DNA from: Candidatus Kerfeldbacteria bacterium
Lineage (GTDB): Bacteria > Patescibacteriota > Patescibacteriia > SBBC01
Reading direction: 5' to 3'
Assembly: GCA_043799405.1 (NCBI GenBank)
Contig: JAZDNT010000003.1
Span: 79,461-143,460 of the forward strand
DNA length: 64,000 bases
Part shown: positions 1 through 64,000 of the stretch, piece after piece
Numbering within the stretch: position 1 is the first letter of the stretch
Layout: each line of letters starts with the position of its first letter
Position numbers and translations under genes: made by a program
The notes under the pieces: model-generated
What the model was told of the DNA's origin: nothing
Database searches by the model: none
Seen by the model: the letters and a program-made list of their open reading frames with translations, nothing else

Positions 1-34
1 GAAAAAAGGGCGCAGTAGACAGGGCGTTCCGAGC

Positions 35-355
35 GTGGTAGAGTTGCACTGGGTAACCTCTATGAATACACAGGACATCCTCTTCATCGTCTTAGCGGTC
101 TCTGCTGCCGTTCTGACGGGATTTATCGCGTGGTTCCTCTACTACCTGATAGCGATCGTACGCGACCTCCGGCGCACCGCAACGATCGTCCATGAGAAGG
201 TGACCGAGGTCGGCGAGATCCTCGACTCAATACGCGTGAAGATCGGTGATACGGTCTCGACGCTCTCGCTCCTGACGCAGGTCGTGACAGGTATCGCTGA
301 GCGTTGGCGCCAGCGACGCTCCAAACGCACGTCAAAAGATTCCGAACAAGAGTAG
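35..355 (+). CDS. small membrane protein (one TM helix plus charged helical tail, DUF948-like)
   Basis: 106-aa ORF. Start is GTG 35 or ATG 62. One TM segment (ILFIVLAVSAAVLTGFIAWFLYYLIAIV) followed by a helical, charged C-terminus. Family assignment is tentative. Confidence 0.5.
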   Translation: MVELHWVTSMNTQDILFIVLAVSAAVLTGFIAWFLYYLIAIVRDLRRTATIVHEKVTEVGEILDSIRVKIGDTVSTLSLLTQVVTGIAERWRQRRSKRTSKDSEQE

Positions 356-415
356 CGCCGTCGATGGGCTCCGCACGAATGTGCGCGCGTCGTATCTACG
401 CGTCGGATTCATCGT

Positions 416-3400
416 ATGCGATTCATCAACCTTCATACCCACTCCCACTACAGCCTTCTCGACGGTCTCCCGAGGATCGACGCCCTCGTATCATACGCGA
501 AAGAGATCGGCCTTGAGGGGCTGGCGCTCACTGACCACGGCAACCTCTACGGCGCTGTAGAGTTCTTCCAGCACGCGAAAGCTGCCGGCCTGAAGCCAAT
601 CATCGGCATTGAGGCGTACTTTACGCGTGGGAGCCGCTTTGACAAGACCGGACGGATCGATGACCGCATCAATCATCTCATTCTCCTCGTTAAGGACGAT
701 GAGGGGTACCGGAACCTTTTAAAGATCATTACAGCGTCAAACCTTGAAGGATTCTACGGAAAGCCGAGGATCGACATGGAGCTCCTTGAGCGCCACCACC
801 GCGGACTCATCTGCCTGTCAGGGTGCATCAACGGACCGATCCCGACACTCCTCGTTAATGGTAACGATACAGAAGCGAAAAGGATGGCAAAGGCGTTCCG
901 TGACCTCTTCGGGACAGATGATTTTGCGCTTGAGCTGCAGCACCATCCGTCCATTGCGATGCAGGCGACGGTCAATGCGAAGCTCGCCGACCTCGGTAAA
1001 GAGCTCGATGTTCCGCTCGTTGCTACGAACGATAGCCACTACCTGAAGCCAGAGGACGCCGAAGCGCAGGACGTCCTCCTCTGCATTCATTTAAAAAAAC
1101 TACTGTCGGATACTGATCGCCTTACCATGAGGAATGAGGACCTGTCGCTCGTGCCTGCGCATATCATGGCAGAACGCTTTAAAAAGTACCCCGGAGCGAT
1201 AGAGCAGACGGCCGTAATCGCAGACAACATCGACTTCTCGTTCGAATTCGGAAAAACAGTTCTGCCGCACTTCGATGTCCCGAACGGCAAGAGCGGGATC
1301 GACTATATACGGGAGCTCTGCGAGAAGACCCTGACAGAAAAGTACGGTACTTCACCGTCAAAAGCTGCCATTGAACGCTTTGAGTATGAACTCGGCGTGA
1401 TCGGCAAGACCGGATTCGCCCCGTACTTCTTGATCGTCGCTGATTTCGTCAACTGGGCAAAACAAAACGGCATTGTCGTCGGTCCCGGGCGCGGTTCGGC
1501 CGCAGGATCGATCGTCTCCTACCTCCTCAACATTACGAACGTCGATCCGATCAAGTACGGGCTGCTCTTCGAGCGTTTCCTCAATCCTGATCGAATCGCA
1601 ATGCCTGACATTGACCTTGACTTCGCCGACAGCAGACGCGACGAGGTCATCCGTTACGTCCAGAGCAGGTACGGCGTTAACCACGTCGCGGGAATCATCA
1701 CGTTCGGAACGATGGCGGCGCGCGCAGCAATCAGGGATGTCGGCCGCGTCCTCGGATTCCCCTACTCCTACTGTGACCGGGTCGCAAAACTGATCCCCAT
1801 GTTCACAACGCTTTCTGACGCGATCCGAACCGTCCCGGAGCTCAAGGAAATTTACGAGAACGATCCTGATGCGCAACGGCTGCTCACTACTGCGAAGAAA
1901 CTCGAGGGCGTCGCCCGTCACGCATCACAGCACGCCTGCGGATTCGTCATTACGAAGGAACCGCTTGAGAACTCCGTTCCGGTACAGCGGGCATCCGCCG
2001 AAACCGATACGCTCATCTCCCAGTACTCGCTTCATCCCATCGAGGACCTCGGCATCCTCAAGATCGATTTCCTCGGTTTAGCGAACCTCACGATCCTCGA
2101 AACGACCCGATCGATCGTTCACGCCGTTCGGGGTATTGAGCTCGATTTTGACAAGCTACCGCTCAACGATCGCGCAACCTTCTCCCTGCTACAGCGCGGG
2201 GAAACAACCGGCGTATTCCAGCTTGAATCTTCAGGAATGCGACGATACCTGCGCGAGCTTAAACCGACCGCCCTCGAAGACATTGACGCCATGGTTGCAC
2301 TGTACCGCCCTGGCCCTATGGAGCTCATTCCGCAGTTCATCGCGGGAAAGCACGGCAAGTTTAAGCCGACTTACCTCGACCATCGCTTAAAGCCGATCCT
2401 CGAAAAGACTTATGGTGTTGCCGTGTACCAAGAACAGGTCATGCAAATGGCAAGGGATCTCGCTGGATTTACCATGGCCGAGGCTGACGTCCTCAGGAAA
2501 GCGGTCGGAAAGAAAATCGCAAAACTGCTCAAGGAACAGCGTAAAAAATTCGTCGACGGATGCATACGAAATGGTATAACGAGAACAACGGCAGAAAAGA
2601 TCTTCGAATTCATCGAGCCGTTCGCAAGGTACGGATTTAACCGCGCACACTCGATCTGCTACGCCCTCATTGCCTACCAGACGGCATACTGCAAGGCGAA
2701 CTACCCTGCAGAGTTCATGGCATCGCTCCTGACCGCCGACCAGACGAACACCGACCGTATCGCGCTCGAGGTCAATGAGTGCAAGAAAATGAAGCTCGAG
2801 GTGCTCCCACCGGACATCAATGAGAGCTTCTCGTCGTTCTCGGTCGTTCCTGGAACTTTCGGGGCGCCTCCGTCCCGAATCCGTTTCGGCCTCTCGGCAA
2901 TTAAGAACGTCGGCGACAACCTCGTCGCAGCCGTCATTTCAGAGCGCAAGCGCGCAGGGAGCTTCTTAAGCCTCGAAGACTTCTTACGGCGGGTCCAATC
3001 GAAAGACCTCAACCGGAAATCGCTTGAGAGCCTTGCGAAGGCCGGAGCTCTCGACAGGTTCGGAGAACGTAAGCAGATGCTGGAAAACATCGCGGAGCTC
3101 CTTGAGATCAGCCGCGGCGCCGAGCAGGAATCCGCGCGGAAACAGATGAACCTCTTCGGCTCGCTTCCCGTCCGTCATGCGCCGTCAATCCGCTTAAAGG
3201 ATTCCCAGTCCGCGACCAACGACGAAAAGCTCGCCTGGGAAAAACAGCTCCTCGGTTTCTTCATATCCGCGCATCCGCTCGATCCGTTCAAGGCGACGCT
3301 CGAGACGAACGGCGTACTACCATGCAGTAAACTATCTGAGCTCCGGAACAACCAGCGCATCACCATTGCCGGCGTCATCACCGCGATCCAACGGGTCACT

Positions 3401-3829
3401 ACCCGGACCGGGGAGAGTATGCTGTTCGCAACGCTCGAGGATACGAACGGAAGCGTTGAAGTACTCGTATTCCCGAGCACGCTGAAGGCGGATCCGGAAC
3501 CGTGGCAAGAGGACAAGATCGTGCTCGTACGGGGAAAGCTCAGCGATAAGGACGGCACCGTGAAGGTGATCGCTGACGAAGCCAGTGAAATGACGCGCGA
3601 TATGGCTTCGCTCCCTCGCGAAATCGTCATAACGCTGCCTAACACGGCGAATGACTCGCTCTGGCGTAGCCTCAAGGATGTCTTCCGGCGATACCCCGGC
3701 ACGACAAAGGTCGTACTCGTCGTTGACGGAGAAAAACGGCGCATTGATACGCCGTATATGGTACACTGGCGAACGGAGCTTGCTGATGCAATTAAGAACC
3801 TTCTCGGCACAAACGCCGTTCCGCGGTAA
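416..3829 (+). CDS. dnaE: DNA polymerase III alpha subunit
   Basis: 1137-aa ORF starting at ATG 416. PHP domain (MRFINLHTHSHYSLLDG), polymerase core (GPGRGSAAGSIVSY, MPDIDLDF) and an OB-fold C-terminus. Confidence 0.97.
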   Translation: MRFINLHTHSHYSLLDGLPRIDALVSYAKEIGLEGLALTDHGNLYGAVEFFQHAKAAGLKPIIGIEAYFTRGSRFDKTGRIDDRINHLILLVKDDEGYRNLLKIITASNLEGFYGKPRIDMELLERHHRGLICLSGCINGPIPTLLVNGNDTEAKRMAKAFRDLFGTDDFALELQHHPSIAMQATVNAKLADLGKELDVPLVATNDSHYLKPEDAEAQDVLLCIHLKKLLSDTDRLTMRNEDLSLVPAHIMAERFKKYPGAIEQTAVIADNIDFSFEFGKTVLPHFDVPNGKSGIDYIRELCEKTLTEKYGTSPSKAAIERFEYELGVIGKTGFAPYFLIVADFVNWAKQNGIVVGPGRGSAAGSIVSYLLNITNVDPIKYGLLFERFLNPDRIAMPDIDLDFADSRRDEVIRYVQSRYGVNHVAGIITFGTMAARAAIRDVGRVLGFPYSYCDRVAKLIPMFTTLSDAIRTVPELKEIYENDPDAQRLLTTAKKLEGVARHASQHACGFVITKEPLENSVPVQRASAETDTLISQYSLHPIEDLGILKIDFLGLANLTILETTRSIVHAVRGIELDFDKLPLNDRATFSLLQRGETTGVFQLESSGMRRYLRELKPTALEDIDAMVALYRPGPMELIPQFIAGKHGKFKPTYLDHRLKPILEKTYGVAVYQEQVMQMARDLAGFTMAEADVLRKAVGKKIAKLLKEQRKKFVDGCIRNGITRTTAEKIFEFIEPFARYGFNRAHSICYALIAYQTAYCKANYPAEFMASLLTADQTNTDRIALEVNECKKMKLEVLPPDINESFSSFSVVPGTFGAPPSRIRFGLSAIKNVGDNLVAAVISERKRAGSFLSLEDFLRRVQSKDLNRKSLESLAKAGALDRFGERKQMLENIAELLEISRGAEQESARKQMNLFGSLPVRHAPSIRLKDSQSATNDEKLAWEKQLLGFFISAHPLDPFKATLETNGVLPCSKLSELRNNQRITIAGVITAIQRVTTRTGESMLFATLEDTNGSVEVLVFPSTLKADPEPWQEDKIVLVRGKLSDKDGTVKVIADEASEMTRDMASLPREIVITLPNTANDSLWRSLKDVFRRYPGTTKVVLVVDGEKRRIDTPYMVHWRTELADAIKNLLGTNAVPR

Positions 3830-3836
3830 GCAGCGT

Positions 3837-4976
3837 ATGCCCAACATCAGAACAGCAAAACCCCACGTATCGCGCCTGTATCGCATTGGAACGTTTGCTT
3901 TCCTCGCTGTTGCGCTCGCTGCAGCGGGCGCTATCGTGTTCGTTGCTTTCACCTCGACGACGATAACGATCACGCGCGGAACGCACGAGCTCTCGAGCGC
4001 ATCGATCATCACAGCTTCTGAACATCCAAAAACGGACAGTGAGGAGCTCCCTGGCGCACTCCTTGCTGCAACCATTGACGGATCACGTACGCAGGACGTA
4101 CCCCAGACCGGTACGATGGTCGACGATTATGCGCACGGTACCGTTACGATAAAGAACTCCTGGACAAAACCGCAGCCTCTCGCGGCGAAAACGAGGCTCA
4201 GAGCGTCGTCGAACGGGATCATTTACCGGACAACATCCCGGGTCGACGTGCCAACCGGGGGATCTGTCGCGGTCGACGTGATAGCAGACACTGCCGGAGA
4301 AAAGGGAAACATCGGCGCTGACCGCTTTGAGATCGTCGCGCTCTGGCCAGGATTAAAAGATACGATATACGGAACCAGTACAGAACCGATGACCGGAGGG
4401 GTGCGTGCGTCGAGCCAGCTTTCCCAGGCAACGATCGACGAGGCAAAACGCGCGCTCGAGGAAGAACTGCTCAACAGATCATCAGAAACGCAGCTCGCTG
4501 GTCCGGGAACGCATACGTTCCTTCCGAAACCATTTCTCCTGACATCAAATATCACAACGGCAGCGAAAGCGGGCGATACGGTGCCCTCAGTCACGGTCAA
4601 AGGATCGATCCGGGTCATATTCATCGGCATCGACAGCGTTGCCCTACAGAAAAAAACCGCCGCGCTCGTTGCATCAATGCTTTCCGACGATGAGCGAAGC
4701 CGCGATGCTGAACCGGAGCTCTCGTACAGGCTTCTCGATGTCAGCGAAAAAAATGGAACTGCCCAGATCGAGGTTACGTGTACCGTCACCGCAGAGCTCA
4801 GCACAGCAAGCGAACGATTCTCCCCGTCGCGATTCACGCGCAAGACGTCCGATGAGATCAGGAACGTCCTGCTCGGCACGAACGGCGTCACGGACGTCGA
4901 CGTCCTGATCTCCCCCTTCTGGTCAATGCGTTCAGCGTCGGCACCTTCACGCATCAAGATCGTTTTCGCGAAGTAA
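3837..4976 (+). CDS. membrane-anchored hypothetical protein (weak baseplate-J/gp47-like resemblance)
   Basis: 379 aa from ATG 3837, 7 nt after the dnaE stop. The longer ORF from 3651 overlaps dnaE. TM anchor IGTFAFLAVALAAAGAIVFVAF. The segment VPTGGSVAVDVIADTAGEKGNIGADRF loosely recalls baseplate-J-like proteins. Confidence 0.6.
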   Translation: MPNIRTAKPHVSRLYRIGTFAFLAVALAAAGAIVFVAFTSTTITITRGTHELSSASIITASEHPKTDSEELPGALLAATIDGSRTQDVPQTGTMVDDYAHGTVTIKNSWTKPQPLAAKTRLRASSNGIIYRTTSRVDVPTGGSVAVDVIADTAGEKGNIGADRFEIVALWPGLKDTIYGTSTEPMTGGVRASSQLSQATIDEAKRALEEELLNRSSETQLAGPGTHTFLPKPFLLTSNITTAAKAGDTVPSVTVKGSIRVIFIGIDSVALQKKTAALVASMLSDDERSRDAEPELSYRLLDVSEKNGTAQIEVTCTVTAELSTASERFSPSRFTRKTSDEIRNVLLGTNGVTDVDVLISPFWSMRSASAPSRIKIVFAK

Positions 4977-5038
4977 AACTCATGGTCAAACGCGCGTAAC
5001 TGCGCTACACTACTATCACAATCATCTACTACGACGAT

Positions 5039-6793
5039 ATGCAGCAGGATCCGAAAGCACGGGAACGCCTCGACCACATACGCCACACGCTCTCCCACCT
5101 CCTCGCAACGGCGGTGCTTGAGAAGTACCCCGACGCCCACATTGCCATCGGTCCGACGATCGAGCACGGTTTCTACTACGATATCGACGCACCCAACCCG
5201 ATTAAGCCCGACGACCTCCCGAAGCTTGAGAACCGGATGCGCGAGCTCATTGCGGCGAAGCTCCGCGTCGAGAAGGTCAGGATCGGGAAGTTCGAAGACG
5301 CTGGACCGGCAATGGCGAACAACCGCTACAAGGAAGAGCTCTACAGAGAACTGAAACAGCAGAAGCAACCGGCGACCTTCTACAAGATCGGGTCGTTCGT
5401 CGATCTCTGCCGCGGCGGCCACGTTGAGAACACCGGCGATATCAATCCGACCGGCTTCAAGCTCACGAAGGTCGCAGGCGCATACTGGCGGGGCGACTCG
5501 ACAAAGGCCATGCTCCAACGCGTCTACGGCGTCGCCTTCGACACCAAGGAAGAGCTTGACCGCTACCTTGCGCTCATCGCGGAAGCCGAGAAACGCGACC
5601 ACCGCACGATCGGGCATGACCTCGAGCTCTTCGCGTTCGATGCGGTAGCGCCCGGAGCACCCTTCTGGCTGCCGAACGGCATGACGCTCATCCGAGAGCT
5701 CGAACGGTACTGGAGGGAGATCCACGACGCAGCCGGCTACCTTGAGACCTCGACGCCGATCCTCAGCAACGCATCGCTCTACAAGACCTCGGGGCACTGG
5801 GAACACTTCCGCGAGAACATGTTCACGCTCGTTGTCGATGATCAGGATTTCGCGCTGAAGCCGATGAACTGCCCGTCATCGACGATTATCTACACCCACG
5901 ATCTTCGGAGCTACCGCGACCTGCCGCTGCGCTACTCGGAGATCGGTCGGCTGCACCGTAACGAGGTCCGCGGGACATTAGGCGGGCTGCTGCGCGTCCG
6001 GCAGATCACCATGGACGACGCGCACATTTTCTGCAGGCCCGACCAGATCGAACAGGAGATACGCGGCGTGCTCAGGCTCGTCGTGCAGTTCTACTCCCTC
6101 TTCGACCTTACACCGACCTTCAAGCTCTCGACCATGCCTGACCAGCACCTCGGCGAGGAAAAGACCTGGAAGCAGGCGGAGCAGACGCTCGAGCACGTCT
6201 TAAAGTCCGAGAAGCTTTCCTACGAGCTGAACCCGAAGGAGGGCGCGTTCTACGGACCGAAGATCGACATCGAGGTCAATGACGCGCTGCAGCGAACCTG
6301 GCAGGTCGCAACGATACAGCTCGACTACCAGATGCCGGAACGCTTCAAACTGTCATACATGGATAAGGACGGCCACCAGCAGCGACCGGTCATGATCCAC
6401 CGCGCGATATTCGGGTCTTACGAACGCTTCATCGGTATACTTCTCGAACATCTCGCAGGACGCTTACCGACCTGGCTCGCGCCCGTGCAGGTACAGCTCA
6501 TCCCGGTCGGGAGTGACCACGTAAAACCGTGCGATTTGCTCTCTGAAAAACTACGGAGCAAAGGGATCCGTGTTTCAGTAGATAGCGCGAACGAGACCGT
6601 AGGATACAAGATCCGGAAAGCGGAAAAAATGCGAATCCCCTACATGCTCGTGATCGGCGACAGAGAGGCAAAATCGACAAAGCTGCAGGTCAGGATACGG
6701 GGAAAGAAAGACGTCGTCGCTGTTGTGTCCTCGCGGTTTGGATCACGCATCAAGCGGGAAATCACGCAGAGGGCATTAACGCCGAAACCCTAG
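5039..6793 (+). CDS. thrS: threonine--tRNA ligase (no N-terminal TGS domain)
   Basis: 584 aa. Editing-domain start (HIRHTLSHLLATAV), EKRDHRTIGHDLELF, a class II catalytic core and an anticodon-binding C-terminus. Confidence 0.95.
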   Translation: MQQDPKARERLDHIRHTLSHLLATAVLEKYPDAHIAIGPTIEHGFYYDIDAPNPIKPDDLPKLENRMRELIAAKLRVEKVRIGKFEDAGPAMANNRYKEELYRELKQQKQPATFYKIGSFVDLCRGGHVENTGDINPTGFKLTKVAGAYWRGDSTKAMLQRVYGVAFDTKEELDRYLALIAEAEKRDHRTIGHDLELFAFDAVAPGAPFWLPNGMTLIRELERYWREIHDAAGYLETSTPILSNASLYKTSGHWEHFRENMFTLVVDDQDFALKPMNCPSSTIIYTHDLRSYRDLPLRYSEIGRLHRNEVRGTLGGLLRVRQITMDDAHIFCRPDQIEQEIRGVLRLVVQFYSLFDLTPTFKLSTMPDQHLGEEKTWKQAEQTLEHVLKSEKLSYELNPKEGAFYGPKIDIEVNDALQRTWQVATIQLDYQMPERFKLSYMDKDGHQQRPVMIHRAIFGSYERFIGILLEHLAGRLPTWLAPVQVQLIPVGSDHVKPCDLLSEKLRSKGIRVSVDSANETVGYKIRKAEKMRIPYMLVIGDREAKSTKLQVRIRGKKDVVAVVSSRFGSRIKREITQRALTPKP

Positions 6794-6822
6794 CCCGAGA
6801 GCAGTCCTCGATATACAAGAAA

Positions 6823-6851
6823 GCCCGCCTTACGGCGGGTCTCTCTTTTTT
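6823..6851. terminator. bidirectional intrinsic terminator between thrS and the DUF378 gene
   Basis: GC-rich stem gcccgcc/ggcgggt with loop ttac, followed by ctctctttttt. The complement is also followed by a T-rich run. Confidence 0.65.
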
Positions 6852-6860
6852 GTATTGGGA

Positions 6861-7109
6861 TTATACGGTCGGCTGTGTTGGCTGTACCGGTTTCTCGCCC
6901 CCTGATTTCATAAAAACCTTCAGGAGCATGTAGAGCGCTGACAACGCAACGAGCCCGTACACGATCTGAGAACCAAGGCTCACCTCGCCGAACTCAAGAC
7001 CGAACACTGCGGCGACGAGATCAAATTTGAAAATGACGAGTCCCCAGTTAAGCCCGCCAATAACTACTAGAATCATCGCAAGCCAATCAATCGCATTCAT
7101 TTTTTGCAT
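6861..7109 (-). CDS. DUF378 family membrane protein
   Basis: 82 aa. Carries the hallmark IGGLNWGLV ... FDLVAAVFG ... IVYGLVALSALY. Confidence 0.8.
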   Translation of the reverse strand: MQKMNAIDWLAMILVVIGGLNWGLVIFKFDLVAAVFGLEFGEVSLGSQIVYGLVALSALYMLLKVFMKSGGEKPVQPTQPTV

Positions 7110-7223
7110 AGTATCACCCCCTTATGTTGTTAAGTGTACCATTAAAAAAACGAATACTCAACAGTAAATAATTGGCTAATATTAGCGATAATAATGCCAA
7201 TAAACTAAAAAGTAATCTTCGGA

Positions 7224-7685
7224 CTAACTCGTCCCCATGTACTTCTCGATCCGCTCGGCGAGCTCGCGGGGTTTTAAGAGCGCTTTGACGATGTACTCTT
7301 CTGCTCCGAGGTCGTGAGCCCGCTGACGGTGCTCGTCCGCATCGAGATTCGAAAGGATGATCACGTGGATCGCCCTCGTCTTCGGGTTCGCTTTGACGCG
7401 CCGGAGCACATCAAAACCGATCGGTTCATGAAAATCTGACAGGGCGCTTCCGGTCGTCGGGATCATGAGATCGAGGAGGATCAGCCGCGGGATGACACGG
7501 TTGATAACGGTCATTGCCTCATGTTCCTCGGATGCGGTGAGGACGTTCGCTTCCGTAAGCTTCCGGAGAACCGATGCGTAGAGCGATACGAGCAGCGGCT
7601 CGTCTTCGATCAACAGGATCGTCTGTGCGCCTCTCTTTAGTGACTTTGAGGCTTTCTTTCGGGAGGTTTTTTTAACAGAGCTCAT
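7224..7685 (-). CDS. stand-alone response regulator receiver (REC-only)
   Basis: 153 aa from ATG 7685; the ORF opens at 7781. REC motifs ILLIEDEPLL and LILLDLMIP; no output domain. The ATG overlaps the kinase stop (ATGA at 7682-7685). Confidence 0.85.
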   Translation of the reverse strand: MSSVKKTSRKKASKSLKRGAQTILLIEDEPLLVSLYASVLRKLTEANVLTASEEHEAMTVINRVIPRLILLDLMIPTTGSALSDFHEPIGFDVLRRVKANPKTRAIHVIILSNLDADEHRQRAHDLGAEEYIVKALLKPRELAERIEKYMGTS

Positions 7686-10489
7686 GGTTTCCTGGTTTTC
7701 GTCACTGTTTGTGTATCGTTCCTGACCGGAAGCCAGAACGAGAAGGTGCTCCCCTTTCTTTCGCCTGCGCTCTCGACCCATATGTGACCGCCGTGCCCCT
7801 CGACGATCGACTTCGCGATAAAGAGTCCGAGTCCCGATCCGTCCGGATGGAGCTGCGCAATGCCCTGTGCGCGGACGAACTTGCTGAACAGTTCGCGGAT
7901 GTCGCCCTTCTTTATGCCGATGCCGGTGTCCTTTACGCTCACGGTAACGCCTCCATCGTCTTCCTCGGCGGTTACAGTGACCGAACCTTTTGCCGTATAC
8001 TTGATCGCATTGTCGATAAGGTTCAGGAGCACGTCCTGCATCTTGTCGTCATCAATGAACAGTTCTGGTAGCGCTTTCTTCGGTTGTATGAACGCGAGCT
8101 TCAGCTTTTTATCCTCGGCAGCTTTGCGGAGCTCGCGCACTTCGCGTTCGATGAGGTCCTCTATGTGCACCGAGCGCTTCATGATCGCGAACTTCCCCGC
8201 TTCGATCTTGCTCACGTTCAGGAATAGGTTGATGAGACGTATCATCCGCTGCGATTCGTCGAGCAGAGAACGCAGGATATCGAGGTGTTTCGGCTCGATC
8301 TTCCCGAAGTCTCCCTCGACGAGCATCGAGAGGTACCCCATGATGCCGGTCATCGGCGTCCGGAGCTGATGCGAGGCGATGGAAACGAACTCTGATTTCG
8401 CCTGATCGAGGACCTGGAGGTGCTTGTTCGCCTCCTCGAGCTTCTGGTTCGTCTGCTGGATCTGGCTGAAGAGCTTGAGGTTGCGGCTGACAATGCCGAG
8501 CTGGTCCGCCATCGACTTGATCGTCTCGATCTCGTGCTCGCTGATCTCCTCCTGCTTGCGGCGCGCGGCGACCTCGATCGCGCCGATCGCCCTCCCCTCG
8601 GACATGATAGGCACGACGATGAACGTCTTTACCCTCATGAGTTTTTGCATACCGTCGGCGAGCATTTTCGGAACCGGGGGCGATATGACCTCGGCGAAAC
8701 TTTCTGAAAAACGTATCTGACCATTACGGACGACCTCGTGTGCAAGATTTTTATTCACCGTATCGTCGATCCGTGTGACGAACGAGGAAAACGGTTTCGG
8801 CAGCATCTTCATCACCTTTGCCGTGAGCGGCGTGTTTGTGATAGCACGCGCACGGAGCGTTATGCCATCGTCGTCGAGGAAAACGAGGATCGCACCGACG
8901 AACCCGAGCTCCATCGCGACCGAGTCAGCGATGTGCTGGCTCACCTTGTTGAAATCGAGCGTCTGCGTCATGTCCGTCGTGATCTTCTGCAGCGTTACGA
9001 GCGAGACGTTGCGTTCCCGCAGCTCTTCGGTCGCCTCCTGCACTTTGATCTTAAGGTTTTCCCCGAACTTCCTAACCTGCTCGAAGAGCTTTGCTTTCTG
9101 GATAGCGGATCCGAGCTGCGGAGAGAGCACCTCGATGAGCTGCAGGTCCTCGTCAGAAAACGAATCCCCGGAGAGTTTCGGACCTAAAGCAATGATGGCG
9201 TTCAGCTTATCCTGCGCGAATACCGGAGCAACAAGCGCTGCGCCGAGCCGTTCGATTTCCGTTTTTGAATCTTCGAGGGGTTTTCGCTTTTCTTCAGGAG
9301 TATCCTCGATCTTCCGTTCAAGAGATTCGATAAGAGAGGCGTGTTTCTTTTTCCGTAAGTATTGAACGAGCGGACTGTCACTAGTGAGTGTAAATGGCTT
9401 AGCGTCGCTTCCGCCTTTTGAAAAATCTGCAATAAACTTATCTTCACCAGTAAACGCCTCCAAAAGGAGAATTGAACTCGACTTGAGCTTCAGTTCCTGC
9501 GAAAGCGTCATCTGAAGGCGCTCAGTAAGGACATTTAGGTCAAGCTCGGTATTCACGATCTCAGAGAGTTTTCTGAGCGTTTCCTGATAGTTGATCTTCG
9601 CTTTGAAAAAGACCCTGTCTGTAGCAAGGGAGAGAACGCGCTTTAACGGATCAAGTCCGAAAACAATGAGAGCTGCAACGATCACTGAAATAATGGCGCG
9701 ACCACCACTAGTATCACCAAACAGTTGCCCCGAAAAGAACGTTATAAAAACGAAGGAAAGCGTTACAAGAGCGAGAAGGATACCATAAACTAGGGAACGA
9801 GTGATGATAAGACGAATGTCAAGGAGGCGATGACGTACTATGGCATAAGTAGTGCTTCCTATTAATATAAGAACGGAAGGAGGACCCCAAATCCCACCTT
9901 CTGAATAATTTAGGATGACAAAGATAATATTAGTAACGACGGTGAATAATGCTGTCAGAAGAACGCCCCAAAAAACGTACCTTATCTGAAGTTTTCTCAA
10001 TCCATCCGACTTTCGGTATGTCTTTTTAAGATTATTTAGCCCCATTGATAAATACACGACCAGAAAAAACAATAGGAAATAATATAAGGGTCCTGGTGTT
10101 ACGTCGGCTCCGTAGTTCTGAACAGTTAACTTCGCGACGTTATAGGTAGTCGGGGCAAAAACTAAAAAAAGAAGTGGCAAAATATACATTATTGATTCTT
10201 TCCATGAGAATTCTGTTTTTTCTTTATCTGGAAAAACAGTGGAAAAATATAGGAACAACGACGGAACTAAAAATGGACCTACAATGGCCATCTTGCTCCA
10301 AAAAAGTACAACACTATAACTATGTATATGATCGGCAACGAGAAGACAGATAATCCAAAATGCAAGGGAGAAAATAAGCAGTGCAAATGAAATATTGACA
10401 GCTTTTTTCCTTTTGTTCCATAAAATGAGCAACCCTAATATTACTGTTACAATTAGACTTGGAACATACGTAAAATAGGTATTAACCAT
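7682..10489 (-). CDS. sensor histidine kinase with N-terminal multi-TM (HisKA_7TM-like) sensor and GAF-like regions
   Basis: 935 aa. About 7 N-terminal TM helices, an H-box (FVSIASHQLRTPMTGIMGY) and HATPase_c motifs (NLIDNAIKYT, DTGIGI, GSGLGL). Confidence 0.9.
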   Translation of the reverse strand: MVNTYFTYVPSLIVTVILGLLILWNKRKKAVNISFALLIFSLAFWIICLLVADHIHSYSVVLFWSKMAIVGPFLVPSLFLYFSTVFPDKEKTEFSWKESIMYILPLLFLVFAPTTYNVAKLTVQNYGADVTPGPLYYFLLFFLVVYLSMGLNNLKKTYRKSDGLRKLQIRYVFWGVLLTALFTVVTNIIFVILNYSEGGIWGPPSVLILIGSTTYAIVRHRLLDIRLIITRSLVYGILLALVTLSFVFITFFSGQLFGDTSGGRAIISVIVAALIVFGLDPLKRVLSLATDRVFFKAKINYQETLRKLSEIVNTELDLNVLTERLQMTLSQELKLKSSSILLLEAFTGEDKFIADFSKGGSDAKPFTLTSDSPLVQYLRKKKHASLIESLERKIEDTPEEKRKPLEDSKTEIERLGAALVAPVFAQDKLNAIIALGPKLSGDSFSDEDLQLIEVLSPQLGSAIQKAKLFEQVRKFGENLKIKVQEATEELRERNVSLVTLQKITTDMTQTLDFNKVSQHIADSVAMELGFVGAILVFLDDDGITLRARAITNTPLTAKVMKMLPKPFSSFVTRIDDTVNKNLAHEVVRNGQIRFSESFAEVISPPVPKMLADGMQKLMRVKTFIVVPIMSEGRAIGAIEVAARRKQEEISEHEIETIKSMADQLGIVSRNLKLFSQIQQTNQKLEEANKHLQVLDQAKSEFVSIASHQLRTPMTGIMGYLSMLVEGDFGKIEPKHLDILRSLLDESQRMIRLINLFLNVSKIEAGKFAIMKRSVHIEDLIEREVRELRKAAEDKKLKLAFIQPKKALPELFIDDDKMQDVLLNLIDNAIKYTAKGSVTVTAEEDDGGVTVSVKDTGIGIKKGDIRELFSKFVRAQGIAQLHPDGSGLGLFIAKSIVEGHGGHIWVESAGERKGSTFSFWLPVRNDTQTVTKTRKP

Positions 10490-10497
10490 AAGCGTAG

Positions 10498-11058
10498 TTA
10501 GAAGTAGATGCTATCAGCATTATTGAGAATATTATTTTTACCAATGGATTCTAGAACTCTTCGTGCTCTTTCTTCAACCTGTCTGTAGCGTCCTGGCAGT
10601 ATAGTAATTAATTTCTCCCTAATAAAAGGGACGCCTCTATTACTATTTTTTCGTATATCTGATGGGTTTATCGTTATTTTCCCTAGTCTAGCTAAATGCC
10701 ATATTGCAATTAATAGAGAGCAGGGCACAAACTTCCTGGTATTGATATACCGCTTATACTCTTTTTGTAGTCTCCTAGACATCATATCAATAACCATATC
10801 ACTGTATTGAACTAAGCTACTTTCAAAAACAACAAAATCGGGCTCTACTCCATTTTGGTTTAAAGTCTGTAAAAAGTTTTCTACTGATAGAGTCTTCTCA
10901 ACTGGATTATAATCATCGATTAATACACAGGCCGTGTAGTCAATTTTTTTCAAATTTAAAGTGTCGATGACTCCTTTTGCAACTCTCATGCTCTCAAGTT
11001 TTTCAGAATCGATCTTTTCGTCGAGATATATATGTGTGTATTCAATATTCATGGTCAT
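10498..11058 (-). CDS. hypothetical protein
   Basis: 186-aa AT-rich ORF, divergent from the next gene. I recognise no motif. Confidence 0.55.
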   Translation of the reverse strand: MTMNIEYTHIYLDEKIDSEKLESMRVAKGVIDTLNLKKIDYTACVLIDDYNPVEKTLSVENFLQTLNQNGVEPDFVVFESSLVQYSDMVIDMMSRRLQKEYKRYINTRKFVPCSLLIAIWHLARLGKITINPSDIRKNSNRGVPFIREKLITILPGRYRQVEERARRVLESIGKNNILNNADSIYF

Positions 11059-11100
11059 ACGCCATTTGAATTCATGTTGTATTCATTATACAATATATTC

Positions 11101-11871
11101 ATGATGTCGCGCGAAGTAATACAAGACAGAAACAAACTTCTAGATTTTTTCCAAAAAGCTACTTTTTGGGACGAATTCGGGAATTCTTATCAAAATTTTC
11201 CTTGGGGTGAGTATTTGTATTGCCCAAAATGCAAATCTTTCGATGACTATGGTCCAAAAAACTCGTACGGATTTACCTGGTTCCAAGAAAAAAATACTAT
11301 GGATTGCCCAATTTGTAGCAGTAGGATGGAAAAATTTTGGTCTTACAATAGAATTTGGCATTATTTCGAGATTCAAACGAATTTTTTTTCTAAACAATTC
11401 TTATTGGTCGCAGCTAAAAAAAACGACAAATATATAGGATTGATCTTCGGAACGTATATTGAAAAAAGGGACATTCCGGATCTCACCGCTTGGTTCAATA
11501 ACAATAAGGTAACAAGGGCATTTTATATTGACCTAATTTTTATCTCTGCTTCCTTCCGACGAAGTAAAGGCATTAAAAACATTATTTCCGCGACGTTAAT
11601 TTTTGTAAAAATGATTTTTTCTCCACTCAAGTTTTCAATTTATGACCGACTTATCCAACTGCTCGGTAATCCAGTAATCTTTTATATATTTACGGAATTA
11701 ATAGAACAGTGTAAACAAAAAGGTGTTTTCGTTCTTATTTCGAGGACTCACAAAGTAGCAAAAAATGTTAAATTCATATTTCGAATAACAGGTTTTAGAC
11801 ATACAGATATTAGTAGCAAAGATGATAACGCAAGAGAGTATTTCTATACTAACTTGTCAAAAAATGCCTAG
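11101..11871 (+). CDS. hypothetical protein with zinc-ribbon and GNAT-like acyltransferase core (tentative)
   Basis: 256 aa from ATG 11101; the ORF opens at 11032, so the start is uncertain. CPKCKS...CPICSS zinc ribbon. GNAT-like strand-helix FYIDLIFISASFRRSKGI. Confidence 0.5.
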   Translation: MMSREVIQDRNKLLDFFQKATFWDEFGNSYQNFPWGEYLYCPKCKSFDDYGPKNSYGFTWFQEKNTMDCPICSSRMEKFWSYNRIWHYFEIQTNFFSKQFLLVAAKKNDKYIGLIFGTYIEKRDIPDLTAWFNNNKVTRAFYIDLIFISASFRRSKGIKNIISATLIFVKMIFSPLKFSIYDRLIQLLGNPVIFYIFTELIEQCKQKGVFVLISRTHKVAKNVKFIFRITGFRHTDISSKDDNAREYFYTNLSKNA

Positions 11872-12337
11872 AAAAAAATATCCCGGAACGGTATATTACA
11901 ACCCAAGACGCTACAAACAAAAGGTCACTTGCAATGGTCAGAAATAATCCACGTGGGCGATCTTTAATAAACCCTCTAATAAAAATTACAGTTACCAGTG
12001 GGCCAAAAATTATTGAGGAAATAAAATAAGCAAAAACGCTACTTATCCGCTTTGTTTTTGAAAGTAGTTTTGGCATTCTCTTTTCTTTCTCAGAATACCA
12101 CGTCCAAAGAACTTCGTTTAAAAAGAATAATTGGCCTGACTTATTTTTTTCACTTCTATTGGCCAAACAAAACAGGTAAATAGTTGGGATTAGAAATAAT
12201 AGAAAAGAAGCGAACATTGCCGTTAAGAAATACCGAAAAAAATAGCTTGAAATAAATAACACAGATTCAGTCAACAATAGCGTAATTAATGAAAAAAGGG
12301 TTGTACTTAATATCATTTTAAAACGTTCACGTGTCAT
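11849..12337 (-). CDS. multi-pass membrane protein
   Basis: 162 aa with about 4 hydrophobic helices. Its start overlaps the upstream methyltransferase stop (12334-12337). Confidence 0.6.
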   Translation of the reverse strand: MTRERFKMILSTTLFSLITLLLTESVLFISSYFFRYFLTAMFASFLLFLIPTIYLFCLANRSEKNKSGQLFFLNEVLWTWYSEKEKRMPKLLSKTKRISSVFAYFISSIIFGPLVTVIFIRGFIKDRPRGLFLTIASDLLFVASWVVIYRSGIFFSRHFLTS

Positions 12338-13047
12338 GAAGTTTTTATCGCACGACTAATGATATTCTGCCCCGCATAACTCTTCATATTAAATTTCGGA
12401 AAAAACCCGTAGTTTTTCAACAATCCAACATGATCGAGATGAGAATTAATATGGGGATTTTGTTTTACAAATAAATCTATAACAATATTGTAGTATAGGA
12501 ATTTTAAAAGTGATAATAATTGTTTTGTTTCTTTAACGAATGTACCGAGTATTCCAAATTTATTCAGATCGTATCTTAGGGCAGAAATATATATTCTCCT
12601 TTTTTTGAAATTATCCACCGGATCGGATATAACAAGAATGCCGCCACTTTTTAGAACACGGTGCAATTCTCTTAATATATCTCCTCGTTTTTCTATTACG
12701 ACTGAGTATAATACATTGTTTAATACAATTTTATCAAAACTTTCATTAGAAAACGGTAACTTCTTCGTAAGGTCGCCTATGATTCCTTTCTGATCACCAA
12801 CTTTCGTATTGTATATTTGAATTGCTGCGACATTGTTATCAATCCCTATACATTTTGCTCCTCTTTTTTTCATTTCTATAGAAAGGTTTCCGGTTCCGCA
12901 TCCTGCGTCCAAAATTGTTTCATTTGGAATAATATTCAAACAAGAACAGACATCAACAAGTAACTGTCTATATGGTTGAATACCATTCAGTACATCGTAA
13001 ACTTGAAAGTAATTCCTCCAAAAATTATTATCTAGCTTTCGATCCAT
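12334..13047 (-). CDS. class I SAM-dependent methyltransferase
   Basis: 237 aa. Motif I ILDAGCGTGNLS, IGIDNN, and DKIVLNNVLY...GGILVISD. Confidence 0.85.
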   Translation of the reverse strand: MDRKLDNNFWRNYFQVYDVLNGIQPYRQLLVDVCSCLNIIPNETILDAGCGTGNLSIEMKKRGAKCIGIDNNVAAIQIYNTKVGDQKGIIGDLTKKLPFSNESFDKIVLNNVLYSVVIEKRGDILRELHRVLKSGGILVISDPVDNFKKRRIYISALRYDLNKFGILGTFVKETKQLLSLLKFLYYNIVIDLFVKQNPHINSHLDHVGLLKNYGFFPKFNMKSYAGQNIISRAIKTS

Positions 13048-13093
13048 TAGATTTTTATTTCTTGAACATTATGTACATCATTACGTCCAACAA

Positions 13094-13119
13094 ACAAGGG
13101 GTTCGAATATTACCCCTGT
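13094..13119 (-). terminator. intrinsic terminator after the 7TM gene pair
   Basis: The minus strand reads ACAGGGGTAATATTCGAACCCCTTGT followed by TTGTTTGTT. Confidence 0.5.
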
Positions 13120-13154
13120 TCGAAAACTGTATCAAATGACGGTTTAACCATTTT

Positions 13155-13835
13155 CTACCTCCTTCTCCTCACCACATACGTAATCGCCCCCAACCAAATC
13201 ACTGTAGCAAGATTCGCCCATAATGTGTTGATATATAATGTTGGAAACGCTATAGGAATAATCAAATCAATCACTACAGCTGGTGCTCCGCCGAATACAA
13301 TTGACCAAAAGAGTATGGAAACGTTGGCTCTGATCACACCATCTAATTTATTTCTCCTGTAGTACAGTACAACCAAACCTGCGAGATAGGGAAGACAAAG
13401 AAAGATGTTATACGTATTATACACCGGACCTGGAATGATGATCCCTGATATTGTTGAAGAACCGGTAAATCCTTCAACTATCGCTTTTGAACTAAGAGAG
13501 ATGGCTGAAAAAATCCCCGTAGGTATATACAGTAAAATGACATGAAAAGCATCCACACGGAACAGTGGCGAAGGAAATACGAGGATAAGGTGTAAGAGTG
13601 CAGTCATTAACAGAATCCCAAAGACAAAAACTAATTTCATAAAAAGTATTGTCAGCGTTGTTTCTCCAACATACGACGTAGCAGCGGTTAACACCACCCA
13701 CATCCCCGTCGAAAAAGTCAACAGCACCATGACCTTACGAGTGGTGTTTCCACTCCTTGTAATCCAAAAGTATACAGCTAGAATTAACTCCCCTACACCG
13801 ATAAGATACGTCGCTGTTAGAAGGAAAGTTTTCAT
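13155..13835 (-). CDS. stand-alone 7TM membrane protein resembling histidine-kinase N-terminal 7TM sensor domains
   Basis: 226 aa from ATG 13835, which forms an ATGA overlap with the upstream stop. About 7 TM helices. Same helix pattern as the kinase N-terminus (LILAVYFWITR...). Confidence 0.6.
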   Translation of the reverse strand: MKTFLLTATYLIGVGELILAVYFWITRSGNTTRKVMVLLTFSTGMWVVLTAATSYVGETTLTILFMKLVFVFGILLMTALLHLILVFPSPLFRVDAFHVILLYIPTGIFSAISLSSKAIVEGFTGSSTISGIIIPGPVYNTYNIFLCLPYLAGLVVLYYRRNKLDGVIRANVSILFWSIVFGGAPAVVIDLIIPIAFPTLYINTLWANLATVIWLGAITYVVRRRR

Positions 13836-14491
13836 TTCTTTGCCACCAAAATATAACTCGTCATTCCAAGCCACGCCGAAGTCATCACTGAACCAACGTA
13901 CCCAAAAATATTCACAGTCACAAGCGGAAGAACGACATCAAAAAAGATGGAAAAGAGAAGTGAAACTAGTATCCCGAAAAGTATTAACCTAAGATTCTTC
14001 CTGATTATTCCATCAGATTTTTTAAATGTGCGAAAAAGATTTACTAATGACCATATCCAGTAGAAAACTAGCACCACGTTCATGAACCAAAAAAGTTGTC
14101 CTGGCTGTGTCATGTATCCAGGGGTAAATCGCGTTATTCCACGACCTACAATGAATGCATCACTAAAAATAAGTCCTGTACTAAATATTACCGCTGGCCA
14201 AACTGCCCACGGTACTTGTTCTCGAAAATTCCTTTGCGGGAATGGAAAGGATGTGCTAAACGGTAAAAACATTGCTGTCGCAATCATTCCACCGAGCCAA
14301 CTCATCTCCTCTGCATTATTAAATACATGAGATATAAATCCCATACCATTAGAGCCCACGTAAATTGCACTGCCAAAACAAAACAATCCAAACCAAAACG
14401 TCGACTGCTGGTTCTTATAACGGGTAAGGAAGAATACGCCGAGGATTAATTCGACGAGTGAAAGCGTGAGAAGGATGTAGCCGATTACCAT
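13832..14491 (-). CDS. stand-alone 7TM membrane protein, paralog-like to 13155-13835
   Basis: 219 aa from ATG 14491; the ORF opens at TTG 14545. LILGVFFLTRYKNQQSTFWFGLF..., about 7 TM helices. Confidence 0.6.
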   Translation of the reverse strand: MVIGYILLTLSLVELILGVFFLTRYKNQQSTFWFGLFCFGSAIYVGSNGMGFISHVFNNAEEMSWLGGMIATAMFLPFSTSFPFPQRNFREQVPWAVWPAVIFSTGLIFSDAFIVGRGITRFTPGYMTQPGQLFWFMNVVLVFYWIWSLVNLFRTFKKSDGIIRKNLRLILFGILVSLLFSIFFDVVLPLVTVNIFGYVGSVMTSAWLGMTSYILVAKK

Positions 14492-14570
14492 AATAAATGC
14501 ATTTCTTTCAATCTTTATTATAGCAAAAAAATCGGAAAAAAGCAAACCGATGCTCTTACCACCCCGATTG

Positions 14571-15719
14571 CTATTTTTTCAGAAACGCGTACAGCTGGTT
14601 CGTTTCTGTTAGCAACGGATCGACAATGTCACGGATCTTCTGCGACTTCTCTGTTACGTTGAGTCCGCGGTATATCGCTGTTCCCGAGCTGAAATCAGTA
14701 AATATGAACCATGAGTTATCAGGGGTCCACATCGAAGCTGCAATGCCCGACGTATCGGTTACCGTGTCGCTCGTAAGCGCAGACTCTTCACCGGAGTTAA
14801 GATCGATGACTGTCGGTATCCCGGCGTTCCCGGCATCGTTCGCTTTCAGGTACACGACCTTCGTCCCATCAGGGCTCGGCACGCCGAACGGTCCATCTGA
14901 CCATGTCTTGACTGGGTATACCTTATCCGAAAAATCCTTAAGAAGCGTCGCGTGCAGCCCCTCTTCGGTCGACCAGAGGAGCCGGGTCGACGCACCCGCC
15001 GTCGGGGAGAAGTACGTATCGAGCGCGAACGGTACGGTTACGGCTTTTAACGTCGTCGTACCGCGGTCCCATGAATAGAACGAGACGCCTGTCTGGTTCA
15101 TCGATGCGACGAGCACGCGCTTTCCGTCGTTCGTAATAGTAACGGGAACAACGCTCGGAAGCGCTGAACCGGAAACGTTTGCTGTAGTGAACAGCTTTGC
15201 CGTCGTCCCCTTCGCGATATCAAGCGAGTAGACTGCGGTCGGCAGCGTGTCGGAAGGCATGTCATTCTGTACCCTGCCGACGCCGAAGATGGCGAGCGTC
15301 CCGTCCGGAGACCACACGACGTAGTTCACCGCGTCACCTTCCGGCGCGGTAAAGCGAAGCTGCGGCGTGCCCTCGGGGAACACGATGTAGTACAGTTTCG
15401 TGTAATCCTCGCTCACGACAAGTTCGGCTTTGCCTGTCGGCGAAAGGGAGCGGCCTTCGAGCGTTGAAAAGCTCGGGTCAGCGTTCTTCGCGATCGTCGG
15501 TACCTTCGCTCCGGTCGAAACAGTGACAATGCTCGAGCCCGTTTCGTCGCCAGTAAGCATTGAACAATTGCAGAGCTCGCTGAGCGTGATAGGATTCTTA
15601 AGTTTTACTGAAGTCGATGTCGTCGTCTTATTACGCGACTTCGTATACAGTCCGCCGCCAATGGCAATGAGAATGATTGCTACGACGATGAAGACCGATG
15701 TAAGTTCGTTCTTTTTCAT
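14571..15719 (-). CDS. membrane-anchored protein with PD40/TolB-like beta-propeller repeats
   Basis: 382 aa. N-terminal TM anchor. Repeated motifs SLSPTGKAELV, VVWSPDGTLAIF, VPSPDGTKVVY and MWTPDNSWFIF. Confidence 0.65.
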   Translation of the reverse strand: MKKNELTSVFIVVAIILIAIGGGLYTKSRNKTTTSTSVKLKNPITLSELCNCSMLTGDETGSSIVTVSTGAKVPTIAKNADPSFSTLEGRSLSPTGKAELVVSEDYTKLYYIVFPEGTPQLRFTAPEGDAVNYVVWSPDGTLAIFGVGRVQNDMPSDTLPTAVYSLDIAKGTTAKLFTTANVSGSALPSVVPVTITNDGKRVLVASMNQTGVSFYSWDRGTTTLKAVTVPFALDTYFSPTAGASTRLLWSTEEGLHATLLKDFSDKVYPVKTWSDGPFGVPSPDGTKVVYLKANDAGNAGIPTVIDLNSGEESALTSDTVTDTSGIAASMWTPDNSWFIFTDFSSGTAIYRGLNVTEKSQKIRDIVDPLLTETNQLYAFLKK

Positions 15720-15746
15720 AATTGTATAAAACAGCGCTATACCAAT

Positions 15747-15775
15747 AGTGTAGCGGAATTTCTAGATGCTCGCAA
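15747..15775 (-). promoter_or_regulatory. candidate promoter TTGCGA-17-TACACT
   Basis: Read on the minus strand. The same architecture and flanking blocks recur at 16391-16419. Confidence 0.4.
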
Positions 15776-15800
15776 ACGGGAAGATTTTTACCTATCCGGC

Positions 15801-16364
15801 TTACCAGGTAATGCTCGACTTAAGAAGCTGCCACGCAGCATCAAGACTGTAATCAAGTTCGCCCTTATTGTACTCCAGCCTTACCGGCGACGACGCGTAC
15901 CGGGAAACGTACTGCCTCTTCGTAATCACGCCGACCCATTTCACGTCGCCCGGAGCGGTCGTGGTCTTTTTGTACGTGATCAGCTCTCCGGAATGGCCGT
16001 TGAGCGTGGATGGCCTAATCTTCGACGTATCCGTCACTCCCTTAAGCTCCTGCGCGAGGGTGTACGCCTGGCTGGATTCCTTCAGCGGAATCGATACCGT
16101 GATCCATGACGCATTGGCTGTCGCGGTCGAATTCAGCTGGTAGTTCTTGTAGTTCCCCTCTGTTGACGGCACGTCGGCCCAGGTAAGGCCTGCAGGCGAC
16201 TTGAACGTAACGCCGTTCGTACCGAGCGTCTGTTCGGACGCGGTAGTGGTATTCGTCGTTGTAGTGCTATTACTGTTCGTTGACCGCGTGCGCACCACGA
16301 AATACCCCCCGATGATGAGAATGATGACGACGATGATGATCGAGTAGAGTACGTGCTTCTTCAT
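15801..16364 (-). CDS. membrane-anchored hypothetical protein
   Basis: 187 aa. N-terminal TM helix (VLYSIIIVVIILIIGGYFVV), a T/N-rich linker, then a beta-rich domain. Confidence 0.6.
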   Translation of the reverse strand: MKKHVLYSIIIVVIILIIGGYFVVRTRSTNSNSTTTTNTTTASEQTLGTNGVTFKSPAGLTWADVPSTEGNYKNYQLNSTATANASWITVSIPLKESSQAYTLAQELKGVTDTSKIRPSTLNGHSGELITYKKTTTAPGDVKWVGVITKRQYVSRYASSPVRLEYNKGELDYSLDAAWQLLKSSITW

Positions 16365-16390
16365 ATGCGCGAAAACTGCACTATGTCCGA

Positions 16391-16419
16391 AGTGTAGCGG
16401 AAACCTCCGACTTCCGCAA
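16391..16419 (-). promoter_or_regulatory. candidate promoter TTGCGG-17-TACACT
   Basis: Read on the minus strand. Homologous to the element at 15747-15775. Confidence 0.4.
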
Positions 16420-16496
16420 ACAGAAAAATCTTTCTTGCTTATGGCGCGAGGACAGAAAACCCGGCTAAGTACTACTGCATTGCCTCGTCGGGAAAA

Positions 16497-17741
16497 TCAA
16501 CGGGTACCTAACCGTGTAACACCGATAAATAACTCATCAGATTTCACGGAAATCTCCCAATACTGCTTTGATGCTGGATCAATACCGTACGCTGCAGTAA
16601 CAACGTCGGACTGATCATTTCTATACGTTCTAACGGTCAAAACAGCCGTATCGGTTCCTAGCGTATAGAGATTGTACCGCGAAGAACCGTCAAAACCAAT
16701 TGACGTCAAACCCCTTGTTACCTCTCCCGTGTCTAAGTTAATCGTATATACTCCGAATTTATCATCCATAAGAACCACGTAATCTTCCGTAGCAACAATG
16801 CCTGCCTGCCCGCTCAGCAATGGTATATGCGCCAGTAATGACAGGGTGTTCGAGGTGATTTCGTATTCCAGCACATAAGACCCCGTATCCACATCGCCTT
16901 CGGTTTGGAGCACGACTCGATCATTTGAGCGCCATGCGGCAGCAATAAATCCACGGATGAGCGTGTGCGTTGATGCATCATATACCGTACTGACATCTCC
17001 CTTTACGGTACTCCATTCGACATCCTTGAACGTGGCGGGATCGTTCGGCGCGCTCAATGCCAGCTTGTTGACAGAAGTCATGCCGTTCACCCCGGCATCT
17101 ACAAGACGCGTGCCGTCCGGCGACCACGTAGTTGCTCCGCACGGTACCGAGACAACCAGTGTACCGCGAGCAACGTCGAAGATCCTATCATCGCACATTT
17201 CCCATCCAACAATAACTACGCTAGCGAATTGTCCGTTGGGCGACAGAGAGACGCCCGATATCCGCTTGTTCCTCGGTTCATCATTGCCGGTCCAGACATG
17301 CGATGCATCAACAAGTTTTATCGGCGAAGACGCGCCCTTCCGTAACACATATGCGCTGTCGGTCGATCCTTCGTTCCTCACGAATACCATCGCTCCGTTC
17401 TTTTCTGTATATGCCGCGCTGATAATCGATTCTGTCGAATCCAGCTTCTGTACGGTTGATACGGCTCCCGAGGAAATTGTACGTGCAATGACCGATCCGG
17501 TACTAATACTATATACAGCGCCACTTTGCACTGGAGGCGAAACCTTTGCAAATGGTTCTGTGGTGTACGTTGGAATTTCCGATATGGTATCAGTGTTAGT
17601 GTTTCTGTTACTATCTGGTGTTTGTGAAACCCCATTATTGAACACGTGCGGAGTGCTGACGTAAACCGCAATTGCGGTGAACAAAAGCACCCCTATAGTG
17701 ATAATGATTGACTCCCTTGTCGAAATAAATGATCGTTTCAT
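16497..17741 (-). CDS. membrane-anchored protein with PD40/TolB-like repeats
   Basis: 414 aa. TM anchor. Motifs SLSPNGQFASV and TTWSPDGTRLV. Confidence 0.6.
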   Translation of the reverse strand: MKRSFISTRESIIITIGVLLFTAIAVYVSTPHVFNNGVSQTPDSNRNTNTDTISEIPTYTTEPFAKVSPPVQSGAVYSISTGSVIARTISSGAVSTVQKLDSTESIISAAYTEKNGAMVFVRNEGSTDSAYVLRKGASSPIKLVDASHVWTGNDEPRNKRISGVSLSPNGQFASVVIVGWEMCDDRIFDVARGTLVVSVPCGATTWSPDGTRLVDAGVNGMTSVNKLALSAPNDPATFKDVEWSTVKGDVSTVYDASTHTLIRGFIAAAWRSNDRVVLQTEGDVDTGSYVLEYEITSNTLSLLAHIPLLSGQAGIVATEDYVVLMDDKFGVYTINLDTGEVTRGLTSIGFDGSSRYNLYTLGTDTAVLTVRTYRNDQSDVVTAAYGIDPASKQYWEISVKSDELFIGVTRLGTR

Positions 17742-17779
17742 AGCCTAACTATAAATTATTCTGGTAGTTTATGAAAGTT

Positions 17780-17810
17780 GGGGAGAGGACTAGACATCCG
17801 TCCTCTCCCC
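17780..17810 (-). terminator. hairpin terminator after the M23 peptidase gene
   Basis: Perfect 11-bp stem GGGGAGAGGAC/GTCCTCTCCCC with a 9-nt loop. Confidence 0.5.
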
Positions 17811-17816
17811 TTCGAT

Positions 17817-18506
17817 CTACGGCATCGACATCCACTGGTACGAATTGTACCAGCCGCCCACGTAGAGGTTGTACTGCCCAGAAATGCCTGACTGCGGGAT
17901 GCTCGGGCCATTGATCCTTCCGCCACCTCCCCAAGAGGCTGGGCTGTGGACGGAAAAATGAATGTGGGGACCACTCGACTGACCGGTGTTACCACACCTG
18001 CCGAGAATCGCTCCCTGAGCAATCGACATATTGGCGCCCACTCCGAAACTCGAGAGGTGAGCCACACGATACAAGCGACCGTAGCCGGCATCGACCACTA
18101 CCGTGTTTCCGTAGTCTCCCCACCAGCCCGCGTAGAGCACGCGTCCCCCAGCCGGAGCGACCACATACGCGCCATAATCCTGCCAGCCAGGGAGATTCCA
18201 GTCGACTGCGTAGGTTTCATTTCCTGTGTGTGCGCCGCAGCCGTAGAAGCAGGAGATCTGCCAGCGGCCGACAAACGGGAACTTCCACCCGTAACAGGTG
18301 ATCGCGGCCGGCTGAACCCCCGGCTTCTTCACCCCGAGCTGCGAGGGTTCGATCTGCTGCGTTTCGGACGGATTCTCCGTATTCCCCCGATACAGCGCCT
18401 TGATCGCTCCCCAGCTCGACCGGTTGACCGGCCGTTCCTGCGCGGACGCGTATGGTGCCAGCACGGCACCGATGCACAGCATCACTACGACAACACGTTT
18501 CCACAT
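17817..18506 (-). CDS. secreted M23/LytM-family peptidase
   Basis: 229 aa from ATG 18506; the ORF opens at TTG 18533. Signal peptide MWKRVVVVMLCIGAVLAPYASA. M23 signature GNTGQSSGPHIHFSV. GC3-rich codons. Confidence 0.8.
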   Translation of the reverse strand: MWKRVVVVMLCIGAVLAPYASAQERPVNRSSWGAIKALYRGNTENPSETQQIEPSQLGVKKPGVQPAAITCYGWKFPFVGRWQISCFYGCGAHTGNETYAVDWNLPGWQDYGAYVVAPAGGRVLYAGWWGDYGNTVVVDAGYGRLYRVAHLSSFGVGANMSIAQGAILGRCGNTGQSSGPHIHFSVHSPASWGGGGRINGPSIPQSGISGQYNLYVGGWYNSYQWMSMP

Positions 18507-18705
18507 GACCTTACCCCTCTTCGTTGAAGTCAACTGCGTTCACTGCGCGACATGGTGCTGCACTGCTGTACAGATACGGGTCACCTCCTTTACCCCGCAC
18601 CCATTATGGTGCGCGGGTTTCTTGACAACGAACGAATGAACGGACATGAACACACGGTGGCACAAGAATTGCGCCACCGTGGCTCGGGATTGGAAAACGG
18701 GCTTT

Positions 18706-19257
18706 TTACATCTGATTCTTTATTGTCGGTTGCTTCCGGCTGATTTGTAAACAGCTGCCGGCTGCTTTCACGAAAGCCATCACACAATACCCGCTTATAA
18801 CCAATAGGAATGGTATACTCGCTGCAGCAGTTGAAAAAACCGCACTTAACGCATATGGGCTGTACTCGACGCCCGTTGGACCAACGACATTCTTCCAGGG
18901 CGGTAAAAAAAGAATTTCTACCAAGGCAGGAAGTCCCGCAATAATGAGCGAGCAAAGCAATACCTGCGTAAGGCGTCGATTAAACGACGCCTTAGTTGCC
19001 GTATGAAGGTAGCCTAATAAAACTCCGAAGAGTATCGGCATAATTACCAGACTGATCCAGAAGAACACCATAAGCAGGTATCCCATCCATATGTTCTGAT
19101 TCCGACACCATCCCAAATCTGCCGCCTCTGTAGAACAACTTTCTATAGGAAACGCTCCGAATGAGCGCGGCAGGAAGAAAGCAAAAAGAACTATGATGAT
19201 TGCGATCACTAAAGCTGTTTTGGTGGTCGAAAATGTATGTGGAATGGTCATATGCAT
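18706..19257 (-). CDS. multi-pass membrane protein
   Basis: 183 aa from ATG 19257; the longer ORF to 19422 has a non-protein-like N-terminus. About 4 TM helices. Lower GC than both neighbours. Confidence 0.55.
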   Translation of the reverse strand: MHMTIPHTFSTTKTALVIAIIIVLFAFFLPRSFGAFPIESCSTEAADLGWCRNQNIWMGYLLMVFFWISLVIMPILFGVLLGYLHTATKASFNRRLTQVLLCSLIIAGLPALVEILFLPPWKNVVGPTGVEYSPYALSAVFSTAAASIPFLLVISGYCVMAFVKAAGSCLQISRKQPTIKNQM

Positions 19258-19277
19258 AGTCAGTAGAAACGAATAGG

Positions 19278-19315
19278 CTGGGAAGGTTGTATCAATTCTG
19301 ACACAACCTTCCCAG
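19278..19315 (-). terminator. hairpin terminator
   Basis: Perfect 13-bp stem CTGGGAAGGTTGT/ACAACCTTCCCAG with a 12-nt loop, directly after the stop at 19340. Confidence 0.55.
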
Positions 19316-19339
19316 CGATGTCCAAGGGTACTGCCGCGG

Positions 19340-19873
19340 TCAGAAGCAGAGCTCGAACTGCTGCGACAGTCCCCAGGCGGAACTCCAGAGGCGATGTCCC
19401 CACCAAAAGGAGCCGTCCGCAAACAACATCAGCTCTTCGGTGTTGGCAGTCGGGTAGCGAACCCACAGCATCCAGCCGTTCAGCCAGTCGCGCTCATAAT
19501 CCTTCCATAGACGCCCGACTGGCGCGCGGCACATGTTCGTGTTGATCCGGAAGAACATGACCACGTGATAGCCGCTGCCGGGATTGTTGGGATCGCGCCA
19601 GAATTCGTTGACAGCGTACGGCTTGACCTGCCAGCCTGTCACTCGCGTCGGCATCGGACCGGGCTTGATCAATGCAGGTCCGCTCCCGATCGGAACGGTC
19701 TGTACGGGCTCTGCAAGAGCAGAACCCCTGTACAGTGCCTTGATCTGCCCCCAGCTGGCGCGCTTGACAACCGGCGGCGCTTGGTCGTCAGCCGCGGCTG
19801 CCAAGCTGGGCGTGATCAGGACAAAGGCCGCGCACAGCACAGCCAACGGAAGCAACCTTCTCTTGAAGTTCAC
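19340..19873 (-). CDS. secreted Trp-rich hypothetical protein sharing its N-terminal module with the M23 peptidase
   Basis: 177 aa from GTG 19873, with AGGAGG 6 nt upstream; the ORF opens at TTG 19891. Signal peptide LLPLAVLCAAFVLITPSLAAA. Motif ASWGQIKALYRG. Confidence 0.65.
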   Translation of the reverse strand: MNFKRRLLPLAVLCAAFVLITPSLAAAADDQAPPVVKRASWGQIKALYRGSALAEPVQTVPIGSGPALIKPGPMPTRVTGWQVKPYAVNEFWRDPNNPGSGYHVVMFFRINTNMCRAPVGRLWKDYERDWLNGWMLWVRYPTANTEELMLFADGSFWWGHRLWSSAWGLSQQFELCF

Positions 19874-20090
19874 GATGTGCCTCCTGTCCAAGATGGTTCA
19901 CTGCTTGCAGCGCATGAAGATCCTGCTACAAGAAAGAAGTTGACAGTATCACCTCCTTTTCAACGAGCGTGAAATGCAACAACGCACGATGACGCCATGT
20001 GCGCCACCGTGTATTGCTGCGTAGAAATGTACTACTTAGAGCGTATACCTCACGTATGGACTGTCAACGCCCTTTATGCACCAAAATCGC

Positions 20091-20180
20091 CGCCGTCGCG
20101 ACGCCCCGTTAGAGGCATGCGTCGAATTGTCCCTATTAGAAGGCAATAAAGGGGTATTCGCCTCTAACGGGGCGACGGCG
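20091..20180 (-). other. about 90-nt extended rod-like hairpin (terminator or small structured RNA)
   Basis: The outer arms pair GCCCCGTTAGAGGC (20102-20115) with GCCTCTAACGGGGC (20160-20173), plus CGCCGTCG/CGACGGCG. There is a nested inner stem. The minus strand is followed by GATTTTGG. Confidence 0.4.
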
Positions 20181-20201
20181 CATGGTTAAAAACAACGATG
20201 T

Positions 20202-20537
20202 CTATAATGAATACTGGCGACTCGCCCGTTCGCTCCATATCCGAACTACGGCGAGCACGGCATCACGGTCATCATCAGGATTGATACTATTTCGTCGTTC
20301 TCTACCACACACTGTACAACGATGAACAACGCTCTCTATTCTGTTGCGCCGTTCTATGCGTATCGGCTCCATCATCCCGTTGCACGGCTCTTTCCGATCG
20401 CCAGGATCCACGTCGACGTGCTTGCTCCAGAGGCACCGCGGGCAGTGGTTCGTGTACCCCGTACCGGAAACGACCGTACAGCAATGATCACAGGTAAAAT
20501 CCTCGATGGTGCGCTGAAAGCGTTTCGACTTGTTCAT
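20202..20537 (-). CDS. RNHCP domain protein (zinc-binding)
   Basis: 111 aa from ATG 20537; start uncertain, ORF opens at 20573. YTNHCPRCLWSKHVD plus CDHCC and CTVCG cysteine pairs. Confidence 0.7.
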   Translation of the reverse strand: MNKSKRFQRTIEDFTCDHCCTVVSGTGYTNHCPRCLWSKHVDVDPGDRKEPCNGMMEPIRIERRNRIESVVHRCTVCGRERRNSINPDDDRDAVLAVVRIWSERASRQYSL

Positions 20538-20595
20538 GTATGCAGTGTACGGCATTCCGGTGCGCGACATCAATCCCCTATGCTACACTGGATGC

Positions 20596-21471
20596 ATGCA
20601 GCGGCGTCTCATTGTCATCCTCGGTCCGACCGCATCTGGGAAGTCACGGCTCGGTGTATTGCTTGCAAAAAAATTCCGTGGCGTTATTTTATCCGCGGAT
20701 TCACGGCAGGTCTACTGCGGCATGGATATTGGTACGGCAAAGATAACACGTAGAGAAATGCACAAAATCCCGCATTTCCTCCTCGATATCGCATCTCCGC
20801 GCCGTACGTTCACCGTTGCGCAGTACCAGCGCGCAGCTATAAACCTGCTCAAGCGGATCCCGGAGAGCGCCCCCGTGTTCATTGTCGGCGGCTCTCCTTT
20901 CTACATCGATGTGATCCTCAATCCCCTGCCCTTTCCTGATGTAAAACCAAATCCAACGCTTCGGAAACGATTAGCAAAAAAGCCGGTCTCGCAACTGTTC
21001 CGAATGCTTCAGCAAAAAGACCCACGGCGCGCGCGTACGATCGACCGGAAAAATCCGCGACGCCTCATTCGCGCACTTGAGATCGTACATGCGCTCGGTC
21101 GGGTTCCGCTAAGATCACATCACACACCATATCACGTCCTTAAGATCGGCATAAATATGCCACGAAAAACGCTCTACAAGAGAATTGATGAACGCGTTGA
21201 CGAACGCGTTCCCGGCATACTTAAGGAAACAGCGGAGCTGCACAGACGAGGAATCTCATGGAAGCGTCTTGACCAGTTCGGCCTCGAGTACCGCTGGGCA
21301 AGCAGAATTCTTAACCGAAAAATTCCAAAAAGAGAAGGGATCGAACGACTCAAAGGCGATATCCATGCGTTCTCACGAAGGCAGATGACGTGGTGGCGGA
21401 ACGATAATAACATTCACTGGATACAAAACAAGCGCGCCGCTGAACGCCTTGTGTCGCGGTTTCTGAAATAG
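20596..21471 (+). CDS. miaA: tRNA dimethylallyltransferase
   Basis: 291 aa from ATG 20596. P-loop ILGPTASGKS. SADSRQVYCGMDIGTAK. Confidence 0.92.
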   Translation: MQRRLIVILGPTASGKSRLGVLLAKKFRGVILSADSRQVYCGMDIGTAKITRREMHKIPHFLLDIASPRRTFTVAQYQRAAINLLKRIPESAPVFIVGGSPFYIDVILNPLPFPDVKPNPTLRKRLAKKPVSQLFRMLQQKDPRRARTIDRKNPRRLIRALEIVHALGRVPLRSHHTPYHVLKIGINMPRKTLYKRIDERVDERVPGILKETAELHRRGISWKRLDQFGLEYRWASRILNRKIPKREGIERLKGDIHAFSRRQMTWWRNDNNIHWIQNKRAAERLVSRFLK

Positions 21472-21542
21472 TGTTGCTAATCCGGCTTCTAACATTGATG
21501 TGATCTCTGTAAGAAGCCGGACTGTATCGAGCGTGCGCTGCC

Positions 21543-21776
21543 TCATGCAGCGCCTTCCTTGTCGCCTTCCGGCGGTTTTGGCGTACCGGACCCCCAGCGC
21601 TCGGCGCGCCGGTTCTCCTCCTGGATACGGACGTAAATCTCTTCACGATGAACCTTGACCTCGGGAGGCGCGTCGATGCCGAGCTTCACCTGGCCCGAGC
21701 GGACCTCCAACACCGTGATCTTCACGGAGTCGCCGATCCTGATGATCTCTCCCAACTTCCTTGTCAAGACCAACAT
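21543..21776 (-). CDS. csrA: carbon storage regulator CsrA
   Basis: 77 aa. [48 protein letters not shown]. Confidence 0.93.
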
Positions 21777-21870
21777 GGCTCTCCTCCTTATCCTTCACCC
21801 CACTGGGGTGAGCGTTACTGCGCTTAGGCAAAACACGCGCCTCGTGAAATTAGGGGGAAGAATCGTCAGT

Positions 21871-21899
21871 ACGCTATCACAACGATAAAAACCTGTCAA
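21871..21899 (-). promoter_or_regulatory. candidate csrA promoter TTGACA-17-TAGCGT
   Basis: Read on the minus strand. Followed by a leader with the hairpin CACCCCAGTGGGGTG and GGA-rich AAGGATAAGGAGGAG at the start codon. Confidence 0.35.
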
Positions 21900-21933
21900 C
21901 CGGAAAGGCTAACAGTAACGTTCCTGTCACATA

Positions 21934-23451
21934 CTAATCCTTGAGAGCTATTTCGAGAAGTTTCCGGACGGCCTGTGCATCCGCAGTACCCTTTGTCTCT
22001 GCCATGACCTTCCCGACAAGAAACTGTAGTACCGTGGTTTTTCCCGACCGGTATTTTTTTACAAGTTCCGGATTGTTATCGATGACCCGCTTGACGACCG
22101 GCTCGATCGACTCCGCATCCCCTACCTTCTTCGTACGCTCTATGCCCAATTCCTTCATGAGGGTATGCGGGCCTTTCTTCGTCTCACGCATTGTTTCGTA
22201 CAGTTCTGCAGCGGTCGAGAGCGTTATCGTTTTTTCATGCGCCATCCAGAGAAGACGGGCGAGGTCAGCAGGCGGAACGGGTAATCCCCAGGTCGTCCTG
22301 TGTTCCGCAGAGATCCGGTTCGTGAGGAACTTTGCGATGAACTGCGTCGCTAGGCTCCTATTCTTGCTCCAGTACTCTTCAGCGGCTTTATCACCCAATT
22401 CATCCGCAGCATACTCGCGGAACTCGGTAACGATCTCCTCGAAGTACTTCCACATCGGCCTGTCGTCTGCTTTTGCAAACGGCGTATCCCTGACGAGTGA
22501 ATCGGCGAGCACCGGCGTCAGGCCGTACATATCGACAAACCGCTGCCGGCGGGCAGAGGGGAGTTCGGGCATTGAACGAACGAGGTTCTTGAGGAACTCC
22601 GGCGTGAAGTGAAGCGGAGGGATATCTGGTTCCGGGAAGTAGCGGTAATCCGAAGAGGTCTCTTTACGGCGCTGCGCTATCGTCACCTGAGCCGTAGCAT
22701 CCCAGCCCCGCGTTTCGTGGCCCTTCGGGGGCTTACCCTGCTCCCACAGCTTTCTCTGACGCTCAATCTCAAAGGCGAGCGCGCGCTCGACGTTCCTGAA
22801 GGAATTGATGTTCTTAACCTCTGTTTTCGGTTGGAGCGCTGAATCGCCTTTTTTTCGAAGCGACACGTTCGCATCGCACCGAAGCTCCCCCTTTTCCATG
22901 TCGGCATTCGATACGGAAAGGTACCGCATTGTGAGCCGGAGCTCCTGCATGAACGCTTTCGCTTCTTGCGGGGTCCGAATGTCAGGCTCCGTCACTATTT
23001 CCATGAGTGGGGTGCCTGCGCGGTTAAAATCGACGAACGAGTGTCCGCCGACGTGCGTCAGTTTTCCGACGTCCTCTTCAAGGTGCAGCCGTGTAATGCC
23101 GATGATCCGTTCTAATCCATCATATACAACGCTCAGATTGCCGTGTACGCCGATCGGTTCGTCGTACTGCGAGATCTGATACCCCTTTGGAAGATCGGGG
23201 TAAAAGTAGTGCTTGCGGTCGAACTTCGAATGTTCGGGTATGGTGCAGCCGAGCGCGGTCGCAGCTATAACAGCCCACTCGATCGCCTGCTTGTTCGGAA
23301 CAGGGAGCGTTCCGGGGTGGCCCGTGCAGACAGGGCACACGAGCGTGTTCGGTTCCGCCCCATCGCTCGCATTGTCGCAGGAGCAGAACATCTTCGACTT
23401 CGTCTTTAGCTGAACGTGGATTTCAAGCCCGATAACTGCTTCGAGGTCCAT
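21934..23451 (-). CDS. gatB: Asp/Glu-tRNA amidotransferase subunit B
   Basis: 505 aa from ATG 23451; the ORF opens at 23535. AVIGLEIHVQLKTKSKMFC, CPVCTGHPGTLP, and a C-terminal YqeY-like domain. Confidence 0.94.
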   Translation of the reverse strand: MDLEAVIGLEIHVQLKTKSKMFCSCDNASDGAEPNTLVCPVCTGHPGTLPVPNKQAIEWAVIAATALGCTIPEHSKFDRKHYFYPDLPKGYQISQYDEPIGVHGNLSVVYDGLERIIGITRLHLEEDVGKLTHVGGHSFVDFNRAGTPLMEIVTEPDIRTPQEAKAFMQELRLTMRYLSVSNADMEKGELRCDANVSLRKKGDSALQPKTEVKNINSFRNVERALAFEIERQRKLWEQGKPPKGHETRGWDATAQVTIAQRRKETSSDYRYFPEPDIPPLHFTPEFLKNLVRSMPELPSARRQRFVDMYGLTPVLADSLVRDTPFAKADDRPMWKYFEEIVTEFREYAADELGDKAAEEYWSKNRSLATQFIAKFLTNRISAEHRTTWGLPVPPADLARLLWMAHEKTITLSTAAELYETMRETKKGPHTLMKELGIERTKKVGDAESIEPVVKRVIDNNPELVKKYRSGKTTVLQFLVGKVMAETKGTADAQAVRKLLEIALKD

Positions 23452-23483
23452 AGTACGACTAGTGTAGCAACGTTTTCCGGATA

Positions 23484-23529
23484 CGAAAAGCGGCGCTGAT
23501 TCTCCTTCCTCCAGGGGAGAACCAGCGCC
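23484..23529 (-). terminator. terminator after tdk
   Basis: Minus strand: GGCGCTG...CAGCGCC stem with an inner CTCC/GGAG pairing, followed by GCTTTTCG. Confidence 0.45.
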
Positions 23530-23574
23530 AAACAAACGAAGAGCAGCTTGTCTTGATGGTCGGTTGTCGGGACA

Positions 23575-24225
23575 TCATGCAGCCTGCGCCGGCAATTCGC
23601 CGAAGTACGTATCGGGATCGATGGTCCCGATCAGGCCCCGTGCGAGGAGCAGATCGTACCCAGGCGTCTTCGGGAAGCACAGGTCGCACAACGGGCGATA
23701 ATCGTCATTCCTTCCGATCCTGACGGTCGGTTCGCCTGCCTCAAACAGATGCACAGGGACGCCGTTCCTGATCCTCTGCGACCAGAATGCGTCACCCTTG
23801 CAGATGTCGCATACTGCCGAATGATCAACCGGTTTGATGTTCGGCAGGTTGTTGATCCTCGACATCGTTGCCCAGGCCCTCCCCTGCCAGGTCGACGAGA
23901 GACCGCATGCGATCACATGGACCTGTCGCTCCATCTCGAGCCGGATGAGTACGTCCACGATCGACTGCGGCGCCAGATGGACCTCATCGATGACGACGAC
24001 ACCCGCCCCCATCGACTGCTCCCACACCTCCCTCGGGTCTTCAAACATGATGCAGGGACGCTCGATACGACCATCGTCGAGGTAGGAGCAGATGACGCCC
24101 GGCTCACGCGTATCTCGCACGTGCTTGAACGCCACGGGATGGCGTCCTTGAAGCTCCGCACGGATGATCTGCGCGATTGCCTGGGTCGACTTCCCTCCCC
24201 TCACCGCACCTCGGTTCAGATGCAT
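23575..24225 (-). CDS. tdk: thymidine kinase
   Basis: 216 aa. P-loop GGKST, VVIDEVHL, ACGLSSTWQGRAW, and zinc-type cysteines CDICKG...CDLCF. GC-rich, with its own promoter and a strong SD (GAGGAGGTGAG). Confidence 0.8.
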   Translation of the reverse strand: MHLNRGAVRGGKSTQAIAQIIRAELQGRHPVAFKHVRDTREPGVICSYLDDGRIERPCIMFEDPREVWEQSMGAGVVVIDEVHLAPQSIVDVLIRLEMERQVHVIACGLSSTWQGRAWATMSRINNLPNIKPVDHSAVCDICKGDAFWSQRIRNGVPVHLFEAGEPTVRIGRNDDYRPLCDLCFPKTPGYDLLLARGLIGTIDPDTYFGELPAQAA

Positions 24226-24299
24226 GCACTCACCTCCTCAATTGTCCACAACCGAAATGTCGAAGAGCAGCGTATCTGCCCTCCGTTAGATACGGCAAA

Positions 24300-24328
24300 A
24301 TCTTACGCTTCTGGCGGGGTACCGTCAA
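24300..24328 (-). promoter_or_regulatory. candidate tdk promoter TTGACG-17-TAAGAT
   Basis: Read on the minus strand in the 122-nt gap after thyX. Confidence 0.4.
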
Positions 24329-24347
24329 CTCGACTATTTAGTCCAAT

Positions 24348-25880
24348 TTACCGCTTATAGAAATCAGCTGGAAAGTCCATTTTTATTGCCCGCAAATGCT
24401 CGACGAGCATCGGGTGGACCTTCTTCACCTGCTCGTACATATCGTACACGAGAGCTCGATACGAGAAGTGACCGCCGGACTTCGAGCGAAGCTCGACGAA
24501 ATGGTGCAGTTCCCGTAGGTTCATCTTGAACAGCGTCCGCTTTTTGTAACCGAGCGGGATCAGGTACGTCGAGTCGTCAGGAAGATCTTTGCCGATTGTC
24601 TCGACTGCGTGCGCAGCCTTTTTCATCGCTTCGTCGAATGTCGGCAGTAATCCTGCATCCTCGAGGTCGCGAGGTATCTCGTAACCATGGTCGATGCCGA
24701 GCGGCTGGTTTATCTGCGTCAATATACGATGCCGCTGCAAGTCGCGGAACGCGCCGTAGTCAAAGAGAATGTCGAAAATGAATCCGCCGGGAACTTCAAA
24801 GTGCCGTGTTACCCAGTCGCGTTCCCCGCGCCTCGATTGCACTGCGCTGATGATCTCCCTCTTCTTCGCATTATCACATTTCGAGACTGCGTGTACAATC
24901 TCGCGGAACGGCGCGCGCGATCCACTATAGAGGATCGTTGCTATAAGCTCGTCCTCGGGGCTTATGCGCTCAACAATGTAGTCAGCGCGCGGCTGGGCAG
25001 CGCCCTTCGGCTCCATGACGCCCAACTCCTTCGCGTACCGCGCTCCGATCGCAGCAACGCCATCGAAGTACGGCTTCGGCTCAGTGTGTTTCACGAGCGT
25101 CGGCGCGCCCTCGATCTGCAATTTCAGCGATTCCTGCAACGCTGATGCCTCGTCAGGCGCCTTTTCAGCAAGCGATTCAAGGAGCGGCTGTATCTTCGCG
25201 CGGTGCGGATTGTACGCCGGGTTCACGGCAGCGGCTTCAACGTCGTTCCCGATGTCACGGACCTCCTGGAAAGGGTGTCCTTTCATTTTTGAGATAGCGT
25301 GCCGGAGCGCCCGGGCGCTCATGATCATGCCGAAGTTCGTGAGCGTGCCGGCAGGCAGCAGGTAACGCGCGACGTCAAGCGACCGCGCCTTGAGCTTCGC
25401 CGCATACATCTTGTCAGTAAGGTCAGTAGGCTTCGGGTAGCGAGCGCGGTAGTACTCGATCATGCCGGCGAGAACTTTCTCGTAGGTCGTAAAAAGCATG
25501 TCTGCGGTCGAAATATATAGGTCGGCATGCTTTGAGGCCATAACCGCCACAGGACGGTAGTAGCTCGACGAATCGAACTGGACGTACCGCGTTGACTTTT
25601 CCTGGTACGAGGCGATCCGGTTGTCCTCGAGCACCTTCGACGCAAGAATTGACACGTTCTCGACGGCAATAGCGACCACGGCTATGTCCGCGACCGAAGA
25701 GTCGCCGTACCCCAAAACCCACTTCTCATGGAACTCGGCGGACTTCTCCTCGGTCAGCTCATCGATCGTCTCCTTGATCGATCTTGAAGACCGCGAGTAC
25801 TTCGCCATGGCCACTGCGAGTACCTCCGGTGGCAGGCCGACGATGGAGAATATCTCACGTTTTCGCGTTGGTGTACTCAT
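24348..25880 (-). CDS. thyX: FAD-dependent thymidylate synthase, long two-lobed form
   Basis: 510 aa. The C-terminal lobe has FRDLQRHRILTQ and ELRSKSGGHFSYR. The N-terminal lobe has ASYQEKSTRY. Confidence 0.88.
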   Translation of the reverse strand: MSTPTRKREIFSIVGLPPEVLAVAMAKYSRSSRSIKETIDELTEEKSAEFHEKWVLGYGDSSVADIAVVAIAVENVSILASKVLEDNRIASYQEKSTRYVQFDSSSYYRPVAVMASKHADLYISTADMLFTTYEKVLAGMIEYYRARYPKPTDLTDKMYAAKLKARSLDVARYLLPAGTLTNFGMIMSARALRHAISKMKGHPFQEVRDIGNDVEAAAVNPAYNPHRAKIQPLLESLAEKAPDEASALQESLKLQIEGAPTLVKHTEPKPYFDGVAAIGARYAKELGVMEPKGAAQPRADYIVERISPEDELIATILYSGSRAPFREIVHAVSKCDNAKKREIISAVQSRRGERDWVTRHFEVPGGFIFDILFDYGAFRDLQRHRILTQINQPLGIDHGYEIPRDLEDAGLLPTFDEAMKKAAHAVETIGKDLPDDSTYLIPLGYKKRTLFKMNLRELHHFVELRSKSGGHFSYRALVYDMYEQVKKVHPMLVEHLRAIKMDFPADFYKR

Positions 25881-26494
25881 ATCGATAAAAATTTCTGCAG
25901 TGATTGTTGAACATCAGCTCGTACTTCATCAAATGACTTACTCGCATCAATCCGAACATACGGAAATTTCACTGTTCGTACGAGTTGAGTAAAGCCTTCC
26001 CGAACACGACGATGAAATGCCAAAGTTTTAACATCAATCCGGTTAAATAAACCGGTTCCGAACCTTCGTGTAATACCGACCTTCGGATCAATATCAAGCC
26101 AAATTAAAAGATCAGGATCAGGAAAACCAGCTGCCAGAATCAACTGCATGAATGCGTTTATGTCTGTGCGTTTCATCGATGCCCACCACTGATACGCAAA
26201 CGTATCCATCCAGTAGCGATCGGAGAAAACATGCTTCCCGAGTTTCGTCGACGGCGCAACGACTGTGTTGATATGTTCGGCACGGTCGGCGAAAAATAGA
26301 AACAGTTCCGCTTCTGGTGTTGGATCCAGCTCATGACGATCCAACAGGATATCTCGAATCGCCGCGCCGACCGGTGTACCGCCGGGTTCACGCGTAAAAA
26401 TGGCTTCGGGATAACTTTTTTTCAGAAACGTAAACAGAGAGGTTTTCCCGCTCCCTTCGCCTCCCGATACCGCAATGAATTTCCCTTTCCTCAT
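25877..26494 (-). CDS. tmk: dTMP kinase
   Basis: 205 aa. FIAVSGGEGSGKTS, TREPGGT, DRY. ATGA overlaps at both ends. Confidence 0.93.
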   Translation of the reverse strand: MRKGKFIAVSGGEGSGKTSLFTFLKKSYPEAIFTREPGGTPVGAAIRDILLDRHELDPTPEAELFLFFADRAEHINTVVAPSTKLGKHVFSDRYWMDTFAYQWWASMKRTDINAFMQLILAAGFPDPDLLIWLDIDPKVGITRRFGTGLFNRIDVKTLAFHRRVREGFTQLVRTVKFPYVRIDASKSFDEVRADVQQSLQKFLSI

Positions 26495-27066
26495 TTTTTT
26501 TGCACTAGTCGTATTTGCCGCATCACTACATCAATCTTTTTATACAGCTCCCTTGTGCTTCCGACGTTGTCAATCCGGTAATCTGCCTGCCGTCCGATCT
26601 TGGGAATCTCTCGCTCGTGCGGCAACGATTCGATCCGACGGAACTCTGAAAGGCTCACGCGATCATCAATTCGTTCATTCCGTCCGTACGCCCGTTTCCA
26701 GCGGTATTCCATCGGGGCGGTGACGTACAGTAAACGGAAGTTTTTCAGTCGTTTTAACAGCCGGAGCTCGCCGAACTCCCGAACCCCATCAACAATGACC
26801 ACCTTCGCTCGCTTCTGTTGCCGAACCTGCTTCAAAACCGCCCGAGCTATCACGTCGAGACCAAAGGTGTTACGCAATGCTTCGGCCAATCGGCCTTGAA
26901 CTCGATGATCCCGCCAATTCAGATCAAGCAGCTCAAGAATGACATTCAGTACGTTTTCTGAAAAAACAATGAAGGGGTATCCATAATTCCGAGCGATATA
27001 CCGGCCAACCACGGCTTTGCCGCTGCTCTTCTCGCCCACAATGCCGAGGATGAGCGGGGGCTGCAT
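26491..27066 (-). CDS. small P-loop nucleotide kinase (dNMP-kinase / dephospho-CoA-kinase-like), substrate unknown
   Basis: 191 aa. Walker A GIVGEKSSGKA. VIVDGVR. Translationally coupled to dcd and tmk. Confidence 0.6.
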   Translation of the reverse strand: MQPPLILGIVGEKSSGKAVVGRYIARNYGYPFIVFSENVLNVILELLDLNWRDHRVQGRLAEALRNTFGLDVIARAVLKQVRQQKRAKVVIVDGVREFGELRLLKRLKNFRLLYVTAPMEYRWKRAYGRNERIDDRVSLSEFRRIESLPHEREIPKIGRQADYRIDNVGSTRELYKKIDVVMRQIRLVQKK

Positions 27067-27623
27067 TACTCGAAGTTCTTATGGATCTTTGACGCCTGCG
27101 GTTCTGTGCTGCCGTAGTACTTGTGGGTCGTTTTGCCGTACGGCTTCTCCGCCGACGAGGTGAGCACATGGTAGGACATCTGGGCGATCGGCATGCGGTA
27201 GTACAGCTTTATCGGGAGCGGCGAGATGTTCGAGAGCTCGAGCGTCGGATTGAGCGAATTTCCCGGATCGATGTACCCCGCGGTCGCATGGATGATGAGG
27301 CCGATACGCCCGAGGCTGCTCTTGCCTTCGAGCCGGCCGACGATGTTATCGGGGAAACTGGTCCTTTCGACGGTCACTCCGAGGGCGAACTGGTTCGGGT
27401 GGATGATGAAGGGTTCGTCATCGCCGATCTCAACGCGGTGCATCAGCTCAGCAACGGGCTTCTTTACATCAATCTCAGTGAACCTGCCCGTATCGAAGAC
27501 GAGGAATATCTTTCCGAGGTGCAGATCGACCGAAGCAGGCTGAATCGCATTCGGGAACAGTGGATCGATGGAAATGCGCTTTTCGTCAAGTGCTTTTTTG
27601 ATGTCAACATCAGAAAGAATCAT
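27066..27623 (-). CDS. dcd: dCTP deaminase
   Basis: 185 aa. MILSDVDIKKAL...IDPL, SVDLHLG, GRLEGKSSLGRIGL. Confidence 0.93.
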   Translation of the reverse strand: MILSDVDIKKALDEKRISIDPLFPNAIQPASVDLHLGKIFLVFDTGRFTEIDVKKPVAELMHRVEIGDDEPFIIHPNQFALGVTVERTSFPDNIVGRLEGKSSLGRIGLIIHATAGYIDPGNSLNPTLELSNISPLPIKLYYRMPIAQMSYHVLTSSAEKPYGKTTHKYYGSTEPQASKIHKNFE

Positions 27624-27640
27624 GATCGTGATGCTAATGA

Positions 27641-28333
27641 TTATTTCGCTGAACGCGGATCGACGCTCACCGAAGGCCCCATGGTCGAGGTGAGCGAAAC
27701 GCTTTGAAGATACGTCCCCTTTGCTTCTGCAGGCTTCGCCTTATTGACGGCTTCGATCATCGCCGTAACGTTCTCGACAAGCTTCTGGTCCTCGAACGAG
27801 ACCTTGCCCACAACGACATGGACGTTGCTTCCGGTATCGTTGCGGAAGGCGATCTTGCCCGTATTAAGGTCGGTAACCACGGCTGCCGGATTCGGATTAA
27901 CCGTCTCGTTCTTCGGATTCGGCATCAAACCCCGCTGGCCGAGGATCTTCGCGATCGGCGACAGCTGCTTCATCATATCCGGGGCCGCTACGGCGATATC
28001 AAAATCCGTTACCCCCTTCTCCTTAATCTGTTTCACGAATTCCTCCCCGCCGACTAGAGCTGCGCCGGCTTTCTTCGCTTCGTCGGCGGCCTTGCCGTTC
28101 GCGAACACGGCGATCCGGAGTTTCTTGCCAGTGCCATGCGGGAGTTTTACCGTTCCACGAACGCCCTGGTCGGCCTTTGAAGCGTCGATGCCGAGATGAA
28201 AGTGCAGCTCGACCGACGCGTCGAACTTTACGGTTGATGTCTTCTTTACGAGTGCGACCGCGTCCGCGACGCGGTAACGTATCGCAGTATCGACCGAACC
28301 GGTCGCTGCGCGATATCGTTTACTGTGTGCCAT
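27641..28333 (-). CDS. rplA: 50S ribosomal protein L1
   Basis: 230 aa. MAHSKRY..., GTVKLPHGTGK, AAPDMM. Confidence 0.96.
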   Translation of the reverse strand: MAHSKRYRAATGSVDTAIRYRVADAVALVKKTSTVKFDASVELHFHLGIDASKADQGVRGTVKLPHGTGKKLRIAVFANGKAADEAKKAGAALVGGEEFVKQIKEKGVTDFDIAVAAPDMMKQLSPIAKILGQRGLMPNPKNETVNPNPAAVVTDLNTGKIAFRNDTGSNVHVVVGKVSFEDQKLVENVTAMIEAVNKAKPAEAKGTYLQSVSLTSTMGPSVSVDPRSAK

Positions 28334-28492
28334 AATTCTCCTTTTCCGGCGGAGCCGGATCCGGCTTTGCCGGACGTGGTGCGAACCTCCGCTTGCGCCC
28401 CTACGGAGCTACAGCGGACAAGCTCACCTGAAGCTTGTCTGCCGAAGCTCAAAAGAGCAAAGGCAGAGTCCCACAAAATTAATAATTGCTGT
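28334..28492 (-). promoter_or_regulatory. structured 159-nt leader upstream of rplA (candidate r-protein autoregulatory leader)
   Basis: Minus-strand hairpins: TCTGCC..GCTCttttGAGC..GGCAGA; GACAAGCTtcaggtgAGCTTGTC; CCGGCaaaGCCGG; CCGGCtccGCCGG. These are followed by AAGGAG and the ATG. Confidence 0.4.
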
Positions 28493-29479
28493 TTATACGC
28501 TGGCCGTCGGATTGGCCGGTGCTTTCGGCGTTTCTTCTGCGGTTTCCCTTCGGATCGTGATGAAGTGGTACAGGAACAACGGCGCGGTGACCAAGATGAT
28601 CGGGATCAAAGTCGAGAGATCGGTCTGCGCACTGTTGCTTCCACCACCCATAGTGGTCTTCCGGTAGGCATCGTAGTCGACGAGCCACTGTTCGGCCAGC
28701 GCCTTGTCCTCGACCGTGAATGCGCACTTGTCGGTGCAGTTGATGACGCTCTTCACACCGTTCTGTTCATACGCAACGTCGACCATCGCGGGCGATGAAG
28801 TGCTCGAACCTTTCTGCAGGCCCATCACATTCTTCAGACCGAGGTTAATGAGGAGCGCGCCGGAGACGACGACGCCGACCAGGCCCGTGAACGCGACCAG
28901 GTAGAAGTAGCACGAACGCAGCGGACCCGATTTCACCATACCCTCGGCGCGGGCTTTCCGCTGCTCACGCTGCACCATGCGGATGAAGAACCACCAGAAC
29001 AGCGGGATCGCGACGATCAGGAACGAGAACGCATTGACGATGGTGCGCTTCTGGTAGGTCGTAAAGGCGCCGGTCGTCGTGTTGTTGTCCCTCCACGAGG
29101 CATAGTCATTCTTCCATGCGGAAAGGGTACCCTTATCGACGGCATTGAACTGACACGAATCGGTGCACGCATACGCCGCGCCCGGTCCCTCGGCGGTCTT
29201 CTCGACCGAGAGGGTGAGTACCGGCGGGATGCCCGATACGGCCGATGACTCGGCTTTCGTGAATACCCACGCGCGTAACCCTTCCTGTAGGAGGAACGCC
29301 GACGCGGCCACGATGATGAGGAGCATGACGAGCGATACCGCGTATGAGAACGCGGAACGTACCGCGCCTCCCTTGCCAGCTGCCTTCGACTCGGCAACGA
29401 TCGCCATGATGAAGAACAGGATAATCCCGATGATGGCGACCGGGCTCAAAAACCCCATAAACATGCCGATGGTCCCCAT
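28493..29479 (-). CDS. multi-pass membrane protein with internal duplication
   Basis: 328 aa. Two TM-bundle halves, each followed by a Cys motif (CTDSCQFNAVDKGTLSAWKNDYASWR and CTDKCAFTVEDKALAEQWLVDYDAYR). Confidence 0.65.
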   Translation of the reverse strand: MGTIGMFMGFLSPVAIIGIILFFIMAIVAESKAAGKGGAVRSAFSYAVSLVMLLIIVAASAFLLQEGLRAWVFTKAESSAVSGIPPVLTLSVEKTAEGPGAAYACTDSCQFNAVDKGTLSAWKNDYASWRDNNTTTGAFTTYQKRTIVNAFSFLIVAIPLFWWFFIRMVQREQRKARAEGMVKSGPLRSCYFYLVAFTGLVGVVVSGALLINLGLKNVMGLQKGSSTSSPAMVDVAYEQNGVKSVINCTDKCAFTVEDKALAEQWLVDYDAYRKTTMGGGSNSAQTDLSTLIPIILVTAPLFLYHFITIRRETAEETPKAPANPTASV

Positions 29480-29483
29480 AGTG

Positions 29484-29524
29484 TTATCCCTCTATGGTAA
29501 TGCCCATGTTCCAGGCAGTACCCT
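29484..29524 (-). pseudogene. remnant of the rplK 3' end (12 codons plus stop)
   Basis: Reads GTAWNMGITIEG-stop, against L11 [13 protein letters not shown]-stop. The 22-nt core 29503-29524 matches 31896-31917 at 21/22 positions. An in-frame TAG lies just upstream. Confidence 0.75.
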
Positions 29525-29631
29525 AAAAAAATGCTTACAGTACCTTCACAGACTACCAAAGCCACGAGAAATTGGCAATGTGAACGGATTTTTACTCACG
29601 TAATAATCGACTTCCTAATACACTTAATTAA

Positions 29632-31842
29632 TCATAATCCCCGCCAACCAGATGATGGCGTGCATACCATCAACCAAGATTCAAAGACTGTCATCCGTCC
29701 ATATTCAGACGCTTCGTCACAATCACCATCTATGGGCATGGTGGTGGTGGGGATTTGAATGTAACCATCTGCTACCTGTAGTCTGCTCTTAGGATTGGTG
29801 GTATTGATACCAACATTACCGTCGTTGCCAATGGTCATCCAAAAGGCTCCGCCATCATATGACCGGAAATTTATCTTCCCCGCAGGATTCCCGCTCGTTG
29901 TATTCCAAAAATTGAAATCTGTACCTCCATTACCATTCGTATCAGCAGAAATGTGTGGATTCCAATTCCCAAATGCTAAAGCACCAGTATTTTGCGGAAT
30001 AATCAGCTTTTCGATCCGCGCCCAGCCAGCTACGTCCAAAAAATATTGCGGGTCGGTAGTGTTGATTCCAATACCTGATCCGTTTTGGTAAAGACCGGAG
30101 TTCTGGATCGATGTGCTGCCGTTAAATCTGGAAATATACCCATAGGTTGTGCCTCCGGTTCCACTGCCGCTGACTGAAGCTGGAAGAGTTGCGCACGAGA
30201 GAGAACTACCGACTCCACTCACATATTGACCAGCCGGGCAAGCTGCGGGAAACGTCGTCAGCCGCGGCCACGGCACGTTACCGCCAGTGAGAGTTCCGGC
30301 CCAGTTAACATCGCTTCCAAACGACGCCGCACCGGTGGCATTCATAGTCCCAGCCACGTCGAGCTTGGCTCCAGGGCTTGTCGTCCCAATGCCGACATTA
30401 CCGTTATCAAAAATCGAAGAGTTAGTAATTGTGGTGCCAGCAGTGAACTTTGCCAGGTAATTGTTTGTGCCGCTCCCCCCGATAAAAGTCGGTACTCCAG
30501 TCAATCGCGGCCACGGCACCGAACCTGCCAGCAACGACCCGCTCCATCCTACATCACCGTTGACATCGAGTTTATATGCCGGGCTCGTCGTCCCGATACC
30601 GACGTTGCCTGCCAAATAGTTTATTCCACTACCAGTTTGGTAAATACCATAAGTCCCCGCACTTGCTGTTTTTATATATAGCCCGTAGTTATGAATTCCG
30701 ACAGTAGCAGTGTTATCAAAATATCCTGCATAAGTATAACCGTATCCGCTTGGTACGCCTGCCGCAGTAGCCTCTCCTTTTACACCAATCGCCGTGCCAG
30801 CTCCATTTATTTCTGCCTGGTTCCCAATACCATATACACCAATACCTGGACCCCTGCCCGTATCATATACGATACCATTTGCTGTTCCTTTTACAGCAAC
30901 ATTTCCACCATAGCCGATATTGTGTGCGGCAGTTGCATCAATAGCAATAGTACTGACAGTATCATTGGCGCTCTGCTGAGTAACAACGAGACCCTTCAGT
31001 GTTGGTGATGCGCCAGTTGCTGCGCCGTTACTTCTGTTAATATATAATCCAATTGGTCTTGTTGAACTTAGATCATTAACTTCCAACATAGCACCAGGAT
31101 TCGTCGTCCCAATGCCGACGTTGCCACTGGGATCAATCCGCATGCGCTCGATCAAATTATTCGTCCGGAAGATCCAGGCGGAATCTTCAGAAACATCAAC
31201 GAATTCCAATCCTCTGGTCGTTGACATAATGATGTTTCGCTTTCCGGAGGGCCCTCCATTGATCAGATCGATCAAGGGCGAATTTCCTTGGCCGGTATTG
31301 CGAGGAGTGAGAACGATAGTGTTGGCACCGGTGCCGACTTCGGTCCCTCGGTTATCGTCCGCCTGTATGGACAGTTTGTTATTCGGCGCTGTTGTGCCAA
31401 TCCCGACGTTGCCATTGTCGAAAATTGAAGAGTTGCCAATGGTCGTGCCAGCAGTGAATCTTGCCAGGTAATTGCCTGTTCCGCTTCCGCCGATAAAAGT
31501 CGGTACTCCGGTCAGCCGTGCCCACGGTACTGCCCCAGCTAATAATGATCCGCTCCATCGAACATCGCCCACGACATCAAGCTTCGCCGCCGGCGTCACT
31601 GTGCCAATGCCGACGTTGTCAGTGATCGTGTCCAACTGAACGACTGACCCGAGTTTCAGCCAACCATAGGGATTACCACTGGCACCGGTATCTTCTGCAA
31701 GCATTTTCATTGGCATTGCAACAACTCGGGTAACGCCAATAAGAAAAAACACTGCATACACAACAATTACCACCATCCTTAATTGTCGGTGTGGATAAGT
31801 CCTGGGCTTTAAAGAAAAGCCTGAATCATTCGAATTTTCCAT
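29632..31842 (-). CDS. large membrane-anchored surface protein with phage tail-fibre-like NVGIGTT repeats
   Basis: 736 aa. N-terminal TM helix. At least 6 occurrences of GNVGIGTT(S/N/A)P..KL(D/S/E)V. Two about 65-aa modules (LLAG.VPW.RLTGVPTFIGGSGT.NYLA.FTAGTTI.NSSIFDNGNVGIGTT). Confidence 0.7.
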   Translation of the reverse strand: MENSNDSGFSLKPRTYPHRQLRMVVIVVYAVFFLIGVTRVVAMPMKMLAEDTGASGNPYGWLKLGSVVQLDTITDNVGIGTVTPAAKLDVVGDVRWSGSLLAGAVPWARLTGVPTFIGGSGTGNYLARFTAGTTIGNSSIFDNGNVGIGTTAPNNKLSIQADDNRGTEVGTGANTIVLTPRNTGQGNSPLIDLINGGPSGKRNIIMSTTRGLEFVDVSEDSAWIFRTNNLIERMRIDPSGNVGIGTTNPGAMLEVNDLSSTRPIGLYINRSNGAATGASPTLKGLVVTQQSANDTVSTIAIDATAAHNIGYGGNVAVKGTANGIVYDTGRGPGIGVYGIGNQAEINGAGTAIGVKGEATAAGVPSGYGYTYAGYFDNTATVGIHNYGLYIKTASAGTYGIYQTGSGINYLAGNVGIGTTSPAYKLDVNGDVGWSGSLLAGSVPWPRLTGVPTFIGGSGTNNYLAKFTAGTTITNSSIFDNGNVGIGTTSPGAKLDVAGTMNATGAASFGSDVNWAGTLTGGNVPWPRLTTFPAACPAGQYVSGVGSSLSCATLPASVSGSGTGGTTYGYISRFNGSTSIQNSGLYQNGSGIGINTTDPQYFLDVAGWARIEKLIIPQNTGALAFGNWNPHISADTNGNGGTDFNFWNTTSGNPAGKINFRSYDGGAFWMTIGNDGNVGINTTNPKSRLQVADGYIQIPTTTMPIDGDCDEASEYGRMTVFESWLMVCTPSSGWRGL
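30383..30575 (-). repeat. intragenic module repeat, copy 1
   Basis: An about 190-nt segment roughly 80% identical by eye to 31394-31586, at an offset of 1011 nt (337 codons). Confidence 0.7.
31394..31586 (-). repeat. intragenic module repeat, copy 2
   Basis: Partner of 30383-30575. Confidence 0.7.
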
Positions 31843-31876
31843 AGGATTGGGATCCTTTCAACCCAACCCTACCCCC

Positions 31877-32302
31877 CTACTCTTCCACGGTCAACCCCAT
31901 GTTCCGGGCAGTACCCTCAATGATACGCATGGCGCCTTCAATGTCCTTTGCATTGAGATCGGGCATTTTCTTCTCGGCGATCGCCTTTATCTGCGCTCTT
32001 GTAACCTTGCCGACCTTGTTCCGTAGCGGATCGCCGCTCCCCTTTTCGATACCGACCGCCTTTTTCAGAAGCTCCGCTGCTGGCGGCGTTTTCAGTATAA
32101 ATGTATAGGTCCGGTCTTCGAACACGGTCAGTTCGACCGGCGTTACTTCTCCCATACGATCCTTTGTCTTATCGTTGAACTGCTTTACGAACTGCGCGAT
32201 GTTAAGGCCATGCGGCCCGAGCGCGGTTCCGACCGGCGGAGCCGGAGTCGCCTGTCCGCCAGTTATCTGTAGCTTGATGACTGTCTTGATCTTCTTTGCC
32301 AT
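31877..32302 (-). CDS. rplK: 50S ribosomal protein L11
   Basis: 141 aa. [32 protein letters not shown]. Confidence 0.97.
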
Positions 32303-32319
32303 AGTGTGATTGGGAACAA

Positions 32320-32384
32320 TTGACTATTGACTTGTGACAATTGACTGCGGGTGAAATTGTCAAATGTCAAACGTCACATGTCAA
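32320..32384. repeat. heptad-periodic inverted array: 4x TTGAC then 4x GTCAA
   Basis: TTGACta TTGACtt GTGACaa TTGAC (32320-32345), a 13-nt spacer, then GTCAAat GTCAAac GTCACat GTCAA (32359-32384). The arms pair at 20 of 26 positions. Confidence 0.8.
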
Positions 32385-32394
32385 AAGTTAACTA

Positions 32395-32940
32395 TTAAAT
32401 TTTCTTAACCTGCAAAAAGTCCAGTTCAACCGGCGTCTCGCGGCCGAACATGGATACGAGCACCTTGATCTTGCCGCGGGCTTCGTCGAGTTCGCTGACC
32501 TTGCCCTCGAAGTCCTTGAACGGACCGTCGATGATGCGGACCGGGGAACCGACCTGTACGTCGATCTTGTACTTCGGCTCCTCGACGCCCATCCGCTTCT
32601 GCAACGCTTTGACCTCTTCATCGGAGATCGGCGTCGGCGTCGTACCAGAACCGACGAATCCAGTGACGTTCGGGGTATTTCGAACGACGTACCACGAGTC
32701 GTCCGTCACGATCATCTCGACCAGTACGTACCCGGGGAAGATCTTCTCGGTTACCACCTTGCGCTTGCCGTTCTTGATCCGGATCTTGTTCTCGGTCGGG
32801 ATCAGCACCATGAAGATCTTGTCCTCCATGTCCATCGACTCGATGCGCTGCCGGAGGTTACGCGAAACGTTCTCCTCATACCCGGAGTAGGTATGGAGCA
32901 CGTACCAGCGTCGTCCCTGTTGCTGTGTCTGCTTTGGCAT
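32395..32940 (-). CDS. nusG: transcription termination/antitermination factor NusG
   Basis: 181 aa. RRWYVLHTYSGYE. KOW motif VGSPVRIIDGPFKDFEGKV. Confidence 0.96.
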   Translation of the reverse strand: MPKQTQQQGRRWYVLHTYSGYEENVSRNLRQRIESMDMEDKIFMVLIPTENKIRIKNGKRKVVTEKIFPGYVLVEMIVTDDSWYVVRNTPNVTGFVGSGTTPTPISDEEVKALQKRMGVEEPKYKIDVQVGSPVRIIDGPFKDFEGKVSELDEARGKIKVLVSMFGRETPVELDFLQVKKI

Positions 32941-32946
32941 AGTGTA

Positions 32947-33135
32947 TTACCTGACGAGTATCTTCTCGATCCCGTAGTTCATAGCGAGATCGACGAGTCC
33001 GAGGAATACGGCAACGAAGAGGCTGATCGCCACGACCAAAACCGTATGGTTGACGGTCTGCTTTCGCGAAGGCCAGACGACCTTCCGAAGCTCATCCTTA
33101 GCTTCTCGTATGTAGGAAGAAATGCGGTTTGCCAT
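32947..33135 (-). CDS. secE: preprotein translocase subunit SecE
   Basis: 62 aa. VVWPSRKQTVNHTVLVVAISLFVAVFLGLVD. Confidence 0.9.
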   Translation of the reverse strand: MANRISSYIREAKDELRKVVWPSRKQTVNHTVLVVAISLFVAVFLGLVDLAMNYGIEKILVR

Positions 33136-33181
33136 GCTCTTTCGACTCTTAAAAGACCCCCGGAGGGGCGTTACTAAAGGA

Positions 33182-33211
33182 ACTGTACCGTATCGATTGT
33201 ATCTGTGTCAA
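33182..33211 (-). promoter_or_regulatory. candidate secE-nusG-rplK promoter TTGACA-18-TACAGT
   Basis: Read on the minus strand, about 45 nt upstream of the secE ATG. Confidence 0.4.
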
Positions 33212-33319
33212 GTGCCGGAAATCCGCTACTTGACGCGACGGGGGCTGTATGAGAAGGTAGCCCCGTTCTGGAGGTTCCTGCTTCACCAATCGGTCCACCC
33301 GCAAGGAGGAGGTTGCCCG

Positions 33320-33904
33320 ATGTACAGAAGTCTGAAGTTATTGCTCGTCTGCATACTGTTCGCTGCGACCATCTGTACGGTCAACCGTGCATTCGCACAG
33401 CTGCCGTACGTCACGTCGAACGACGCGAAGCCTGCGCCTCGTCCTGACTCGAGTGTGACGACTGTCTCTATCGTCGGCATGCCGCGGACTGATACGATCT
33501 ACGTGTTCATCAAGGACAAGCTGACGAACAAGATCGCCGTCCACGAGCATTACGAGATCAAGGACAATATCGAGCTCCCGTGCCGACGGATGTTTGACAT
33601 CGGCTCCTGGAGCGATCTCGTCACCGAGAGAGTGGGCGCCACGTCGTACTCCTATGGCACCGGCATCTGGACCTCGTTCAGGAGCATCCCCGCTGGCAAC
33701 ATCCGGCTCGTGCTCCACGTCCGTAATGGAACGACCAAGGAAGTAACGCCGCTTCAGAAGCAGCCGAAGGCGCCGAAACAGAATGCTTCGCCTGCACAAC
33801 CCGCACCGTCCGACACGACGACGCACACGTCGTTCAACCAGGCACAGGTCGACCACCCGCATGCAGCACGCGGGTGGTTCACTCTGCATAATTATCGTCG
33901 CTAG
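33320..33904 (+). CDS. secreted hypothetical protein
   Basis: 194 aa from ATG 33320, with AAGGAGGAGG upstream; the ORF opens at 33122. Signal peptide MYRSLKLLLVCILFAATICTVNRAFA. Confidence 0.65.
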   Translation: MYRSLKLLLVCILFAATICTVNRAFAQLPYVTSNDAKPAPRPDSSVTTVSIVGMPRTDTIYVFIKDKLTNKIAVHEHYEIKDNIELPCRRMFDIGSWSDLVTERVGATSYSYGTGIWTSFRSIPAGNIRLVLHVRNGTTKEVTPLQKQPKAPKQNASPAQPAPSDTTTHTSFNQAQVDHPHAARGWFTLHNYRR

Positions 33905-33921
33905 GAAGCGAACGTATCCCG

Positions 33922-33948
33922 ATGTGCGCGACCTTTGGTCGCGCACAT
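33922..33948 (+). terminator. hairpin after the secreted-protein gene
   Basis: Perfect 12-bp arms ATGTGCGCGACC / GGTCGCGCACAT around TTT. No T-run follows. Confidence 0.4.
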
Positions 33949-34052
33949 GTAAATATCAGTCGCGAGGAAACGACGACGATCAGGGTGTCCGAAGGACGGG
34001 CCCCTAGTGGAGCCGCGACGAGCGACACCATGCAAGGGAAGAAGAGGTATCG

Positions 34053-34081
34053 GAAGAAGGAACCGTTCAGGTTCCTTCTCC
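34053..34081 (-). terminator. hairpin after the ABC permease gene
   Basis: GGAAGAAGGAACC gttca GGTTCCTTCTCC. The minus strand is followed by a C/T-rich tract. Confidence 0.4.
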
Positions 34082-34087
34082 GAACTT

Positions 34088-35194
34088 CTACACCCTTCGT
34101 TCTTCGAACCTGAACGTGAACATTGCGAGGGTCACGAGAACGACCGACCACCCGATCATCCAGTACAAATCATGCGCGATCACCGAGATGCCCGAACCGT
34201 TCGCCATGACCTCGCGTAACCCGTGCGTCAGGTACTGCAAGGGCAGATACTGCACGATGTGCTGAAGCCAGTTCGGCATGCCGTCGGTCGGGAAAAAGGT
34301 ACCGCCGAGGAACAGCATCGGAAACACGATGAGGTTCGCGATAGCTGGGACCGATTCAACGGTGTTCGCAAATCCAGAGATAGTGAACCCAAGCCCCAGA
34401 AACATGATGCTACCGAGGATCGCGATCAATGCGATGAGCCAGATCGAGCCGTATACGTGCGTATGCAACAGCCAGACACCGACCGCGATCAGGATCGCGG
34501 TCTGCGCAAGCGCTACAAGGAGCCGCGTGATGACCTGCGCAGTCACGAACTGCTGCGGCTTCATCGGTGTCGCGAGAAGGCGCTTCAGAATCCCCTTCTC
34601 CTTGTAGTCCGCGAATACGAACGCGACGGAAAAGACCGCCATCTGCATCAGCGCCATACCGACGATGCCGGGGAGCAGGAAGTCGATGTACTTCGTGCTC
34701 CTGACACTCACTTCCTCGGTCTTGAGTTCGAACAATTGCGGCGCGCGCGCCATAGCAATTGTCGTCTTGTCGAGGATCTGGCTCATGATCGACTCTGCGG
34801 TCTTCGCCTGCTGCAGCTGACCGACGTTCTCGAGAACGGTCACCGTCTGTGTCGCCGGGGTTACCGATGATGCTCCGGGGGCCGGAATGAGGTTGTCAGG
34901 GATCACGAATACAGCGGCAACGCTATTTTTCTTCATCGCGTCGCGAAGCTGCTGCTCCGTTCCGAACGTCATGCTCATGTTCGGTGCCTGTTTCAGCTGG
35001 TCGATGAACGCCGTCGTCTCTGGAGTTGGGTTCGGGCTCACGATGCCGAGCTTCGTCGTCGGGACCTTGTCAAAACCGACAAAGCCGAAGATGACCATGA
35101 TCATGAGCGGCATGAACAGCGTGAAGAAGAGCGACTGCCGGTTCCGAACGAACATCTTCATTGCTGATAGTGTGAGGGTCTTTATGGTGCTCAT
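34088..35194 (-). CDS. ABC-2 type transporter permease
   Basis: 368 aa. One N-terminal TM helix, a large extracytoplasmic loop, then 5 C-terminal TM helices. Adjacent to the ATPase gene. Confidence 0.85.
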   Translation of the reverse strand: MSTIKTLTLSAMKMFVRNRQSLFFTLFMPLMIMVIFGFVGFDKVPTTKLGIVSPNPTPETTAFIDQLKQAPNMSMTFGTEQQLRDAMKKNSVAAVFVIPDNLIPAPGASSVTPATQTVTVLENVGQLQQAKTAESIMSQILDKTTIAMARAPQLFELKTEEVSVRSTKYIDFLLPGIVGMALMQMAVFSVAFVFADYKEKGILKRLLATPMKPQQFVTAQVITRLLVALAQTAILIAVGVWLLHTHVYGSIWLIALIAILGSIMFLGLGFTISGFANTVESVPAIANLIVFPMLFLGGTFFPTDGMPNWLQHIVQYLPLQYLTHGLREVMANGSGISVIAHDLYWMIGWSVVLVTLAMFTFRFEERRV

Positions 35195-35213
35195 AGTGCA
35201 GTATCCTTATTGA

Positions 35214-36131
35214 TCACTCGCGAAGGCTGTGCCCGGTCATTTTCAGGAACACATCCTCAAGCGTTGCCTGACGAAGCTGCAGGTTGAAGATCTTCGTCTC
35301 ACACGCGATCTCGTGTCCGAATAATGCCGGCAACGTTCGCTCTGGGTCCGTTGAAACCAAACGGATCTTGTGATCTTCGCTTGAGGCCTCAACGACCGCG
35401 GGGAGGTTCTTGTAGTGCTCGACTGGGCAGCGCTTGTCAACGTGAAACTCGATCGTTGACGCGGTGCCAGACTGTTTCAAGAGGTTCATCGGCATATCCA
35501 GGGCAACGATCTTCGCGTTGTCCATGATAGCTACCCGGTCGCAGAGCACCTCCGCCTCTTCCATGTAGTGCGTCGTCAGTACGATCGTCTTGCCGGTCTT
35601 CTTCACCTCATTGACGAGGTCCCAGAGGTGCCGGCGCGCCTGAGGGTCCAAGCCCGTCGTCGGCTCATCAAGGAACAACACCTTCGGATCGTTCACAAGC
35701 GCTACAGCGATCGAAAGCCGCTGCTTCTGTCCGCCGGAAAGTTCCTTTACCCTGCTCTTCGCCTTCTCCTTCAGCTCGACGTCGGCGAGCAATTTCAGCG
35801 CATCGACTTTCCTCCCGTAGAGCGACGCGAACGTATTGACGAGTTCTACGAGGTTCAGGCCATCGAAGAACGACGAAGCCTGAAGCTGCACGCCGATGAG
35901 CGACTTTACCAGCCTCGTTTCTTTGCTCACGTTATGCCCGTCGAGCGTTATATCCCCGGACGTGATTGACTTTAAACCCTCTATCATTTCGAGGGTCGTT
36001 GTCTTACCGGCGCCGTTCGGACCTAAGATACCGAAGGTTTCACCGCTCTGCACCTCGAACGAGATGCCATCGACCGCAATGAAATCACCGTACTTCTTCG
36101 TGAGCGAGCGGACTGTGATGATGTTTAACAT
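35214..36131 (-). CDS. ABC transporter ATP-binding protein (DrrA/CcmA-like)
   Basis: 305 aa. Walker A GPNGAGKTT, signature LSGGQKQRL, Walker B VLFLDEPTTGLD. Confidence 0.93.
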   Translation of the reverse strand: MLNIITVRSLTKKYGDFIAVDGISFEVQSGETFGILGPNGAGKTTTLEMIEGLKSITSGDITLDGHNVSKETRLVKSLIGVQLQASSFFDGLNLVELVNTFASLYGRKVDALKLLADVELKEKAKSRVKELSGGQKQRLSIAVALVNDPKVLFLDEPTTGLDPQARRHLWDLVNEVKKTGKTIVLTTHYMEEAEVLCDRVAIMDNAKIVALDMPMNLLKQSGTASTIEFHVDKRCPVEHYKNLPAVVEASSEDHKIRLVSTDPERTLPALFGHEIACETKIFNLQLRQATLEDVFLKMTGHSLRE

Positions 36132-36155
36132 ACTGAACAGACGATGCGTAGACAG

Positions 36156-36602
36156 TTAACTCTTTTCCGAACGTATGTCCGATGCAACCTTCCTCTGAAG
36201 AGCGATGACCTGCTTGAGTTCACGATCACCGACCGATCGTAGTTGCGCGGTTATACGGGTGAGATGGTCATTGCGGAACCGGACGAATTTCGCTTTCCCT
36301 TTCGCTGAAAGGGTAACAATGACCTTCCTCCGGTCGATACGATCTTTCGAACGCACGAGGTACCCCGCCCGCACGATCGAATCGATGATCTGAGTTGCAG
36401 CGCTCGACGTCGTCTCCATGGCCGCTGCGATGCTCTTAACGGTCACCGGCTGGTTGTGGATCACGTAGTAAAGCACGCGGGCTTGCGCGGGATGAAGGTT
36501 AAAGTGCTTGTAGCAGGTCTGTTTACCCGCCATGATGAGGTTGCTTATGGCTTTCGTTGATTCGATGAACCCCTCAATGAGCGAACGTCTTCGTATTGGC
36601 AT
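36156..36602 (-). CDS. MarR family transcriptional regulator
   Basis: 148 aa. Winged-HTH pattern (LHPAQARVLYYVIHNQPVTVKSIAAAMETTSSAATQIIDSIVRAGYLVR..DRIDRRKV). Confidence 0.85.
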   Translation of the reverse strand: MPIRRRSLIEGFIESTKAISNLIMAGKQTCYKHFNLHPAQARVLYYVIHNQPVTVKSIAAAMETTSSAATQIIDSIVRAGYLVRSKDRIDRRKVIVTLSAKGKAKFVRFRNDHLTRITAQLRSVGDRELKQVIALQRKVASDIRSEKS

Positions 36603-36644
36603 AGTGAAACCTTACTATTTACGGATAATTAGTTAGATCGTAAG

Positions 36645-36663
36645 TATATTAGTACCTAATATA
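36645..36663. promoter_or_regulatory. candidate MarR operator
   Basis: Perfect inverted repeat TATATTAG-tac-CTAATATA, 43-61 nt upstream of the marR ATG. Confidence 0.4.
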
Positions 36664-36896
36664 TTTGTCAAGCCGCTCCCCCTGTACCCTTTTATGAGAG
36701 AGCAGGTAGTACAAGTATTCCGCCGTTTGTCCTGTCATACGCATGGGTAATGTGGCCAATATAGTTCTATACGGTTGCAAAAGACAGGATATTTCAAACG
36801 TTTTCGCAGCTACTGTCAGTAGCGTGAAATACAGGCTCAACGCCGGTGTAATAATAGTCACCTAGGCAAACTGTAGCATCAATTACGAAAGACGAT

Positions 36897-37385
36897 ATGA
36901 AAAAATACCTTGTTCCCCTCTCCGTGTTCATTGCGATACTCCTTGTCGGGGCGGCGTGTTCAAAAAGCACGAAAACGACGACAACGACGAATACGTCCGG
37001 CACAAACACGAACAGCGGGCTCAACCAGAACCTCAATGCTAACACCCTCAATAGTAATTCGAATACTAACGGTTCTGCGGCATCGAACCTCAACACGAAC
37101 AGCACGAATACGTCGGCCACTACGGCGTCAAGCTCCGTTGCTGTTTCATTGGTGAACTTTTCCTTCGTGCCGAGTACGATCACCGTACAGCGCGGAGGCA
37201 CCGTCACCTTCACCAACAACGACTCGACCGGCCACACCGTCCAGGTCGACGGCGGAACTGACCATGCCGTCGCTGCAGGAGCAACGTACACGCTCGATAC
37301 CTCGAACCTCTCGGTCGGCGACCACACGCTCCGCTGCACTATCCATCCGTCTATGACCGGCACGATCACCATCGTGCAAGGATAG
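36897..37385 (+). CDS. cupredoxin-domain lipoprotein (type-1 copper ligand pattern)
   Basis: 162 aa. Lipobox LLVGAACS, an N/T-rich linker, and a cupredoxin core with GHTV ... CTIHPSM (H, C, H, M ligands). Confidence 0.75.
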   Translation: MKKYLVPLSVFIAILLVGAACSKSTKTTTTTNTSGTNTNSGLNQNLNANTLNSNSNTNGSAASNLNTNSTNTSATTASSSVAVSLVNFSFVPSTITVQRGGTVTFTNNDSTGHTVQVDGGTDHAVAAGATYTLDTSNLSVGDHTLRCTIHPSMTGTITIVQG

Positions 37386-37461
37386 AAAGTCCGCGCCTTT
37401 AGCGCGTTACACACCACCCGCTTCCGCCCAGGAGCGGCTGGTGTTTTTATACACTTCCCGA

Positions 37462-38109
37462 TCAGACGAGCGGCATGACCGCGTCCGGCGATTCGTATCG
37501 TGTTGAGTTCACCCTCGGCGTCACCGGGAACATCGTAAGCTGCTCAGAGGGGAACGGACGCAGAAGCTTCAGAGCGTCCAACAGCGCCAGTCCTTTCTGA
37601 AGCCACTGCCCTGCGTCTTCGGGGCGGAACATGACCGGCATACGGTCGTGTACCCTGGCGACGAGGTCATCTGACGGAACCGTGATGATCGAGAACGTCG
37701 GTACGTCCTTCCAGAGCTCCCAGATCCCCGCGTACGCGAACGGGCTTCCGTCCTTCATGGTGATGCGGAACGGGACCTTCTTTCCTCCGCTCCTGTCCCA
37801 CTCGAAAAAACCGTCGGAGAGGACGAGACACCGGCGCTGTTCAACGGCTCGTTTGAACGTCAGTTTAATCGCCACGGTCTCGCTGCGCGCATTAATGAAC
37901 GCATGCGGATTCGGTTTCTTCTGCTCCCATGCCGGAACCAATCCCCAGATGCCGAGTTGGAGCTGCTTCGGAGCAACGTTCAGCACGATAGGCAACCTCT
38001 GCGACGGCGCAGCGTTGAACCGAGGGTTCAGTGGAAAATTAGGCGGTTCAAGTTTAAACCGCGATATCAGAGCTTTCCCGTCAAAGACAAGGGTGTAACG
38101 GCCGCACAT
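37462..38109 (-). CDS. SOS-response-associated peptidase (SRAP/YedK family)
   Basis: 215 aa. Begins MCGRY, with the catalytic Cys2. Confidence 0.9.
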   Translation of the reverse strand: MCGRYTLVFDGKALISRFKLEPPNFPLNPRFNAAPSQRLPIVLNVAPKQLQLGIWGLVPAWEQKKPNPHAFINARSETVAIKLTFKRAVEQRRCLVLSDGFFEWDRSGGKKVPFRITMKDGSPFAYAGIWELWKDVPTFSIITVPSDDLVARVHDRMPVMFRPEDAGQWLQKGLALLDALKLLRPFPSEQLTMFPVTPRVNSTRYESPDAVMPLV

Positions 38110-38149
38110 ATATGACCATCGTAGCGTAACAGCTCATGAAAATACAGAG

Positions 38150-38181
38150 ACGCCTCGGATAGTACTTCCTACCCGAGGCGT
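38150..38181 (-). terminator. intrinsic terminator closing the GC-rich island operon
   Basis: Minus strand: ACGCCTCGG gtaggaagtactat CCGAGGCGT followed by CTCTGTATTTTCAT. Confidence 0.55.
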
Positions 38182-38207
38182 TCAACGATCACCTCCTCCT
38201 GAAAGAA
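38169..38207 (-). pseudogene. possible remnant of the HAD hydrolase 3' end (tentative)
   Basis: Reads FFQEEVIVERLG-stop, against the HAD C-terminus RFQDIVTIIRALG-stop (41009-41050). About 20 of 36 aligned nt are identical, and the differences are mostly third-position changes to G/C. Confidence 0.3.
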
Positions 38208-38213
38208 CGCTAT

Positions 38214-38462
38214 TCATTCGATCGGCTCGTACTCGCGCGCGAACGCGACGCGGCTCATGTCCCTGAACATCTGCAGCGACTCCTGGAGCGTCGGCCCGGT
38301 GTCGACCGTGTCGGCCGGCCCCTCTTCCTGCTGGAACAGCTGTCGCGAGATCAGATCGCTCAGCCGTCCCGTCACCCACAGCGCAGCACGGACGAACAGA
38401 TGAACTGCAACCGTAAGAGCGATCCAGAACCACGGATGGCTAACAACCTCCTTCGCATCCAT
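38214..38462 (-). CDS. small membrane protein
   Basis: 82 aa from ATG 38462, with a TGATG overlap to the upstream stop; alternative ATGs at 38468 and 38477. One TM helix (PWFWIALTVAVHLFVRAALWV). Confidence 0.5.
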   Translation of the reverse strand: MDAKEVVSHPWFWIALTVAVHLFVRAALWVTGRLSDLISRQLFQQEEGPADTVDTGPTLQESLQMFRDMSRVAFAREYEPIE

Positions 38463-38785
38463 CACCATCCCCCGCATTCCATGTTCGTGCGTGCGGCTTG
38501 TTCTCCCCGTCTGCACTGCCAAATGACAATCAGGCAGTACGCGATGAAACCGAGTGCGATGACGCCGGCGACGCACGCGGGTATCCAAGCCATCGGTGAG
38601 TGGTGTTTCCAGATCCAGACGGCAGTAGCGATGGCGAGCAGGACCGCGCTCGTCCATGCAATTGTCTTCGCTTCTGAAATAGCGCCATCGTAGTCTCCAT
38701 ACCGCACGCTCCTGCCGGCTTCCATGAGGCCTCCGAGGACGACCCACAACGCGAGAAAGACGATGACGTACAAGACGATGAACAT
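38462..38785 (-). CDS. small membrane protein (3 TM helices)
   Basis: 107 aa from ATG 38785, with AGGAGG upstream; the ORF opens at 38920. Confidence 0.6.
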   Translation of the reverse strand: MFIVLYVIVFLALWVVLGGLMEAGRSVRYGDYDGAISEAKTIAWTSAVLLAIATAVWIWKHHSPMAWIPACVAGVIALGFIAYCLIVIWQCRRGEQAARTNMECGGW

Positions 38786-38793
38786 GTCGCCTC

Positions 38794-39327
38794 CTACACC
38801 CTGCGGATATCCCGAGAACGCGTCACCGGCTCCCCTGCCTTCGTGACCGGACCGAGCGCCACGAAGAACTGCAGGAACTGGGCGATATCCACGCCGTGGA
38901 GACGAGACGCGCGCTTCCACTCCCTCAGGATGCGCCTGCGGTTGAGTGTGTAGACCGTCTGTCTCCGAACGTAGCGGAGACCCGTCTGCGACCGCCAGAG
39001 CTTCCGGGCAAGACGCTCCGCGTCATCGGTTATAACGCGCGGTTTGCCCACGCGCCAGCCGGCAAACCTCCCGGAACGCACCCGGAACGTCTGCTCCTTG
39101 CCGGAATGCGTGAGCTCCTGATAGTGCCGCTGAGCAGCCTGGCACAGCTGCTCGAACTCCCGATCGCGCAGCCTCGTGAGTTCCATCATCGTCTCGAGCA
39201 TCCGCTGCTCGGTCTGCTGGATCCTCTGCTCACGCAGCTTGAGCCGCGCGATTCGGGCATTCAGCGCCGTGCGCGCCCTGTCCACCGCTTGTGCCTCCCT
39301 GGTCCTGCGGGCTTTACTCCGAGCCAT
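38794..39327 (-). CDS. phage Mu Gam-like host-nuclease inhibitor family protein
   Basis: 177 aa. N-terminal coiled coil, then YQELTHSGKEQTFRVRSGRFAGWRVGKPRVI...YVRRQTVYTLNRRRIL. This parallels Mu Gam DELTNGGKVKTANLVTGDVSWRVRPPSVSI...FIRTKQEINKEAIL (alignment from memory). Confidence 0.55.
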   Translation of the reverse strand: MARSKARRTREAQAVDRARTALNARIARLKLREQRIQQTEQRMLETMMELTRLRDREFEQLCQAAQRHYQELTHSGKEQTFRVRSGRFAGWRVGKPRVITDDAERLARKLWRSQTGLRYVRRQTVYTLNRRRILREWKRASRLHGVDIAQFLQFFVALGPVTKAGEPVTRSRDIRRV

Positions 39328-39458
39328 GAGTCACCTCCGGTCTGGAACACAACAGCTCGCATCCCTCAAACATGAATGTGAAAGGACGCGACGTTCAAGA
39401 AAACCACGTGGTACTAGATCGTCGCTACCCTACACCCGGTTTTCCTCACTGTCAATTG

Positions 39459-39487
39459 TTGACGGTTCCCCAGCTTCTTGCTAGGGT
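39459..39487 (+). promoter_or_regulatory. candidate promoter TTGACG-17-TAGGGT with an overlapping palindrome
   Basis: The -35 element lies within GTCAA-TTG-TTGAC (39451-39463). Confidence 0.4.
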
Positions 39488-39551
39488 CGTGACGATCCGC
39501 TCGCTGAGAATCCGAACATCCACACACTGCAAAGACGAAGGAGGTGAGACC

Positions 39552-40166
39552 ATGGCTGCACGGGATGTACCGCTCGCGAGGTACCTCGCGGCGATCGCTG
39601 AACACTTCGGGTGCGACGTGAGGCCGACGAGAACATCGAACCTCGACTTCGTCCCCGACAGTCTTCCGACAATCGAGTATCCCCAGCTCGGAAGCAGGTT
39701 CGTCGTCATGAAAGTTGCTGACGGCAGAAGCCCAGTCGCAACGATCATGGCTTTCCCATTCCTCTCGGGGAGCGTCACAGAGCTCTACGCCGAGCTCGAG
39801 AAGGGGCTACCGAGACTCTGGCACCGCGTCCAGAACGGAACGTGGCGTTCGGAGATCAGGGCACCGAAACCGGCAAGGGAACAGAGAATCGTCCGCCTTT
39901 CGCCGAAACGGGCGAGCATCTACCTCGCAACGAAGCGCCTCGTCTCCAACGGCTACGGTCTCCCTAACCTCCCTGCAAAGATCGCAGAGCAGTTCGGAAA
40001 GCAGGCAGGATGGCACGTCACGGCGCTCCGGCAGCAGAAGTTGCTCACGATCCGCGACGGCAGATGGTACGTGAACACCGATGTCACGGCGCTGGACCAA
40101 TCTGGTAAGCCCCTGGAAGCGCCAGTGGAGCCCGAAAAGCCAGTTCTCGCGGATGACGAGGAGTAG
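39552..40166 (+). CDS. hypothetical protein, possible C-terminal winged-helix
   Basis: 204 aa from ATG 39552, with GAAGGAGGTGAG upstream; the ORF opens at 39372. Confidence 0.6.
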   Translation: MAARDVPLARYLAAIAEHFGCDVRPTRTSNLDFVPDSLPTIEYPQLGSRFVVMKVADGRSPVATIMAFPFLSGSVTELYAELEKGLPRLWHRVQNGTWRSEIRAPKPAREQRIVRLSPKRASIYLATKRLVSNGYGLPNLPAKIAEQFGKQAGWHVTALRQQKLLTIRDGRWYVNTDVTALDQSGKPLEAPVEPEKPVLADDEE

Positions 40167-40229
40167 GGTTTGGGACGTAACCCGATGCCAATGAACGGAG
40201 GAACGCTCGTGCAAAGAACGTAAGGAGGG

Positions 40230-40254
40230 ACCCCGACACGATTCTGTGCCGGGG
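40230..40254 (+). terminator. hairpin terminator
   Basis: CCCCGACAC gattct GTGCCGGGG followed by TTCTTCG. Confidence 0.45.
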
Positions 40255-40319
40255 TTCTTCGAATATGTGAACAGTGTTCCTGAATTCCTTACCTGATGCT
40301 TTACACGACAGTACGAAGG

Positions 40320-40348
40320 TTGACATACCCCCTAGAACGTGCTATTTT
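40320..40348 (+). promoter_or_regulatory. candidate promoter TTGACA-17-TATTTT
   Basis: Consensus -35 with correct spacing, upstream of the 40403 gene. Confidence 0.45.
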
Positions 40349-40402
40349 CCCCTATCACTTCAAACACAACAAACGCCAACACACACCACGGAGGGCCGTA
40401 CC

Positions 40403-40942
40403 TTGGACAAACTGACGAGCGTGATACCGGCGACGTCGCTGTCGCTTGGGCTCGGAAGCGACTACGGGCTCACCAACGGCGGCGGATCGATGCCGACCGT
40501 CTGCATGAACTTCCCGCCGCTGTGGGCGGAGGTTATCGCGAGCGGACTGCTCCGTCCGTATGCGAGGCTCGAGGACTGCTTCGTCGGCATGCGCCAGAAC
40601 GGCAAGTACTTCGAGGTCGGCGCGTACTGCGTCGTCGAGGTCCCTGTACCGACCGAGCTCCGGCTCGAGGGTCTCGAGATCCCGGATCGCGGGACGTTCA
40701 TCATCGGGACGGACGCAGACATTCCGATCGACGGCGTGATCATGTTCATTGAAGGCAGACAGCGCATGCCGCGACCCGAGTTCTTCCTCACCGTCGGTAT
40801 CGAGGATCCCCGCCCCCGCTTCACCCCAATGCTCACCGACCGCTGGAAGGTGACGCTCGACCGCATGCTCGGCGACGAGCTTCACGAGCGCGTCAGCCGA
40901 CGCCTCGGTCTCCCGCCTTCCATGCTCATCACGCGGCGGTAG
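40403..40942 (+). CDS. hypothetical protein
   Basis: About 179 aa if the start is TTG 40403, which has GGAGGG 8 nt upstream. Alternative start ATG 40490. The ORF opens at 40274. Confidence 0.5.
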   Translation: MDKLTSVIPATSLSLGLGSDYGLTNGGGSMPTVCMNFPPLWAEVIASGLLRPYARLEDCFVGMRQNGKYFEVGAYCVVEVPVPTELRLEGLEIPDRGTFIIGTDADIPIDGVIMFIEGRQRMPRPEFFLTVGIEDPRPRFTPMLTDRWKVTLDRMLGDELHERVSRRLGLPPSMLITRR

Positions 40943-40957
40943 TCAGCGCCGTCCACC

Positions 40958-40992
40958 AAAAAACCCGCCCCGGGTCTTCGAAAGATCCGGGG
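40958..40992 (-). terminator. intrinsic terminator of the HAD hydrolase gene
   Basis: 11-bp stem (40968-40978 / 40982-40992), followed on the minus strand by GGGTTTTTTGG. Confidence 0.6.
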
Positions 40993-41008
40993 TGGAAACT
41001 GTTGCTCG

Positions 41009-41632
41009 TTATCCAAGCGCTCGAATGATTGTTACGATATCCTGAAAACGAGAGACTGTCTTGTGACTCCCTGAAACCACTTCGGTGCTGTAGTGTATCA
41101 TTTTCATCCCAGCGGCACGGGCAGCGTCGATATCCGCCTGCATATCGCCGACGTACACGCACTCGTCAGGATTGACCTTGAGCCTTCGGGCTGCCACAAG
41201 CAAGGGCTCTGGGTCTGGTTTATGAACAGTCGTATCTTCAAACCCGACCAAAACCTCGAAAAACGAGCGAATATCCAGAAACGTCAGTACTCCCTCCATC
41301 GCTGCGTGCGTCCTCGCTGAAACCGCTGCTAAACGATATTTTGTAGACAGTGACCGCACGGTCTCGGTAGCGTCTTTTGGTACTTCAAAAAGTTCCTGGC
41401 GTTGGGGCAAGGATTGCAAATATTCAAACACGCGTTCAACCTGCTCGTCCGAGATTGTAGGTAAATAATATCGGATGAATCTTTTTGCCGGCATATGATG
41501 TACTTCGGCAAGATCCTTTTCAGCCGGCGGAGCATACCCAAAATGCGAAAACGCCCGCTGGTAGTGTTCTGTATTCGCCTTAAGCGAATCCAACAGCACT
41601 CCGTCGATATCGAAGAGAACCGCGCGGATCAT
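41009..41632 (-). CDS. HAD-superfamily hydrolase (phosphatase)
   Basis: 207 aa from ATG 41632. Motif I LFDIDGVLLDS. Motif IV YVGDMQADIDAARAAGM. Confidence 0.88.
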   Translation of the reverse strand: MIRAVLFDIDGVLLDSLKANTEHYQRAFSHFGYAPPAEKDLAEVHHMPAKRFIRYYLPTISDEQVERVFEYLQSLPQRQELFEVPKDATETVRSLSTKYRLAAVSARTHAAMEGVLTFLDIRSFFEVLVGFEDTTVHKPDPEPLLVAARRLKVNPDECVYVGDMQADIDAARAAGMKMIHYSTEVVSGSHKTVSRFQDIVTIIRALG

Positions 41633-41745
41633 GCATCCAGTATGACATACCACCACGAAAAAACACACTTTGGTCGTGTGCGAACGTGTTGAGGGCCCGC
41701 CGAGACAGTTGTCCCAGCAGGCCCCGTGATGTGCTTCCTCCTTCT

Positions 41746-43278
41746 TCAGACGCTCTGCTTCGCGAAGCAGAGCGCGTCAAACTTCTCCTCGATGTGGTCG
41801 CGCCAGTAGCCGGCGATCATCGGGCCACCCGTCGCGTCGGCGAGCAGCTCGTTCGTCGTACAGACGAGACCGAACGGATAGACCTTCTCGGCAAGCCACG
41901 CACGGAGCGACCCGAAGTCGCCGCCTTCCCACTCCGCCTCCCAGTCCGGGCAGGCGGCACGGTACGTCGCCATCAGCTGCGCGGCGATCAGCATACCGCG
42001 GGCGTAGGAGTTGAAGCCGCCGAACCACCCGCCGTACCAGTGCGGATCCTTCATGACGCCTTCGGCGTCGGTCGGCGGTTCGATGCCGAGGTACTCGCGC
42101 ATCTTCGCCCCCCACGCCTCCGGAAGGTCCTTCACCGAGAGCCGCCCCGACAGGAGCTCTTGCTCGAGCTCCGTCCGCATGATGATGTGGAGCGGGTACA
42201 TGATCTCGCAGGCGTCGACGCGGATCGGCGTCGGCACGATCGCGTTGGCAGCCCTGTAGAGCTCCATGGGATTGCAGCCCGAGAACTCCGGCACGGTCTT
42301 CACGAGGTACTTGATGAAGGGCAAGCTGCGCCCCAGGAAAACCTCGACGAGCCGACTCTGCGCCTCGTGGTTGCTGTGCGAGCCGCAGAACAGCTTGTTC
42401 CGGTCGGGCATGGTGAAGCTCAGCAGCGCCGGATCGCGGCCCTGCTCGAACATCCCATGACCGGCTTCGTGCAGGAGTCCGTAGATCGCCTTTGCCGGGT
42501 TCTTCGGGTCGTACCACGTGCTGATGACGACCGCGCCCGGCGCAAGCGTCTCCATGAACGGGTGATCGACGCTAGCGAGCAACCCGCTGCTGAAGTCGAA
42601 ACCGACCGCAGCTGCGAGACCCTCCACGAGCTGCCGCTGCCGCGTGAGGGAAACCTCACGATGGAGCGAATCGGTCAGCATCGGCCGGCCTTCCCTCCAG
42701 TACCGCTCGAGGAACGGGATGAGCCATCCTTTGAGCTCGCCGTACGTCTCGCGCAGCTCGTTGACCGTCAGACCGACGTCGAAGCTCGGCAGGATGGCGT
42801 CGTAGAGGGAATCGCTGTCGTCCAGTTCCCCGCCGAGACACACTGCTCGTTCCCGTACGCAGTCCAGGATCGCGGCGAAGTGCGGCGCGAGCAGCTGCCA
42901 GTCGTTCTTCTCCCTCGCTTCCTTCCGAGCCGCCTGCGCTCGCGAGATGATCGCCGCTTCGTCCCCCACGAGCTTCGCGGGCAACGCGCGCGCCCTCTTC
43001 CAGGAGAGCTGGAGCCGACGGACGAGCCGCTCCTCGTGGATGGAGAGTCCGTCGAAACCGACCCGGTCCATCTCCTCGAGCGCCTCACCGATGCCGTCGG
43101 ACGTGAACGCCCTGTGCGACTCCTCGGCGAGGACGCCGGAGATCTGGTCCCACGTCGCCTGCGCCCCGCGTGGCATCACCGTGTTCTCGAAGACCTCGCT
43201 TCCGATCCTCACGTAGCCGAGCACCGCCAGCAACTTGAGTTGTGCCGTCAACCTGTCAAAGGACTCTCTCGCACTCAT
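41746..43278 (-). CDS. M32 carboxypeptidase (Taq-type metallocarboxypeptidase)
   Basis: 510 aa from ATG 43278, with GGGGAGGG upstream. HEAGHGMFEQG, HSNHEAQSRL, IRVDACEIMYPLHIIMRTELE. GC-rich. Confidence 0.88.
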   Translation of the reverse strand: MSARESFDRLTAQLKLLAVLGYVRIGSEVFENTVMPRGAQATWDQISGVLAEESHRAFTSDGIGEALEEMDRVGFDGLSIHEERLVRRLQLSWKRARALPAKLVGDEAAIISRAQAARKEAREKNDWQLLAPHFAAILDCVRERAVCLGGELDDSDSLYDAILPSFDVGLTVNELRETYGELKGWLIPFLERYWREGRPMLTDSLHREVSLTRQRQLVEGLAAAVGFDFSSGLLASVDHPFMETLAPGAVVISTWYDPKNPAKAIYGLLHEAGHGMFEQGRDPALLSFTMPDRNKLFCGSHSNHEAQSRLVEVFLGRSLPFIKYLVKTVPEFSGCNPMELYRAANAIVPTPIRVDACEIMYPLHIIMRTELEQELLSGRLSVKDLPEAWGAKMREYLGIEPPTDAEGVMKDPHWYGGWFGGFNSYARGMLIAAQLMATYRAACPDWEAEWEGGDFGSLRAWLAEKVYPFGLVCTTNELLADATGGPMIAGYWRDHIEEKFDALCFAKQSV

Positions 43279-43407
43279 CGTGCGACCCTCCCCTTGGTGA
43301 TTGGTTGCTACCAATGGAGACCGAAATCTCCGTTCCCAAGACGTCCGCACCCTAACACCTGACCTCGGGGAGGTCAAGGTCAAAAAAAAGTTAGGCGGGT
43401 TATATGC

Positions 43408-43608
43408 TTATCCGATCAGTCCATTGATATCCAACGACTTCATGTAACTCGGCAGCACGAACGCCATCGCGATGAGCGGAAGCACGATGAGCGCGATCGT
43501 GATGATCATCGTCCACTTATAGATCACCCATACGCGCCGCATAGTCGCAGCCATTTCATCGACCTTCTTTTCGAGTTCAGCAAGGCGTTTGTCGAGGTCA
43601 GGGTCCAT
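43408..43608 (-). CDS. small tail-anchored membrane protein
   Basis: 66 aa. MDPDLDKRLAELEKKVDEM followed by a TM helix. Confidence 0.55.
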   Translation of the reverse strand: MDPDLDKRLAELEKKVDEMAATMRRVWVIYKWTMIITIALIVLPLIAMAFVLPSYMKSLDINGLIG

Positions 43609-43629
43609 GCCGATATACTATCACAAAAA

Positions 43630-43920
43630 TCAATAAAGTCGACTAGTAAGGTCATACCACAATGGATTCAACGATTCGATTAGTTTGATTTTCTTACTGC
43701 GACGCCAATCCTTTATTCGTTTTTCTGCTGTAATAGCCTCATACGCCGTAGAATATTCTTCAACGTACACCAAACGGCACGCATTGTATCGATAGGTGAA
43801 GCTGTCACGGAACTGGCCGCTGCGGTGTTCCGCAATGCGGCGTGCGATATCGTTGGTGATGCCGGTATAGAAAACCGTCCGGCGTTCGTTGCAGAGGATG
43901 TAGACAAAGAAACGGCGCAT
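43630..43920 (-). CDS. GIY-YIG nuclease family protein
   Basis: 96 aa. FFVYILCNERRTVFYTGITNDIARRIAEHRSG. Confidence 0.88.
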   Translation of the reverse strand: MRRFFVYILCNERRTVFYTGITNDIARRIAEHRSGQFRDSFTYRYNACRLVYVEEYSTAYEAITAEKRIKDWRRSKKIKLIESLNPLWYDLTSRLY

Positions 43921-43953
43921 GGTGTCCTTTACGCCGCCGACTGTCTACAAATA

Positions 43954-43981
43954 GTATTAATCACCGATGACCGAGAGTCAA
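43954..43981 (-). promoter_or_regulatory. candidate promoter TTGACT-16-TAATAC
   Basis: Read on the minus strand, about 30 nt upstream of the GIY-YIG ATG. Confidence 0.35.
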
Positions 43982-43985
43982 GCCA

Positions 43986-44104
43986 CGGGACTTCTCGGCT
44001 TCGCCTCGAAGTGACAGTTATCTACAAGTCGTCACCTCGAGCAACCGCGAGAGGTCCCGACGATGTGCGTTTATGGACAATAACAGCAATCTCTAGAAGT
44101 CCCG
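43986..44104 (-). ncRNA. candidate structured RNA element (function unknown)
   Basis: Outer 10-bp stem CGGGACTTCT (43986-43995) / AGAAGTCCCG (44095-44104). Inner 11-bp hairpin 44005-44015 / 44031-44041. The inner hairpin is fully paired only on the minus strand, where a G-U pair replaces the A-C mismatch seen on the plus strand. Confidence 0.25.
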
Positions 44105-44190
44105 TTAATCAGCTCTTCGTGGTCTGATATTTCTTCAAGAGTTTGTTCAATTCCACTACAAGCGGCCTGTGCCAGTCGTCCACGAGTTGA

Positions 44191-44307
44191 TTACTTACCG
44201 CTTGCGAATAAATATATCAACACCAATATCGCCACAACAACATATATATAAAATAATTGGACAATTAGACCCTCATGCTTTGAGCGTGGTCCTTTAATTC
44301 CCTTCAT
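44191..44307 (-). CDS. possible 38-aa membrane peptide
   Basis: MKGIKGPRSKHEGLIVQLFYIYVVVAILVLIYLFASGK. The ATG lies 4 nt after the stop of the gyrB remnant. Below the ORF-track size cutoff. Confidence 0.3.
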   Translation of the reverse strand: MKGIKGPRSKHEGLIVQLFYIYVVVAILVLIYLFASGK

Positions 44308-44310
44308 TTC

Positions 44311-44449
44311 TTAAATATCCAAATTCTGCCCACTCTTCGCGTGTGTCGTGATGAAACGCTTGCACGGCGTGACCTCGGCACCCATAAGGATGCCGAAAAT
44401 CTCGTCAGCCTTGTCTGCGTCCTCGATCGTGACCTGCTTCATGATGCGG
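44311..44449 (-). pseudogene. displaced copy of the gyrB 3' end (45 codons plus stop)
   Basis: Reads [45 protein letters not shown]-stop, against true Gyr[46 protein letters not shown]-stop (45835-45973). About 117 of 139 nt are identical by hand alignment. Confidence 0.85.
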
Positions 44450-44467
44450 GACGCCGGCGCCAAGTAT

Positions 44468-45103
44468 CTACTTCGTAAATTTCAGGCTCTTGATGATCGA
44501 ATCAACCTGGGCCGAGTACGTGGCATATGCGGACTGGGGAGCCATGAACGTTACGCTGTAGTAATTTAATTTGCGGACGTAGGAAAAGACGCCAAAGGTA
44601 TAGGTGCTACCCTCCATGGTGCAGGTCACGACCGCCCGACCGCCGATATAACCACCGATGGTTTTTTTAAAAGCCCGGTCAAGAACACAGGTAGCAGTGG
44701 GAAACTGTGTCTGTAAACTGGTCAGGAGTAGCTGGCCATAATCCTTGGGGTGCTTCAGTAAGGTATGACTAGCGGTGTCGGCCTGTTTTTGGGTCTTGTA
44801 CTTTGTCACGGCAAACAGCCATTCAACGCTTGTGTTGTCGGCTGGCTGGGCCGCAAAAAGTATACCTGCTGGAGGAGTTAACTTTACCCACCCCGTTGGC
44901 AAGGTCAGCGTAAACCCGTTCTTTTTACTGGTGTACGATTTACCCTGAATGCTGACGGTCCCGGCCTGAGAGTGGAGCTGGCTGATAATCGGCTGTAGCG
45001 TCTTTACCAGCTGATCGGTAGGACTAGAAGACGCTGAAGCGATCTGTCCGGGCAACAGAAGTGCCGCGGCGATTATCGCACTGAGCACTGCGTATTTTGG
45101 CAT
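44468..45103 (-). CDS. secreted hypothetical protein (DcrB/PsbP-like pattern, tentative)
   Basis: 211 aa from ATG 45103; the ORF opens at TTG 45136. Signal peptide MPKYAVLSAIIAAALLLPGQIASA. FTLTLPTGWVKL. Confidence 0.6.
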   Translation of the reverse strand: MPKYAVLSAIIAAALLLPGQIASASSSPTDQLVKTLQPIISQLHSQAGTVSIQGKSYTSKKNGFTLTLPTGWVKLTPPAGILFAAQPADNTSVEWLFAVTKYKTQKQADTASHTLLKHPKDYGQLLLTSLQTQFPTATCVLDRAFKKTIGGYIGGRAVVTCTMEGSTYTFGVFSYVRKLNYYSVTFMAPQSAYATYSAQVDSIIKSLKFTK

Positions 45104-45167
45104 ATTGTTCTGGTTAAATAATGAGCTTGTGGACAAACTGACAATCTAATCGTACCACTACAAGCAA

Positions 45168-45224
45168 TTAAATAATATCCTCCTTTTCGAGTTCTTTTAA
45201 ACGTTTATCGAGATCGGGGTTCAT
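45168..45224 (-). pseudogene. 18-codon fragment paralogous to the N-terminus of 43408-43608
   Basis: Reads MNPDLDKRLKELEKEDII-stop, against MDPDLDKRLAELEKKVDEM... Confidence 0.55.
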
Positions 45225-45225
45225 T

Positions 45226-45702
45226 TTATTTAAATATTTGGAAAACTATTACACCAAGTGCAATTGAACTCAGAAAAAATGAAATGCCTTGAATTATAAA
45301 AAACAAAGTTGATGATTTTCTTGGAACCTTATCTTCACCCTGATGTTTGTCAACTATTTTCTTAAGTGAACCTAAATCTTGTATAGATTCATCGTTATAA
45401 AACTCATCCATTGTATCAATTTTTGCGTTTGCCCAAGTATTAATAAAATTATACTCAATGAATAATTGAATAATTCCACATAATATTGAAATACCAAATC
45501 CTATCCAATCATAAATCAATGAATGTTTAAGTGAAACGCTTGGATTTTTTTGAAGCAAAAAAGCTGATGCAGTAAGAAACACAGTAGAAACTACAATCAC
45601 TTGGGTTATTACTTCCCTAAATGTCGAATTCGCCGCTTCAGTGAAGCGATATATTTCCTTTCTAAGTAAATCGATGTTATTGTTTCGAAAGTCTCCAGTC
45701 AT
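45226..45702 (-). CDS. membrane protein (AT-rich)
   Basis: 158 aa with about 3-4 TM helices. Very low GC. Confidence 0.55.
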   Translation of the reverse strand: MTGDFRNNNIDLLRKEIYRFTEAANSTFREVITQVIVVSTVFLTASAFLLQKNPSVSLKHSLIYDWIGFGISILCGIIQLFIEYNFINTWANAKIDTMDEFYNDESIQDLGSLKKIVDKHQGEDKVPRKSSTLFFIIQGISFFLSSIALGVIVFQIFK

Positions 45703-45833
45703 TTTTTATTCTTATCCTCTTCCTGATTAGGCTCTTTTGTTGGATATGTTGGAACAGCAACTCCCTTTTCAATTTTAACACTCGGATCATTTTGCTTTTG
45801 ATCCGGTTCATTTTCCTTATCTTGATCGTACAT
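45699..45833 (-). CDS. small acidic/lysine-rich peptide
   Basis: 44 aa from ATG 45833, which lies 1 nt after the gyrB stop. ATGA overlap with the next gene. Low complexity. Confidence 0.35.
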   Translation of the reverse strand: MYDQDKENEPDQKQNDPSVKIEKGVAVPTYPTKEPNQEEDKNKK

Positions 45834-45834
45834 A

Positions 45835-47901
<2,067 letters not shown>

Positions 47902-48072
47902 TTACCGGGATGATTTCTTAATGCGGGCCGAGCGCTTTAAACGCGTGATGAGCTTTTTCATATTTTCGCGGTCGGTCTTCAGCGTATCAGTCTCATCCGC
48001 TTGCTCCGTTAGAGTGGCTCTACCCGCGTTTCGTGATGGTTGTACTGTTGATAATTCCATTGAAAATTGGCT

Positions 48073-50340
48073 TTACCGGAGCTCTGCACCAAGTGACTTA
48101 AGTTTGCCTGTAATTACTTTCATTTTAGCCAAAATTTCGTCTTCAGTCAATGTCCGTTCCTTCGACCTAAACGTCAGGTGAAACGCAAGACTTCGCCTAT
48201 TTTCCTTCTCAAATACATCGAAAAGTTCGGCTGATTCCAGAAGGGGTTTTCCCGATTGTCGGATCATTTCGTCGACAACGTGGTACGTTACGGTAAGCGG
48301 GATCCAGAGCGATATGTCACGGTACACAGCAGGGTACTTCGGGAGCGGATTGGCCATTAGCGGCGCAAAGTTGTCGCGCATGGACGCAATATCGATCTCG
48401 ATCCACTCGACGACGCGACCAGGGTAGGTCGTCATATCAATAACCGGTTCAGTGTTCTTCGTGACCATCGAGAGAATGCCGAGTGCCCGAAACAGCTCAT
48501 CGAGCACGCCGATGATCTTCCTGCCATTGCAGTATCCCGGTTTCGGCTTAAACGCCATTCCGATCGCAAGCTTCCACGGCTGCTGCTGCTCGATTGGCTT
48601 TCCTTCCGTTGGGACAAAGACGCGCCCGATCTGGAACACCCGTGCGTCGGATCCTGCTTTGACCGCTGCGCGCACGATCGAATGAAGTTGAGGCAAGAGA
48701 CTTTTCCGCAAAAATTCCTGCGATGCATCGAGGGGATTCTGGATCTCGTAGTGCGGTCCCCCGATCTGTCTCGCCCACGGTTTCCCGTAGTAGGCGTGCG
48801 AGATCGTTTCGGTAAAACCGAACCCTACGAGCACGTCGATGATGTCATCCTTGAGCTTTATAAGCTCAGGGAGCGGTTTCGGGATGAACTCCATTTGCGG
48901 AAGGATCTCGGGGAGACGCTCATATCCGATGGACCGCCCGACCTCGTCGATAAGGTCAGCTGGAAGCTGCACGTCGAGCCGCCAGTACGGTACGGCGACC
49001 TTCCAGGATGCTTTCGTTCCTGAAACTATGAAACCGAGCCGCTCAAGCGCGCGCCGTGCGCTTGCTTCCGACACCTGAGTCCCAAGTACTTCAGAAAACG
49101 TTTCAGGCTTCACTGCTATGACCGTTTTCCGGGGTTTACGAGTACCCGCGGACACGATACCGCGTTCGACTGTGCCGCCGCAGAGTTCAGCGATGAGCGC
49201 TGCTGCTGCGCTGCTTGCCTGCTCCTGCAAGCGTAACGGCAATCCCTTCTCGAACCGGAGCGACGCTTCTGAGGAAAGCCCAAGCTTCCGCGAGGTCCGT
49301 CGTATGGAAACGGGATCGAAGATCGCCGATTCAAGGATGATATCAGTCGTCCTTTCGGAGATTTCGCTGTGTTTACACCCCATGACCCCAGCAAGCGCGA
49401 TAGGCCCTTTTTCGTCGGCAATGACGAGCACCGAAGGATCGAGGTTACGTTCAATGCTGTCGAGGGTCGTAACACGCTCGCCTTTCACGGCAGTACGGAC
49501 GGTAATGCCGTTACCCGAGAGCGCTTTCGCATCGAAAGCGTGAAGGGGTTGGCCATACTCGAGCATTACGTAGTTTGTCGCATCAACAACCGCGTTGATC
49601 GGGCGGATACCGGCAAGCAGCAGGATATACTGAAGCCACGCAGGCGACGGAACGACGCGGATCCCCCTTATGACGCGCGCAGTGTACCGAGGGCAGAGTT
49701 TCGGCAATGCAATACGCACACGGACCGAGCGTGACGCAGGCACAGTGGATTCAGAAGGCAGCATAGCCTTCGAACGGAACGGCAAACCCATGAGCGCAGC
49801 CGCTTCCCAGGCAATGCCCCGTACTGACATGAGGTCGCTCCTGTTCGCGGGAACGGAAACGTCGAGCACGACGTCATCAAGGCCGATCACTCGCGCGAAC
49901 GGCGTGCCAGGCGTAAGGGAAAGATCCAGTTCCATTGTCTTATCGTGCGCTTTACCGAGATCCAGCTCATCCTCTGAGCAGATCATGCCGTGTGATACAA
50001 CGCCGCGTATCGGACGCTCTTCCATGACCATGCCGTTCGGGAGATGGGCGCCCACCTTAGCAAACGCTACTTTCTGTCCGATGGCGATGTTCGGTGCCCC
50101 GCATACAACCTCAAGCGGCTTCCCGTCTTTCTCGGTAGCAACGAAAGCCAGTCGTAACTTATCGGCTGCCGGGTGCGGCCGGATGTGTACGATCTCACCG
50201 ACGACGATCTTATCGTATACCTTTCCGTAGTCGATCACCTCTTCAACTTCAATGCCGCCCATGGTAAGACGTTCAGCTACCTTTCGCGGCGAGGACGCCT
50301 TCGGAACGAACTTTTTTAGCCACGATAACGGTACTTTCAT
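48073..50340 (-). CDS. pheT: phenylalanine--tRNA ligase beta subunit
   Basis: 755 aa. tRNA-binding N-terminus (MKVPLSWLKKFV), B3/4 and B5 domains, FDX-ACB C-terminus. Confidence 0.95.
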   Translation of the reverse strand: MKVPLSWLKKFVPKASSPRKVAERLTMGGIEVEEVIDYGKVYDKIVVGEIVHIRPHPAADKLRLAFVATEKDGKPLEVVCGAPNIAIGQKVAFAKVGAHLPNGMVMEERPIRGVVSHGMICSEDELDLGKAHDKTMELDLSLTPGTPFARVIGLDDVVLDVSVPANRSDLMSVRGIAWEAAALMGLPFRSKAMLPSESTVPASRSVRVRIALPKLCPRYTARVIRGIRVVPSPAWLQYILLLAGIRPINAVVDATNYVMLEYGQPLHAFDAKALSGNGITVRTAVKGERVTTLDSIERNLDPSVLVIADEKGPIALAGVMGCKHSEISERTTDIILESAIFDPVSIRRTSRKLGLSSEASLRFEKGLPLRLQEQASSAAAALIAELCGGTVERGIVSAGTRKPRKTVIAVKPETFSEVLGTQVSEASARRALERLGFIVSGTKASWKVAVPYWRLDVQLPADLIDEVGRSIGYERLPEILPQMEFIPKPLPELIKLKDDIIDVLVGFGFTETISHAYYGKPWARQIGGPHYEIQNPLDASQEFLRKSLLPQLHSIVRAAVKAGSDARVFQIGRVFVPTEGKPIEQQQPWKLAIGMAFKPKPGYCNGRKIIGVLDELFRALGILSMVTKNTEPVIDMTTYPGRVVEWIEIDIASMRDNFAPLMANPLPKYPAVYRDISLWIPLTVTYHVVDEMIRQSGKPLLESAELFDVFEKENRRSLAFHLTFRSKERTLTEDEILAKMKVITGKLKSLGAELR

Positions 50341-50699
50341 GCGGATCGCACCTCCTGTTCTGATCCTTCTGACGGACCGTTCGTGAACGACGAAAGAGCG
50401 GTAATGATTTCCCGAGCAGGTATGAGGTATGCATCCGTATCAGCACTAGTCTCATTGACGCTCTCAACAAGCTGCTCGCGTAGCCCTACCAGTTTCTCGC
50501 GGGTTTCTTCTGTAAGTACGGAACTTTCCTGTAGCAATACATCAAGGGCGCCCGTGATCATGGTTGCGCGCGTGATCCGTTCGTGCCTCGGATTCACGGG
50601 TCCCTCCTCTGACGGACGCTCTATCCGAACTGCGGCATCGCGCAGAATAACGCGCAGCCTCTCTAGTATCTCTTCTCCGATCGGTGGTCTCTCTGGCAT
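50337..50699 (-). CDS. helical hypothetical protein inserted between pheS and pheT
   Basis: 120 aa from ATG 50699; the ORF opens at 50735, overlapping pheS. Its stop overlaps the pheT ATG (ATGA). Confidence 0.55.
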   Translation of the reverse strand: MPERPPIGEEILERLRVILRDAAVRIERPSEEGPVNPRHERITRATMITGALDVLLQESSVLTEETREKLVGLREQLVESVNETSADTDAYLIPAREIITALSSFTNGPSEGSEQEVRSA

Positions 50700-50712
50700 T
50701 TTGATGTATGAG

Positions 50713-51696
50713 TTAAAACTGCGTAAGAAAATCAAGGTTACCGCTGTACGAAAGACGGATATCAGAAATGCCGGAATCCAGCATCATGAGCCTGTCAACG
50801 CCCATACCGAACGCGAATCCGCGCCACGCCTTAGGATCGAGCTTCATGCTTTTTAAGACGTTCGGGTGCACCATGCCAGCACCGAGCATCTCAAGCCAGG
50901 TCGTCTTCCCGTTCACGGTCCACTGCATGTCGATCTCGATACCCGGTTCGACGAAGGGGAAATAGCTCGGCCGTACCCTGATCTTCGTGTCCTTACCAAA
51001 GAGCGTTTTAAGGAAGATCGTCAGCGTACCGACAAGGTGCGCCATCGTGAGGTGCCGATCTAGAGCGATACCGTCGCACTGCGTGAACATCGACTCATGC
51101 TTCGCATCCGTCGCCTCGTGGCGGTACACATGACCGATCTCAACGCACTTCAACGGCGGTTTTCTATGAAAGAACACGGATCGCAGCTGCACCGTCGAGG
51201 TATGCGTCCTCAGAACGAGATCGGGGTACCCTTTGATAAAAAACGTATCCTGAATGTCCCGCGAGGGATGGTCCTTCGGAATATTGAGCGCCTCGAAGTT
51301 GAACCAGTCCTTCTCGAGCTCGGGACCCTCATGTACGTCGTAGCCGAAGCTGCGCCACACCTCGAGCATGCGTCGTGTATACCGCGTGAGCGGATGCTGG
51401 TGGCCTCGGAGCGGACGTTCTCCTGGCAGTGTCGGATCGAACATCTGTTTTTTTGCTCCAAAAGAACGTCTTCGCTCTTCGAGCGCCTGTTCGATCGTAC
51501 GCTTCGCGTCCTGTGCGGCCTTCCCGATACGCGGCCGATCGTCGACCGGAACCTCAGGAAGTCTCTTCATGAGGAGCGTGAACGAACCGTTCCTGCCGAG
51601 GACCGATGATTCGATCCGTTTAAGGTCAGCGGCATCCGTCGCCGCAACAATAGCAGCGAGCGATTCATCGCGCAGTGTGACGAGGTCACGTTCCAT
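50713..51696 (-). CDS. pheS: phenylalanine--tRNA ligase alpha subunit
   Basis: 327 aa. HPLTRY, DTFFI, FPFVEPGIEIDM, GAGMVHPNVL. Confidence 0.96.
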   Translation of the reverse strand: MERDLVTLRDESLAAIVAATDAADLKRIESSVLGRNGSFTLLMKRLPEVPVDDRPRIGKAAQDAKRTIEQALEERRRSFGAKKQMFDPTLPGERPLRGHQHPLTRYTRRMLEVWRSFGYDVHEGPELEKDWFNFEALNIPKDHPSRDIQDTFFIKGYPDLVLRTHTSTVQLRSVFFHRKPPLKCVEIGHVYRHEATDAKHESMFTQCDGIALDRHLTMAHLVGTLTIFLKTLFGKDTKIRVRPSYFPFVEPGIEIDMQWTVNGKTTWLEMLGAGMVHPNVLKSMKLDPKAWRGFAFGMGVDRLMMLDSGISDIRLSYSGNLDFLTQF

Positions 51697-52099
51697 GGTT
51701 CTCCTTTGGTTCGGAGTGTCTTCCTATTGACGAACGCGCGACGAAAAACGCTTCGACGAGCGAGAGGAACACGAGCAACGGGATAGACGTCCACCACGTG
51801 AACAAGCGCCTCGATTGCAGGAAAAGGGTTCCGGAAAGCATCAGCGCGATGAGGATCGCTTGGCGGAATGAAATCGCGACCAGCTTGAATGCGACCTCGT
51901 ACCGCTGGAAGAGCCTCCGAACGACAAAGCCGACGATCGATGCGATCCCGAATATCATCAGGAAGAAGCTGACGAAGAAGAGAGCAACGCCGACAAATCC
52001 GATCGTCTCAGGATCAATGAACATCAATACGATGATCCATGAGGCGGATGAGATGGCTGTTCCTATTCCCATGATGGTGAGGTAACGCGTGAGCGACAT
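51686..52099 (-). CDS. membrane protein (4 TM helices)
   Basis: 137 aa. Overlaps the pheS start by 11 nt. Confidence 0.6.
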   Translation of the reverse strand: MSLTRYLTIMGIGTAISSASWIIVLMFIDPETIGFVGVALFFVSFFLMIFGIASIVGFVVRRLFQRYEVAFKLVAISFRQAILIALMLSGTLFLQSRRLFTWWTSIPLLVFLSLVEAFFVARSSIGRHSEPKENHGT

Positions 52100-52288
52100 G
52101 CTGAAGAAAAGCTGATTCTTTACTGGTCGCGCATCGGTATCGTTAGGGAAACGCGACCCGCTAATTAGAATACTTCTAGAGTATCATTTTTTTAGGCTTT
52201 TTACAAGTTTTTTTCGCGTTTTTAGCACTATTGAAATGACGCTGATACGGTTTTCCACAGCAATAAAATATGCGTTTTTCTAACAGTA

Positions 52289-52297
52289 TGGTATAGT
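52289..52297 (+). promoter_or_regulatory. extended -10 element TGGTATAGT
   Basis: Lies 47 nt upstream of the dsbA-like ATG in an AT-rich gap. Confidence 0.3.
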
Positions 52298-52343
52298 ACT
52301 ACAGTTCGTAGTAGATTTTTTAATTATTCAAAACAACTGCCTT

Positions 52344-53084
52344 ATGGAAAATGGGAAACAGACACCGGGATCAGGGAAATCGTTCCTCCAGGATCCTCAA
52401 AAACTGACGCTCGCGTTCGGTCTATCAGCCGGAATCGCCGTTATGGCGATCGTTGCGCTCGTCATCGTTGCCGTTAACGGTACCGGCGGAACGAAAACGT
52501 CGAAGAACACTAACACAGCAGCTGTAACGAATACGAACACTGATACGAGCGCGGCTGACGCTGCACTGTACGATCCGATCAGGATCGCAAGTACGATCAG
52601 CGGTCTCGACCAAAATAAATTCGCCGACTGCTACGATGCGAAAAAGTATACGTCGAAAATCGACGGCATTATCCAAAGCGCAACAACGGCCGGTGTACAG
52701 GGCACACCAACGAGCTACATCAACGGCACAGAGGTTTCCGGTGCAGTCCCCTATGCGCAGCTGAAGAGCGCGATCGACGCTGCAATTTCGGGGACGAAGG
52801 GATCCGTGAACGTCCCAGCGGTGACGAAGGACGATCATGTTGAAGGAGCGAGTAAGCCGAAAGTATACCTGATTGAGTATTCGGACTTCCAGTGTCCGTA
52901 CTGCAAGGCGTTCAATGCAACGGTTCAGCAGGCTTTATCCGACTATAATAATCTCGCAGTCGTCTTCCGACACTTCCCGCTCGAGTCGATCCATCTGTAT
53001 GCCCGCGGCCTTGCTGAAGGATCGGAGTGCGCGGCTGAACAGGATAAATTCTGGGAATACCACGATACGGTCTTCTCAAGCTAA
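52344..53084 (+). CDS. membrane-anchored DsbA-family thiol:disulfide oxidoreductase with permuted domain order
   Basis: 246 aa. TM anchor and T/N-rich linker. First comes a segment typical of the DsbA C-terminal half (GLDQNKFADCYDAKKYTSKIDG...GVQGTPTSYINGTEVSGAVPY). The N-terminal half follows it (VYLIEYSDFQCPYCKAF...VFRHFPL...CAAEQDKFWEYHDTVF). Confidence 0.75.
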   Translation: MENGKQTPGSGKSFLQDPQKLTLAFGLSAGIAVMAIVALVIVAVNGTGGTKTSKNTNTAAVTNTNTDTSAADAALYDPIRIASTISGLDQNKFADCYDAKKYTSKIDGIIQSATTAGVQGTPTSYINGTEVSGAVPYAQLKSAIDAAISGTKGSVNVPAVTKDDHVEGASKPKVYLIEYSDFQCPYCKAFNATVQQALSDYNNLAVVFRHFPLESIHLYARGLAEGSECAAEQDKFWEYHDTVFSS

Positions 53085-53105
53085 TAGACGCTTAGTAAAA
53101 ATCAA

Positions 53106-53134
53106 AGAGCGGCCACGAGGCCGCTCTTCGTTTC
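53106..53134. terminator. bidirectional intrinsic terminator
   Basis: AGAGCGGCC acga GGCCGCTCT followed by TCGTTTC. It sits between convergent genes. Confidence 0.65.
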
Positions 53135-53152
53135 ATCCTCTTATTTCATACA

Positions 53153-53641
53153 TCACCGTCTGACCGAATATAGATCACCGACGTCGACAGGATGATCAGG
53201 GAAGCTGCCGCTGACGCATTCGAGCACCTTCTCCTTAATGACGTTTGGTTGCAACTTGAGCGTCGGTACCGTATCCAGCGGTACCCACATCGGTTCGTAC
53301 GTCCCGCGCTCTTTCCTGCGTTCAGGTTCGTTCTCCTCAGCCTGCGCAGGCAATGTGACGGGAACCTTGGGCGTCTCGACGAGAAAGTAGTGCTGAATCT
53401 TTCCTTGTGGCGTCGACCCGAACATGACCTCTCTCCCGACCGTGACGTGAAGACCGGTTTCCTCGTACAGTTCACGGTATATCGTATCTACCGGTTGTTC
53501 TCCTTCATGCATTCCGCCTCCGGGAAAGACATAGTACTCGCCGTAGCGGGGATGAACGCGCCTAATTACTAAAAGGTGGCTGTCGGCAATGGCAATGCAG
53601 CCAGCGCGATCTCGATACCGTTGTTCGGGAAGCGCATCCAT
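53153..53641 (-). CDS. NUDIX hydrolase
   Basis: 162 aa from ATG 53641. Nudix box GGGMHEGEQPVDTIYRELYEETGL. Confidence 0.9.
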   Translation of the reverse strand: MDALPEQRYRDRAGCIAIADSHLLVIRRVHPRYGEYYVFPGGGMHEGEQPVDTIYRELYEETGLHVTVGREVMFGSTPQGKIQHYFLVETPKVPVTLPAQAEENEPERRKERGTYEPMWVPLDTVPTLKLQPNVIKEKVLECVSGSFPDHPVDVGDLYSVRR

Positions 53642-53645
53642 AGAG

Positions 53646-54437
53646 TTACCGATGACGCTGGCGTTTCGGAAGCAATTTCCAGTTGGTCGCATCCGCTATC
53701 TCAAGCAACGGAAACCGATGTTTCGTCTTTTTTCCGTACCAGACGAGCGCACCCATGTCCTTTGGAAAGCATTTTCCGCTGTATCCACGATACCCGTCCT
53801 GCAGCACCTTCATCATGCTCGTCGTAATTCGAGGATCGCGGCCGATCCCCTCTTTCACAGCATCGTAATCCGCATTGAGCCGTTTACACAATTCGTATAC
53901 CATATTCGCAAAGACGACCTTTGTCGCGAGAAAACAGTTCGCGCCGAGTTTAATGATTTCTGCTTCCGTAGTAGTCGTAAAGGCGTCATACGGTGTTCGC
54001 GGCAGGAGCTTCATGACGAACCTCGCCGCACGCCGATGCCGCGAACTATTCCTAGCGAGTCCAATGATCTGCCGGTCGGGTTTCAGGAAATCCTGCACTG
54101 CCGTCTTGTCGCGAAGGAATTCCGGATTGAACAGCCACGTATGCTTCGGGAATTTCCGCTGCAGTGCCGCGGTCGTGCCAGGCAGTACGGTCGACTTGAG
54201 GACGATGATCTTACGGCCGGTTATCTTTCTCGTTGCATCATTGACCATACGCACGTCGTATCCGGTTTTCGGGTGATACGGCGTCGGTACGGTCAGAAAG
54301 ACGATATCCGCACGGTTCACCTTTTCCATTCCGTCAGGAAACTGGCGTGGGCTGTAGATCGCCGCTCGCGTGAACCATGCGTGTACGGCTCTTCCGACCA
54401 TCCCGTATCCGACAATGCCGATCTTAGGTTTCTTCAT
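53646..54437 (-). CDS. short UDP-glucose/GDP-mannose dehydrogenase family protein (no C-terminal UDP-binding domain)
   Basis: 263 aa. Rossmann fold IGIVGYGMVG, NPEFLRDKTAVQDFLKPDRQIIG, YSGKCFPKD. Confidence 0.75.
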   Translation of the reverse strand: MKKPKIGIVGYGMVGRAVHAWFTRAAIYSPRQFPDGMEKVNRADIVFLTVPTPYHPKTGYDVRMVNDATRKITGRKIIVLKSTVLPGTTAALQRKFPKHTWLFNPEFLRDKTAVQDFLKPDRQIIGLARNSSRHRRAARFVMKLLPRTPYDAFTTTTEAEIIKLGANCFLATKVVFANMVYELCKRLNADYDAVKEGIGRDPRITTSMMKVLQDGYRGYSGKCFPKDMGALVWYGKKTKHRFPLLEIADATNWKLLPKRQRHR

Positions 54438-54466
54438 CGTGATTTCTCCTATGAACTACTATATCA

Positions 54467-57400
54467 TCATTCGCGATACTCGCAGATATCACGGTAGTCG
54501 CAGTACCGGCACGCCATCCCGGGCGTCGGCTCGAACCTTCCGGCTGAAATCGCTTCGACGGCCGATGTTATCCAGCCCTTCGTAGTTTCCAGGTCCTTTT
54601 CGGAGTAAGCAACGTCAGCCTCAACACCGTCGTCAAGGAAGTAGTAGGTGAGTTTCTCGACCTCTGCATTATAGATGTTCGGGTCCTTGACGGCGAGGGC
54701 GTACATGAACAGCTGGTACTTATCCTCGCGCTCCATCTCACGCGAACGTCCTGACTTGTAGTCGACGATCCTGACGCGGTTCCGTTTCGTAGCGGGATCG
54801 GCGGCAACAAGATCGATGCGGTCTATTTTGCCGGCGATCGTATAGCGGCCGAGTTTTAGGTTAAATCCCTGTTCAAGGCCGATTACCGTAGGTAGTTTAG
54901 CTGCATGCTTCTCGTAGAACTGCTTGAGCGCGGCGACCCCTCGTTTTCGGAACTGTTCCCGCTGGGCTTCGTTCTCGTACCAGTCGGATATGAACGATTC
55001 TTCGTACAGTTTCAGAAGCTCATCGAGAGTCACGAGCTGCTTGTCCGTACCCGATCGTTCCTTCTCCCCGAAGAGCCCGCCCTGACGAGCCGTCGCCCGA
55101 TCGTTCGCGAGCTGGAAGAACCGCTGCAGCGTCGTGTGCATCGACTCGCCGTACGACAGGAGGCTGTTCCCGCCGACCGGAACCCTGAGCACGTACGCGT
55201 AGCGGAACTGCCAGGGGCACTTTTCGTATGAGCGGAGCGCGGAAAAGCTGTACTTCATTCCGGTAAAACGGATATCGCTCGCGCCGAGAGGCTTTCTTTC
55301 GGGCCGTTCGAGCATTGCAAGTCGCGCGTGCTTCCGTTTCGGCTCTTCCTGTACAAAGCCGAGCTCGTAGAGGAACCGTGACGGTCTCTTAGCGCGGGAA
55401 CCGCCGTAATCCTCAGCTGCAGTGAAGTACAGCCCCAGTTTCGCCCTCGTCATGGCGACATAGAGAAGTCTCCGCTCTTCCTGAAGGTGCACGTCGCCCT
55501 CCGGGATGATCTCACGAATGAGCGGTTCCGGAATGTCGATCGGTTCCTTGCGCTCTGTCGTCGGGAACCGCCGATCGACGAGCTGGACAATGAAGACGTA
55601 GCTGAACTCAAGTCCCTTTGCGCCGTGTACGGTCATGATGCGGACCGCATCAACATCCGGTTCCGACGTTCCGGCAAGGCTTCCTGCATCGCCTGAATCA
55701 AGCCGCAGCTGGTGGTACTCGAGGAATTCATGAACGGTCGCATTGAGGTGGCGCTGCTCGAACGCAGTGATATCATCGAGGAACCGCCGGATCATCGCGA
55801 TCCGCTCGAGTACGTGCACTGTCTCGCGCTTGCCGAGCTCAGAAAGAACGCCGGCTTTCTTAAGGAACTCGAGGAGCACCTCGGTTACCTTGTGATTTTT
55901 CGCATACGTCGTACCGGTACTGATCATACGGAGGAGCTCATCGATCCCCTTTCGTGTTGCAGGAGCGAGATTCGGCACAGCGCGGTGCTGCACGAGCGTC
56001 TGATACAGCAATATGCCCTTTCTGCGCGAGTACGCATTGAGCTCGACGATATCGTCAGGCTTAATGCTAAACGACGGAAGGTTCATTACGCGGTAGAGCG
56101 CAGGACTCTCGTGGTAGTTATCGAGGAGCTTTAGGTACGAAACGAGGTCGAGCACGTCCGGCGTCCGATAGAGGCCCTTTGAAGCCATGAACTGGTACGG
56201 AACACCGGCGAGATCGAGCGCATGCATGAACTGTTCTGCCTGATCGTTCGCGCGTACCAGGATCGCGAACTCCCGCCACTCCACTGATTGCTTTCTCGTA
56301 TGCTCGACAATGCGCTCTACGACCATGCGCGCCTCTTCCTCCTGCGTTGCGCCGTTCAAGAACGCTATCGTCCCATCCTGACGATCAGAAGACCGCAGTC
56401 GTTTCGAAACCGGCTTGAGGACCGACGCCTTTTTCCGTCTCCGTACGCCCTTTTTCGGAACGTTCAACGCTACTTCGAGACGGTTCGGATTGTTGCGCTG
56501 GATGAACTGGTACGCAAGATCGAGGATGTTCTGCCGCGAACGGTAGTTCTTCGTCATGACGATCTGGGCGCACGTCGGATAGTCGTCCCGAAACTCGATG
56601 ATGTTGGATACCGATGCGCCGCGGAACTTATAGATCGACTGATCGTCGTCGCCGACAACCGTAACGTTGTTCCGTGGATGCCCAAGGAGCTTAATGAGCT
56701 CGTACTGAGCCCAGTTGGTGTCCTGGAACTCATCGACGAGTATGTAGCGGAACTGCTCGCGGTACTTCTCGAGGATCGCCGGGCGCTTCTTGAAGAGTGC
56801 GATGGTCGTCGTGATGAGCGTGCCGAAATCGAGGTTCCCCTCGTCGAGCAACAGCTGTCGGTAGGTCGCGTACGCACGAGCGACCTCATCGATGCGCTGT
56901 GCCTCGGTTATTTCCTCGGTGCCCTCGCTGTCGTGCTTCTTCGTAAACTTTTCCTCATCGCGGTCGAGCCGCAGCGAGCGGGCGTACGAACTGTAGTCTT
57001 CCGGTGAGATGTCCTCATCCTCGAGCCGGGAAAAATGCTTGATGAGCGCAGCAATGAACCTCGTTGGATTGCCGAGCGGGCGGTAGTAGTCGAGATCGAA
57101 ACGGTCGAAGTTGCGCCGGATCAGGAGCCACTGTTCGGTCTGGCTCAAGAGCTTGAAATCAGAGGACACGCCGATATCGAGTGCGTGCTCACGCAATATC
57201 CTCTCGCAGAACGCGTGGAAGGTCGATATCCAGAGGTTCACGTACCCGTACGGCAAGAGTCGATCGACCCGTTCTTCCATCTCTGTTGCTGCCTTGTCCG
57301 TGAACGTCAGCGCGAGAACGCCATCGGTCGGCACCTTCTTCTCCAAGATCAACCAGGCGATACGCTGCGTTATGACCGTCGTCTTGCCGGTCCCCGCTCC

Positions 57401-57484
57401 TGCGACAATAAGGAGAGGGCCGTCTCCATGTTGAATTGCCTTCTTCTGTTCGAGATTGACCGAAACAGGAACTGATCCCTGCAT
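54467..57484 (-). CDS. UvrD/PcrA-type helicase fused to a C-terminal PD-(D/E)XK (AddB/Cas4-like) nuclease with a Cys cluster
   Basis: 1005 aa. Walker A AGAGTGKTT, DEFQDTN, VGDDDQSIY, TVHGAKGLEF. The C-terminus has CPWQFRY ... CRYCDYRDIC. Confidence 0.88.
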   Translation of the reverse strand: MQGSVPVSVNLEQKKAIQHGDGPLLIVAGAGTGKTTVITQRIAWLILEKKVPTDGVLALTFTDKAATEMEERVDRLLPYGYVNLWISTFHAFCERILREHALDIGVSSDFKLLSQTEQWLLIRRNFDRFDLDYYRPLGNPTRFIAALIKHFSRLEDEDISPEDYSSYARSLRLDRDEEKFTKKHDSEGTEEITEAQRIDEVARAYATYRQLLLDEGNLDFGTLITTTIALFKKRPAILEKYREQFRYILVDEFQDTNWAQYELIKLLGHPRNNVTVVGDDDQSIYKFRGASVSNIIEFRDDYPTCAQIVMTKNYRSRQNILDLAYQFIQRNNPNRLEVALNVPKKGVRRRKKASVLKPVSKRLRSSDRQDGTIAFLNGATQEEEARMVVERIVEHTRKQSVEWREFAILVRANDQAEQFMHALDLAGVPYQFMASKGLYRTPDVLDLVSYLKLLDNYHESPALYRVMNLPSFSIKPDDIVELNAYSRRKGILLYQTLVQHRAVPNLAPATRKGIDELLRMISTGTTYAKNHKVTEVLLEFLKKAGVLSELGKRETVHVLERIAMIRRFLDDITAFEQRHLNATVHEFLEYHQLRLDSGDAGSLAGTSEPDVDAVRIMTVHGAKGLEFSYVFIVQLVDRRFPTTERKEPIDIPEPLIREIIPEGDVHLQEERRLLYVAMTRAKLGLYFTAAEDYGGSRAKRPSRFLYELGFVQEEPKRKHARLAMLERPERKPLGASDIRFTGMKYSFSALRSYEKCPWQFRYAYVLRVPVGGNSLLSYGESMHTTLQRFFQLANDRATARQGGLFGEKERSGTDKQLVTLDELLKLYEESFISDWYENEAQREQFRKRGVAALKQFYEKHAAKLPTVIGLEQGFNLKLGRYTIAGKIDRIDLVAADPATKRNRVRIVDYKSGRSREMEREDKYQLFMYALAVKDPNIYNAEVEKLTYYFLDDGVEADVAYSEKDLETTKGWITSAVEAISAGRFEPTPGMACRYCDYRDICEYRE

Positions 57485-57599
57485 AACCGTATTGTACCAT
57501 GAGAAAGCCTTTCGTATGTTTTTCAGCGCACTATGTTCCGTTCTGTTATAGGGGTATACTGACTGTGTGGAAAACTACGTATCCTTAACTGGGGGACAT

Positions 57600-58748
57600 A
57601 TGAAAAAAGTAGTCGGAACGATTCTGTCGGTCGTTGTTGGGCTTTGTGCATACACAACGGTCGAGGCGAGCATTGTCATGTCGACCGATATCAGCGCACC
57701 CGGAGGTCTGACGCCATCCACGTTCTCGGAGCTCAAGGGGACAACGTTTACCGACCTCAACATGAGCATGATGGATTTCACGAGTAACCTTGTATTCAAA
57801 CGCGGGAATGCGCTCATCTACACGAGCAGCGAAGGAATCGTGAAGCAGACGATCGGCGCATCAACCGTATCAGTCCTTAAAAAGGCATCGAGCGTCTACC
57901 TCGTCAACACCCGCGGTCCTCAGCTCGTTATTTCTAACAATGCAACGACGAAGAACACCGGATCGTACATCTACAACGTGGACGCAAAGAAATCAAAGTT
58001 ATTCACGCTAAAGGTCACCGATGTTATTCAAGCTCGGTTCTCGCCGAACGGTAAGTGGGTTGCTCTGCTTGGAAAGAACGCAAAGGGAAAGTCGCGTCTC
58101 TTCGTATCGACGACCAGCATCGAGAAGCTCCGCGAATACCAGCTCCCGAAAGGCACGACGAAGTGCGTCTCAATGGCAATCTCGCCTGACAGCGCAACAC
58201 TAGCGCTCGTCTGCGAGAAAAAGTACGAGAACGGTTCTGCATCGAACGGGATCACGCTCAGGAAGTTCAGCGCGAACGTCCTCGAAAAAGAGCAGCAGTA
58301 CATGGATACAAGCTTTACGATCTACGACATCGTCTGGAAGGATAAGAGCACGATCGTCGGGCTCGGATTCGGTCCTGCCGCGACTGGATCAGGCAGCGGG
58401 CGTATTCCGTTCTCCAGTCTCTCAGTAAAAGCGCTCGAGAATTCACCGTTTGCTATCGGGCTTCATAAGTACACCGTAAAGAACGGAAAGGTATCTAAGA
58501 GCACCGCCTATCCCTTCATCACGTCGGATATAGTCGATCCCTCCAATTACATCGTGCCTATGCAGCTCTTCTTGAGCTCAAAGAACGTTGTTGACTACTC
58601 GGCACTCAACTTTACTGCGACTGACGGTGAGGCAGGCGAGGTCAGCTCATACCTCAGCAGGTACAACCTCTCAACTCAGCAGCAGTCCGTGCTTCTCAAG
58701 AATGAAAAGGTCAACTTCTTTTCTGAGTATCAGCTTGTATCATCATAG
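57600..58748 (+). CDS. secreted protein with PD40/TolB-like repeats
   Basis: 382 aa from ATG 57600. Signal peptide MKKVVGTILSVVVGLCAYTTVEA. Motifs RFSPNGKWVALL and AISPDSATLALV. Confidence 0.6.
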   Translation: MKKVVGTILSVVVGLCAYTTVEASIVMSTDISAPGGLTPSTFSELKGTTFTDLNMSMMDFTSNLVFKRGNALIYTSSEGIVKQTIGASTVSVLKKASSVYLVNTRGPQLVISNNATTKNTGSYIYNVDAKKSKLFTLKVTDVIQARFSPNGKWVALLGKNAKGKSRLFVSTTSIEKLREYQLPKGTTKCVSMAISPDSATLALVCEKKYENGSASNGITLRKFSANVLEKEQQYMDTSFTIYDIVWKDKSTIVGLGFGPAATGSGSGRIPFSSLSVKALENSPFAIGLHKYTVKNGKVSKSTAYPFITSDIVDPSNYIVPMQLFLSSKNVVDYSALNFTATDGEAGEVSSYLSRYNLSTQQQSVLLKNEKVNFFSEYQLVSS

Positions 58749-58822
58749 GTCGAAAGAGCGCTTCTAAAAAACGTGTACTCGATTAGTAACGTACAACGCT
58801 CTATCATTGGATTCGTGCGCAC

Positions 58823-59467
58823 ATGAAAAAATGGCTGACCATTACCGCCGCCCTCGTTACGATCACGCTCATCGGTGCTGCGTGTCAGAAGAACACCAAG
58901 AACGAGAACAGTGTTCCTGCTGATGAAAACGCAGGTGTCGTTGAAGAGAACGTTAATCTTGACGAAGGCGACGGGACGGCAGTAAGGGAAAATGTGAATG
59001 CCTTTCCCAGTGACAACAGCAATGGCAATAAGAACGTGAACGCCCGGAACAGTAACGAGAACGTGAACGTTCCGGTGAACTACGGGGCGATCACCGTTGA
59101 GCAGCCGAAGAAAGACGACAACCTAACGTCTCCGTTCACTGTCAAGGGTACTGCGCAGGGCTCGACCGTATTCGTGCGCGTTAAGAACGCCGCTGGCGAC
59201 ACAATGTTCACCGAACCGGTCCAGGTCCGTACGAACGCCTTTTCCATATCCCTCACCTTCGATGTGTCGCACTCAACGACCGGAACCATCGAGGTGTTCG
59301 ACAAGGATGCATCGGGTAACGCGCAAAATCTCACGGTAATACCGGTGAGCTTTGTTGTCGGAACCGCCGACGTAAACCTCAATACGAACACAAACATCAA
59401 TGAGAACACGAACGGAAATTCAAATGAGAACGAGAACCTGAACGAAAATACGAACGTCGGTTTCTAA
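58823..59467 (+). CDS. lipoprotein with Ig-like (Gmad2-type) domain and N-rich low-complexity tails
   Basis: 214 aa. Lipobox LIGAACQ. Core ITVEQPKKDDNLTSPFTVKGTAQGSTVFVRVKNAAGD. Confidence 0.6.
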   Translation: MKKWLTITAALVTITLIGAACQKNTKNENSVPADENAGVVEENVNLDEGDGTAVRENVNAFPSDNSNGNKNVNARNSNENVNVPVNYGAITVEQPKKDDNLTSPFTVKGTAQGSTVFVRVKNAAGDTMFTEPVQVRTNAFSISLTFDVSHSTTGTIEVFDKDASGNAQNLTVIPVSFVVGTADVNLNTNTNINENTNGNSNENENLNENTNVGF

Positions 59468-59482
59468 CAACGCTAAACGTTG

Positions 59483-59515
59483 AACGTGGCGCGTCAACGT
59501 GCCACGTTTTGTTTT
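59483..59515 (+). terminator. intrinsic terminator
   Basis: AACGTGGC gcgtcaacgt GCCACGTT followed by TTTTGTTTT. It overlaps the 3' end of the convergent gene. Confidence 0.6.
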
Positions 59516-60117
59516 CGTGATCCCTCCTTTCCCCAGGCAACTATCAGCGCGTGGAATTCTTGGTAGAGCTTTACGTTCCTTCGTAACCGCTTCTCAAAAA
59601 ATACGCGGTACTCATCGTAATCGCCGAACGTGATCCCCTTCTCCGCAAGAAAACGTTTTGTATATGCGTCAACAACGAAGATCGGCTTGTTGCCGGCATA
59701 GAGCAGCATCGAATCTGCCGTTTCCTTTCCAATGCCGTGTACCGCAAGAAGCTGTTCTCGCAAAGCCATTGCGGGCTGTTTGAACATCTTCCTGAAGCTG
59801 CCGCCGTACTCTGCTGCCACAAACGTCAGGAACGCCTGCAGTTTCAACGCCTTCTGATTGTAGTATCCCGACGGGCGAATCAGCTGTGCGAGCCGTTTCC
59901 GTGGCATGGTTAGCAACATCTTGTACGAAAAGGCCTTCGCGCTGCGAAGATTGTCCAATGCCTTCTTCACGTTCTGCCAGCTCGTGTTCTGCGTCAGGAT
60001 CGCACCTACGCAAATCTCGAGCGCCGCCGCTTCGTAGCCCTTCGGCCCGTCGACCGGCCACCAGTGCTGCGGGCCGTAACGGCGCCTGAGTGCCATGTAC
60101 TCACGCCGAGGGTCCAT
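59494..60117 (-). CDS. endonuclease III-like HhH-GPD DNA glycosylase (no Fe-S cluster motif)
   Basis: 207 aa. ILTQNTSWQNVKKALDNL. HhH motif LLAVHGIGKETADSMLLY. Confidence 0.85.
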   Translation of the reverse strand: MDPRREYMALRRRYGPQHWWPVDGPKGYEAAALEICVGAILTQNTSWQNVKKALDNLRSAKAFSYKMLLTMPRKRLAQLIRPSGYYNQKALKLQAFLTFVAAEYGGSFRKMFKQPAMALREQLLAVHGIGKETADSMLLYAGNKPIFVVDAYTKRFLAEKGITFGDYDEYRVFFEKRLRRNVKLYQEFHALIVAWGKEGSRKQNVAR

Positions 60118-60128
60118 ATACGAACCGT

Positions 60129-60551
60129 CTATACAATCTTCTCGAAATCGACCTTCCCTTCATCATCGATCCGCGCCAGCACCTTCGTTACCGAAATATC
60201 TCCAAGCTGGTTTATGATCACGTCTTTCGCGATCTCGAGGTCACCGACGTGACGGTTCCGTTCCTCATCTGCGTTCGCGAAAGATTTCGCACCGCCGTAT
60301 GCTCCGCAGTCGAGGTGGTTCACGATGATGATCTGCGTAATGCCGTGAAGCTTCTTTGATGTTGCCAGTTGGTGGAGTACGAATTCTGCGTCATTACCAC
60401 CTGTCGGATCAGCAAGGTTCTTCCCAGCTCCGGCGACACTGACGTCATCGTAGTCGTTCGCGAGCCCAAGGGATTCGAGGAACGATCGCGTCGGGGCAAC
60501 GAACCGGAAATCCATGCAGTGAATGACGAGGGTTGAACAGGTATGTTTCAT
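60129..60551 (-). CDS. small beta-carbonic-anhydrase-like (Cab-type) protein
   Basis: 140 aa from ATG 60551. Zinc-ligand pattern HCMDFRF (CxDxR) and NHLDCGAYGG (HxxCG), with AGAGKN between them. Confidence 0.6.
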   Translation of the reverse strand: MKHTCSTLVIHCMDFRFVAPTRSFLESLGLANDYDDVSVAGAGKNLADPTGGNDAEFVLHQLATSKKLHGITQIIIVNHLDCGAYGGAKSFANADEERNRHVGDLEIAKDVIINQLGDISVTKVLARIDDEGKVDFEKIV

Positions 60552-60643
60552 AGGCCGCAAGCATAACAAATTATGTATATGATGTGAAGCTACCCCGGTT
60601 GTCAAAGGACTTCCGGGGCACGGCTTCAGAACGGTTGTGGTGA

Positions 60644-61288
60644 TCAGTGGACAACTTGGGTCTCGCGGTTGCGCTCGGCCTTGAACTGCCGGACGAGGTC
60701 CTCCATCGTATCCGAGCTGAAGTTGAAGGTGAACGCCGTGGCGTCTGGGTGGTCGAGGACGAGCGGGTGGTCACTGCCAAGCACATCGGCAGGATGGTCG
60801 AGGTAGAACAGGAGGACCACCTCGCGGTCCGGGAACACCTCCTTGAGGAAGCGCTTCGCGTAGACGGCCGACTGACAGACCTGCGACGCCATGAGGTTGT
60901 GCTTGTCCGCCATACCGCAGACATAGTCGAAGTACAGCACGATGCGCTTGATGCGCCGGTTGAGCTTCGCCTCCTTGGCCTCGATCGCACCCTTGATCTG
61001 GGCGACGACGTACGGCACGAAGTTCATGGCCTCGTTGACCGGGCAGCAGGAGTCAAGCAGCAGACCGCCGCCGTTCGCCATGATGAGCTGGGAGCGCTCC
61101 GAGAGCTTACCCCAGCAGTGGGTGAGGCGGTCGTGGGCCTGGTGCATGTCGCCGCAGGCAACGACGATCGCGGGATCGCATTCCTCCTCGGTCTCGTGCC
61201 AGACGTCGACCGCGCGGAACACGCCGATGTCGACGGCTCTCCGGATAAACAGAACGCTCTCTTCGCGGACTTCGGGGCTCATTGACAT
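60644..61288 (-). CDS. hypothetical protein, remote degenerate paralog of the beta-CA-like neighbour (tentative)
   Basis: 214 aa. Strongly GC3-biased codons in this frame. VVACGDMH ... MANGGGLLL ... IVLYFDYVCGMA parallels the neighbour's motif order. The mirror plus-strand ORF is a shadow. Confidence 0.6.
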   Translation of the reverse strand: MSMSPEVREESVLFIRRAVDIGVFRAVDVWHETEEECDPAIVVACGDMHQAHDRLTHCWGKLSERSQLIMANGGGLLLDSCCPVNEAMNFVPYVVAQIKGAIEAKEAKLNRRIKRIVLYFDYVCGMADKHNLMASQVCQSAVYAKRFLKEVFPDREVVLLFYLDHPADVLGSDHPLVLDHPDATAFTFNFSSDTMEDLVRQFKAERNRETQVVH

Positions 61289-61605
61289 CCTATGTCTCTC
61301 CCCTACCTGGGTTTGAGGCGGACGGTGACGGCGTTGTCACCGCGGTGTACGTAAAACCGTTATGAAGAAACGAACGGAAAAAATAAAGTATCAGATAGTT
61401 TAATACATGTCAATACCAATTTTCGATTTTTTGGCTGATGTAAAGCATTTTTTACAGATACAAAAAGATTCAGCATTCAATATGCATCTGAAACTAAGAT
61501 CTATAACGGACTATTCTCCGTCTTTCCTGATCCCCTCTTGCATTATTCCGACGTGCCCGCGGTGCCTGTATTTCCGGACGACCTCAAGCCGGATCCACTG
61601 CGATC

Positions 61606-64000
61606 TTATAAGCTAATCTTCGTTTTGTTTATCTTCTTGTCTTCGACGAACTTGTTCTTTACGAGATCAAGCTTCCACACCTTGATAGTCGTCTTATCCC
61701 CCTGCTTCATGGTCACTAATCCATACTGGATTTTATAGAGTTTCTTGAAACTGACCAGGATAGTACCGGCCTTGGCAGTCGCCACTACACTGTTGCGTGC
61801 AGTGAGCTTTGCGGCAGTCACTTCATAGGTTTTTACGACGGTACCCGTTTTCAGCATCCCGACGGCTAGATACACCTTCTTATTACTTTCGACAACGGCG
61901 GTGGCGTTCAGTCCGCTGGTGGAAAATCCTCCGTACGGTTTATATGCTTTCAGGAGTTTGCCGTCAGCTTTGAATACTCTGATTTGACCCTTCTTGTATG
62001 CCGCGGAGTTTAAGAAAACATAGATCTTGCCATCGGGTCCGAAATCAATGCTCCTGGCCCAAACGGCTCCCTTGTAGTCGGTCCCAAAGGGACTGATCTT
62101 GATAGTTTTTCCGTTCAACTTGTAGGAGTAGACGCCCTTCGTGAGTTTGATTGTTTTGATGGTCGGAGCTGACTTATCAATGTTAGTGATCGTCACGGTG
62201 GAGGTAGTGCTGTTACCAGCCGCGTCGGTAGCCACGAAGTCGAAGGAACCGTTGGCCGTGAACGTATGGCTTGCTGCGTTCAGCGTGCCTTCGTTTGTAG
62301 TAGCGGTGACGGTAATATCTGATCTGGTCGCGGCGGTCGTATAGGGAGCGATGGTGATTACCGGAGGGGTCTTATCAATGTTAGTGATCGTCACGGTGGA
62401 GGTAGTGCTGTTACCAGCCGCGTCGGTAGCCACGAAGTCGAACGAGCCATTGACCGTGAACGTATGGCTTGCTGCGTTCAGCGTGCCTTCGTTTGTAGTA
62501 GCGGTGACGGTAATGTCCTGATTGGTTGGTGTCGTGGTGTAGGAGGCAATGGTGACGACTGGCGCGGTCTTATCGATGTTGCTGACGGTGGCAGTGGCTG
62601 TTCCCGCATTACCCGCCAGGTCGGTGAAGGTAAAGCCAAAACTTCCGTTGGCGGTGAAGGTATAGGAGGCGCTACCGCCATTGTTGGATACGATGATGCT
62701 TTCGCTCGGGGCTAGGGTGGCGGTCACGTTCTGATTGGTCGGCGCCGTGGTCGAATAATTCAATGTGGCGGTTGGGGCAGTGACATCGACATTGCTGAGG
62801 CTATTGAAGGCGTTGATCCGGCCGCCGGTTACGACTTTTCCAGCCAGACCCGCCTTGGTGTCAACGTTGTTCAGTATGGTATTTTTGATACCTAAATAGG
62901 TGAAGGTGGCTTTATATGATTTCAACAGCGCTGCCAAACCGGCCACCTGCGGGGAGGCCATGGACGTACCTTGTAAATAGGTATAGCCCTCACGGGTGTC
63001 GAGGACCTTCACGTCATTAAGAAAGAACGGGTAACTACCGCCCGAACTGTTCGTGTGCCAAAGGAAACGAACGCGCATGCCAGCTGACGCATAGGCACTG
63101 ATATCAACCGAAATGGTACCGGCCTGCTCGGTTATGATCGAACCGTAATTGCACAGGCGGCCGATCTCCGTCCAGGTCGATCCATTGTCAAGATCCACAC
63201 CAAGGTAATCATACTCACAGTTCGCGGTGGGCGACGTTTCGGTCCAGAAGTCATAGGTAAATTTCAAAATGATTGCCGGCCGACCAGACGTATCGATGAC
63301 GCTCGAGGTAATGTAGGTGTCGATATTGTTGCCTGGGAAACCGTACGTTGACTCGGCCCACTTGTCACCGGCGACATCAGTAATTATCCAACCATCCGGA
63401 GGCGAGTCGCCGCTCTGGGTAAAGCTCGTGCCGGTAAAATCGTAACCGTAAATCGTCGGATTTGAGGCTCCATCGAACGACTCAACCAATGCCTGCCCAG
63501 GGTAGGTGCTGTAAATATTGACACCCGGCGCGGCCACATCGACCGAAGTCGTGCCGTAATTAGAAAAACTCGCGAGTGCGTCAGTTTGACCCGATGCCGC
63601 TACGCAGAGGATGTTGTCGAGGCCGTAGTCGCAGGGATAATGGTGCGTGCCGCCGTCGTTGTTATAGCCGTCGTTGCCGGATGCCACGACGACGAGCACA
63701 CCGGCTGTACGTGCGATGTTGATGGCATCATAGAGCGTCTGGCTGTACGCCGTGCCGCCGAGGCTCATATTAATAACCTGCGCTCCATTCTGAACGGCAT
63801 AGGTAACCCCCGCGGCGATGTTTTCATTCGTTCCAGAGCCGTTGGCGTTAAGCACGCGGACCGGCATGATTTTTGGGTTCCAGGCAACTCCGGTCACTCC
63901 CTGAGAGTTGTTCCCGATGGCGCCGATCGTGCCAGCCACATGCGTACCGTGACCGTTCAGATCGTATGGCGACGTGTCGCTATCAACAAAATCATAACCG
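61606..64000 (-). CDS. S8 subtilisin-like serine protease with C-terminal Ig-like repeats (5' end outside the window)
   Basis: The frame is open to the window edge. HGTHVAGTIGA spans 63939 and GTSMASPQVAGLAALL is present. Followed by 3 repeats of about 66 aa and a beta-rich tail. Confidence 0.9.
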   Translation of the reverse strand, partial: GYDFVDSDTSPYDLNGHGTHVAGTIGAIGNNSQGVTGVAWNPKIMPVRVLNANGSGTNENIAAGVTYAVQNGAQVINMSLGGTAYSQTLYDAINIARTAGVLVVVASGNDGYNNDGGTHHYPCDYGLDNILCVAASGQTDALASFSNYGTTSVDVAAPGVNIYSTYPGQALVESFDGASNPTIYGYDFTGTSFTQSGDSPPDGWIITDVAGDKWAESTYGFPGNNIDTYITSSVIDTSGRPAIILKFTYDFWTETSPTANCEYDYLGVDLDNGSTWTEIGRLCNYGSIITEQAGTISVDISAYASAGMRVRFLWHTNSSGGSYPFFLNDVKVLDTREGYTYLQGTSMASPQVAGLAALLKSYKATFTYLGIKNTILNNVDTKAGLAGKVVTGGRINAFNSLSNVDVTAPTATLNYSTTAPTNQNVTATLAPSESIIVSNNGGSASYTFTANGSFGFTFTDLAGNAGTATATVSNIDKTAPVVTIASYTTTPTNQDITVTATTNEGTLNAASHTFTVNGSFDFVATDAAGNSTTSTVTITNIDKTPPVITIAPYTTAATRSDITVTATTNEGTLNAASHTFTANGSFDFVATDAAGNSTTSTVTITNIDKSAPTIKTIKLTKGVYSYKLNGKTIKISPFGTDYKGAVWARSIDFGPDGKIYVFLNSAAYKKGQIRVFKADGKLLKAYKPYGGFSTSGLNATAVVESNKKVYLAVGMLKTGTVVKTYEVTAAKLTARNSVVATAKAGTILVSFKKLYKIQYGLVTMKQGDKTTIKVWKLDLVKNKFVEDKKINKTKISL
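62173..62775 (-). repeat. tandem 198-bp coding repeats (two near-identical, one diverged)
   Basis: Copies start at 62173, 62371 and 62569. The first about 70 nt of copies 1 and 2 are identical (cttatcaatgttagtgatcgtcacggtggaggtagtgctgttaccagccgcgtcggtagccacgaagtcgaa). Confidence 0.9.

Follow-up and report, generated by a model that had tools for sequence, protein, structure and literature searches.

A conserved 5' leader with an orphan Shine-Dalgarno box precedes secreted-protein genes in Kerfeldbacteria and may act as an mRNA stabiliser

The STAB-SD of the Bacillus thuringiensis cry3A mRNA was reportedly described by Agaisse and Lereclus in 1996. CsrA, whose SELEX consensus is ACARGGA, blocks initiation on the B. 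subtilis hag mRNA as a dimer that bridges two sites. The STAB-SD mechanism involves 30S binding and RNase J1, as set out in the part of PMC4113751 that summarises Mathy et al. 2007. Where RNase E is lacking, 5' stabilisers share two determinants, an occluded 5' end and a strong Shine-Dalgarno (SD) sequence that lacks a start codon (PMC3997798), and rnj is kept in at least 90% of CPR genomes (PMC12641178). Transcribed leaders can also carry the Nus-factor site boxA, known from rrn (UGCUCUUUA) and lambda (CGCUCUUA; PMC2724277), with the consensus GYTCTTTAANA and documented regulation of non-rRNA genes, for example E. coli suhB (PMC5725501). Almost nothing is known of post-transcriptional control in uncultured CPR/Patescibacteria. 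Here, we describe a conserved leader that precedes two secreted-protein genes, A and B, in a 64-kb stretch of DNA (the window) from the CPR bacterium Candidatus Kerfeldbacteria.

Two leaders of one family and the genes behind them

The two leaders are members of one family of structured 5' RNA, which measures about 160-180 nt in the window and can reach about 400 nt in relatives. Its modules run 5' to 3' as a promoter, a hairpin (P1), a single-stranded boxA-like motif (CGYUCNUUR), an optional second hairpin (P2), an orphan SD and finally the real SD with the start codon (Table 1). A preliminary description of this DNA had reported three blocks in the same order in both leaders, and we found all three exactly on the minus strand: block 1, CACGGTGGCGC, at 18681-18671 and 20011-20001; the SD-like box, AAAGGAGGTGA, at 18591-18581 and 19959-19949; and block 3, GCAGTGAAC, at 18546-18538 and 19904-19896. 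When the two 11-mers were searched with at most one mismatch and the 9-mer exactly, the expected counts were 1.6, 0.96 and 0.55, and neither exact 11-mer (block 1 and the SD-like box) occurred again within the 64 kb. The box, which had been placed about 75 nt before each start codon, lies 75 nt before that of gene A and 74 nt before that of gene B. Two refinements emerged: in each leader, block 1 forms the 5' arm of a hairpin, and block 3 is clade-specific, being kept only in the closest relatives.

Inspection of the two gene products shows a typical Sec signal peptide in each, and the proteins have an N-terminal module in common (32% identity over 128 aa, E = 3e-7). Pfam returned no domain for the gene A product, which, when started at the GTG at 19873, matches NCBI protein P0001 (MNFKRR...). 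The gene B product is 100% identical over 229 aa to P0008, annotated by NCBI as an M23 family metallopeptidase of Candidatus Kerfeldbacteria; an exact-sequence lookup of the M23 translation gave no record, though the identical P0008 is in the homology database. A csrA gene (Pfam CsrA, E = 9e-25) lies on the same strand 1.5 kb upstream, at 21543-21776. A NusG-like gene, recognised by eye from its N-terminal sequence only, is found at 32395-32940. The 64-kb window contains no rRNA or tRNA and no RNase J or RNase Y motif.

Table 1. Features of the two leaders and their genes (window coordinates; P1 and P2 are hairpins)
Feature	Position	Strand	Details
Gene A	19340..19873	-	Secreted, 177 aa, signal peptide, N-terminal DDQAPPVVKRASWGQIKALYRG module
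Predicted promoter, leader A	20040..20067	-	-35 TTGACA 20067-20062, 16-nt spacer, -10 TACGCT 20045-20040
P1, leader A	19976..20020	-	Core CACGGUGGCGC 20011-20001 (block 1) pairs with GCGUCAUCGUG 19995-19985
BoxA-like motif, leader A	19957..19968	-	GCUCGUUGAAAA; overlaps the A-run of the orphan SD
Orphan SD, leader A	19948..19959	-	AAAGGAGGUGAU; exact match
Block 3, leader A	19896..19904	-	GCAGUGAAC; part of the GCGC(C)GCAGU(G/U) region
Real ribosome-binding site, gene A	19871..19885	-	AGGAGG 19885-19880, 6-nt spacer, GTG 19873-19871
Gene B	17817..18506	-	Secreted M23 metallopeptidase, 229 aa; Pfam PF01551, E = 1.5e-19
Candidate promoter, leader B (weak)	18722..18751	-	TTTACA, 18 nt, GACAAT; 9/12 matches in promoter scan
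P1, leader B	18648..18685	-	CACGGUGGC 18681-18673 (block 1) pairs with GCCACCGUG 18661-18653
BoxA-like motif, leader B	18622..18633	-	GUUCGUUGUCAA; aligns with the motif of other leaders in the covariance-model alignment
P2, leader B	18593..18617	-	CCCGCGCACC-AUAAU-GGGUGCGGGG; ends 1 nt (U18592) before the orphan SD
Orphan SD, leader B	18581..18591	-	AAAGGAGGUGA; 11 nt
Block 3, leader B	18538..18546	-	GCAGUGAAC; exact match
Real ribosome-binding site, gene B	18504..18519	-	GAGGGGUAAGG, then ATG 18506-18504

The same leader was found on related contigs (given below as L-numbers) from at least four lineages. Across the family it precedes non-homologous genes, which encode the gene A family, M23 and CHAP proteins, two lipoproteins and one unknown secreted protein, and some of which lack the shared N-terminal module. 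Simple co-inheritance with a single gene does not therefore account for the element. The orthologous proteins are only 47-60% identical in lineages in which the box is invariant and the surrounding leader is unalignable. This recurrence in at least four lineages, with an invariant box, bears out the earlier proposal that conservation at the nucleotide level reflects a shared cis-regulatory element. A covariance model covering the boxA-like motif, P2 and the box, when built from the two leaders of L007 only, recovered leader B (18635-18576) with E = 5.9e-7; a second-round model gave E = 4.8e-13, but with leader B in its training set. Homologues with covariation, on which the preliminary description had made its claim depend, thus exist, with compensatory changes in P2. 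An Rfam scan, which it had also suggested, gave no match to the leaders: neither the window nor any of 7 related loci had one at the gathering threshold, and nothing overlapped the leaders at E up to 10. The only near-match, to ar35 (E = 0.0025, below threshold), is the terminator hairpin after gene A and not the leader.

Wider searches added no members. A scan of genome contigs for the P1 pattern CACGGTGGCGCN{8,38}GCCRCCGTKTKT gave 24 matches in unrelated, mostly GC-rich taxa, which we regard as chance; none had a GGAGGTG box downstream, and one had AGGAGG 133 nt off. Metagenome contigs scanned with the shared N-terminal module yielded 5 high-GC contigs in which SWGxIKxLY is internal to unrelated proteins, and a homology search via the upstream membrane-protein gene found the window's own protein only. 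The distribution is narrow, a handful of contigs, and this limits the general importance of the family. On the sequence evidence, the leader is more than chance or a duplication relic.

Promoters, hairpins, boxA-like motif and orphan Shine-Dalgarno

The predicted promoter of leader A would start transcription near 20033. Its hexamers and 16-nt spacing are identical in L007 (61-88), where the spacer sequence differs; its -10 is too weak to be called in a promoter scan. The candidate promoter of leader B sits within the 3' end of the upstream membrane-protein gene, and L007 has a -10-like hexamer at the equivalent place. Across the family, the primary transcripts are predicted to begin 75-270 nt before the box. 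In L003, L040 (twice) and L001, 8-10 nt separate the -10 of a strong promoter from the first base of P1, so that P1 would form a 5'-terminal stem-loop on these transcripts.

P1 lies near the 5' end of the leader, and its core is lengthened by an outer stem in leader A (GCAGCAAU/GUUGUUGC) and by flanking bases in leader B. The sense strand folds with -30.7 kcal/mol in leader A, which has 4 G.U pairs, vs -15.9 kcal/mol for the antisense strand; the values for leader B are -28.5 and -20.7 kcal/mol, and in 8 of 9 copies the antisense is 6-19 kcal/mol weaker. Four leaders preserve the whole core of 9 pairs via one-sided changes (G-C to G.U and U-A to U.G), the 5' arm (GGUGGC) being conserved in sequence while the 3' arm drifts by wobble pairs. 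The preliminary description had allowed for an RNA or a DNA element, and only the former stands. To judge from the G.U wobbles and the weaker antisense folds, the element functions as sense-strand RNA; we rejected the P1 inverted repeat as a DNA operator, since the spacing of its arms ranges from 5 to about 50 nt and the wobbles work only in sense RNA. P1 is terminator-like in most relatives: about 6 of 10 copies have a U5-6 tail, with which they look more like terminators than like hairpins that only protect. We also considered, and rejected, a pairing between block 3 and the 5' arm of P1; this pairing is good in the L009 and L007_2 types and fails in leader B.

P2 is absent from leader A and stable in leader B (-17.5 kcal/mol, z = -3.55). 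All copies of P2 reach significance, with z between -2.5 and -6.4, and equivalent hairpins of unrelated sequence occur in L007 (twice), L001 (twice), L040 and L045. Of the P2 cells in the covariance-model alignment, 97% are paired, and 4 of the 10 pairs have changed on both sides; the loop is semi-conserved (UCGCUAACGC / CGCGUUCG) across these different stems.

In 10 leaders, representing at least four lineages, the boxA-like motif keeps its place: it follows the predicted promoters and lies between P1 and P2 or the box, 5-15 nt before P2 (for example, GCGUUCUUUACA in L002, GGCUCGUUACAA in L007 and CGCUCGUUGAAA in the window). It agrees with rrn and lambda boxA at 7-8 of 8 core positions and with GYTCTTTAANA at 8 of 10 specified positions; position 5 is G in the window clade and U in the consensus. 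A loose version of the pattern is not enriched in the window (6 matches vs 6.0 expected), where the strict gamma-proteobacterial consensus has no match. We discarded a promoter reading of its TTACAA/TTGTCA portion, as a P2 of variable length intervenes before any possible -10.

The orphan SD is the conserved core of the leader, AGGAGGUGA(U/C). Within it, AGGAGGTG is invariant in 13 boxes (window, L001, L002, L007, L009, L010 and L040), with diverging flanks; this invariance spans AGGAGGUG, including GGUG, and the L045 box is degenerate (GGAGGA). The 13 boxes share 9-13 contiguous nt with AGAAAGGAGGTGATCC, the complement of what we take to be the canonical 16S 3' tail, which may differ from that of the host, whose own 16S lies outside the window. 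A host tail of the form ...GAUCACCUCCUUU would support 30S docking. On either strand of the 64 kb, the window boxes are the longest (12 nt, leader A) and joint second-longest (11 nt, leader B) matches to AGAAAGGAGGTGATCC; all other matches of at least 10 nt belong to genuine SDs that a start follows at a distance of 1-4 nt. The sequence found in the real SDs of the window is GGAGGTGA.

No start codon is placed to use the box. In 12 of 13 copies there is no ATG, GTG or TTG 3-12 nt after the core, L001_3a and L040_a having a TTG or ATG only at 13 nt, and in leader A none is found 3-14 nt downstream. The exception, with a GTG 5 nt after the core, is L001_2, a doubtful family member. No conserved ORF or peptide lies behind the box in the sequence of any copy; the short ORFs MRCKQ and MSRSERS noted earlier are present, and their frames differ relative to block 3, as had been stated. 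Judged by these distances, the orphan SD would not direct translation initiation. The box has a predicted mean unpaired probability of 0.14-0.56 without a consistent pattern, and for the real ribosome-binding sites most bases are predicted to be paired. Some relatives have two boxes, and the second boxes of L001_3 and L040 lie inside a hairpin, GUGAGGAGGUGAUCCUCAC. Two further sites in the window were rejected as family members: an apparent third orphan SD at 45186, within a small ORF or gene end, and GTTCTTTCCAA at 58079, within a coding region. Further downstream, the GCGC(C)GCAGU(G/U) region of leader A is common only to L007_2, L009, L010 and leader B, and block 3 is absent from L007_1, L001, L002 and L040.

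Candidate functions of the leader

The reading we favour, tentatively and at somewhat below even chances, is that the leader is a 5' stabiliser of the STAB-SD/aprE type, in which a 30S subunit on the orphan SD and the 5' hairpins would block RNase J. The 30S subunit would base-pair with the orphan SD, which in most copies is displayed immediately after a stable P2, with P1 further towards the 5' end, and would stay parked without initiating. The parked subunit and the hairpins could then sterically shield the long untranslated leader from 5'-to-3' decay, as in the cry3A STAB-SD and the B. subtilis aprE leader, and a subunit may be kept close to the real ribosome-binding site, which follows 65-120 nt later. 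The outcome would be greater mRNA stability and expression of secreted cell-wall hydrolases and their partner proteins. We infer both the 30S binding and the stabilising effect. In favour are the invariance of the box in front of non-homologous genes, its long match to the anti-SD complement with no coding role behind it, the significant P2 with its compensatory changes, the sense-specific P1 and the known 5' stabilisers (PMC3997798, PMC4113751); the retention of rnj in CPR genomes (PMC12641178) lends indirect support. This reading leaves unexplained why the 5' arm of P1 (GGUGGC) and the boxA-like motif are conserved in sequence and why the P2 loop is semi-conserved, and it has against it the mixed predicted accessibility of the box, the terminator-like U5-6 tail of P1 and the relatives L003 and L040:2330-2545, which have P1 without the orphan SD.

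Two rival readings centre on the boxA-like motif and on P1. The boxA-like motif could be a Nus-factor site of the rrn/lambda nut type that recruits NusB/S10, so that polymerase resists Rho or hairpin termination across the leader, with the orphan SD as an accessory; in a variant, as at E. coli suhB, the Nus complex would modulate ribosome access. The motif's position in 10 leaders and its agreement with known boxA sequences (PMC2724277, PMC5725501) speak for this, as do a spacing to P2 that resembles the lambda nut spacer, a P2 loop kept over differing stems, the NusG-like gene (by eye) in the window and the precedent of non-rRNA genes under boxA control. We nevertheless consider it unlikely: the motif is short and no more frequent in the window than expected, its position 5 and the failure of the strict consensus count against it, a site after P1 cannot relieve termination at P1, and the single invariant block, the SD-like box, is left unexplained. 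P1 itself might be a promoter-proximal attenuator at which most transcripts end after about 50-80 nt unless a trans factor on the GGUGGC arm prevents the hairpin, the rest of the leader being secondary. A GC-rich P1 is followed by UUUUUG(C) in L003, L040 (twice), L001_3, L007_1 and L009, part of the L001 P1 is flagged as terminator-like, and a conserved 5' arm with a drifting 3' arm would suit such a factor. The U-tracts of the window copies are degenerate, though (AUUUCAC in leader A, UGUGUUC in leader B), P1 leaves no space on its 5' side that a sensor or antiterminator structure could occupy, the U-run mostly pairs with a 5' A-run and so lengthens the stem, and the orphan SD is again unaccounted for, making this improbable. 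The boxA-like motif may still add NusB/S10 recruitment to a docking site. In the fullest form of that idea, which we hold to be doubtful, an rrn/nut-like NusB/S10 site, made up of the boxA-like motif and a hairpin with a semi-conserved loop, and a 30S-docking orphan SD would form a composite loading pad behind a promoter-proximal, terminator-like hairpin, an rRNA-leader logic co-opted by CPR bacteria for driving and gating the expression of secreted cell-wall hydrolases, maybe used on host cells; such a pad would be previously undescribed.

Other readings act at translation or deny a function. CsrA repression, with a dimer bridging the GGA of the upstream box and that of the real SD to block initiation, gains from the nearby csrA gene, from at least two GGA motifs 45-120 nt apart in every leader, and from the ACAGGAG of the real SD region, which resembles the SELEX consensus. 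GGA is present at both sites, but the upstream one follows a hairpin rather than sitting in its loop, the invariance extends beyond GGA to the whole of AGGAGGUG, whose GGUG is needed by the 16S tail and not by CsrA, and the GGA spacing is at or past the range reportedly bridged; we think this reading very improbable. We give equally little credence to the decoy or sequestered SD raised in the preliminary description, in which the box would either compete with the real SD or be paired to a stretch further 3', the GCGCCGCAG block for instance, and a ligand, temperature or a protein would switch translation on or off. In 5 leaders, RNAalifold does predict a helix between GAGGUG in the box and CGCCGC in block 3, and the second boxes locked in a hairpin and the mostly paired ribosome-binding sites would fit. 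Yet the consensus energy is about zero (-0.06 kcal/mol), the helix between box and block 3 lacks covariation, the predicted partner varies by leader, block 3 is missing from L007_1, L001, L002 and L040, predicted accessibility is mixed and Rfam has no match. With no consistent cis partner, 30S docking in the manner of a STAB-SD fits better. That the leaders have no function, as leftovers of a tandem duplication of gene plus upstream region, or that the box is the SD of a short leader peptide, is strongly disfavoured and in our view hardly credible. The shared N-terminal module and the short ORFs in both leaders would suit these ideas, but the box stays invariant beside diverged orthologues and an unalignable leader, and the leader also fronts genes without the module. 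From leader to leader, the short ORFs vary in their frame, their length and their sequence, and none starts at a usable distance from the box, and on the same grounds we rejected a leader-peptide attenuator.

This conserved and modular family, absent from Rfam, fronts secreted peptidoglycan hydrolases (M23, CHAP) and partner proteins, and it offers a compact, testable expression cassette. If 30S docking is true, mRNA stabilisation of the STAB-SD/aprE type reaches far beyond Firmicutes, and the leader would mark the transcripts that these episymbionts most need abundant. If the boxA-like motif is real, it is a non-rRNA Nus-factor target in a minimal genome.

Comparison with known systems

The cry3A STAB-SD is a close parallel to the stabiliser that we favour. 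As in the leaders described here, the 5' UTR contains, about 70-125 nt before the start, an SD that is highly complementary to the 3' end of 16S rRNA and does not initiate translation (here, to judge from sequence), and it precedes a highly expressed protein that is exported or accumulated, in a host lineage with RNase J. The cry3A host, in contrast, is a Firmicute and not a CPR bacterium, and its mRNA lacks the multi-part leader of P1, boxA-like motif and P2. Some relatives of our leaders also have two boxes, the second inside a hairpin, and the stabilising effect and a processed 5' end are here proposals. The B. subtilis aprE leader, together with ermC, the SP82 polypurine sequence and hbs (PMC3997798), shares a 5'-terminal stem-loop and, as proposed here, a dependence on ribosome binding rather than translation, and aprE likewise encodes a secreted hydrolase. 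Its ribosome-binding site, unlike the separate orphan SD far upstream of the functional SD found here, is the gene's own, and aprE has no sequence homology to the leaders described here.

The rrn and lambda nut sites (PMC2724277, PMC5725501) resemble the leader in having a short, pyrimidine-rich, single-stranded motif beside hairpins in a transcribed leader. With P1 upstream, the order matches the hairpin-boxA of rrn, and with P2 downstream it matches the boxA-spacer-hairpin of lambda nut. The motif here matches imperfectly, however (7-8 of 8 core positions), NusB/S10 binding is putative, no downstream terminator is evident, and an orphan SD follows the motif, as it does in no nut site. CsrA-controlled leaders such as that of B. 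subtilis hag also have two GGA sites, one at the SD and one upstream, and csrA is nearby in the window; the leaders described here differ from them in that the whole complement of the anti-SD is conserved rather than A(N)GGA only, and in that the upstream site lies outside the hairpin loop.

The two leaders and the genes they precede

Both secreted-protein genes of the window, gene A and gene B, are preceded by minus-strand 5' leaders (leaders A and B). The three blocks that the preliminary description had listed for these leaders are present as exact matches, and neither 11-mer among them (CACGGTGGCGC, AAAGGAGGTGA) occurs elsewhere in the 64 kb. The box was also correctly described as lying far upstream of the start codon, with 75 nt (gene A) and 74 nt (gene B) between the box end and the start. 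Best database matches name the organism as Candidatus Kerfeldbacteria, a CPR bacterium.

Coordinates of genes, leader elements and side features (window positions unless a related locus is named)
Feature	Position	Strand	Remark
RNHCP-domain gene	20573-20202	minus	first in gene order
Gene A, secreted 177-aa protein	GTG 19873 to 19340	minus	second; no Pfam domain
Membrane protein gene	19257-18706	minus	third
Gene B, secreted M23 peptidase	ATG 18506 to 17817	minus	fourth
Block 1, CACGGTGGCGC	20011-20001; 18681-18671	minus	
Block 2, AAAGGAGGTGA	19959-19949; 18591-18581	minus	
Block 3, GCAGTGAAC	19904-19896; 18546-18538	minus	
N-terminal module	19873-19720; 18506-18370		near-identical
Perfect hairpin, 18 bp	19316-19277	minus	3' of gene A
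csrA gene	21543-21776	minus	Pfam E = 9e-25
NusG-like gene	32395-32940	minus	beside ribosomal protein L11 and L1 genes
Repeat around CACGGTGG	62194-62201; 62392-62399		
Large ORF	61606-63939	minus	subtilisin-like by eye only
Inverted-repeat arms	20172-20161 and 20115-20104; L040:5487-5498 and 5558-5569; L001:4533-4544; L007:18-29		
CCAAGCCACCAAAATTTGTCTATA/GGTGGGGAGTGGGAG motif	L001:636-700; L002:4605-4660; L040:418-470 and 5318-5400; L001:2960-3030		outside window
Sister leader type	L003:117-325; L040:2337-2545		
Second orphan SD	L001:4925-4950; L040:5928-5953		about 50 nt before start

The proteins of gene A and gene B share only an N-terminal module, V.R.SWG.IKALYRG. This module (signal peptide plus DDQAPPVVKRxSWGQIKALYRG) recurs near-identically in the related proteins P0005, P0006 and P0007 (from loci L007, L009 and L010), joined to varying C-terminal domains (the gene A domain, M23, CHAP or an unknown domain), and the leader's 3' portion, with block 3 in it, moves together with this module. 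These observations suggest that a leader-plus-secretion cassette has been shuffled.

The perfect hairpin 3' of gene A is terminator-like; its match to the alphaproteobacterial sRNA ar35 in Rfam scored 30.1 bits, below the gathering score of 45, and this identity is almost certainly spurious. The 48 bases around the CACGGTGG match at 62194 are repeated exactly 198 bp away, at 62392, within the large ORF, which suggests a tandemly repeated protein domain unrelated to the leader.

Conservation and architecture of the leader

Contigs encoding gene A or M23 protein relatives yielded further leader copies. In the close relative L007, a lipoprotein gene and a CHAP gene are each preceded by a full leader; in L009 and L010 the copies are truncated at the 5' end and stand before an M23 gene and before one whose function is unknown. 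In L001, a gene A ortholog (60% identical) and a lipoprotein gene have leaders, and a NUDIX-like gene has a doubtful one. One leader precedes another gene A ortholog in L002, one precedes an M23 ortholog (47% identical) in L040 to L044, and L045 holds a degenerate copy. AGGAGGTG is invariant in all 13 boxes and is followed by A in 12 of them; the box flanks vary, and orthologous leaders are barely alignable outside the box. Both short ORFs, MRCKQ and MSRSERS, are present in differing frames, and no peptide is conserved among the copies, in agreement with the earlier proposal that no conserved ORF follows the box and that conservation is at the nucleotide level. A leader peptide or a neutral relic is disfavoured; the leader is a conserved element, neither chance nor a duplication relic.

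The covariance-model search for homologs suggested in the preliminary description was run. Trained on the L007 pair of leaders alone, a model recovered leader B (E = 5.9e-7) and L040 (E = 9e-6). A second-round model added L001 (E = 0.0014 and 0.048), L009 (E = 0.011) and the hairpin of L045 (E = 2e-4); its matches to leader A (E = 0.65) and L002 (E = 0.26) were non-significant. An Rfam scan gave no match on the leaders. Since scans of species-representative genomes and JGI metagenomes yielded no further relatives, the family is rare, judged by these collections.

Strong predicted sigma-70-type promoters (10-11 of 12 consensus matches) lie 5' of leaders in L003, L040 (twice) and L001; leader A and the L007_1 copy have TTGACA, 16 nt and TACGCT in common, with diverged spacer sequence. 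Block 1 forms the 5' arm of hairpin P1, which in four leaders starts 8-10 nt after the -10 hexamer, at the predicted extreme 5' end of the transcript. All nine pairs of the P1 core are kept in the window clade, changes being limited to the 3' arm (G-C to G.U and U-A to U.G). As modelled, the P1 structure acts as RNA, because the sense strand folds better than the antisense, by 6-19 kcal/mol, in 8 of 9 copies. A terminator-like UUUUUG(C) follows P1 in about six copies, and the U-tract is degenerate in the window's two.

Every leader has a single-stranded, boxA-like motif, CGYUCNUUR, 3' of P1 (GCUCGUUGAAAA in leader A, GUUCGUUGUCAA in leader B). Hairpin P2, missing from leader A and L009, is stable; it stops 1 nt short of the box in leader B and usually 2-9 nt short of it elsewhere. 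It has five unrelated stem sequences, every one of which is significant when compared with shuffles (z from -2.5 to -6.4). Pairing in the model alignment extends to 97% of cells, compared with 20-48% in slid controls, and both sides changed in 4 of 10 pairs. The P2 loop is semi-conserved (UCGCUAACGC or CGCGUUCG). After the box, 45-120 nt lead to a normal Shine-Dalgarno (SD) sequence and start; block 3 (GCAGUGAAC) falls within a region common to the closest relatives only. L001_3 and L040 have a second box locked in a hairpin, GUGAGGAGGUGAUCCUCAC, whose 3' arm resembles the 16S anti-SD. This box is followed in L001 by a uORF of three codons (MDV) that overlaps the main start.

The sister leader type combines a strong promoter, P1 (AAAUCGGUGGCUUGGUCG...CGAGUCGCCGAUUUUU, 7 G.U pairs, inner stem with compensatory changes) and three further hairpins and lacks the orphan SD; thus, P1 can occur without the box. 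An inverted repeat with exact 12-mer arms (CCCCGTTAGAGG / CCTCTAACGGGG) 45-59 nt apart lies just 5' of the promoters of genes that have a leader, and it is found in lineages with protein identities of only about 50-60%. Its right arm adjoins the -35 hexamer in L040. The repeat may be an operator for a transcription factor, or it may be a conserved terminator belonging to the gene upstream. A further motif conserved between genes consists of CCAAGCCACCAAAATTTGTCTATA and, after it, purine-rich GGTGGGGAGTGGGAG; it had no Rfam match, and its first part is complementary, in reverse, to GTGGCTTGG, the start of P1.

The box and its putative function

Judged by its sequence, the invariant box AGGAGGUGA is a Shine-Dalgarno sequence that belongs to no gene. 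Over 9-13 contiguous nt it matches the complement of the canonical 16S 3' tail, and its invariance includes GGUG, the partner of 16S CACC. The window's two boxes are the longest such matches on both strands (12 and 11 nt); the other sites of at least 10 nt are all genuine SDs, each with its start codon 1-4 nt downstream, and real genes in the window use GGAGGTGA. A canonical start 3-12 nt after the box core is absent except in the doubtful L001_2 copy, and two relatives have a start only at 13 nt.

The best-supported reading, which we put forward tentatively, assigns the leader to the STAB-SD or aprE type of 5' mRNA stabiliser. The 30S subunit would bind the start-less SD and block RNase J, as in cry3A, whose 5' UTR contains an SD that lacks a start codon and binds a 30S subunit, so that RNase J1 is blocked (PMC4113751). 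The aprE leader pairs a 5' stem-loop with ribosome binding (PMC3997798), and RNase J is kept in at least 90% of CPR genomes (PMC12641178). We infer 30S binding, 5' ends and a stabilising effect from the sequence features observed. The conserved GGUGGC arm and U-tail of P1, the semi-conserved P2 loop and the boxA-like motif remain unexplained by this reading.

A Nus-factor (boxA) site, the main rival or an addition to the stabiliser, seems unlikely to us: the motif is similar to rrn boxA UGCUCUUUA and lambda boxA CGCUCUUA (PMC2724277) and the consensus GYTCTTTAANA (PMC5725501), and adjoins hairpins as rrn and nut sites do, but it is short, and its loose pattern is not enriched in the window. 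CsrA bridging ranks lower, as does attenuation by P1; csrA is encoded on the strand of leader A, 1.5 kb upstream of it, yet the GGUG bases covered by the box's invariance are not needed for CsrA. A decoy SD sequestered in cis also ranks lower, given an RNAalifold consensus energy of about 0 and mixed accessibility of the box. The window's NusG-like, L11 and L1 genes were named by eye from N-terminal residues.

Our literature search found no paper describing the leader, the Kerfeldbacteria papers found being ecological surveys. Together, these results describe a leader that is real, conserved and mechanistically suggestive, with a narrow distribution and a putative function. It would be alike to STAB-SD and aprE in its proposed working and is not homologous to them: it comes from a different phylum, and it is a conserved multi-module leader built around the box, whereas STAB-SD and aprE are without such modules.

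Follow-up and report, generated by a model that had tools for sequence, protein, structure and literature searches.

We analyzed a 64-kb window (the whole stretch of DNA considered here) of a metagenome-assembled genome of Candidatus Kerfeldbacteria (Patescibacteriota), contig JAZDNT010000003.1 of assembly GCA_043799405.1. An insert of ~2.3 kb lies within the last ~40 nt of rplK, and to either side of it the genes are ordered as in the related locus L002. The features of the region are listed below in the 5' to 3' order of the minus strand.

31877..32302, minus strand: rplK, ribosomal protein L11 (141 aa), intact, with both Pfam L11 domains complete and a replaced C-terminal tail (...NMGLTVEE-stop)
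31877..31917, minus strand: upstream, attL-like repeat copy, made up of the 22-nt core (31896-31917) and the replacement tail with its TAG stop (31877-31895)
31841..31872, minus strand: 11-bp hairpin directly after the new rplK stop, covering the first two bases of the AUG of the 736-aa gene
29632..31842, minus strand: putative cargo gene; its product, a repeat protein of 736 aa, has fibre-like repeats and a hydrophobic anchor at the N terminus
29579..29631, minus strand: AT-rich spacer of 53 nt, 3' of the stop of the 736-aa gene, without a clear counterpart in relatives
29525..29578, minus strand: conserved promoter-like arm of ~54-55 nt adjoining the remnant, aligned with L328, L318, L320, L324 and L327
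29484..29524, minus strand: downstream, attR-like repeat copy, what is left of the native end of rplK (GTAWNMGITIEG-stop), matching the native ends of L329 and L333
28493..29479, minus strand: DUF5671 membrane protein gene, 328 aa (Pfam DUF5671, E 4.9e-17), starting 4 nt past the stop of the remnant, a layout like that of unoccupied relatives
27641..28333, minus strand: rplA, ribosomal protein L1, the next operon gene (Pfam Ribosomal_L1, E 4.4e-60), syntenic with L002

The hairpin at 31841-31872 folds as RNA with -18.1 kcal/mol (z -3.0), and none of 200 shuffled sequences was equally stable. A search of Rfam returned nothing relevant at 27000-35000.

The first-pass annotation had proposed that a copy of the rplK 3' end lies on the far side of the 736-aa gene, and our comparison confirmed the copy. 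The 41 nt that end rplK (minus strand, 31877-31917) are found again at 29484-29524 with 31 of 41 positions identical in register to the stop codon, and within this stretch the 22-mer at 29503-29524 matches 31896-31917 at 21 of 22 positions. With up to three mismatches allowed, the 22-mer was found at these two sites only in the 64-kb window, and a pair was seen in 0 of 100 shuffles. An independent repeat finder recovered the same pair (family D6; 29491-29527 versus 31884-31920, 81% identical, spacing 2393). The in-frame TAG reported upstream of the remnant is located at 29523-29525. The remnant does encode GTAWNMGITIEG-stop, as claimed, but on 39 nt (minus strand 29484-29522), the other 2 nt of the span first given for it being part of the TAG codon; its stop lies 4 nt (CACT), and not 5 nt, ahead of the next ATG.

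Direct repeats on either side of an insert could also stem from tandem duplication of the rplK end in situ, such as a long target-site duplication made by the insertion, followed by decay of the non-functional copy. We consider this highly improbable. The mismatches are unevenly spread, with 1 in the 22 positions of the core and 9 in the 19 of the tail (Fisher p = 0.0025), and, other than one R to W change, the differences between the copies are either synonymous or I/L/V or E/G variants found in orthologues. The copies thus differ in the manner of orthologues, which argues against duplication and subsequent decay. The remnant tail, ITIEG-TAA with its 4-nt spacer, is that of the native ends of relatives and not a decayed form of LTVEE. 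In two other Patescibacteria (L003 and L031, described below), every difference between the copies is synonymous, switches between six-fold codons among them. At the Kerfeldbacteria locus, inverted repeats and a transposase are absent. A transposon or insertion sequence with target-site duplication was likewise rejected, as there are no terminal inverted repeats and no transposase domain and the copies differ, orthologue-like, at 10 of 41 positions.

The sequence derives from a metagenome-assembled genome, and an assembly chimera, with two strains mis-joined at conserved rplK sequence, was therefore weighed as well. We judge it very unlikely: the longest exact word common to both copies is at most 11 nt, the flanking gene order is the same as in L002, and the same scar architecture appears in independent ENA, JGI, Logan and NCBI assemblies (L328, L318-L327, L003 and L031). 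Moreover, the remnant carries W where R is invariant, so it is not simply the functional gene of another strain. The two cores match each other at 21 of 22 positions, and the functional copy matches any orthologue compared at 16-19 of 22.

The empty site that had been predicted, rplK followed by the 328-aa gene, was seen in the relatives L329, L333, L332, L001, L334 and L335, in which rplK is followed after 2-5 nt by the DUF5671 gene and the insert is absent; L004 and others have the same unoccupied look. In L329, L333 and L332 a native ITIEG or ITVER tail is separated from DUF5671 by a spacer of 3-5 nt, and the native rplK end of close relatives reads ...NMGITIEG-stop. These ends and the DUF5671 spacer match the remnant, upholding the proposal that it is the displaced native rplK end, still at its original junction. 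Judged by these alignments, the downstream copy is the native end of L11 and the functional LTVEE-stop end its replacement. The remnant is the present 5' leader of the DUF5671 gene and bears a Shine-Dalgarno-like GAGGG; we propose that it owes its survival to the ribosome-binding site which it provides for that gene.

An LTVEE-type tail is native in L002, L334 and L335 and stands beside scars in L318, L320, L324, L327 and L328; the LTVE tail and scars go together in close relatives. Locus L002 was considered as a scar and set aside, as its 44-nt spacer holds no recognizable remnant or arm, and the best reading makes it a native locus of the LTVEE type, as L334 and L335 are. Seven loci in which rplA is not next to rplK (L029, L037, L054, L056, L058, L078 and L083) were also rejected as insertions, their operon layout being a different one with housekeeping genes.

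The same scar skeleton (replacement tail, ~55-nt arm and remnant) is present in at least five related loci without the 736-aa gene, namely L328, L318, L320, L324/L325 and L327. The length between the copies in these five scars is 55-173 nt; L328 holds the arm alone (55 nt), and L318, L320, L324 and L327 hold 141-173 nt and no gene. The presence of the skeleton in such loci means that the repeats alone are no proof that the gene came in the same event. The earlier statement that the repeats bracket the 736-aa gene alone had to be corrected, as the 54-nt conserved arm at 29525-29578 also lies between them. The arm contains the motifs TTGCCA (29573-29578) and TAGTCT (29550-29555), separated by a 17-nt spacer ending in TGG, and a second GAAGGTACTG half-copy. 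From these motifs the arm may be an outward-facing promoter; a consensus promoter scan did not flag it. Across the scar loci, the left arms directly after the new stop codon bear no resemblance to one another. We rejected a conserved RNA structure of the leader formed by arm and remnant, as its covariation term was unfavourable (six sequences).

Scar and native loci are interleaved among near-identical genomes, as illustrated by L327 (scar) and L329 (native) with rplK 96% and rplA 92% identical. Tail and arm travel as a pair; remnant and spacer agree with the DUF5671 allele of the locus. In the closest relative, L328 (rplK 96%), the remnant differs from that of the window at 2 of 39 positions; this near-identity, with rplK genes that are 85% identical in DNA, argues for recent, separate events.

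The five related scars measure 55-173 nt and no complete parent element has ever been seen; the 736-aa gene could accordingly have been added later to an existing scar, by an unrelated insertion. A cargo-less scar such as that of L328, which has the 55-nt arm only, would have come first, and the gene would have entered the spacer that separates the arm from the rplK stop by another mechanism, leaving the repeats uninformative on its arrival; the gene-less scars of 141-173 nt are also in line with this order of events. We rate this two-step history as possible but rather unlikely. The remnant is almost intact (one change), hence the scar is young, and the cargo composition is unameliorated, hence the cargo is young as well; two rare events at one 50-nt spot within a short time are less parsimonious than one. 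A second insertion left no terminal inverted repeats, target duplication or transposase, and L003 demonstrates that scars can hold genes. We therefore favor a single event, in which the 736-aa gene would have arrived together with the scar.

The composition of the 736-aa gene is foreign (GC3 of 0.455, compared with 0.65-0.81 in most neighbouring genes). Its product had no match in a Pfam search, and exact-sequence look-ups of the L11, DUF5671 and 736-aa proteins of the window yielded no recorded contig. A hydrophobic stretch at residues 23-41 predicts that the protein is membrane-anchored at its N terminus. It had been described as tail-fibre-like, which holds for short, local repeat similarity: there are short local matches to tail-fibre PHROGs and phage fibre genes and one PDB sequence match, Bd2133, with E values of about 1e-6 to 1e-9 (phage genomes, PDB). 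The matches are no more than local, and the N-terminal anchor, the ribosomal neighbours and the lack of full-length family homology led us to reject a phage tail fibre. The nearest homologue elsewhere shares 41% identity along half of the protein, and a pattern search of IMG/VR recovered no relatives. The protein shares short repeat modules with phage tail fibres and with the mosaic fibre adhesins of Bdellovibrio (Bd2133, PDB 8ond; PMC10769870); unlike these, it has local similarity only, a membrane anchor, no virion gene context and no C-terminal chaperone domain, a domain that many homologues have. In an episymbiont, a membrane-anchored fibre-like protein of this kind could mediate host attachment.

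Similar tail duplications were found in two other Patescibacteria, L003 and L031. In L003, two AT-rich cargo genes lie between the copies, and all four differences within the homology are synonymous. L031 has a 75-nt hairpin insert, synonymous CGT/AGA and TCG/AGC switches and only 11 nt of continuous identity. The left edges of the homology in the window, L031 and L003, which are independent lineages, lie within ~9 nt of one another, out of the 426 nt available in rplK. A viral contig (L099/L116) encodes a tyrosine integrase (L099, 12445-13371; PF00589, E 1.6e-22) whose closest named relative is from a Patescibacteria MAG. A truncated rplK-end mimic with a stop lies ~365 nt downstream of this integrase and is followed by a terminator, and integrase and mimic are flanked by phage tail and replication genes; the mimic looks like a candidate attP. 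In L149, a code-25 prophage, the gene for a large serine recombinase lies directly against the 3' end of rplK. Both L099/L116 and L149 belong to other lineages and are not the element of the window. They came from a scan of IMG/VR for cores coding for GTAR(N/Q/S)MG, in which nearly all of 231 stretches were chance matches; L099 and L149 were informative and L243 possible. Further IMG/VR scans placed the conserved arm or an LTVE-type mimic on no viral contig (chance matches only for the arm, with at most 21 of 57 downstream identities) and found no complete element with the same arm or tail. A tblastn search with these two integrases, one tyrosine and one serine, gave nothing significant in the 64 kb of the window, insert included, or up to 5 kb from rplK at 83 related loci.

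The explanation toward which we lean, with moderate confidence, is site-specific integration at the rplK 3' end, the insert being either an integrase-less, CIME-like remnant or a mini-element with a fibre-like cargo. In Patescibacteria, mobile DNA would use the last ~40 nt of rplK as its attachment site. A mobile element carrying a mimic of the rplK end would have recombined with the chromosome, probably inside the 22-nt core GGTACTGCCCGGAACATGGG, through an integrase that acted in trans or has since been lost. The element would thereby have given L11 a new tail (LTVEE-stop), followed by the hairpin, and displaced the native tail (ITIEG-stop) 2.4 kb downstream. L11 is of full length, its gene being kept intact by the presumed element-supplied end. 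The promoter-like motif of the element-derived arm, facing outward, may keep DUF5671 and rplA expressed. What is left would be a decayed element with both att-like ends (CIME-like) or a non-autonomous mini-element, and the 736-aa membrane-anchored, fibre-like protein would most likely be its cargo. The first-pass annotation had suggested that a circular DNA with a copy of the rplK end integrated here, by single-crossover or site-specific recombination. The viral mimic beside a tyrosine integrase makes such an integration plausible, the arrival of the gene with it being unproven by the repeats; site-specific and homologous recombination are indistinguishable by sequence alone, and the insert contains no integrase.

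It is textbook knowledge that mobile elements insert at the 3' ends of conserved genes and restore these ends. Temperate phages and genomic islands integrate in the 3' ends of tRNA or tmRNA genes, with the replacement 3' end carried by attP. The present case is like these in target restoration and, in L099/L116, in the candidate attP beside an integrase gene; it differs in that the target is a protein-coding gene end and the replacement tail alters four residues of L11. As the general mechanism is textbook, the value of the observation lies in the new target and phylum and not in a new principle. To our knowledge, little is known of gene gain by small-genome, uncultured Patescibacteria. Repeated use of the L11 gene end as an integration site, to which the scars of several lineages, the phage attP mimic and the serine-integrase prophage point, would provide a checkable route, and the duplicated L11 tail could be a simple marker for mobile DNA in genomes of this group. 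Our literature search found no paper that names rplK as an attachment site.

Streptococcal integrative conjugative and mobilizable elements have their sites in the 3' ends of rplL, rpsI and rpmG, and their flanking direct repeats of 12-54 bp contain the gene 3' end, the gene staying intact (PMC4701971). The Kerfeldbacteria insert resembles them in having the 3' end of a ribosomal protein gene as its site and repeats of that end, whereas the tyrosine integrase and conjugation or mobilization genes of the streptococcal elements are lacking. It differs further in its target (rplK), its host (a Patescibacterium), its diverged repeats (31/41) and its content of one surface-protein gene with a promoter-like arm. 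CIMEs are decayed integrated elements that keep attL and attR and have lost the genes for integration and transfer (PMC5704250). As in CIMEs, both att-like ends are present here and integration and transfer genes, the integrase included, are absent, and relatives have still smaller versions; unlike in CIMEs, no complete parent element was seen, and the ends are att-like by sequence.

With its 22 nt, the core roughly reaches the length needed for recombination of the RecA type, which makes an integrase dispensable in principle. Whether it holds cargo or not, the scar allele could instead spread among related Kerfeldbacteria by DNA uptake and homologous recombination, the first duplication having come from homology-facilitated illegitimate recombination. 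The left flank of the insert, the rplK body, and its right flank, the remnant, together match one contiguous stretch of naive rplK, so that a double crossover, or a single one by a circularised fragment, would install tail, cargo, arm and remnant together. The absence of an integrase from the window and from the vicinity of the 83 related rplK loci suits such a spread, as do the 21/22 identity of the core and the swapping of DUF5671 alleles discussed below; a remnant and spacer from the recipient allele with a tail and arm from the donor fit it and the integrase model equally. The 11 nt of continuous identity in L031 are, on the other hand, too short for efficient homologous recombination, a left edge shared within ~9 nt by three independent lineages is not expected when 426 nt of rplK are on offer, and integrase-linked DNA aimed at exactly the same gene end exists. 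We thus regard spread with no integrase as doubtful and prefer site-specific integration.

We also tentatively consider that the scars of Kerfeldbacteria and other Patescibacteria form a family of integrase-less miniature modules that land at the rplK 3' end, each made up of a mimic of the rplK tail, a promoter arm pointing outward and, in some cases, cargo. The homology of the module flanks to one contiguous stretch of intact rplK would make these modules self-portable, by a phage-type integrase in trans or by recombination after DNA uptake. If so, they could bring surface genes, that of the fibre-like protein for instance, into a highly conserved, highly expressed operon of tiny symbionts.

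The DUF5671 alleles have clearly been exchanged between lineages: L318 and L327 are 99% identical in rplK, 96% in rplA and 49% in DUF5671, and the window and L318 are 85% identical in DUF5671 and 74% in rplA. The DUF5671 gene between rplK and rplA is thereby highlighted as a hypervariable, often exchanged locus.

We located a second copy of the rplK 3’ end downstream of rplK itself, immediately ahead of the DUF5671 gene. The features of this region are listed below; rplA is followed on the minus strand by dcd, a kinase gene, tmk and thyX, in that order.

33135-32947, minus strand, secE
32940-32395, minus strand, nusG
32302-31877, minus strand, rplK (L11)
31842-29632, minus strand, 736-aa ORF
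29525-29578, minus strand, conserved arm, promoter-like: TTGCCA as -35, 17 nt of spacer with TGG at its end, then TAGTCT
29484-29522, minus strand, short rplK-like fragment (the remnant) translating as GTAWNMGITIEG-stop, with an in-frame TAG just upstream
29479-28493, minus strand, DUF5671 membrane-protein gene
28333-27641, minus strand, rplA

The displaced copy reported in the first-pass annotation is real. With up to three mismatches allowed, the 22-mer AGGGTACTGCCYGGAACATGGG occurred at two sites only in the window (29503-29524 and 31896-31917); these match at 21/22 positions, and such a pair was recovered in 0/100 shuffles. A repeat finder independently returned the same pair at a spacing of 2393, and the two rplK-end copies, aligned in register to the stop codon, are identical at 31/41 bases. 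The stop of the remnant lies 4 nt (CACT) before the next ATG and not 5 nt, as first stated.

The empty site had been predicted to read rplK and then the 328-aa (DUF5671) gene. Relatives do carry rplK, directly the DUF5671 gene and then rplA, with the following L11 tails and spacers to DUF5671:

L329, ...NMGITIEG-TAA, 4 nt
L333, ITIEG, 5 nt
L332, ITVER, 3 nt
L001, IIIEG-TAA, 5 nt (CCACT)
L334, LTVEE, 4 nt
L335, LTVEE, 2 nt

The window is part of a Candidatus Kerfeldbacteria MAG. These native junctions align collinearly with its remnant (…GGCATTACCATAGAGGGATAA-CACT-ATG), and the gene order of the related locus L002 equals that of the window on both sides of the insert. The event was therefore an insertion in the lineage of the window and not a deletion in other lineages. 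We consider it very probable that an insertion left this region as a scar, with the remnant being the native rplK end. The remnant has a GAGGG 8 nt before the DUF5671 ATG, and relatives have the equivalent Shine-Dalgarno-like bases within the last rplK codons; we infer that the remnant persists because it contains this Shine-Dalgarno-like sequence for DUF5671.

In close relatives whose L11 tail is LTVE-stop, rplK and DUF5671 lie 99-173 nt apart, compared to 2-5 nt in the relatives listed above. The junction of L328, whose rplK is the most similar to that of the window (96%), consists of LTVE-TAG, a 55-nt segment, GGTACTGCCCGGAACATGGACATTACCATAGAGGGATAA (GTARNMDITIEG-stop), TTCGT and ATG. Four further cases (L318, L320, L324/L325 and L327) have an L328-like layout with 46-73 extra bases past the stop and a more decayed remnant. 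Alignment A1 (the window with L328, L318, L320, L324 and L327) revealed the conserved arm, TTGCCAA-N10-CTYTGGTAG…GGTACTGTGAGCATT…, in 6/6 loci. The arm could serve as a promoter, but a simple promoter scan did not flag it because its -10 matches only 3/6. Beyond this skeleton, the window contains only the 736-aa gene with 34 nt before and 53 nt after it. The repeats bracket that gene as proposed, but the insert does not carry it alone: the conserved arm is also there, and relatives have the scar without the gene. A chimeric assembly is an unlikely source of the arrangement, since the scar architecture recurs in independent assemblies and L002 agrees with the window in the order of the genes that flank the insert.

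Mismatches between the two rplK-end copies are unevenly distributed, with 1/22 in the core (the 22-nt match) and 9/19 in the tail (Fisher p = 0.0025). Core identity between the copies is 21/22, compared to 16-19/22 for the functional copy against the orthologues compared. With the exception of one R→W change, all differences are synonymous or are I/L, V/I and E/G variants found among orthologues. This pattern would be expected from two different molecules joined by a crossover in the core, and the window copies are best read as diverged orthologous ends and not as a decayed duplicate. In-situ duplication of the rplK end is unlikely, since the copies differ in the manner of orthologous ends.

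A duplicated L11 tail is also present in two other Patescibacteria loci; among 83 related loci and the window, only the window, L003 and L031 have two L11-tail motifs. In L003:843-2700 (rplK 70%), a pair of AT-rich genes (321 and 118 aa) separates rplK from a second RNMGIEVEG-stop just before DUF5671, and the differences between its copies inside the homology are all synonymous (4/4). L031:523-1200 has a 75-nt double-hairpin insert followed by GTARSMGIKVE-stop ahead of rplA; its copies differ by codon switches (CGT/AGA and TCG/AGC) and are nowhere identical over more than 11 consecutive nt. Downstream of rplK at another locus (L038:1371-3021) are a PD40 beta-propeller gene and an rve-type transposase.

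We scanned IMG/VR for the core with a degenerate search. One viral contig (L099:12445-13800, the same contig as L116:4001-5400) encodes a 308-aa tyrosine integrase (PF00589, E 1.6e-22; phrog_1), whose only named relative (50% identity) belongs to a Patescibacteria MAG. At ~365 nt downstream of the integrase is a truncated rplK 3’ end with its stop, followed by a hairpin and terminator. It is flanked on one side by a tail-protein gene and on the other by exonuclease, HNH endonuclease and DnaD-like loader genes. This is likely a classical integrase-attP arrangement in which the putative attP mimics the rplK end. The viral contig L149 can be translated with genetic code 25 only. Its rplK (reverse strand, 287-2235 of the reversed locus) is full and runs on past NMG for an unusual 18 residues, and is adjoined by a convergent large serine recombinase gene (PF00239 and PF07508) and phage-like genes. 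L149 probably represents a prophage that sits at the end of rplK in a host of the Gracilibacteria or Absconditabacteria type. The viral contig L243 (reversed, 1-1820) starts inside rplK and continues into capsid-like genes, and may be a third case, in which the prophage of a high-GC host borders on rplK. The arrangements in L099/L116 and L149 indicate that integrases target the rplK gene end.

Integrase-mediated integration into the rplK end is the explanation that we favor, with modest confidence. The element would have supplied rplK with a new tail and an outward promoter, and what is left in the window would be a CIME-like remnant or a non-autonomous module. A purely homologous route, in which the scar spread via DNA uptake and double crossover or arose by a Campbell-type single crossover, is a less probable alternative; we found no integrase in the window or near the related loci and saw no complete element in IMG/VR. 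The window insert itself is not a complete integrative element because it carries no integrase. Streptococcal ICEs and IMEs integrate at the 3’ ends of three genes, rplL, rpsI and rpmG, and are flanked by repeats of 12-54 bp containing the gene end (PMC4701971), and CIMEs are elements that have decayed but still possess attL and attR (PMC5704250); the rplK case would work alike. A literature search yielded no paper that reports an attachment site in rplK. The kind of integration is already known; the rplK target, the phylum and the unusually small, polymorphic skeleton are new here.

The 736-aa gene is somewhat more probably cargo of the same event than a later arrival. Its GC3 is 0.455, compared to 0.65-0.81 for most neighboring genes. 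The protein is without a Pfam domain but has internal repeats and, at residues 23-41, a hydrophobic segment; it belongs to a very large family across CPR bacteria, DPANN archaea and other groups, in which the best homologue is only 41% identical. Short modules are common to it, tail-fibre PHROGs and phage fibre or endosialidase-chaperone genes, and also to the Bdellovibrio fibre adhesin Bd2133 (PMC10769870). Fibre-like surface protein is a fair description; a tail fibre is not established.

Scar and native sites interleave among the relatives. L327 (scar) and L329 (native) are 96% identical in L11, 92% in L1 and 82% in DUF5671, and L318 and L327 share 99% in L11, 96% in L1 and only 49% in DUF5671. 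Against L318 and L324 the window reaches 85-86% identity in DUF5671, and against L318 only 74% in L1 (the L324 contig is without rplA, hence no L1 comparison). The type of spacer and remnant at a locus goes with its DUF5671 allele (CACT/CCACT in one group, CCGT in another, TTCGT in L328), and the LTVE tail and arm travel together. In the simplest reading, related tail-plus-arm modules were acquired on several separate occasions. Between the window and L328, the remnants differ at only 2/39 positions although DNA identity of rplK is 85%; coding constraint therefore acted on each remnant until recently. The DUF5671 gene (window 28493-29479; L318:6588-7568, L327:6565-7563, L329:4062-5054, L328:623-745) is hypervariable, with at least three allele types among genomes whose L11 proteins are ≥ 90% identical, and appears to have been exchanged between lineages.

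The nusG-rplK spacer (32307-32386) contains an array of TTGACA/GTCAAT-like motifs. The array, which makes up an imperfect inverted repeat of 27 nt as well as short tandem repeats, overlaps the best promoter-like site and may be the promoter or leader of the L11 operon. In L327 (5624-6001) this spacer is 376 nt, compared to ~75 nt in near-identical relatives, a second length polymorphism of the same operon. Many bacteria have a tRNA-Trp gene upstream of secE; ARAGORN found no tRNA or tmRNA gene across the 64-kb window, this position included. A ~60-nt non-coding stretch there (33967-34029) resembles L002 in each of the three reading frames and is therefore conserved at the DNA level; it showed no tRNA, Rfam match or L33 coding, and other relatives have a TTGACA promoter-like site in its place. 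The ThyX-like protein (24348-25880) has 510 aa and two Thy1 stretches and is therefore a duplicated or fused form; relatives’ versions are 509-514 aa. The thymidylate kinase gene (25877-26494) has a GC3 of 0.42, as low as that of the 736-aa gene, compared to 0.58-0.74 for its neighbors, and may be another recent replacement.

What the first reader, a model, noticed from the sequence alone, without database searches (positions are those of the whole stretch)
29632..31842. Phage tail-fibre-like repeat adhesin expressed from within the secE-nusG-rplK-rplA transcription unit
The 736-aa protein has an N-terminal anchor, at least six GNVGIGTTxPxxKL motifs, two about 65-aa near-duplicate modules 337 residues apart, and a C-terminal Cys-containing knob (CDEASEYGRMTVFESWLMVCTPSSGW). 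The NVGIGTT periodicity is typical of phage tail-fibre or fibre-like surface proteins. Its position, 34 nt after rplK with no visible terminator between them, would tie its expression to ribosomal-protein transcription. That is attractive for a constitutive host-attachment fibre in an epibiotic cell.
Basis: partly seen in the sequence, partly recalled or inferred. Interest (0 to 1): 0.6.

Follow-up and report, generated by a model that had tools for sequence, protein, structure and literature searches.

The report
Fibre adhesin cassette inserted after rplK
A Candidatus Kerfeldbacteria (Patescibacteria) genome carries a foreign-looking gene for a membrane-anchored, phage-tail-fibre-like surface fibre directly behind ribosomal protein gene rplK, bracketed by two copies of the end of rplK; the protein type is already known, but its location and the scars around it are unusual.

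Summary
There is an intact 736-aa ORF at 29632-31842 (-), 34 nt after rplK. It has one N-terminal hydrophobic segment, six strict and one degenerate GNVGIGTTxPxxKL motifs, an internal duplication (97 aa, 72% identical, offset 337) and a two-Cys C-terminal cap. It belongs to a very large mosaic family. The only solved relatives are the trimeric beta-helix "MAT" fibres of Bdellovibrio (profile E 1.4e-26). It has no S74 chaperone domain and there are no phage genes nearby. Monomer AlphaFold models were uninformative.

The new result is about the locus. The ancestral order is rplK-DUF5671-rplA with a 4-16 nt junction. Here about 2.3 kb carrying the fibre gene lies between the working rplK tail and a 40-nt relic of the ancestral tail (37/40 identical to a sister lineage's real tail). 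Syntenic relatives with 83-86% identical DUF5671 lack the gene. Its GC3 is 0.455, against 0.65-0.81 for the adjacent operon genes. The closest homologue sits in the same position, again between two rplK-tail copies. A third genome has different cargo at the same site.

Co-transcription with rplK is plausible but untested. DUF5671-rplA appear to have their own conserved promoter-like element. The adhesin role is inferred.

The parts
31877..32302 (-). rplK (ribosomal protein L11, 141 aa), the target gene of the insertion
   Evidence: Pfam Ribosomal_L11_N and Ribosomal_L11. 89-94% identical to rplK of the related loci L002, L009, L013 and L015-L018.
31877..31916 (-). Working rplK tail, the left direct-repeat copy (GGGTACTGCCCGGAACATGGGGTTGACCGTGGAAGAGTAG; encodes [12 protein letters not shown])
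   Evidence: Direct repeat D6. Local alignment score 40 against 16.6 +/- 2.1 for shuffles. Its last 19 nt differ at 9 positions from the tail of sister lineage L017. Coordinates.
31841..31872 (-). 11-bp hairpin in the 34-nt rplK-fibre spacer. An AAGGA Shine-Dalgarno-like sequence sits in the loop and the A and U of the start codon sit in the stem. No U tract follows.
   Evidence: RNAfold -16.2 kcal/mol. An analogous hairpin (-12.1 kcal/mol) lies in the 32-nt spacer before the closest homologue's gene in L023.
29632..31842 (-). 736-aa tail-fibre-like (MAT-like) surface fibre gene
   Evidence: ORF. PHROG tail-fibre hits. PDB 8OND at E 2.9e-6 for the single sequence and 1.4e-26 for the family profile. 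More than 3,700 homologues. GC3 0.455.
31720..31776 (-). The only hydrophobic segment (aa 23-41): a signal-anchor or a signal peptide
   Evidence: Kyte-Doolittle 19-residue mean 2.57, with no other segment above 1.6. Positive residues precede it. The N-terminal region aa 16-92 is shared only with P0002.
31348..31638 (-). Repeat module A (aa 69-165), containing motifs 1 and 2
   Evidence: (D1). Up to 80% identical to a module in P0053.
30613..31080 (-). Middle domain (aa 255-410) with an 18-19-aa periodicity (IGVKGEA / IGVYGIG / VAVKGTA). GC3 is lowest here (0.26 for aa 301-400).
   Evidence: Repeat D9, spacing 54 and 57 nt. 59% identical to a module in an archaeal MAG protein, P0004. GC3 by block.
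30337..30627 (-). Repeat module A' (aa 406-502), containing motifs 4 and 5
   Evidence: 70/97 identical to module A. DNA repeat D1.
30163..30300 (-). Cys-pair module (aa 515-560; ...PWPRLTTFPAACPAGQYVSGVGSSLSC...)
   Evidence: 60-67% identical to modules in 22 homologues, several of which carry an N-terminal hydrophobic segment.
29635..29790 (-). C-terminal two-Cys cap (aa 685-736)
   Evidence: The same cap ends P0025, P0031, P0136, P0183, P0209, P0223 and P0166. Invariant residues are Y, Q, P, DCD, E, GR, C and GW.
29550..29578 (-). Conserved promoter-like element TTGCCA-17 nt-(TGG)TAGTCT downstream of the fibre gene
   Evidence: The -35 hexamer TTGCCA and the TGGTAG stretch that begins the -10 are invariant, with the same 17-nt spacing, in the window, L009, L013 and L015. 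Coordinates. It falls below the consensus threshold of the scan.
29484..29523 (-). Relic of the ancestral rplK tail, the right direct-repeat copy (GGGTACTGCCTGGAACATGGGCATTACCATAGAGGGATAA; in frame GTAWNMGITIEG*). It also supplies the GAGGG ribosome-binding site for DUF5671.
   Evidence: D6. 37/40 identical to the real rplK tail of L017, and it has the same stop-4/5 nt-ATG junction as L001 and L017. A more degenerate copy is present in L009, L013 and L015.
28493..29479 (-). DUF5671 membrane protein (328 aa), the ancestral immediate neighbour of rplK
   Evidence: Pfam PF18920. Found between rplK and rplA in every related locus except the distant L020.
27641..28333 (-). rplA (ribosomal protein L1)
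   Evidence: Pfam Ribosomal_L1.

Best explanation
What it is. The ORF encodes a cell-surface fibre of the phage-tail-fibre-like, Bdellovibrio MAT-like kind. It has an N-terminal signal-anchor. Inferred steps: the anchor exports the protein and probably tethers it to the membrane of this Kerfeldbacteria cell. A long shaft then follows, most likely a three-chain beta-helix, in which each GNVGIGTTxPxxKL motif forms a turn or capping loop. The shaft is assembled from shuffled modules and ends in a small cap that probably contains a disulphide, rather than in an S74 chaperone. Its most likely job, also inferred, is to bind the surface of a host or partner cell.

How it got there. The gene is not native to the ribosomal operon. 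It is the cargo of a roughly 2.3-kb insertion at the 3' end of rplK. That insertion replaced the last codons of rplK and left the displaced ancestral tail as a relic in front of DUF5671. The same architecture around the closest homologue, and around unrelated cargo in a third genome, points to the rplK tail as a recurrent attachment or recombination site. The enzyme responsible is unknown.

How it is expressed (inferred). Expression is probably by read-through from the rplK promoter. Translation is probably damped by a hairpin that buries the first two bases of the start codon. DUF5671-rplA are probably re-started from a conserved promoter-like element downstream.
For: Fibre identity:
- PHROG tail-fibre families 9942, 18345 and 3269 match at E 4.5e-19 to 2.3e-8.
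- The query alone hits Bd2133 (8OND) at E 2.9e-6, through identical motifs such as GNVGIGATAPTAKLEV.
- The family profile hits only the five Bdellovibrio MAT fibre structures. 8OND scores E 1.4e-26 over chain residues 8-255, which are its two beta-helix domains.
- No S74 domain is present.
- There is one N-terminal hydrophobic segment.
- Each module has different nearest relatives, so the protein is a mosaic.
- The two-Cys cap recurs at the C-termini of other family members.

Insertion:
- Nine other lineages have rplK followed within 4-44 nt by DUF5671.
- Fully syntenic relatives (L009-L015; DUF5671 83-86% identical) lack the gene but keep the relic block.
- The direct repeat scores 40 against 16.6 +/- 2.1 for shuffles.
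- The relic is 37/40 identical to L017's authentic tail, whereas the working tail differs at 9 of its last 19 nt.
- GC3 is 0.455 against 0.65-0.81 in the adjacent operon genes.

Recurrence:
- L023, which carries the closest homologue P0002, has an rplK tail, a 32-nt spacer, the fibre gene, a second tail copy (21/22 identical) and then a GGGACA-17-TATAAT element.
- L003 has two unrelated genes between rplK and a 28/32-identical tail relic.

Expression:
- No terminator-like site lies in the spacer.
- Spacer hairpins are present in both fibre loci.
- TTGCCA-17-TAGTCT is conserved in four genomes.

Surroundings: the neighbouring genes are housekeeping genes with no phage or integrase genes.
Against: - Both AlphaFold2 monomer models are low confidence (pLDDT 52.5 and 54.2; pTM 0.28 and 0.23).
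- Foldseek gave no match at E <= 0.001. Trimeric beta-helix architecture therefore rests on sequence homology alone.
- No recombinase or other mobility gene lies in or next to the insertion, and nothing comparable was found in IMG/VR.
- Loss of the gene in relatives cannot be distinguished from gain here. The relatives' spacers hold no fibre-gene remnants.
- The relic may persist simply because it carries the DUF5671 ribosome-binding site, which would weaken the att-site reading.
- There are no expression data, no binding data and no identified host.
- The recurrence rests on three loci, one of them a 2-kb contig.
Confidence: 0.6

Rival explanations
1. Ancestral resident with differential loss and no mobile element. 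On this reading a fibre gene has sat behind rplK in a Kerfeldbacteria subclade since a single old duplication-plus-insertion event. It then diverged in place into the window version and the P0002 version, and was deleted in the L009, L013 and L015 lineages. The tail duplication survives only because the DUF5671 ribosome-binding site lies inside the old rplK tail.
For: - The relic and the 100-nt block are shared by the window and the fibre-less relatives, so the founding event predates their split.
- The relic's GAGGG lies 8-9 nt before the DUF5671 ATG.
- The two fibre proteins share an N-terminal region seen in no other homologue, and both lie behind rplK.
- No recombinase is present.
Against: - GC3 is 0.455 against 0.65-0.81 in the adjacent operon genes, and falls to 0.26 in one module. 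This argues against long residence.
- Individual modules have their best relatives (59-80% identity) in unrelated organisms, including archaeal MAGs.
- In L003 the relic's GAGGG is about 18 nt from the ATG, so conservation of the binding site does not explain that scar.
- In L023 the two tail copies are 21/22 identical, which suggests a recent event.
Confidence: 0.3
2. Independent expression. On this reading the fibre gene is transcribed from its own promoter inside the 3' end of rplK, and the spacer hairpin attenuates or terminates rplK transcripts. Expression would then not be tied to ribosomal-protein synthesis.
For: - A promoter-like site, AGGACA-16-TATCAT, lies at 31947..31920 inside rplK, about 70 nt upstream of the ATG.
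- A stable hairpin of -16.2 kcal/mol lies in the spacer.
- The downstream genes have their own promoter-like element, so the region is not obviously one operon.
Against: - The number of promoter-like hits in the region is no higher than in shuffled sequence (4 found, 5.1 expected).
- The site lies in conserved coding sequence.
- The hairpin has no U tract, and it overlaps the ribosome-binding site and start codon. That fits translational control better than termination.
Confidence: 0.25
3. Decayed prophage or integrative-element remnant. On this reading the ORF is a left-over phage tail-fibre gene stranded between attL and attR after the rest of the element was deleted, and the cell makes no use of it.
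For: - Direct repeats at the 3' end of a ribosomal-protein gene are typical att scars. Streptococcal IME and ICE integrases target rpsI, rplL, rpmG and rpmE, and decayed elements are common there (PMC5357655).
- The ORF matches PHROG tail-fibre families.
- A few true phage tail fibres share the repeat.
- The composition is foreign.
Against: - The ORF is intact at 736 aa and has an N-terminal hydrophobic export or anchor segment, which virion tail fibres lack.
- The homologue in L023 is also intact in the same position.
- There are no other phage genes.
- Only 6 of 50,697 phage records match, and weakly. IMG/VR holds no relative.
- Thousands of homologues are cellular; the two homologue loci examined lie among ordinary cellular genes, and many homologues have signal-anchor-like N-termini.
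Confidence: 0.12
4. A surface fibre, but not a host adhesin. It could instead be an envelope spacer or S-layer-associated strut, a phage decoy, or a contact-dependent antagonism device.
For: No binding domain of known specificity was identified. Pfam and NCBIfam gave nothing. The distal cap is only about 50 aa.
Against: The only experimentally studied relatives, the MAT fibres, are surface-displayed adhesins that engage prey envelopes (PMC10769870). The mosaic, fast-changing make-up and the presence/absence variation between close relatives are typical of receptor-recognition proteins.
Confidence: 0.15

Closest known systems
Bdellovibrio bacteriovorus MAT (mosaic adhesive trimer) fibres, non-S74 subgroup, e.g. 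Bd2133 (PDB 8OND; Caulton et al. 2024, PMC10769870)
   Same: The repeat motif is the same (GNVGIGxxxPxxKLxV), and there is significant sequence homology to the solved trimeric beta-helix domains. Both have an N-terminal export signal, a mosaic make-up with swappable C-terminal tips, no S74 chaperone, and a small predatory or episymbiotic lifestyle.
   Different: There is no room for the conserved ~130-aa beta-rich N-terminal domain that defines MATs; only about 30 residues separate the hydrophobic segment from the first repeat. The likely anchor is a membrane helix in a cell assumed here (from general knowledge of Patescibacteria) to lack an outer membrane, rather than attachment to a Gram-negative outer surface. 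The tip is a ~50-aa two-Cys cap, not a beta-sandwich, TNF-like or lectin domain. The gene is single-copy within the 64-kb window, whereas HD100 has 21 paralogues.
Phage tail fibres and tailspikes with a C-terminal S74 intramolecular chaperone (T5 L-shaped tail fibre, K1F endosialidase); PHROG 9942, 18345, 3269
   Same: They share the beta-helical fibre repeat. A few real phage tail fibres (Pelagibacter, Thermus and cyanophages) match weakly. Many cellular homologues end in PF13884.
   Different: This protein has no S74 domain. It has an N-terminal hydrophobic export or anchor segment in place of a virion-attachment domain. It is not encoded among virion genes, and no relatives were found in IMG/VR.
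Integrative mobilizable/conjugative elements and their decayed derivatives inserted in the 3' end of ribosomal-protein genes (streptococcal rpsI, rplL, rpmG, rpmE sites; PMC5357655, PMC4701971)
   Same: The insertion lies at the 3' end of a ribosomal-protein gene, the gene end is regenerated, and a displaced copy remains as a direct repeat. Empty sites exist in relatives. Different cargo occupies the same site in different genomes.
   Different: There is no integrase, relaxase or any other mobility gene. The cargo is only 1-2 genes (1.3-2.3 kb). rplK is not among the integration sites named in the one paper read. The organisms are Patescibacteria. The mechanism is unproven.
Trimeric autotransporter adhesins (the label JGI gives to some homologues)
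   Same: Both are long, repetitive, probably trimeric surface adhesins.
   Different: No YadA-type C-terminal membrane anchor or any TAA Pfam domain was detected. Here the anchor is N-terminal. Patescibacteria are, as far as is known, without the outer membrane that TAA anchors insert into (general knowledge, not tested here).

Membership tests
MAT fibres (Bdellovibrio, sensu Caulton et al. 2024) | Beta-helical fibre repeats homologous to the solved MAT beta-helix domains (capping-loop motif) | tested here: met
   phmmer to 8OND gives E 2.9e-6, with the motifs aligned. The family profile gives 8OND E 1.4e-26 and 8OML, 8OJN, 8OL4 and 8ON4 at E 1e-12 to 4e-6. No other PDB family was hit.
MAT fibres (Bdellovibrio, sensu Caulton et al. 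2024) | Conserved ~130-aa beta-rich N-terminal domain directly after the signal peptide | tested here: not met
   The hydrophobic segment ends at aa 41-43 and the first repeat motif begins at aa 73-76, so there is no room for a 130-aa domain. Residues 16-92 match only P0002. No direct comparison with a MAT N-domain sequence was possible, because the PDB holds only C-terminal fragments.
MAT fibres (Bdellovibrio, sensu Caulton et al. 2024) | N-terminal secretion signal | tested here: met
   There is a single hydrophobic segment at aa 23-41 with a positively charged n-region. Whether it is cleaved or retained is undetermined.
MAT fibres (Bdellovibrio, sensu Caulton et al. 2024) | Homotrimeric intertwined fibre | tested here: inconclusive
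   Only monomer AlphaFold2 was available. pLDDT was 52.5 and 54.2 and pTM 0.28 and 0.23; the full-length model contained only short strands and no helix, the C-terminal-half model short strands plus one 3-residue helical turn. Foldseek's top ranks were MAT chains, but at E >= 0.02 and with TM-scores normalised to the query of 0.08 or less for all listed matches.
MAT fibres (Bdellovibrio, sensu Caulton et al. 2024) | C-terminal S74 chaperone, or an alternative (non-S74) tip | tested here: met
   There is no PF13884 hit. The C-terminus is a recurrent two-Cys cap shared with at least seven other proteins, so the protein is of the non-S74 type.
MAT fibres (Bdellovibrio, sensu Caulton et al. 2024) | Surface display and binding to another cell's envelope | not testable with these tools
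   This needs localisation and binding experiments.
Phage tail fibre (virion component) | Sequence similarity to annotated phage tail-fibre families | tested here: met
   PHROG 9942 (4.5e-19), 18345 (1.2e-13) and 3269 (2.3e-8) match, mostly through the repeat motif. Six phage records match at E 5e-6 to 6e-9.
Phage tail fibre (virion component) | Encoded within a phage or prophage alongside virion genes | tested here: not met
   The neighbours are secE, nusG, rplK, DUF5671, rplA, dcd, tmk, thyX and an ABC transporter. IMG/VR holds no relative.
Phage tail fibre (virion component) | N-terminus adapted to dock on a baseplate or tail, with no export signal | tested here: not met
   The N-terminus is a hydrophobic signal or anchor segment.
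Integrated element at the 3' end of a ribosomal-protein gene (IME/ICE-like or decayed derivative) | Direct repeats, one copy forming the regenerated 3' end of the target gene | tested here: met
   31877-31916 matches 29484-29523. The relic is 37/40 identical to the sister lineage's true tail. The same layout is seen in L023 (21/22) and L003 (28/32).
Integrated element at the 3' end of a ribosomal-protein gene (IME/ICE-like or decayed derivative) | Empty site in related genomes | tested here: met
   Tight rplK-DUF5671 junctions are found in L001, L002, L007, L008, L016-L019 and L021. The fibre gene is absent from L009-L015.
Integrated element at the 3' end of a ribosomal-protein gene (IME/ICE-like or decayed derivative) | Integrase or recombinase gene in the element | tested here: not met
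   The only ORF in the 2.3-kb insert with any database support (a Pfam, PHROG or PDB match, or homologues) is the fibre gene; the remaining mechanical ORFs all overlap it in other frames and were not searched. None lies in the flanking genes either.
Integrated element at the 3' end of a ribosomal-protein gene (IME/ICE-like or decayed derivative) | Excision or a circular intermediate | not testable with these tools
   This needs raw reads or experiments.

The most novel reading that the evidence does not exclude
The last ~25-40 nt of rplK could be a dedicated attachment site in Kerfeldbacteria and other Patescibacteria. Small cassettes without an integrase, mobilised in trans, would use it to move host-recognition fibres and other envelope proteins between episymbiont genomes. 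Each cassette would land directly behind one of the cell's strongest promoters. In effect this would be an integron-like expression slot for host-range determinants inside a ribosomal-protein operon.
Probability: 0.15. Interest if true: 0.75.

Novelty: new variant of a known kind. Interest (0 to 1): 0.5.

Why it matters
How Patescibacteria recognise and hold on to their hosts is largely unknown beyond type IV pili. This locus offers a concrete candidate for a host-recognition fibre. It is homologous to the only experimentally characterised cellular fibres of this kind, the Bdellovibrio MAT fibres. It also shows the marks of a rapidly exchanged host-range determinant: a mosaic of modules, foreign composition, and presence or absence between near relatives.

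The way it is installed, bracketed by duplicated rplK tails in at least two genomes with other cargo at the same site in a third, suggests a previously undescribed insertion hotspot in an otherwise highly conserved ribosomal operon. It also gives a simple sequence signature, a second rplK tail, that can be used to screen thousands of genomes for further cargo.

The repeat has no Pfam or NCBIfam model, even though more than 4,800 cluster representatives match it.

Tried and rejected
- Pfam and NCBIfam on the 736-aa protein gave no family.
- A word-indexed homologue search with the C-terminal 136 aa returned nothing, not even the protein itself, so that search was wasted. The exhaustive representative search was used in its place.
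- AlphaFold2 monomer predictions of the full length (50-sequence alignment) and of the C-terminal half (29 sequences) both gave pLDDT of about 53 and pTM below 0.3.
- Foldseek against the PDB gave no match at E <= 0.001. Structure-based confirmation or refutation was therefore not achieved. No further fold searches were run, because a low-confidence model gives meaningless matches.
- Rfam found no family at gathering threshold anywhere in the 64-kb window, so there is no known ribosomal-protein leader.
- The phage-origin idea was tested. IMG/VR holds no relatives. A degenerate att-core pattern (GARGGNACNGCNCGNAAYATGGG) gave one match in IMG/VR, inside an unrelated phage ORF. Only 6 of 50,697 INPHARED records match, and weakly.
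- Assembly artefact was considered and rejected. The rplK-tail copy downstream of the fibre gene is also present in fibre-less relatives assembled independently, and the same layout occurs in L023.
- Remnants of the fibre gene were sought in the spacers of L009, L013 and L015. None scored above shuffles, so gain and loss cannot be told apart.
- A possible degenerate relic in the 44-nt spacer of L002 was too short to call (15/17 nt).
- The trimeric autotransporter label that JGI gives some homologues was rejected, because no TAA domain or C-terminal anchor is present.


Full report
OBSERVATION

The ORF is real: 29632..31842 on the minus strand, ATG start, 736 aa. It is identical to an NCBI "hypothetical protein" from a Candidatus Kerfeldbacteria MAG on a 495-kb contig. 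That organism belongs to the Patescibacteria/Parcubacteria group.

On the minus strand the gene order is secE (32947-33135), nusG (32395-32940), rplK (31877-32302), the 736-aa ORF, a 328-aa DUF5671 membrane protein (28493-29479), rplA (27641-28333), and then dcd, tmk and thyX. The gap between rplK and the ORF is exactly 34 nt.

ANATOMY OF THE PROTEIN

- There is one hydrophobic segment, at aa 23-41 (Kyte-Doolittle mean 2.57), preceded by basic residues. No other segment exceeds 1.6.
- There are six strict N[VI]GI[GN]T motifs (aa 76, 145, 241, 413, 482, 676) and one degenerate copy (aa 590). No other ORF in the window carries the motif.
- Residues 69-165 and 406-502 are 70/97 identical. At DNA level this is 229 nt at 76% identity.
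- The middle domain (aa 255-410) shows an 18-19-residue periodicity (repeat D9).
- There are four cysteines. C535 and C550 lie in a module (CPAGQYVSGVGSSLSC) shared with 22 of the 119 retrieved homologues. C708 and C727 lie in the terminal cap.
- The cap recurs at the C-terminus of at least seven other proteins, with Y, Q, P, DCD, E, GR, C and GW invariant.

The protein is a mosaic, because each module has different closest relatives:
- N-terminal region: only P0002 (45%).
- Repeat module: P0053 (80%).
- aa 160-240: P0002 and P0012 (73-78%).
- Middle domain: P0004 from an archaeal MAG (59%).
- Cap: P0031 and P0025 (44-52%).

FAMILY

Pfam and NCBIfam give nothing. PHROGs gives tail-fibre families 9942, 18345 and 3269. 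The word-indexed search finds more than 3,700 homologues. The few that carry a source name come from candidate-phyla bacteria (Kerfeld-, Collier- and Nealsonbacteria), archaeal MAGs (Woesearchaeota, Aenigmatarchaeota, Euryarchaeota), Omnitrophica and others, and many end in PF13884, the S74 chaperone. The exhaustive search finds 4,892 cluster representatives at E <= 0.001.

Against the PDB, the single sequence hits Bd2133 (8OND) at E 2.9e-6 through motifs such as GNVGIGATAPTAKLEV. A profile of 50 family members hits only the five Bdellovibrio MAT fibre structures. 8OND scores E 1.4e-26 over chain residues 8-255. Those residues are the two trimeric beta-helix domains of that structure, not its tip (PMC10769870). 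MAT fibres are surface-displayed, trimeric, chimeric adhesins with S74 or non-S74 tips.

True phage genomes rarely carry the repeat. Six of 50,697 records match, annotated as tail fibre, distal tail fibre or "chaperone of endosialidase", at E 5e-6 to 6e-9. IMG/VR holds no relative. The two homologue loci that were examined lie among ordinary cellular genes.

STRUCTURE

Only monomer AlphaFold2 was available. The full-length model has pLDDT 52.5 and pTM 0.28. The C-terminal half has pLDDT 54.2 and pTM 0.23. The full-length model has only short strands and no helix; the C-terminal-half model has short strands plus one 3-residue helical turn. In the full-length model, local confidence is high only around motif hairpins.

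Foldseek against the PDB gave no match at E <= 0.001. The top ranks were nevertheless the MAT chains, followed by T4 gp5 and gp34. The fibre assignment rests on sequence homology to solved trimeric beta-helices.

THE LOCUS IS AN INSERTION

Sixteen further loci encoding DUF5671 relatives were fetched.

Nine lineages have rplK followed by DUF5671 after only 4-44 nt: L001, L002, L007, L008, L016, L017, L018, L019 and L021. This is the ancestral, probably translationally coupled, arrangement.

The window's closest relatives are L009-L015, with DUF5671 83-86% identical. They are syntenic from the ABC transporter to gatB. They lack the fibre gene and have a 164-173-nt spacer in its place.

In the window, the last 40 nt of rplK (31877-31916) recur in degenerate form at 29484-29523, directly before the DUF5671 start codon. 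This is repeat D6. Its local alignment scores 40, against 16.6 +/- 2.1 for shuffles.

- The downstream copy still reads in frame as GTAWNMGITIEG*.
- It is 37/40 identical to the genuine rplK tail of sister lineage L017 (GITIEG*).
- It keeps the ancestral stop-4/5 nt-ATG junction.
- By contrast, the working tail (GLTVEE*) differs at 9 of its last 19 nt.

So the downstream copy is the displaced native tail and the working tail is a replacement.

The relic and about 60 nt upstream of it are also present, in more degenerate form, in L009, L013 and L015. The founding event therefore predates their split from the window's lineage. The DNA specific to the fibre gene (about 29580-31876, 2,297 nt) has no counterpart in those relatives.

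The gene's GC3 is 0.455, against 0.65-0.81 for the adjacent operon genes, and falls to 0.26 in the middle domain. This points to foreign, composite ancestry.

THE ARCHITECTURE RECURS

- L023 is the 2,048-bp contig of the closest homologue, P0002, the only protein that shares the N-terminal region. It starts with an rplK tail (GLTIEG*). A 32-nt spacer follows, then the 608-aa fibre gene, then 26 nt, then a second tail copy (GLTVEG*, 21/22 nt identical), and then a GGGACA-17-TATAAT element.
- L003 is an unrelated Patescibacteria genome. Two different genes lie between rplK and a 28/32-identical tail relic that precedes DUF5671. One encodes a 321-aa acidic protein with a weak LPP20 match and the other a 118-aa protein.

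That makes three loci with the same layout and two kinds of cargo.

Integration into the 3' ends of ribosomal-protein genes, with regeneration of the gene end, is well documented for streptococcal IMEs and ICEs at rpsI, rplL, rpmG and rpmE, and decayed elements are common there (PMC5357655). Here, however, no recombinase is present. A search of IMG/VR for a degenerate att core found only one match, inside an unrelated phage ORF.

EXPRESSION SIGNALS (ALL INFERENCE)

- No terminator-like site lies between rplK and the ORF.
- The spacer forms an 11-bp hairpin of -16.2 kcal/mol. AAGGA sits in its loop and the A and U of the AUG sit in its stem. No U tract follows.
- L023 has an analogous hairpin of -12.1 kcal/mol.
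- This fits read-through transcription from the rplK promoter region, which has TTGACA-17-GACAAT at 32384-32356, combined with damped translation.
- Downstream of the fibre gene, TTGCCA-17-(TGG)TAGTCT (29578-29550) keeps its spacing, its -35 hexamer and its TGGTAG stretch invariant in four genomes.
- The relic supplies a GAGGG ribosome-binding site for DUF5671.
- DUF5671-rplA therefore probably have their own start. The insertion need not be polar, and the fibre gene is not "inside" a single obligatory transcript.

MECHANISM (BEST ESTIMATE)

The signal-anchor exports the protein. Three chains intertwine into a beta-helical shaft built from shuffled modules, and a cap that probably contains a disulphide closes the distal end. 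By rough scaling from the Bd2133 fragment (about 150 A for 370 residues), the fibre would project some 25-30 nm and would bind a partner cell's surface.

What is shown: homology to MAT beta-helices, the export signal, the mosaic make-up, the insertion and its scars, and presence or absence among relatives. What is inferred: trimerisation, membrane tethering, the adhesin role, co-transcription with rplK, and site-specific recombination.

COMPARISON AND MEMBERSHIP

The protein most likely works like a non-S74 MAT fibre. It is not a MAT sensu stricto, because the defining ~130-aa N-terminal domain cannot fit between aa 43 and aa 73. It is not a virion tail fibre either: it has an export signal and a cellular context. 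The insertion resembles a decayed IME/ICE-type element at the 3' end of a ribosomal-protein gene, but it lacks the defining integrase.

VERDICT

The protein is a new member of a known kind. The installation of fibre genes and other envelope genes between duplicated rplK tails is a new variant that deserves a systematic survey.

Interest is 0.5. It is held down by the absence of structural, expression and mobility evidence. It is raised by the recurrent and easily searchable signature.

Noticed in passing
window 28493-29479 (-); also L001-L003, L007-L019, L021: A DUF5671 membrane protein of about 300-340 aa is conserved between rplK and rplA across Kerfeldbacteria-like genomes, usually 4-16 nt after rplK. 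It looks internally duplicated: two halves, each with transmembrane segments and a conserved C-x3-C pair. Why a membrane protein is embedded in the L11-L1 operon is unexplained.
   Followed up: partly
window 32303-32394 (-), nusG-rplK intergenic region; L015 914-1006; L017 5477-5569; L023 1936-1950: The rplK leader is packed with TTGACA/GTGACA-type words (TTTGACATGTGACGTTTGACATTTGACA...GTCAATTGTCACAAGTCAATAGTCAA). These form a 27-nt imperfect inverted repeat (32316-32342 / 32355-32381). The motif is conserved in L015 and L017, and a copy (GACATGTGACATTTG) reappears downstream of the fibre cassette in L023, scoring 25-30 against shuffles of 13.9 +/- 1.9. It may be a lineage-specific promoter or operator array.
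   Followed up: partly
window 28334-28492 (-): The 159-nt spacer between DUF5671 and rplA contains a 19-bp imperfect hairpin (28406-28450) and a GC-rich palindrome (28345-28374). It could be a terminator or attenuator, or an L1 autoregulatory site. No Rfam family matches it.
   Followed up: no
window 10000-14000 and 45000-46000: Two low-GC islands (GC 0.32-0.40 and 0.37, against about 0.55 elsewhere). The first holds a SAM methyltransferase, two HisKA_7TM-like membrane proteins and ORFs without Pfam hits, next to a 935-aa GAF histidine kinase. The second holds small ORFs, one with a weak 8xMP match, just downstream of gyrB. They are probably further horizontally acquired segments.
   Followed up: partly
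window 25877-26494 (-): The thymidylate kinase gene has GC3 0.42, whereas its neighbours have 0.58-0.81. This suggests it too was replaced by foreign DNA.
   Followed up: no
whole window: No Rfam family reached its gathering score anywhere in the 64 kb. That means no tRNA, no riboswitch and no ribosomal-protein leader.
   Followed up: yes
window 33122-33904 (+); L016 3824-4741; L017 3359-4276; L019 3245-3712: The slot between the ABC transporter and secE is variable. The window has a 260-aa ORF on the opposite strand with no Pfam hit. L016 and L017 have a CMAS-type methyltransferase. L019 has a 155-aa ORF.
   Followed up: no
L003 1299-2625: The cargo at the rplK-tail site of this Patescibacteria genome is a 321-aa highly acidic protein with one hydrophobic segment and a weak LPP20-lipoprotein match (E 8.7e-5, below the cutoff), plus a 118-aa protein with no family. 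This cargo also looks envelope-related.
   Followed up: partly
L001 (CAYWEH010000005.1): This contig is labelled 'uncultured Gammaproteobacteria'. It nevertheless carries the Patescibacteria-type nusG-rplK-DUF5671-rplA arrangement, with rplK 82% identical to the window's. The label probably reflects mis-binning or mislabelling.
   Followed up: no
window 27641-28333 compared with L009, L016 and L017: The window's rplA is no closer to its nearest relatives (L009, 73.9%) than to the outgroup (L016, 77.5%). Its DUF5671, by contrast, is 84% against 61%. This hints at recombination or accelerated change in rplA.
   Followed up: no
L018 4731-6285; L019 8621-10145, compared with window 24348-25880: The thymidylate synthase type differs among these syntenic genomes. 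The window, L009, L016 and L017 have thyX (Thy1). L018 and L019 have thyA plus DHFR at the same position.
   Followed up: no
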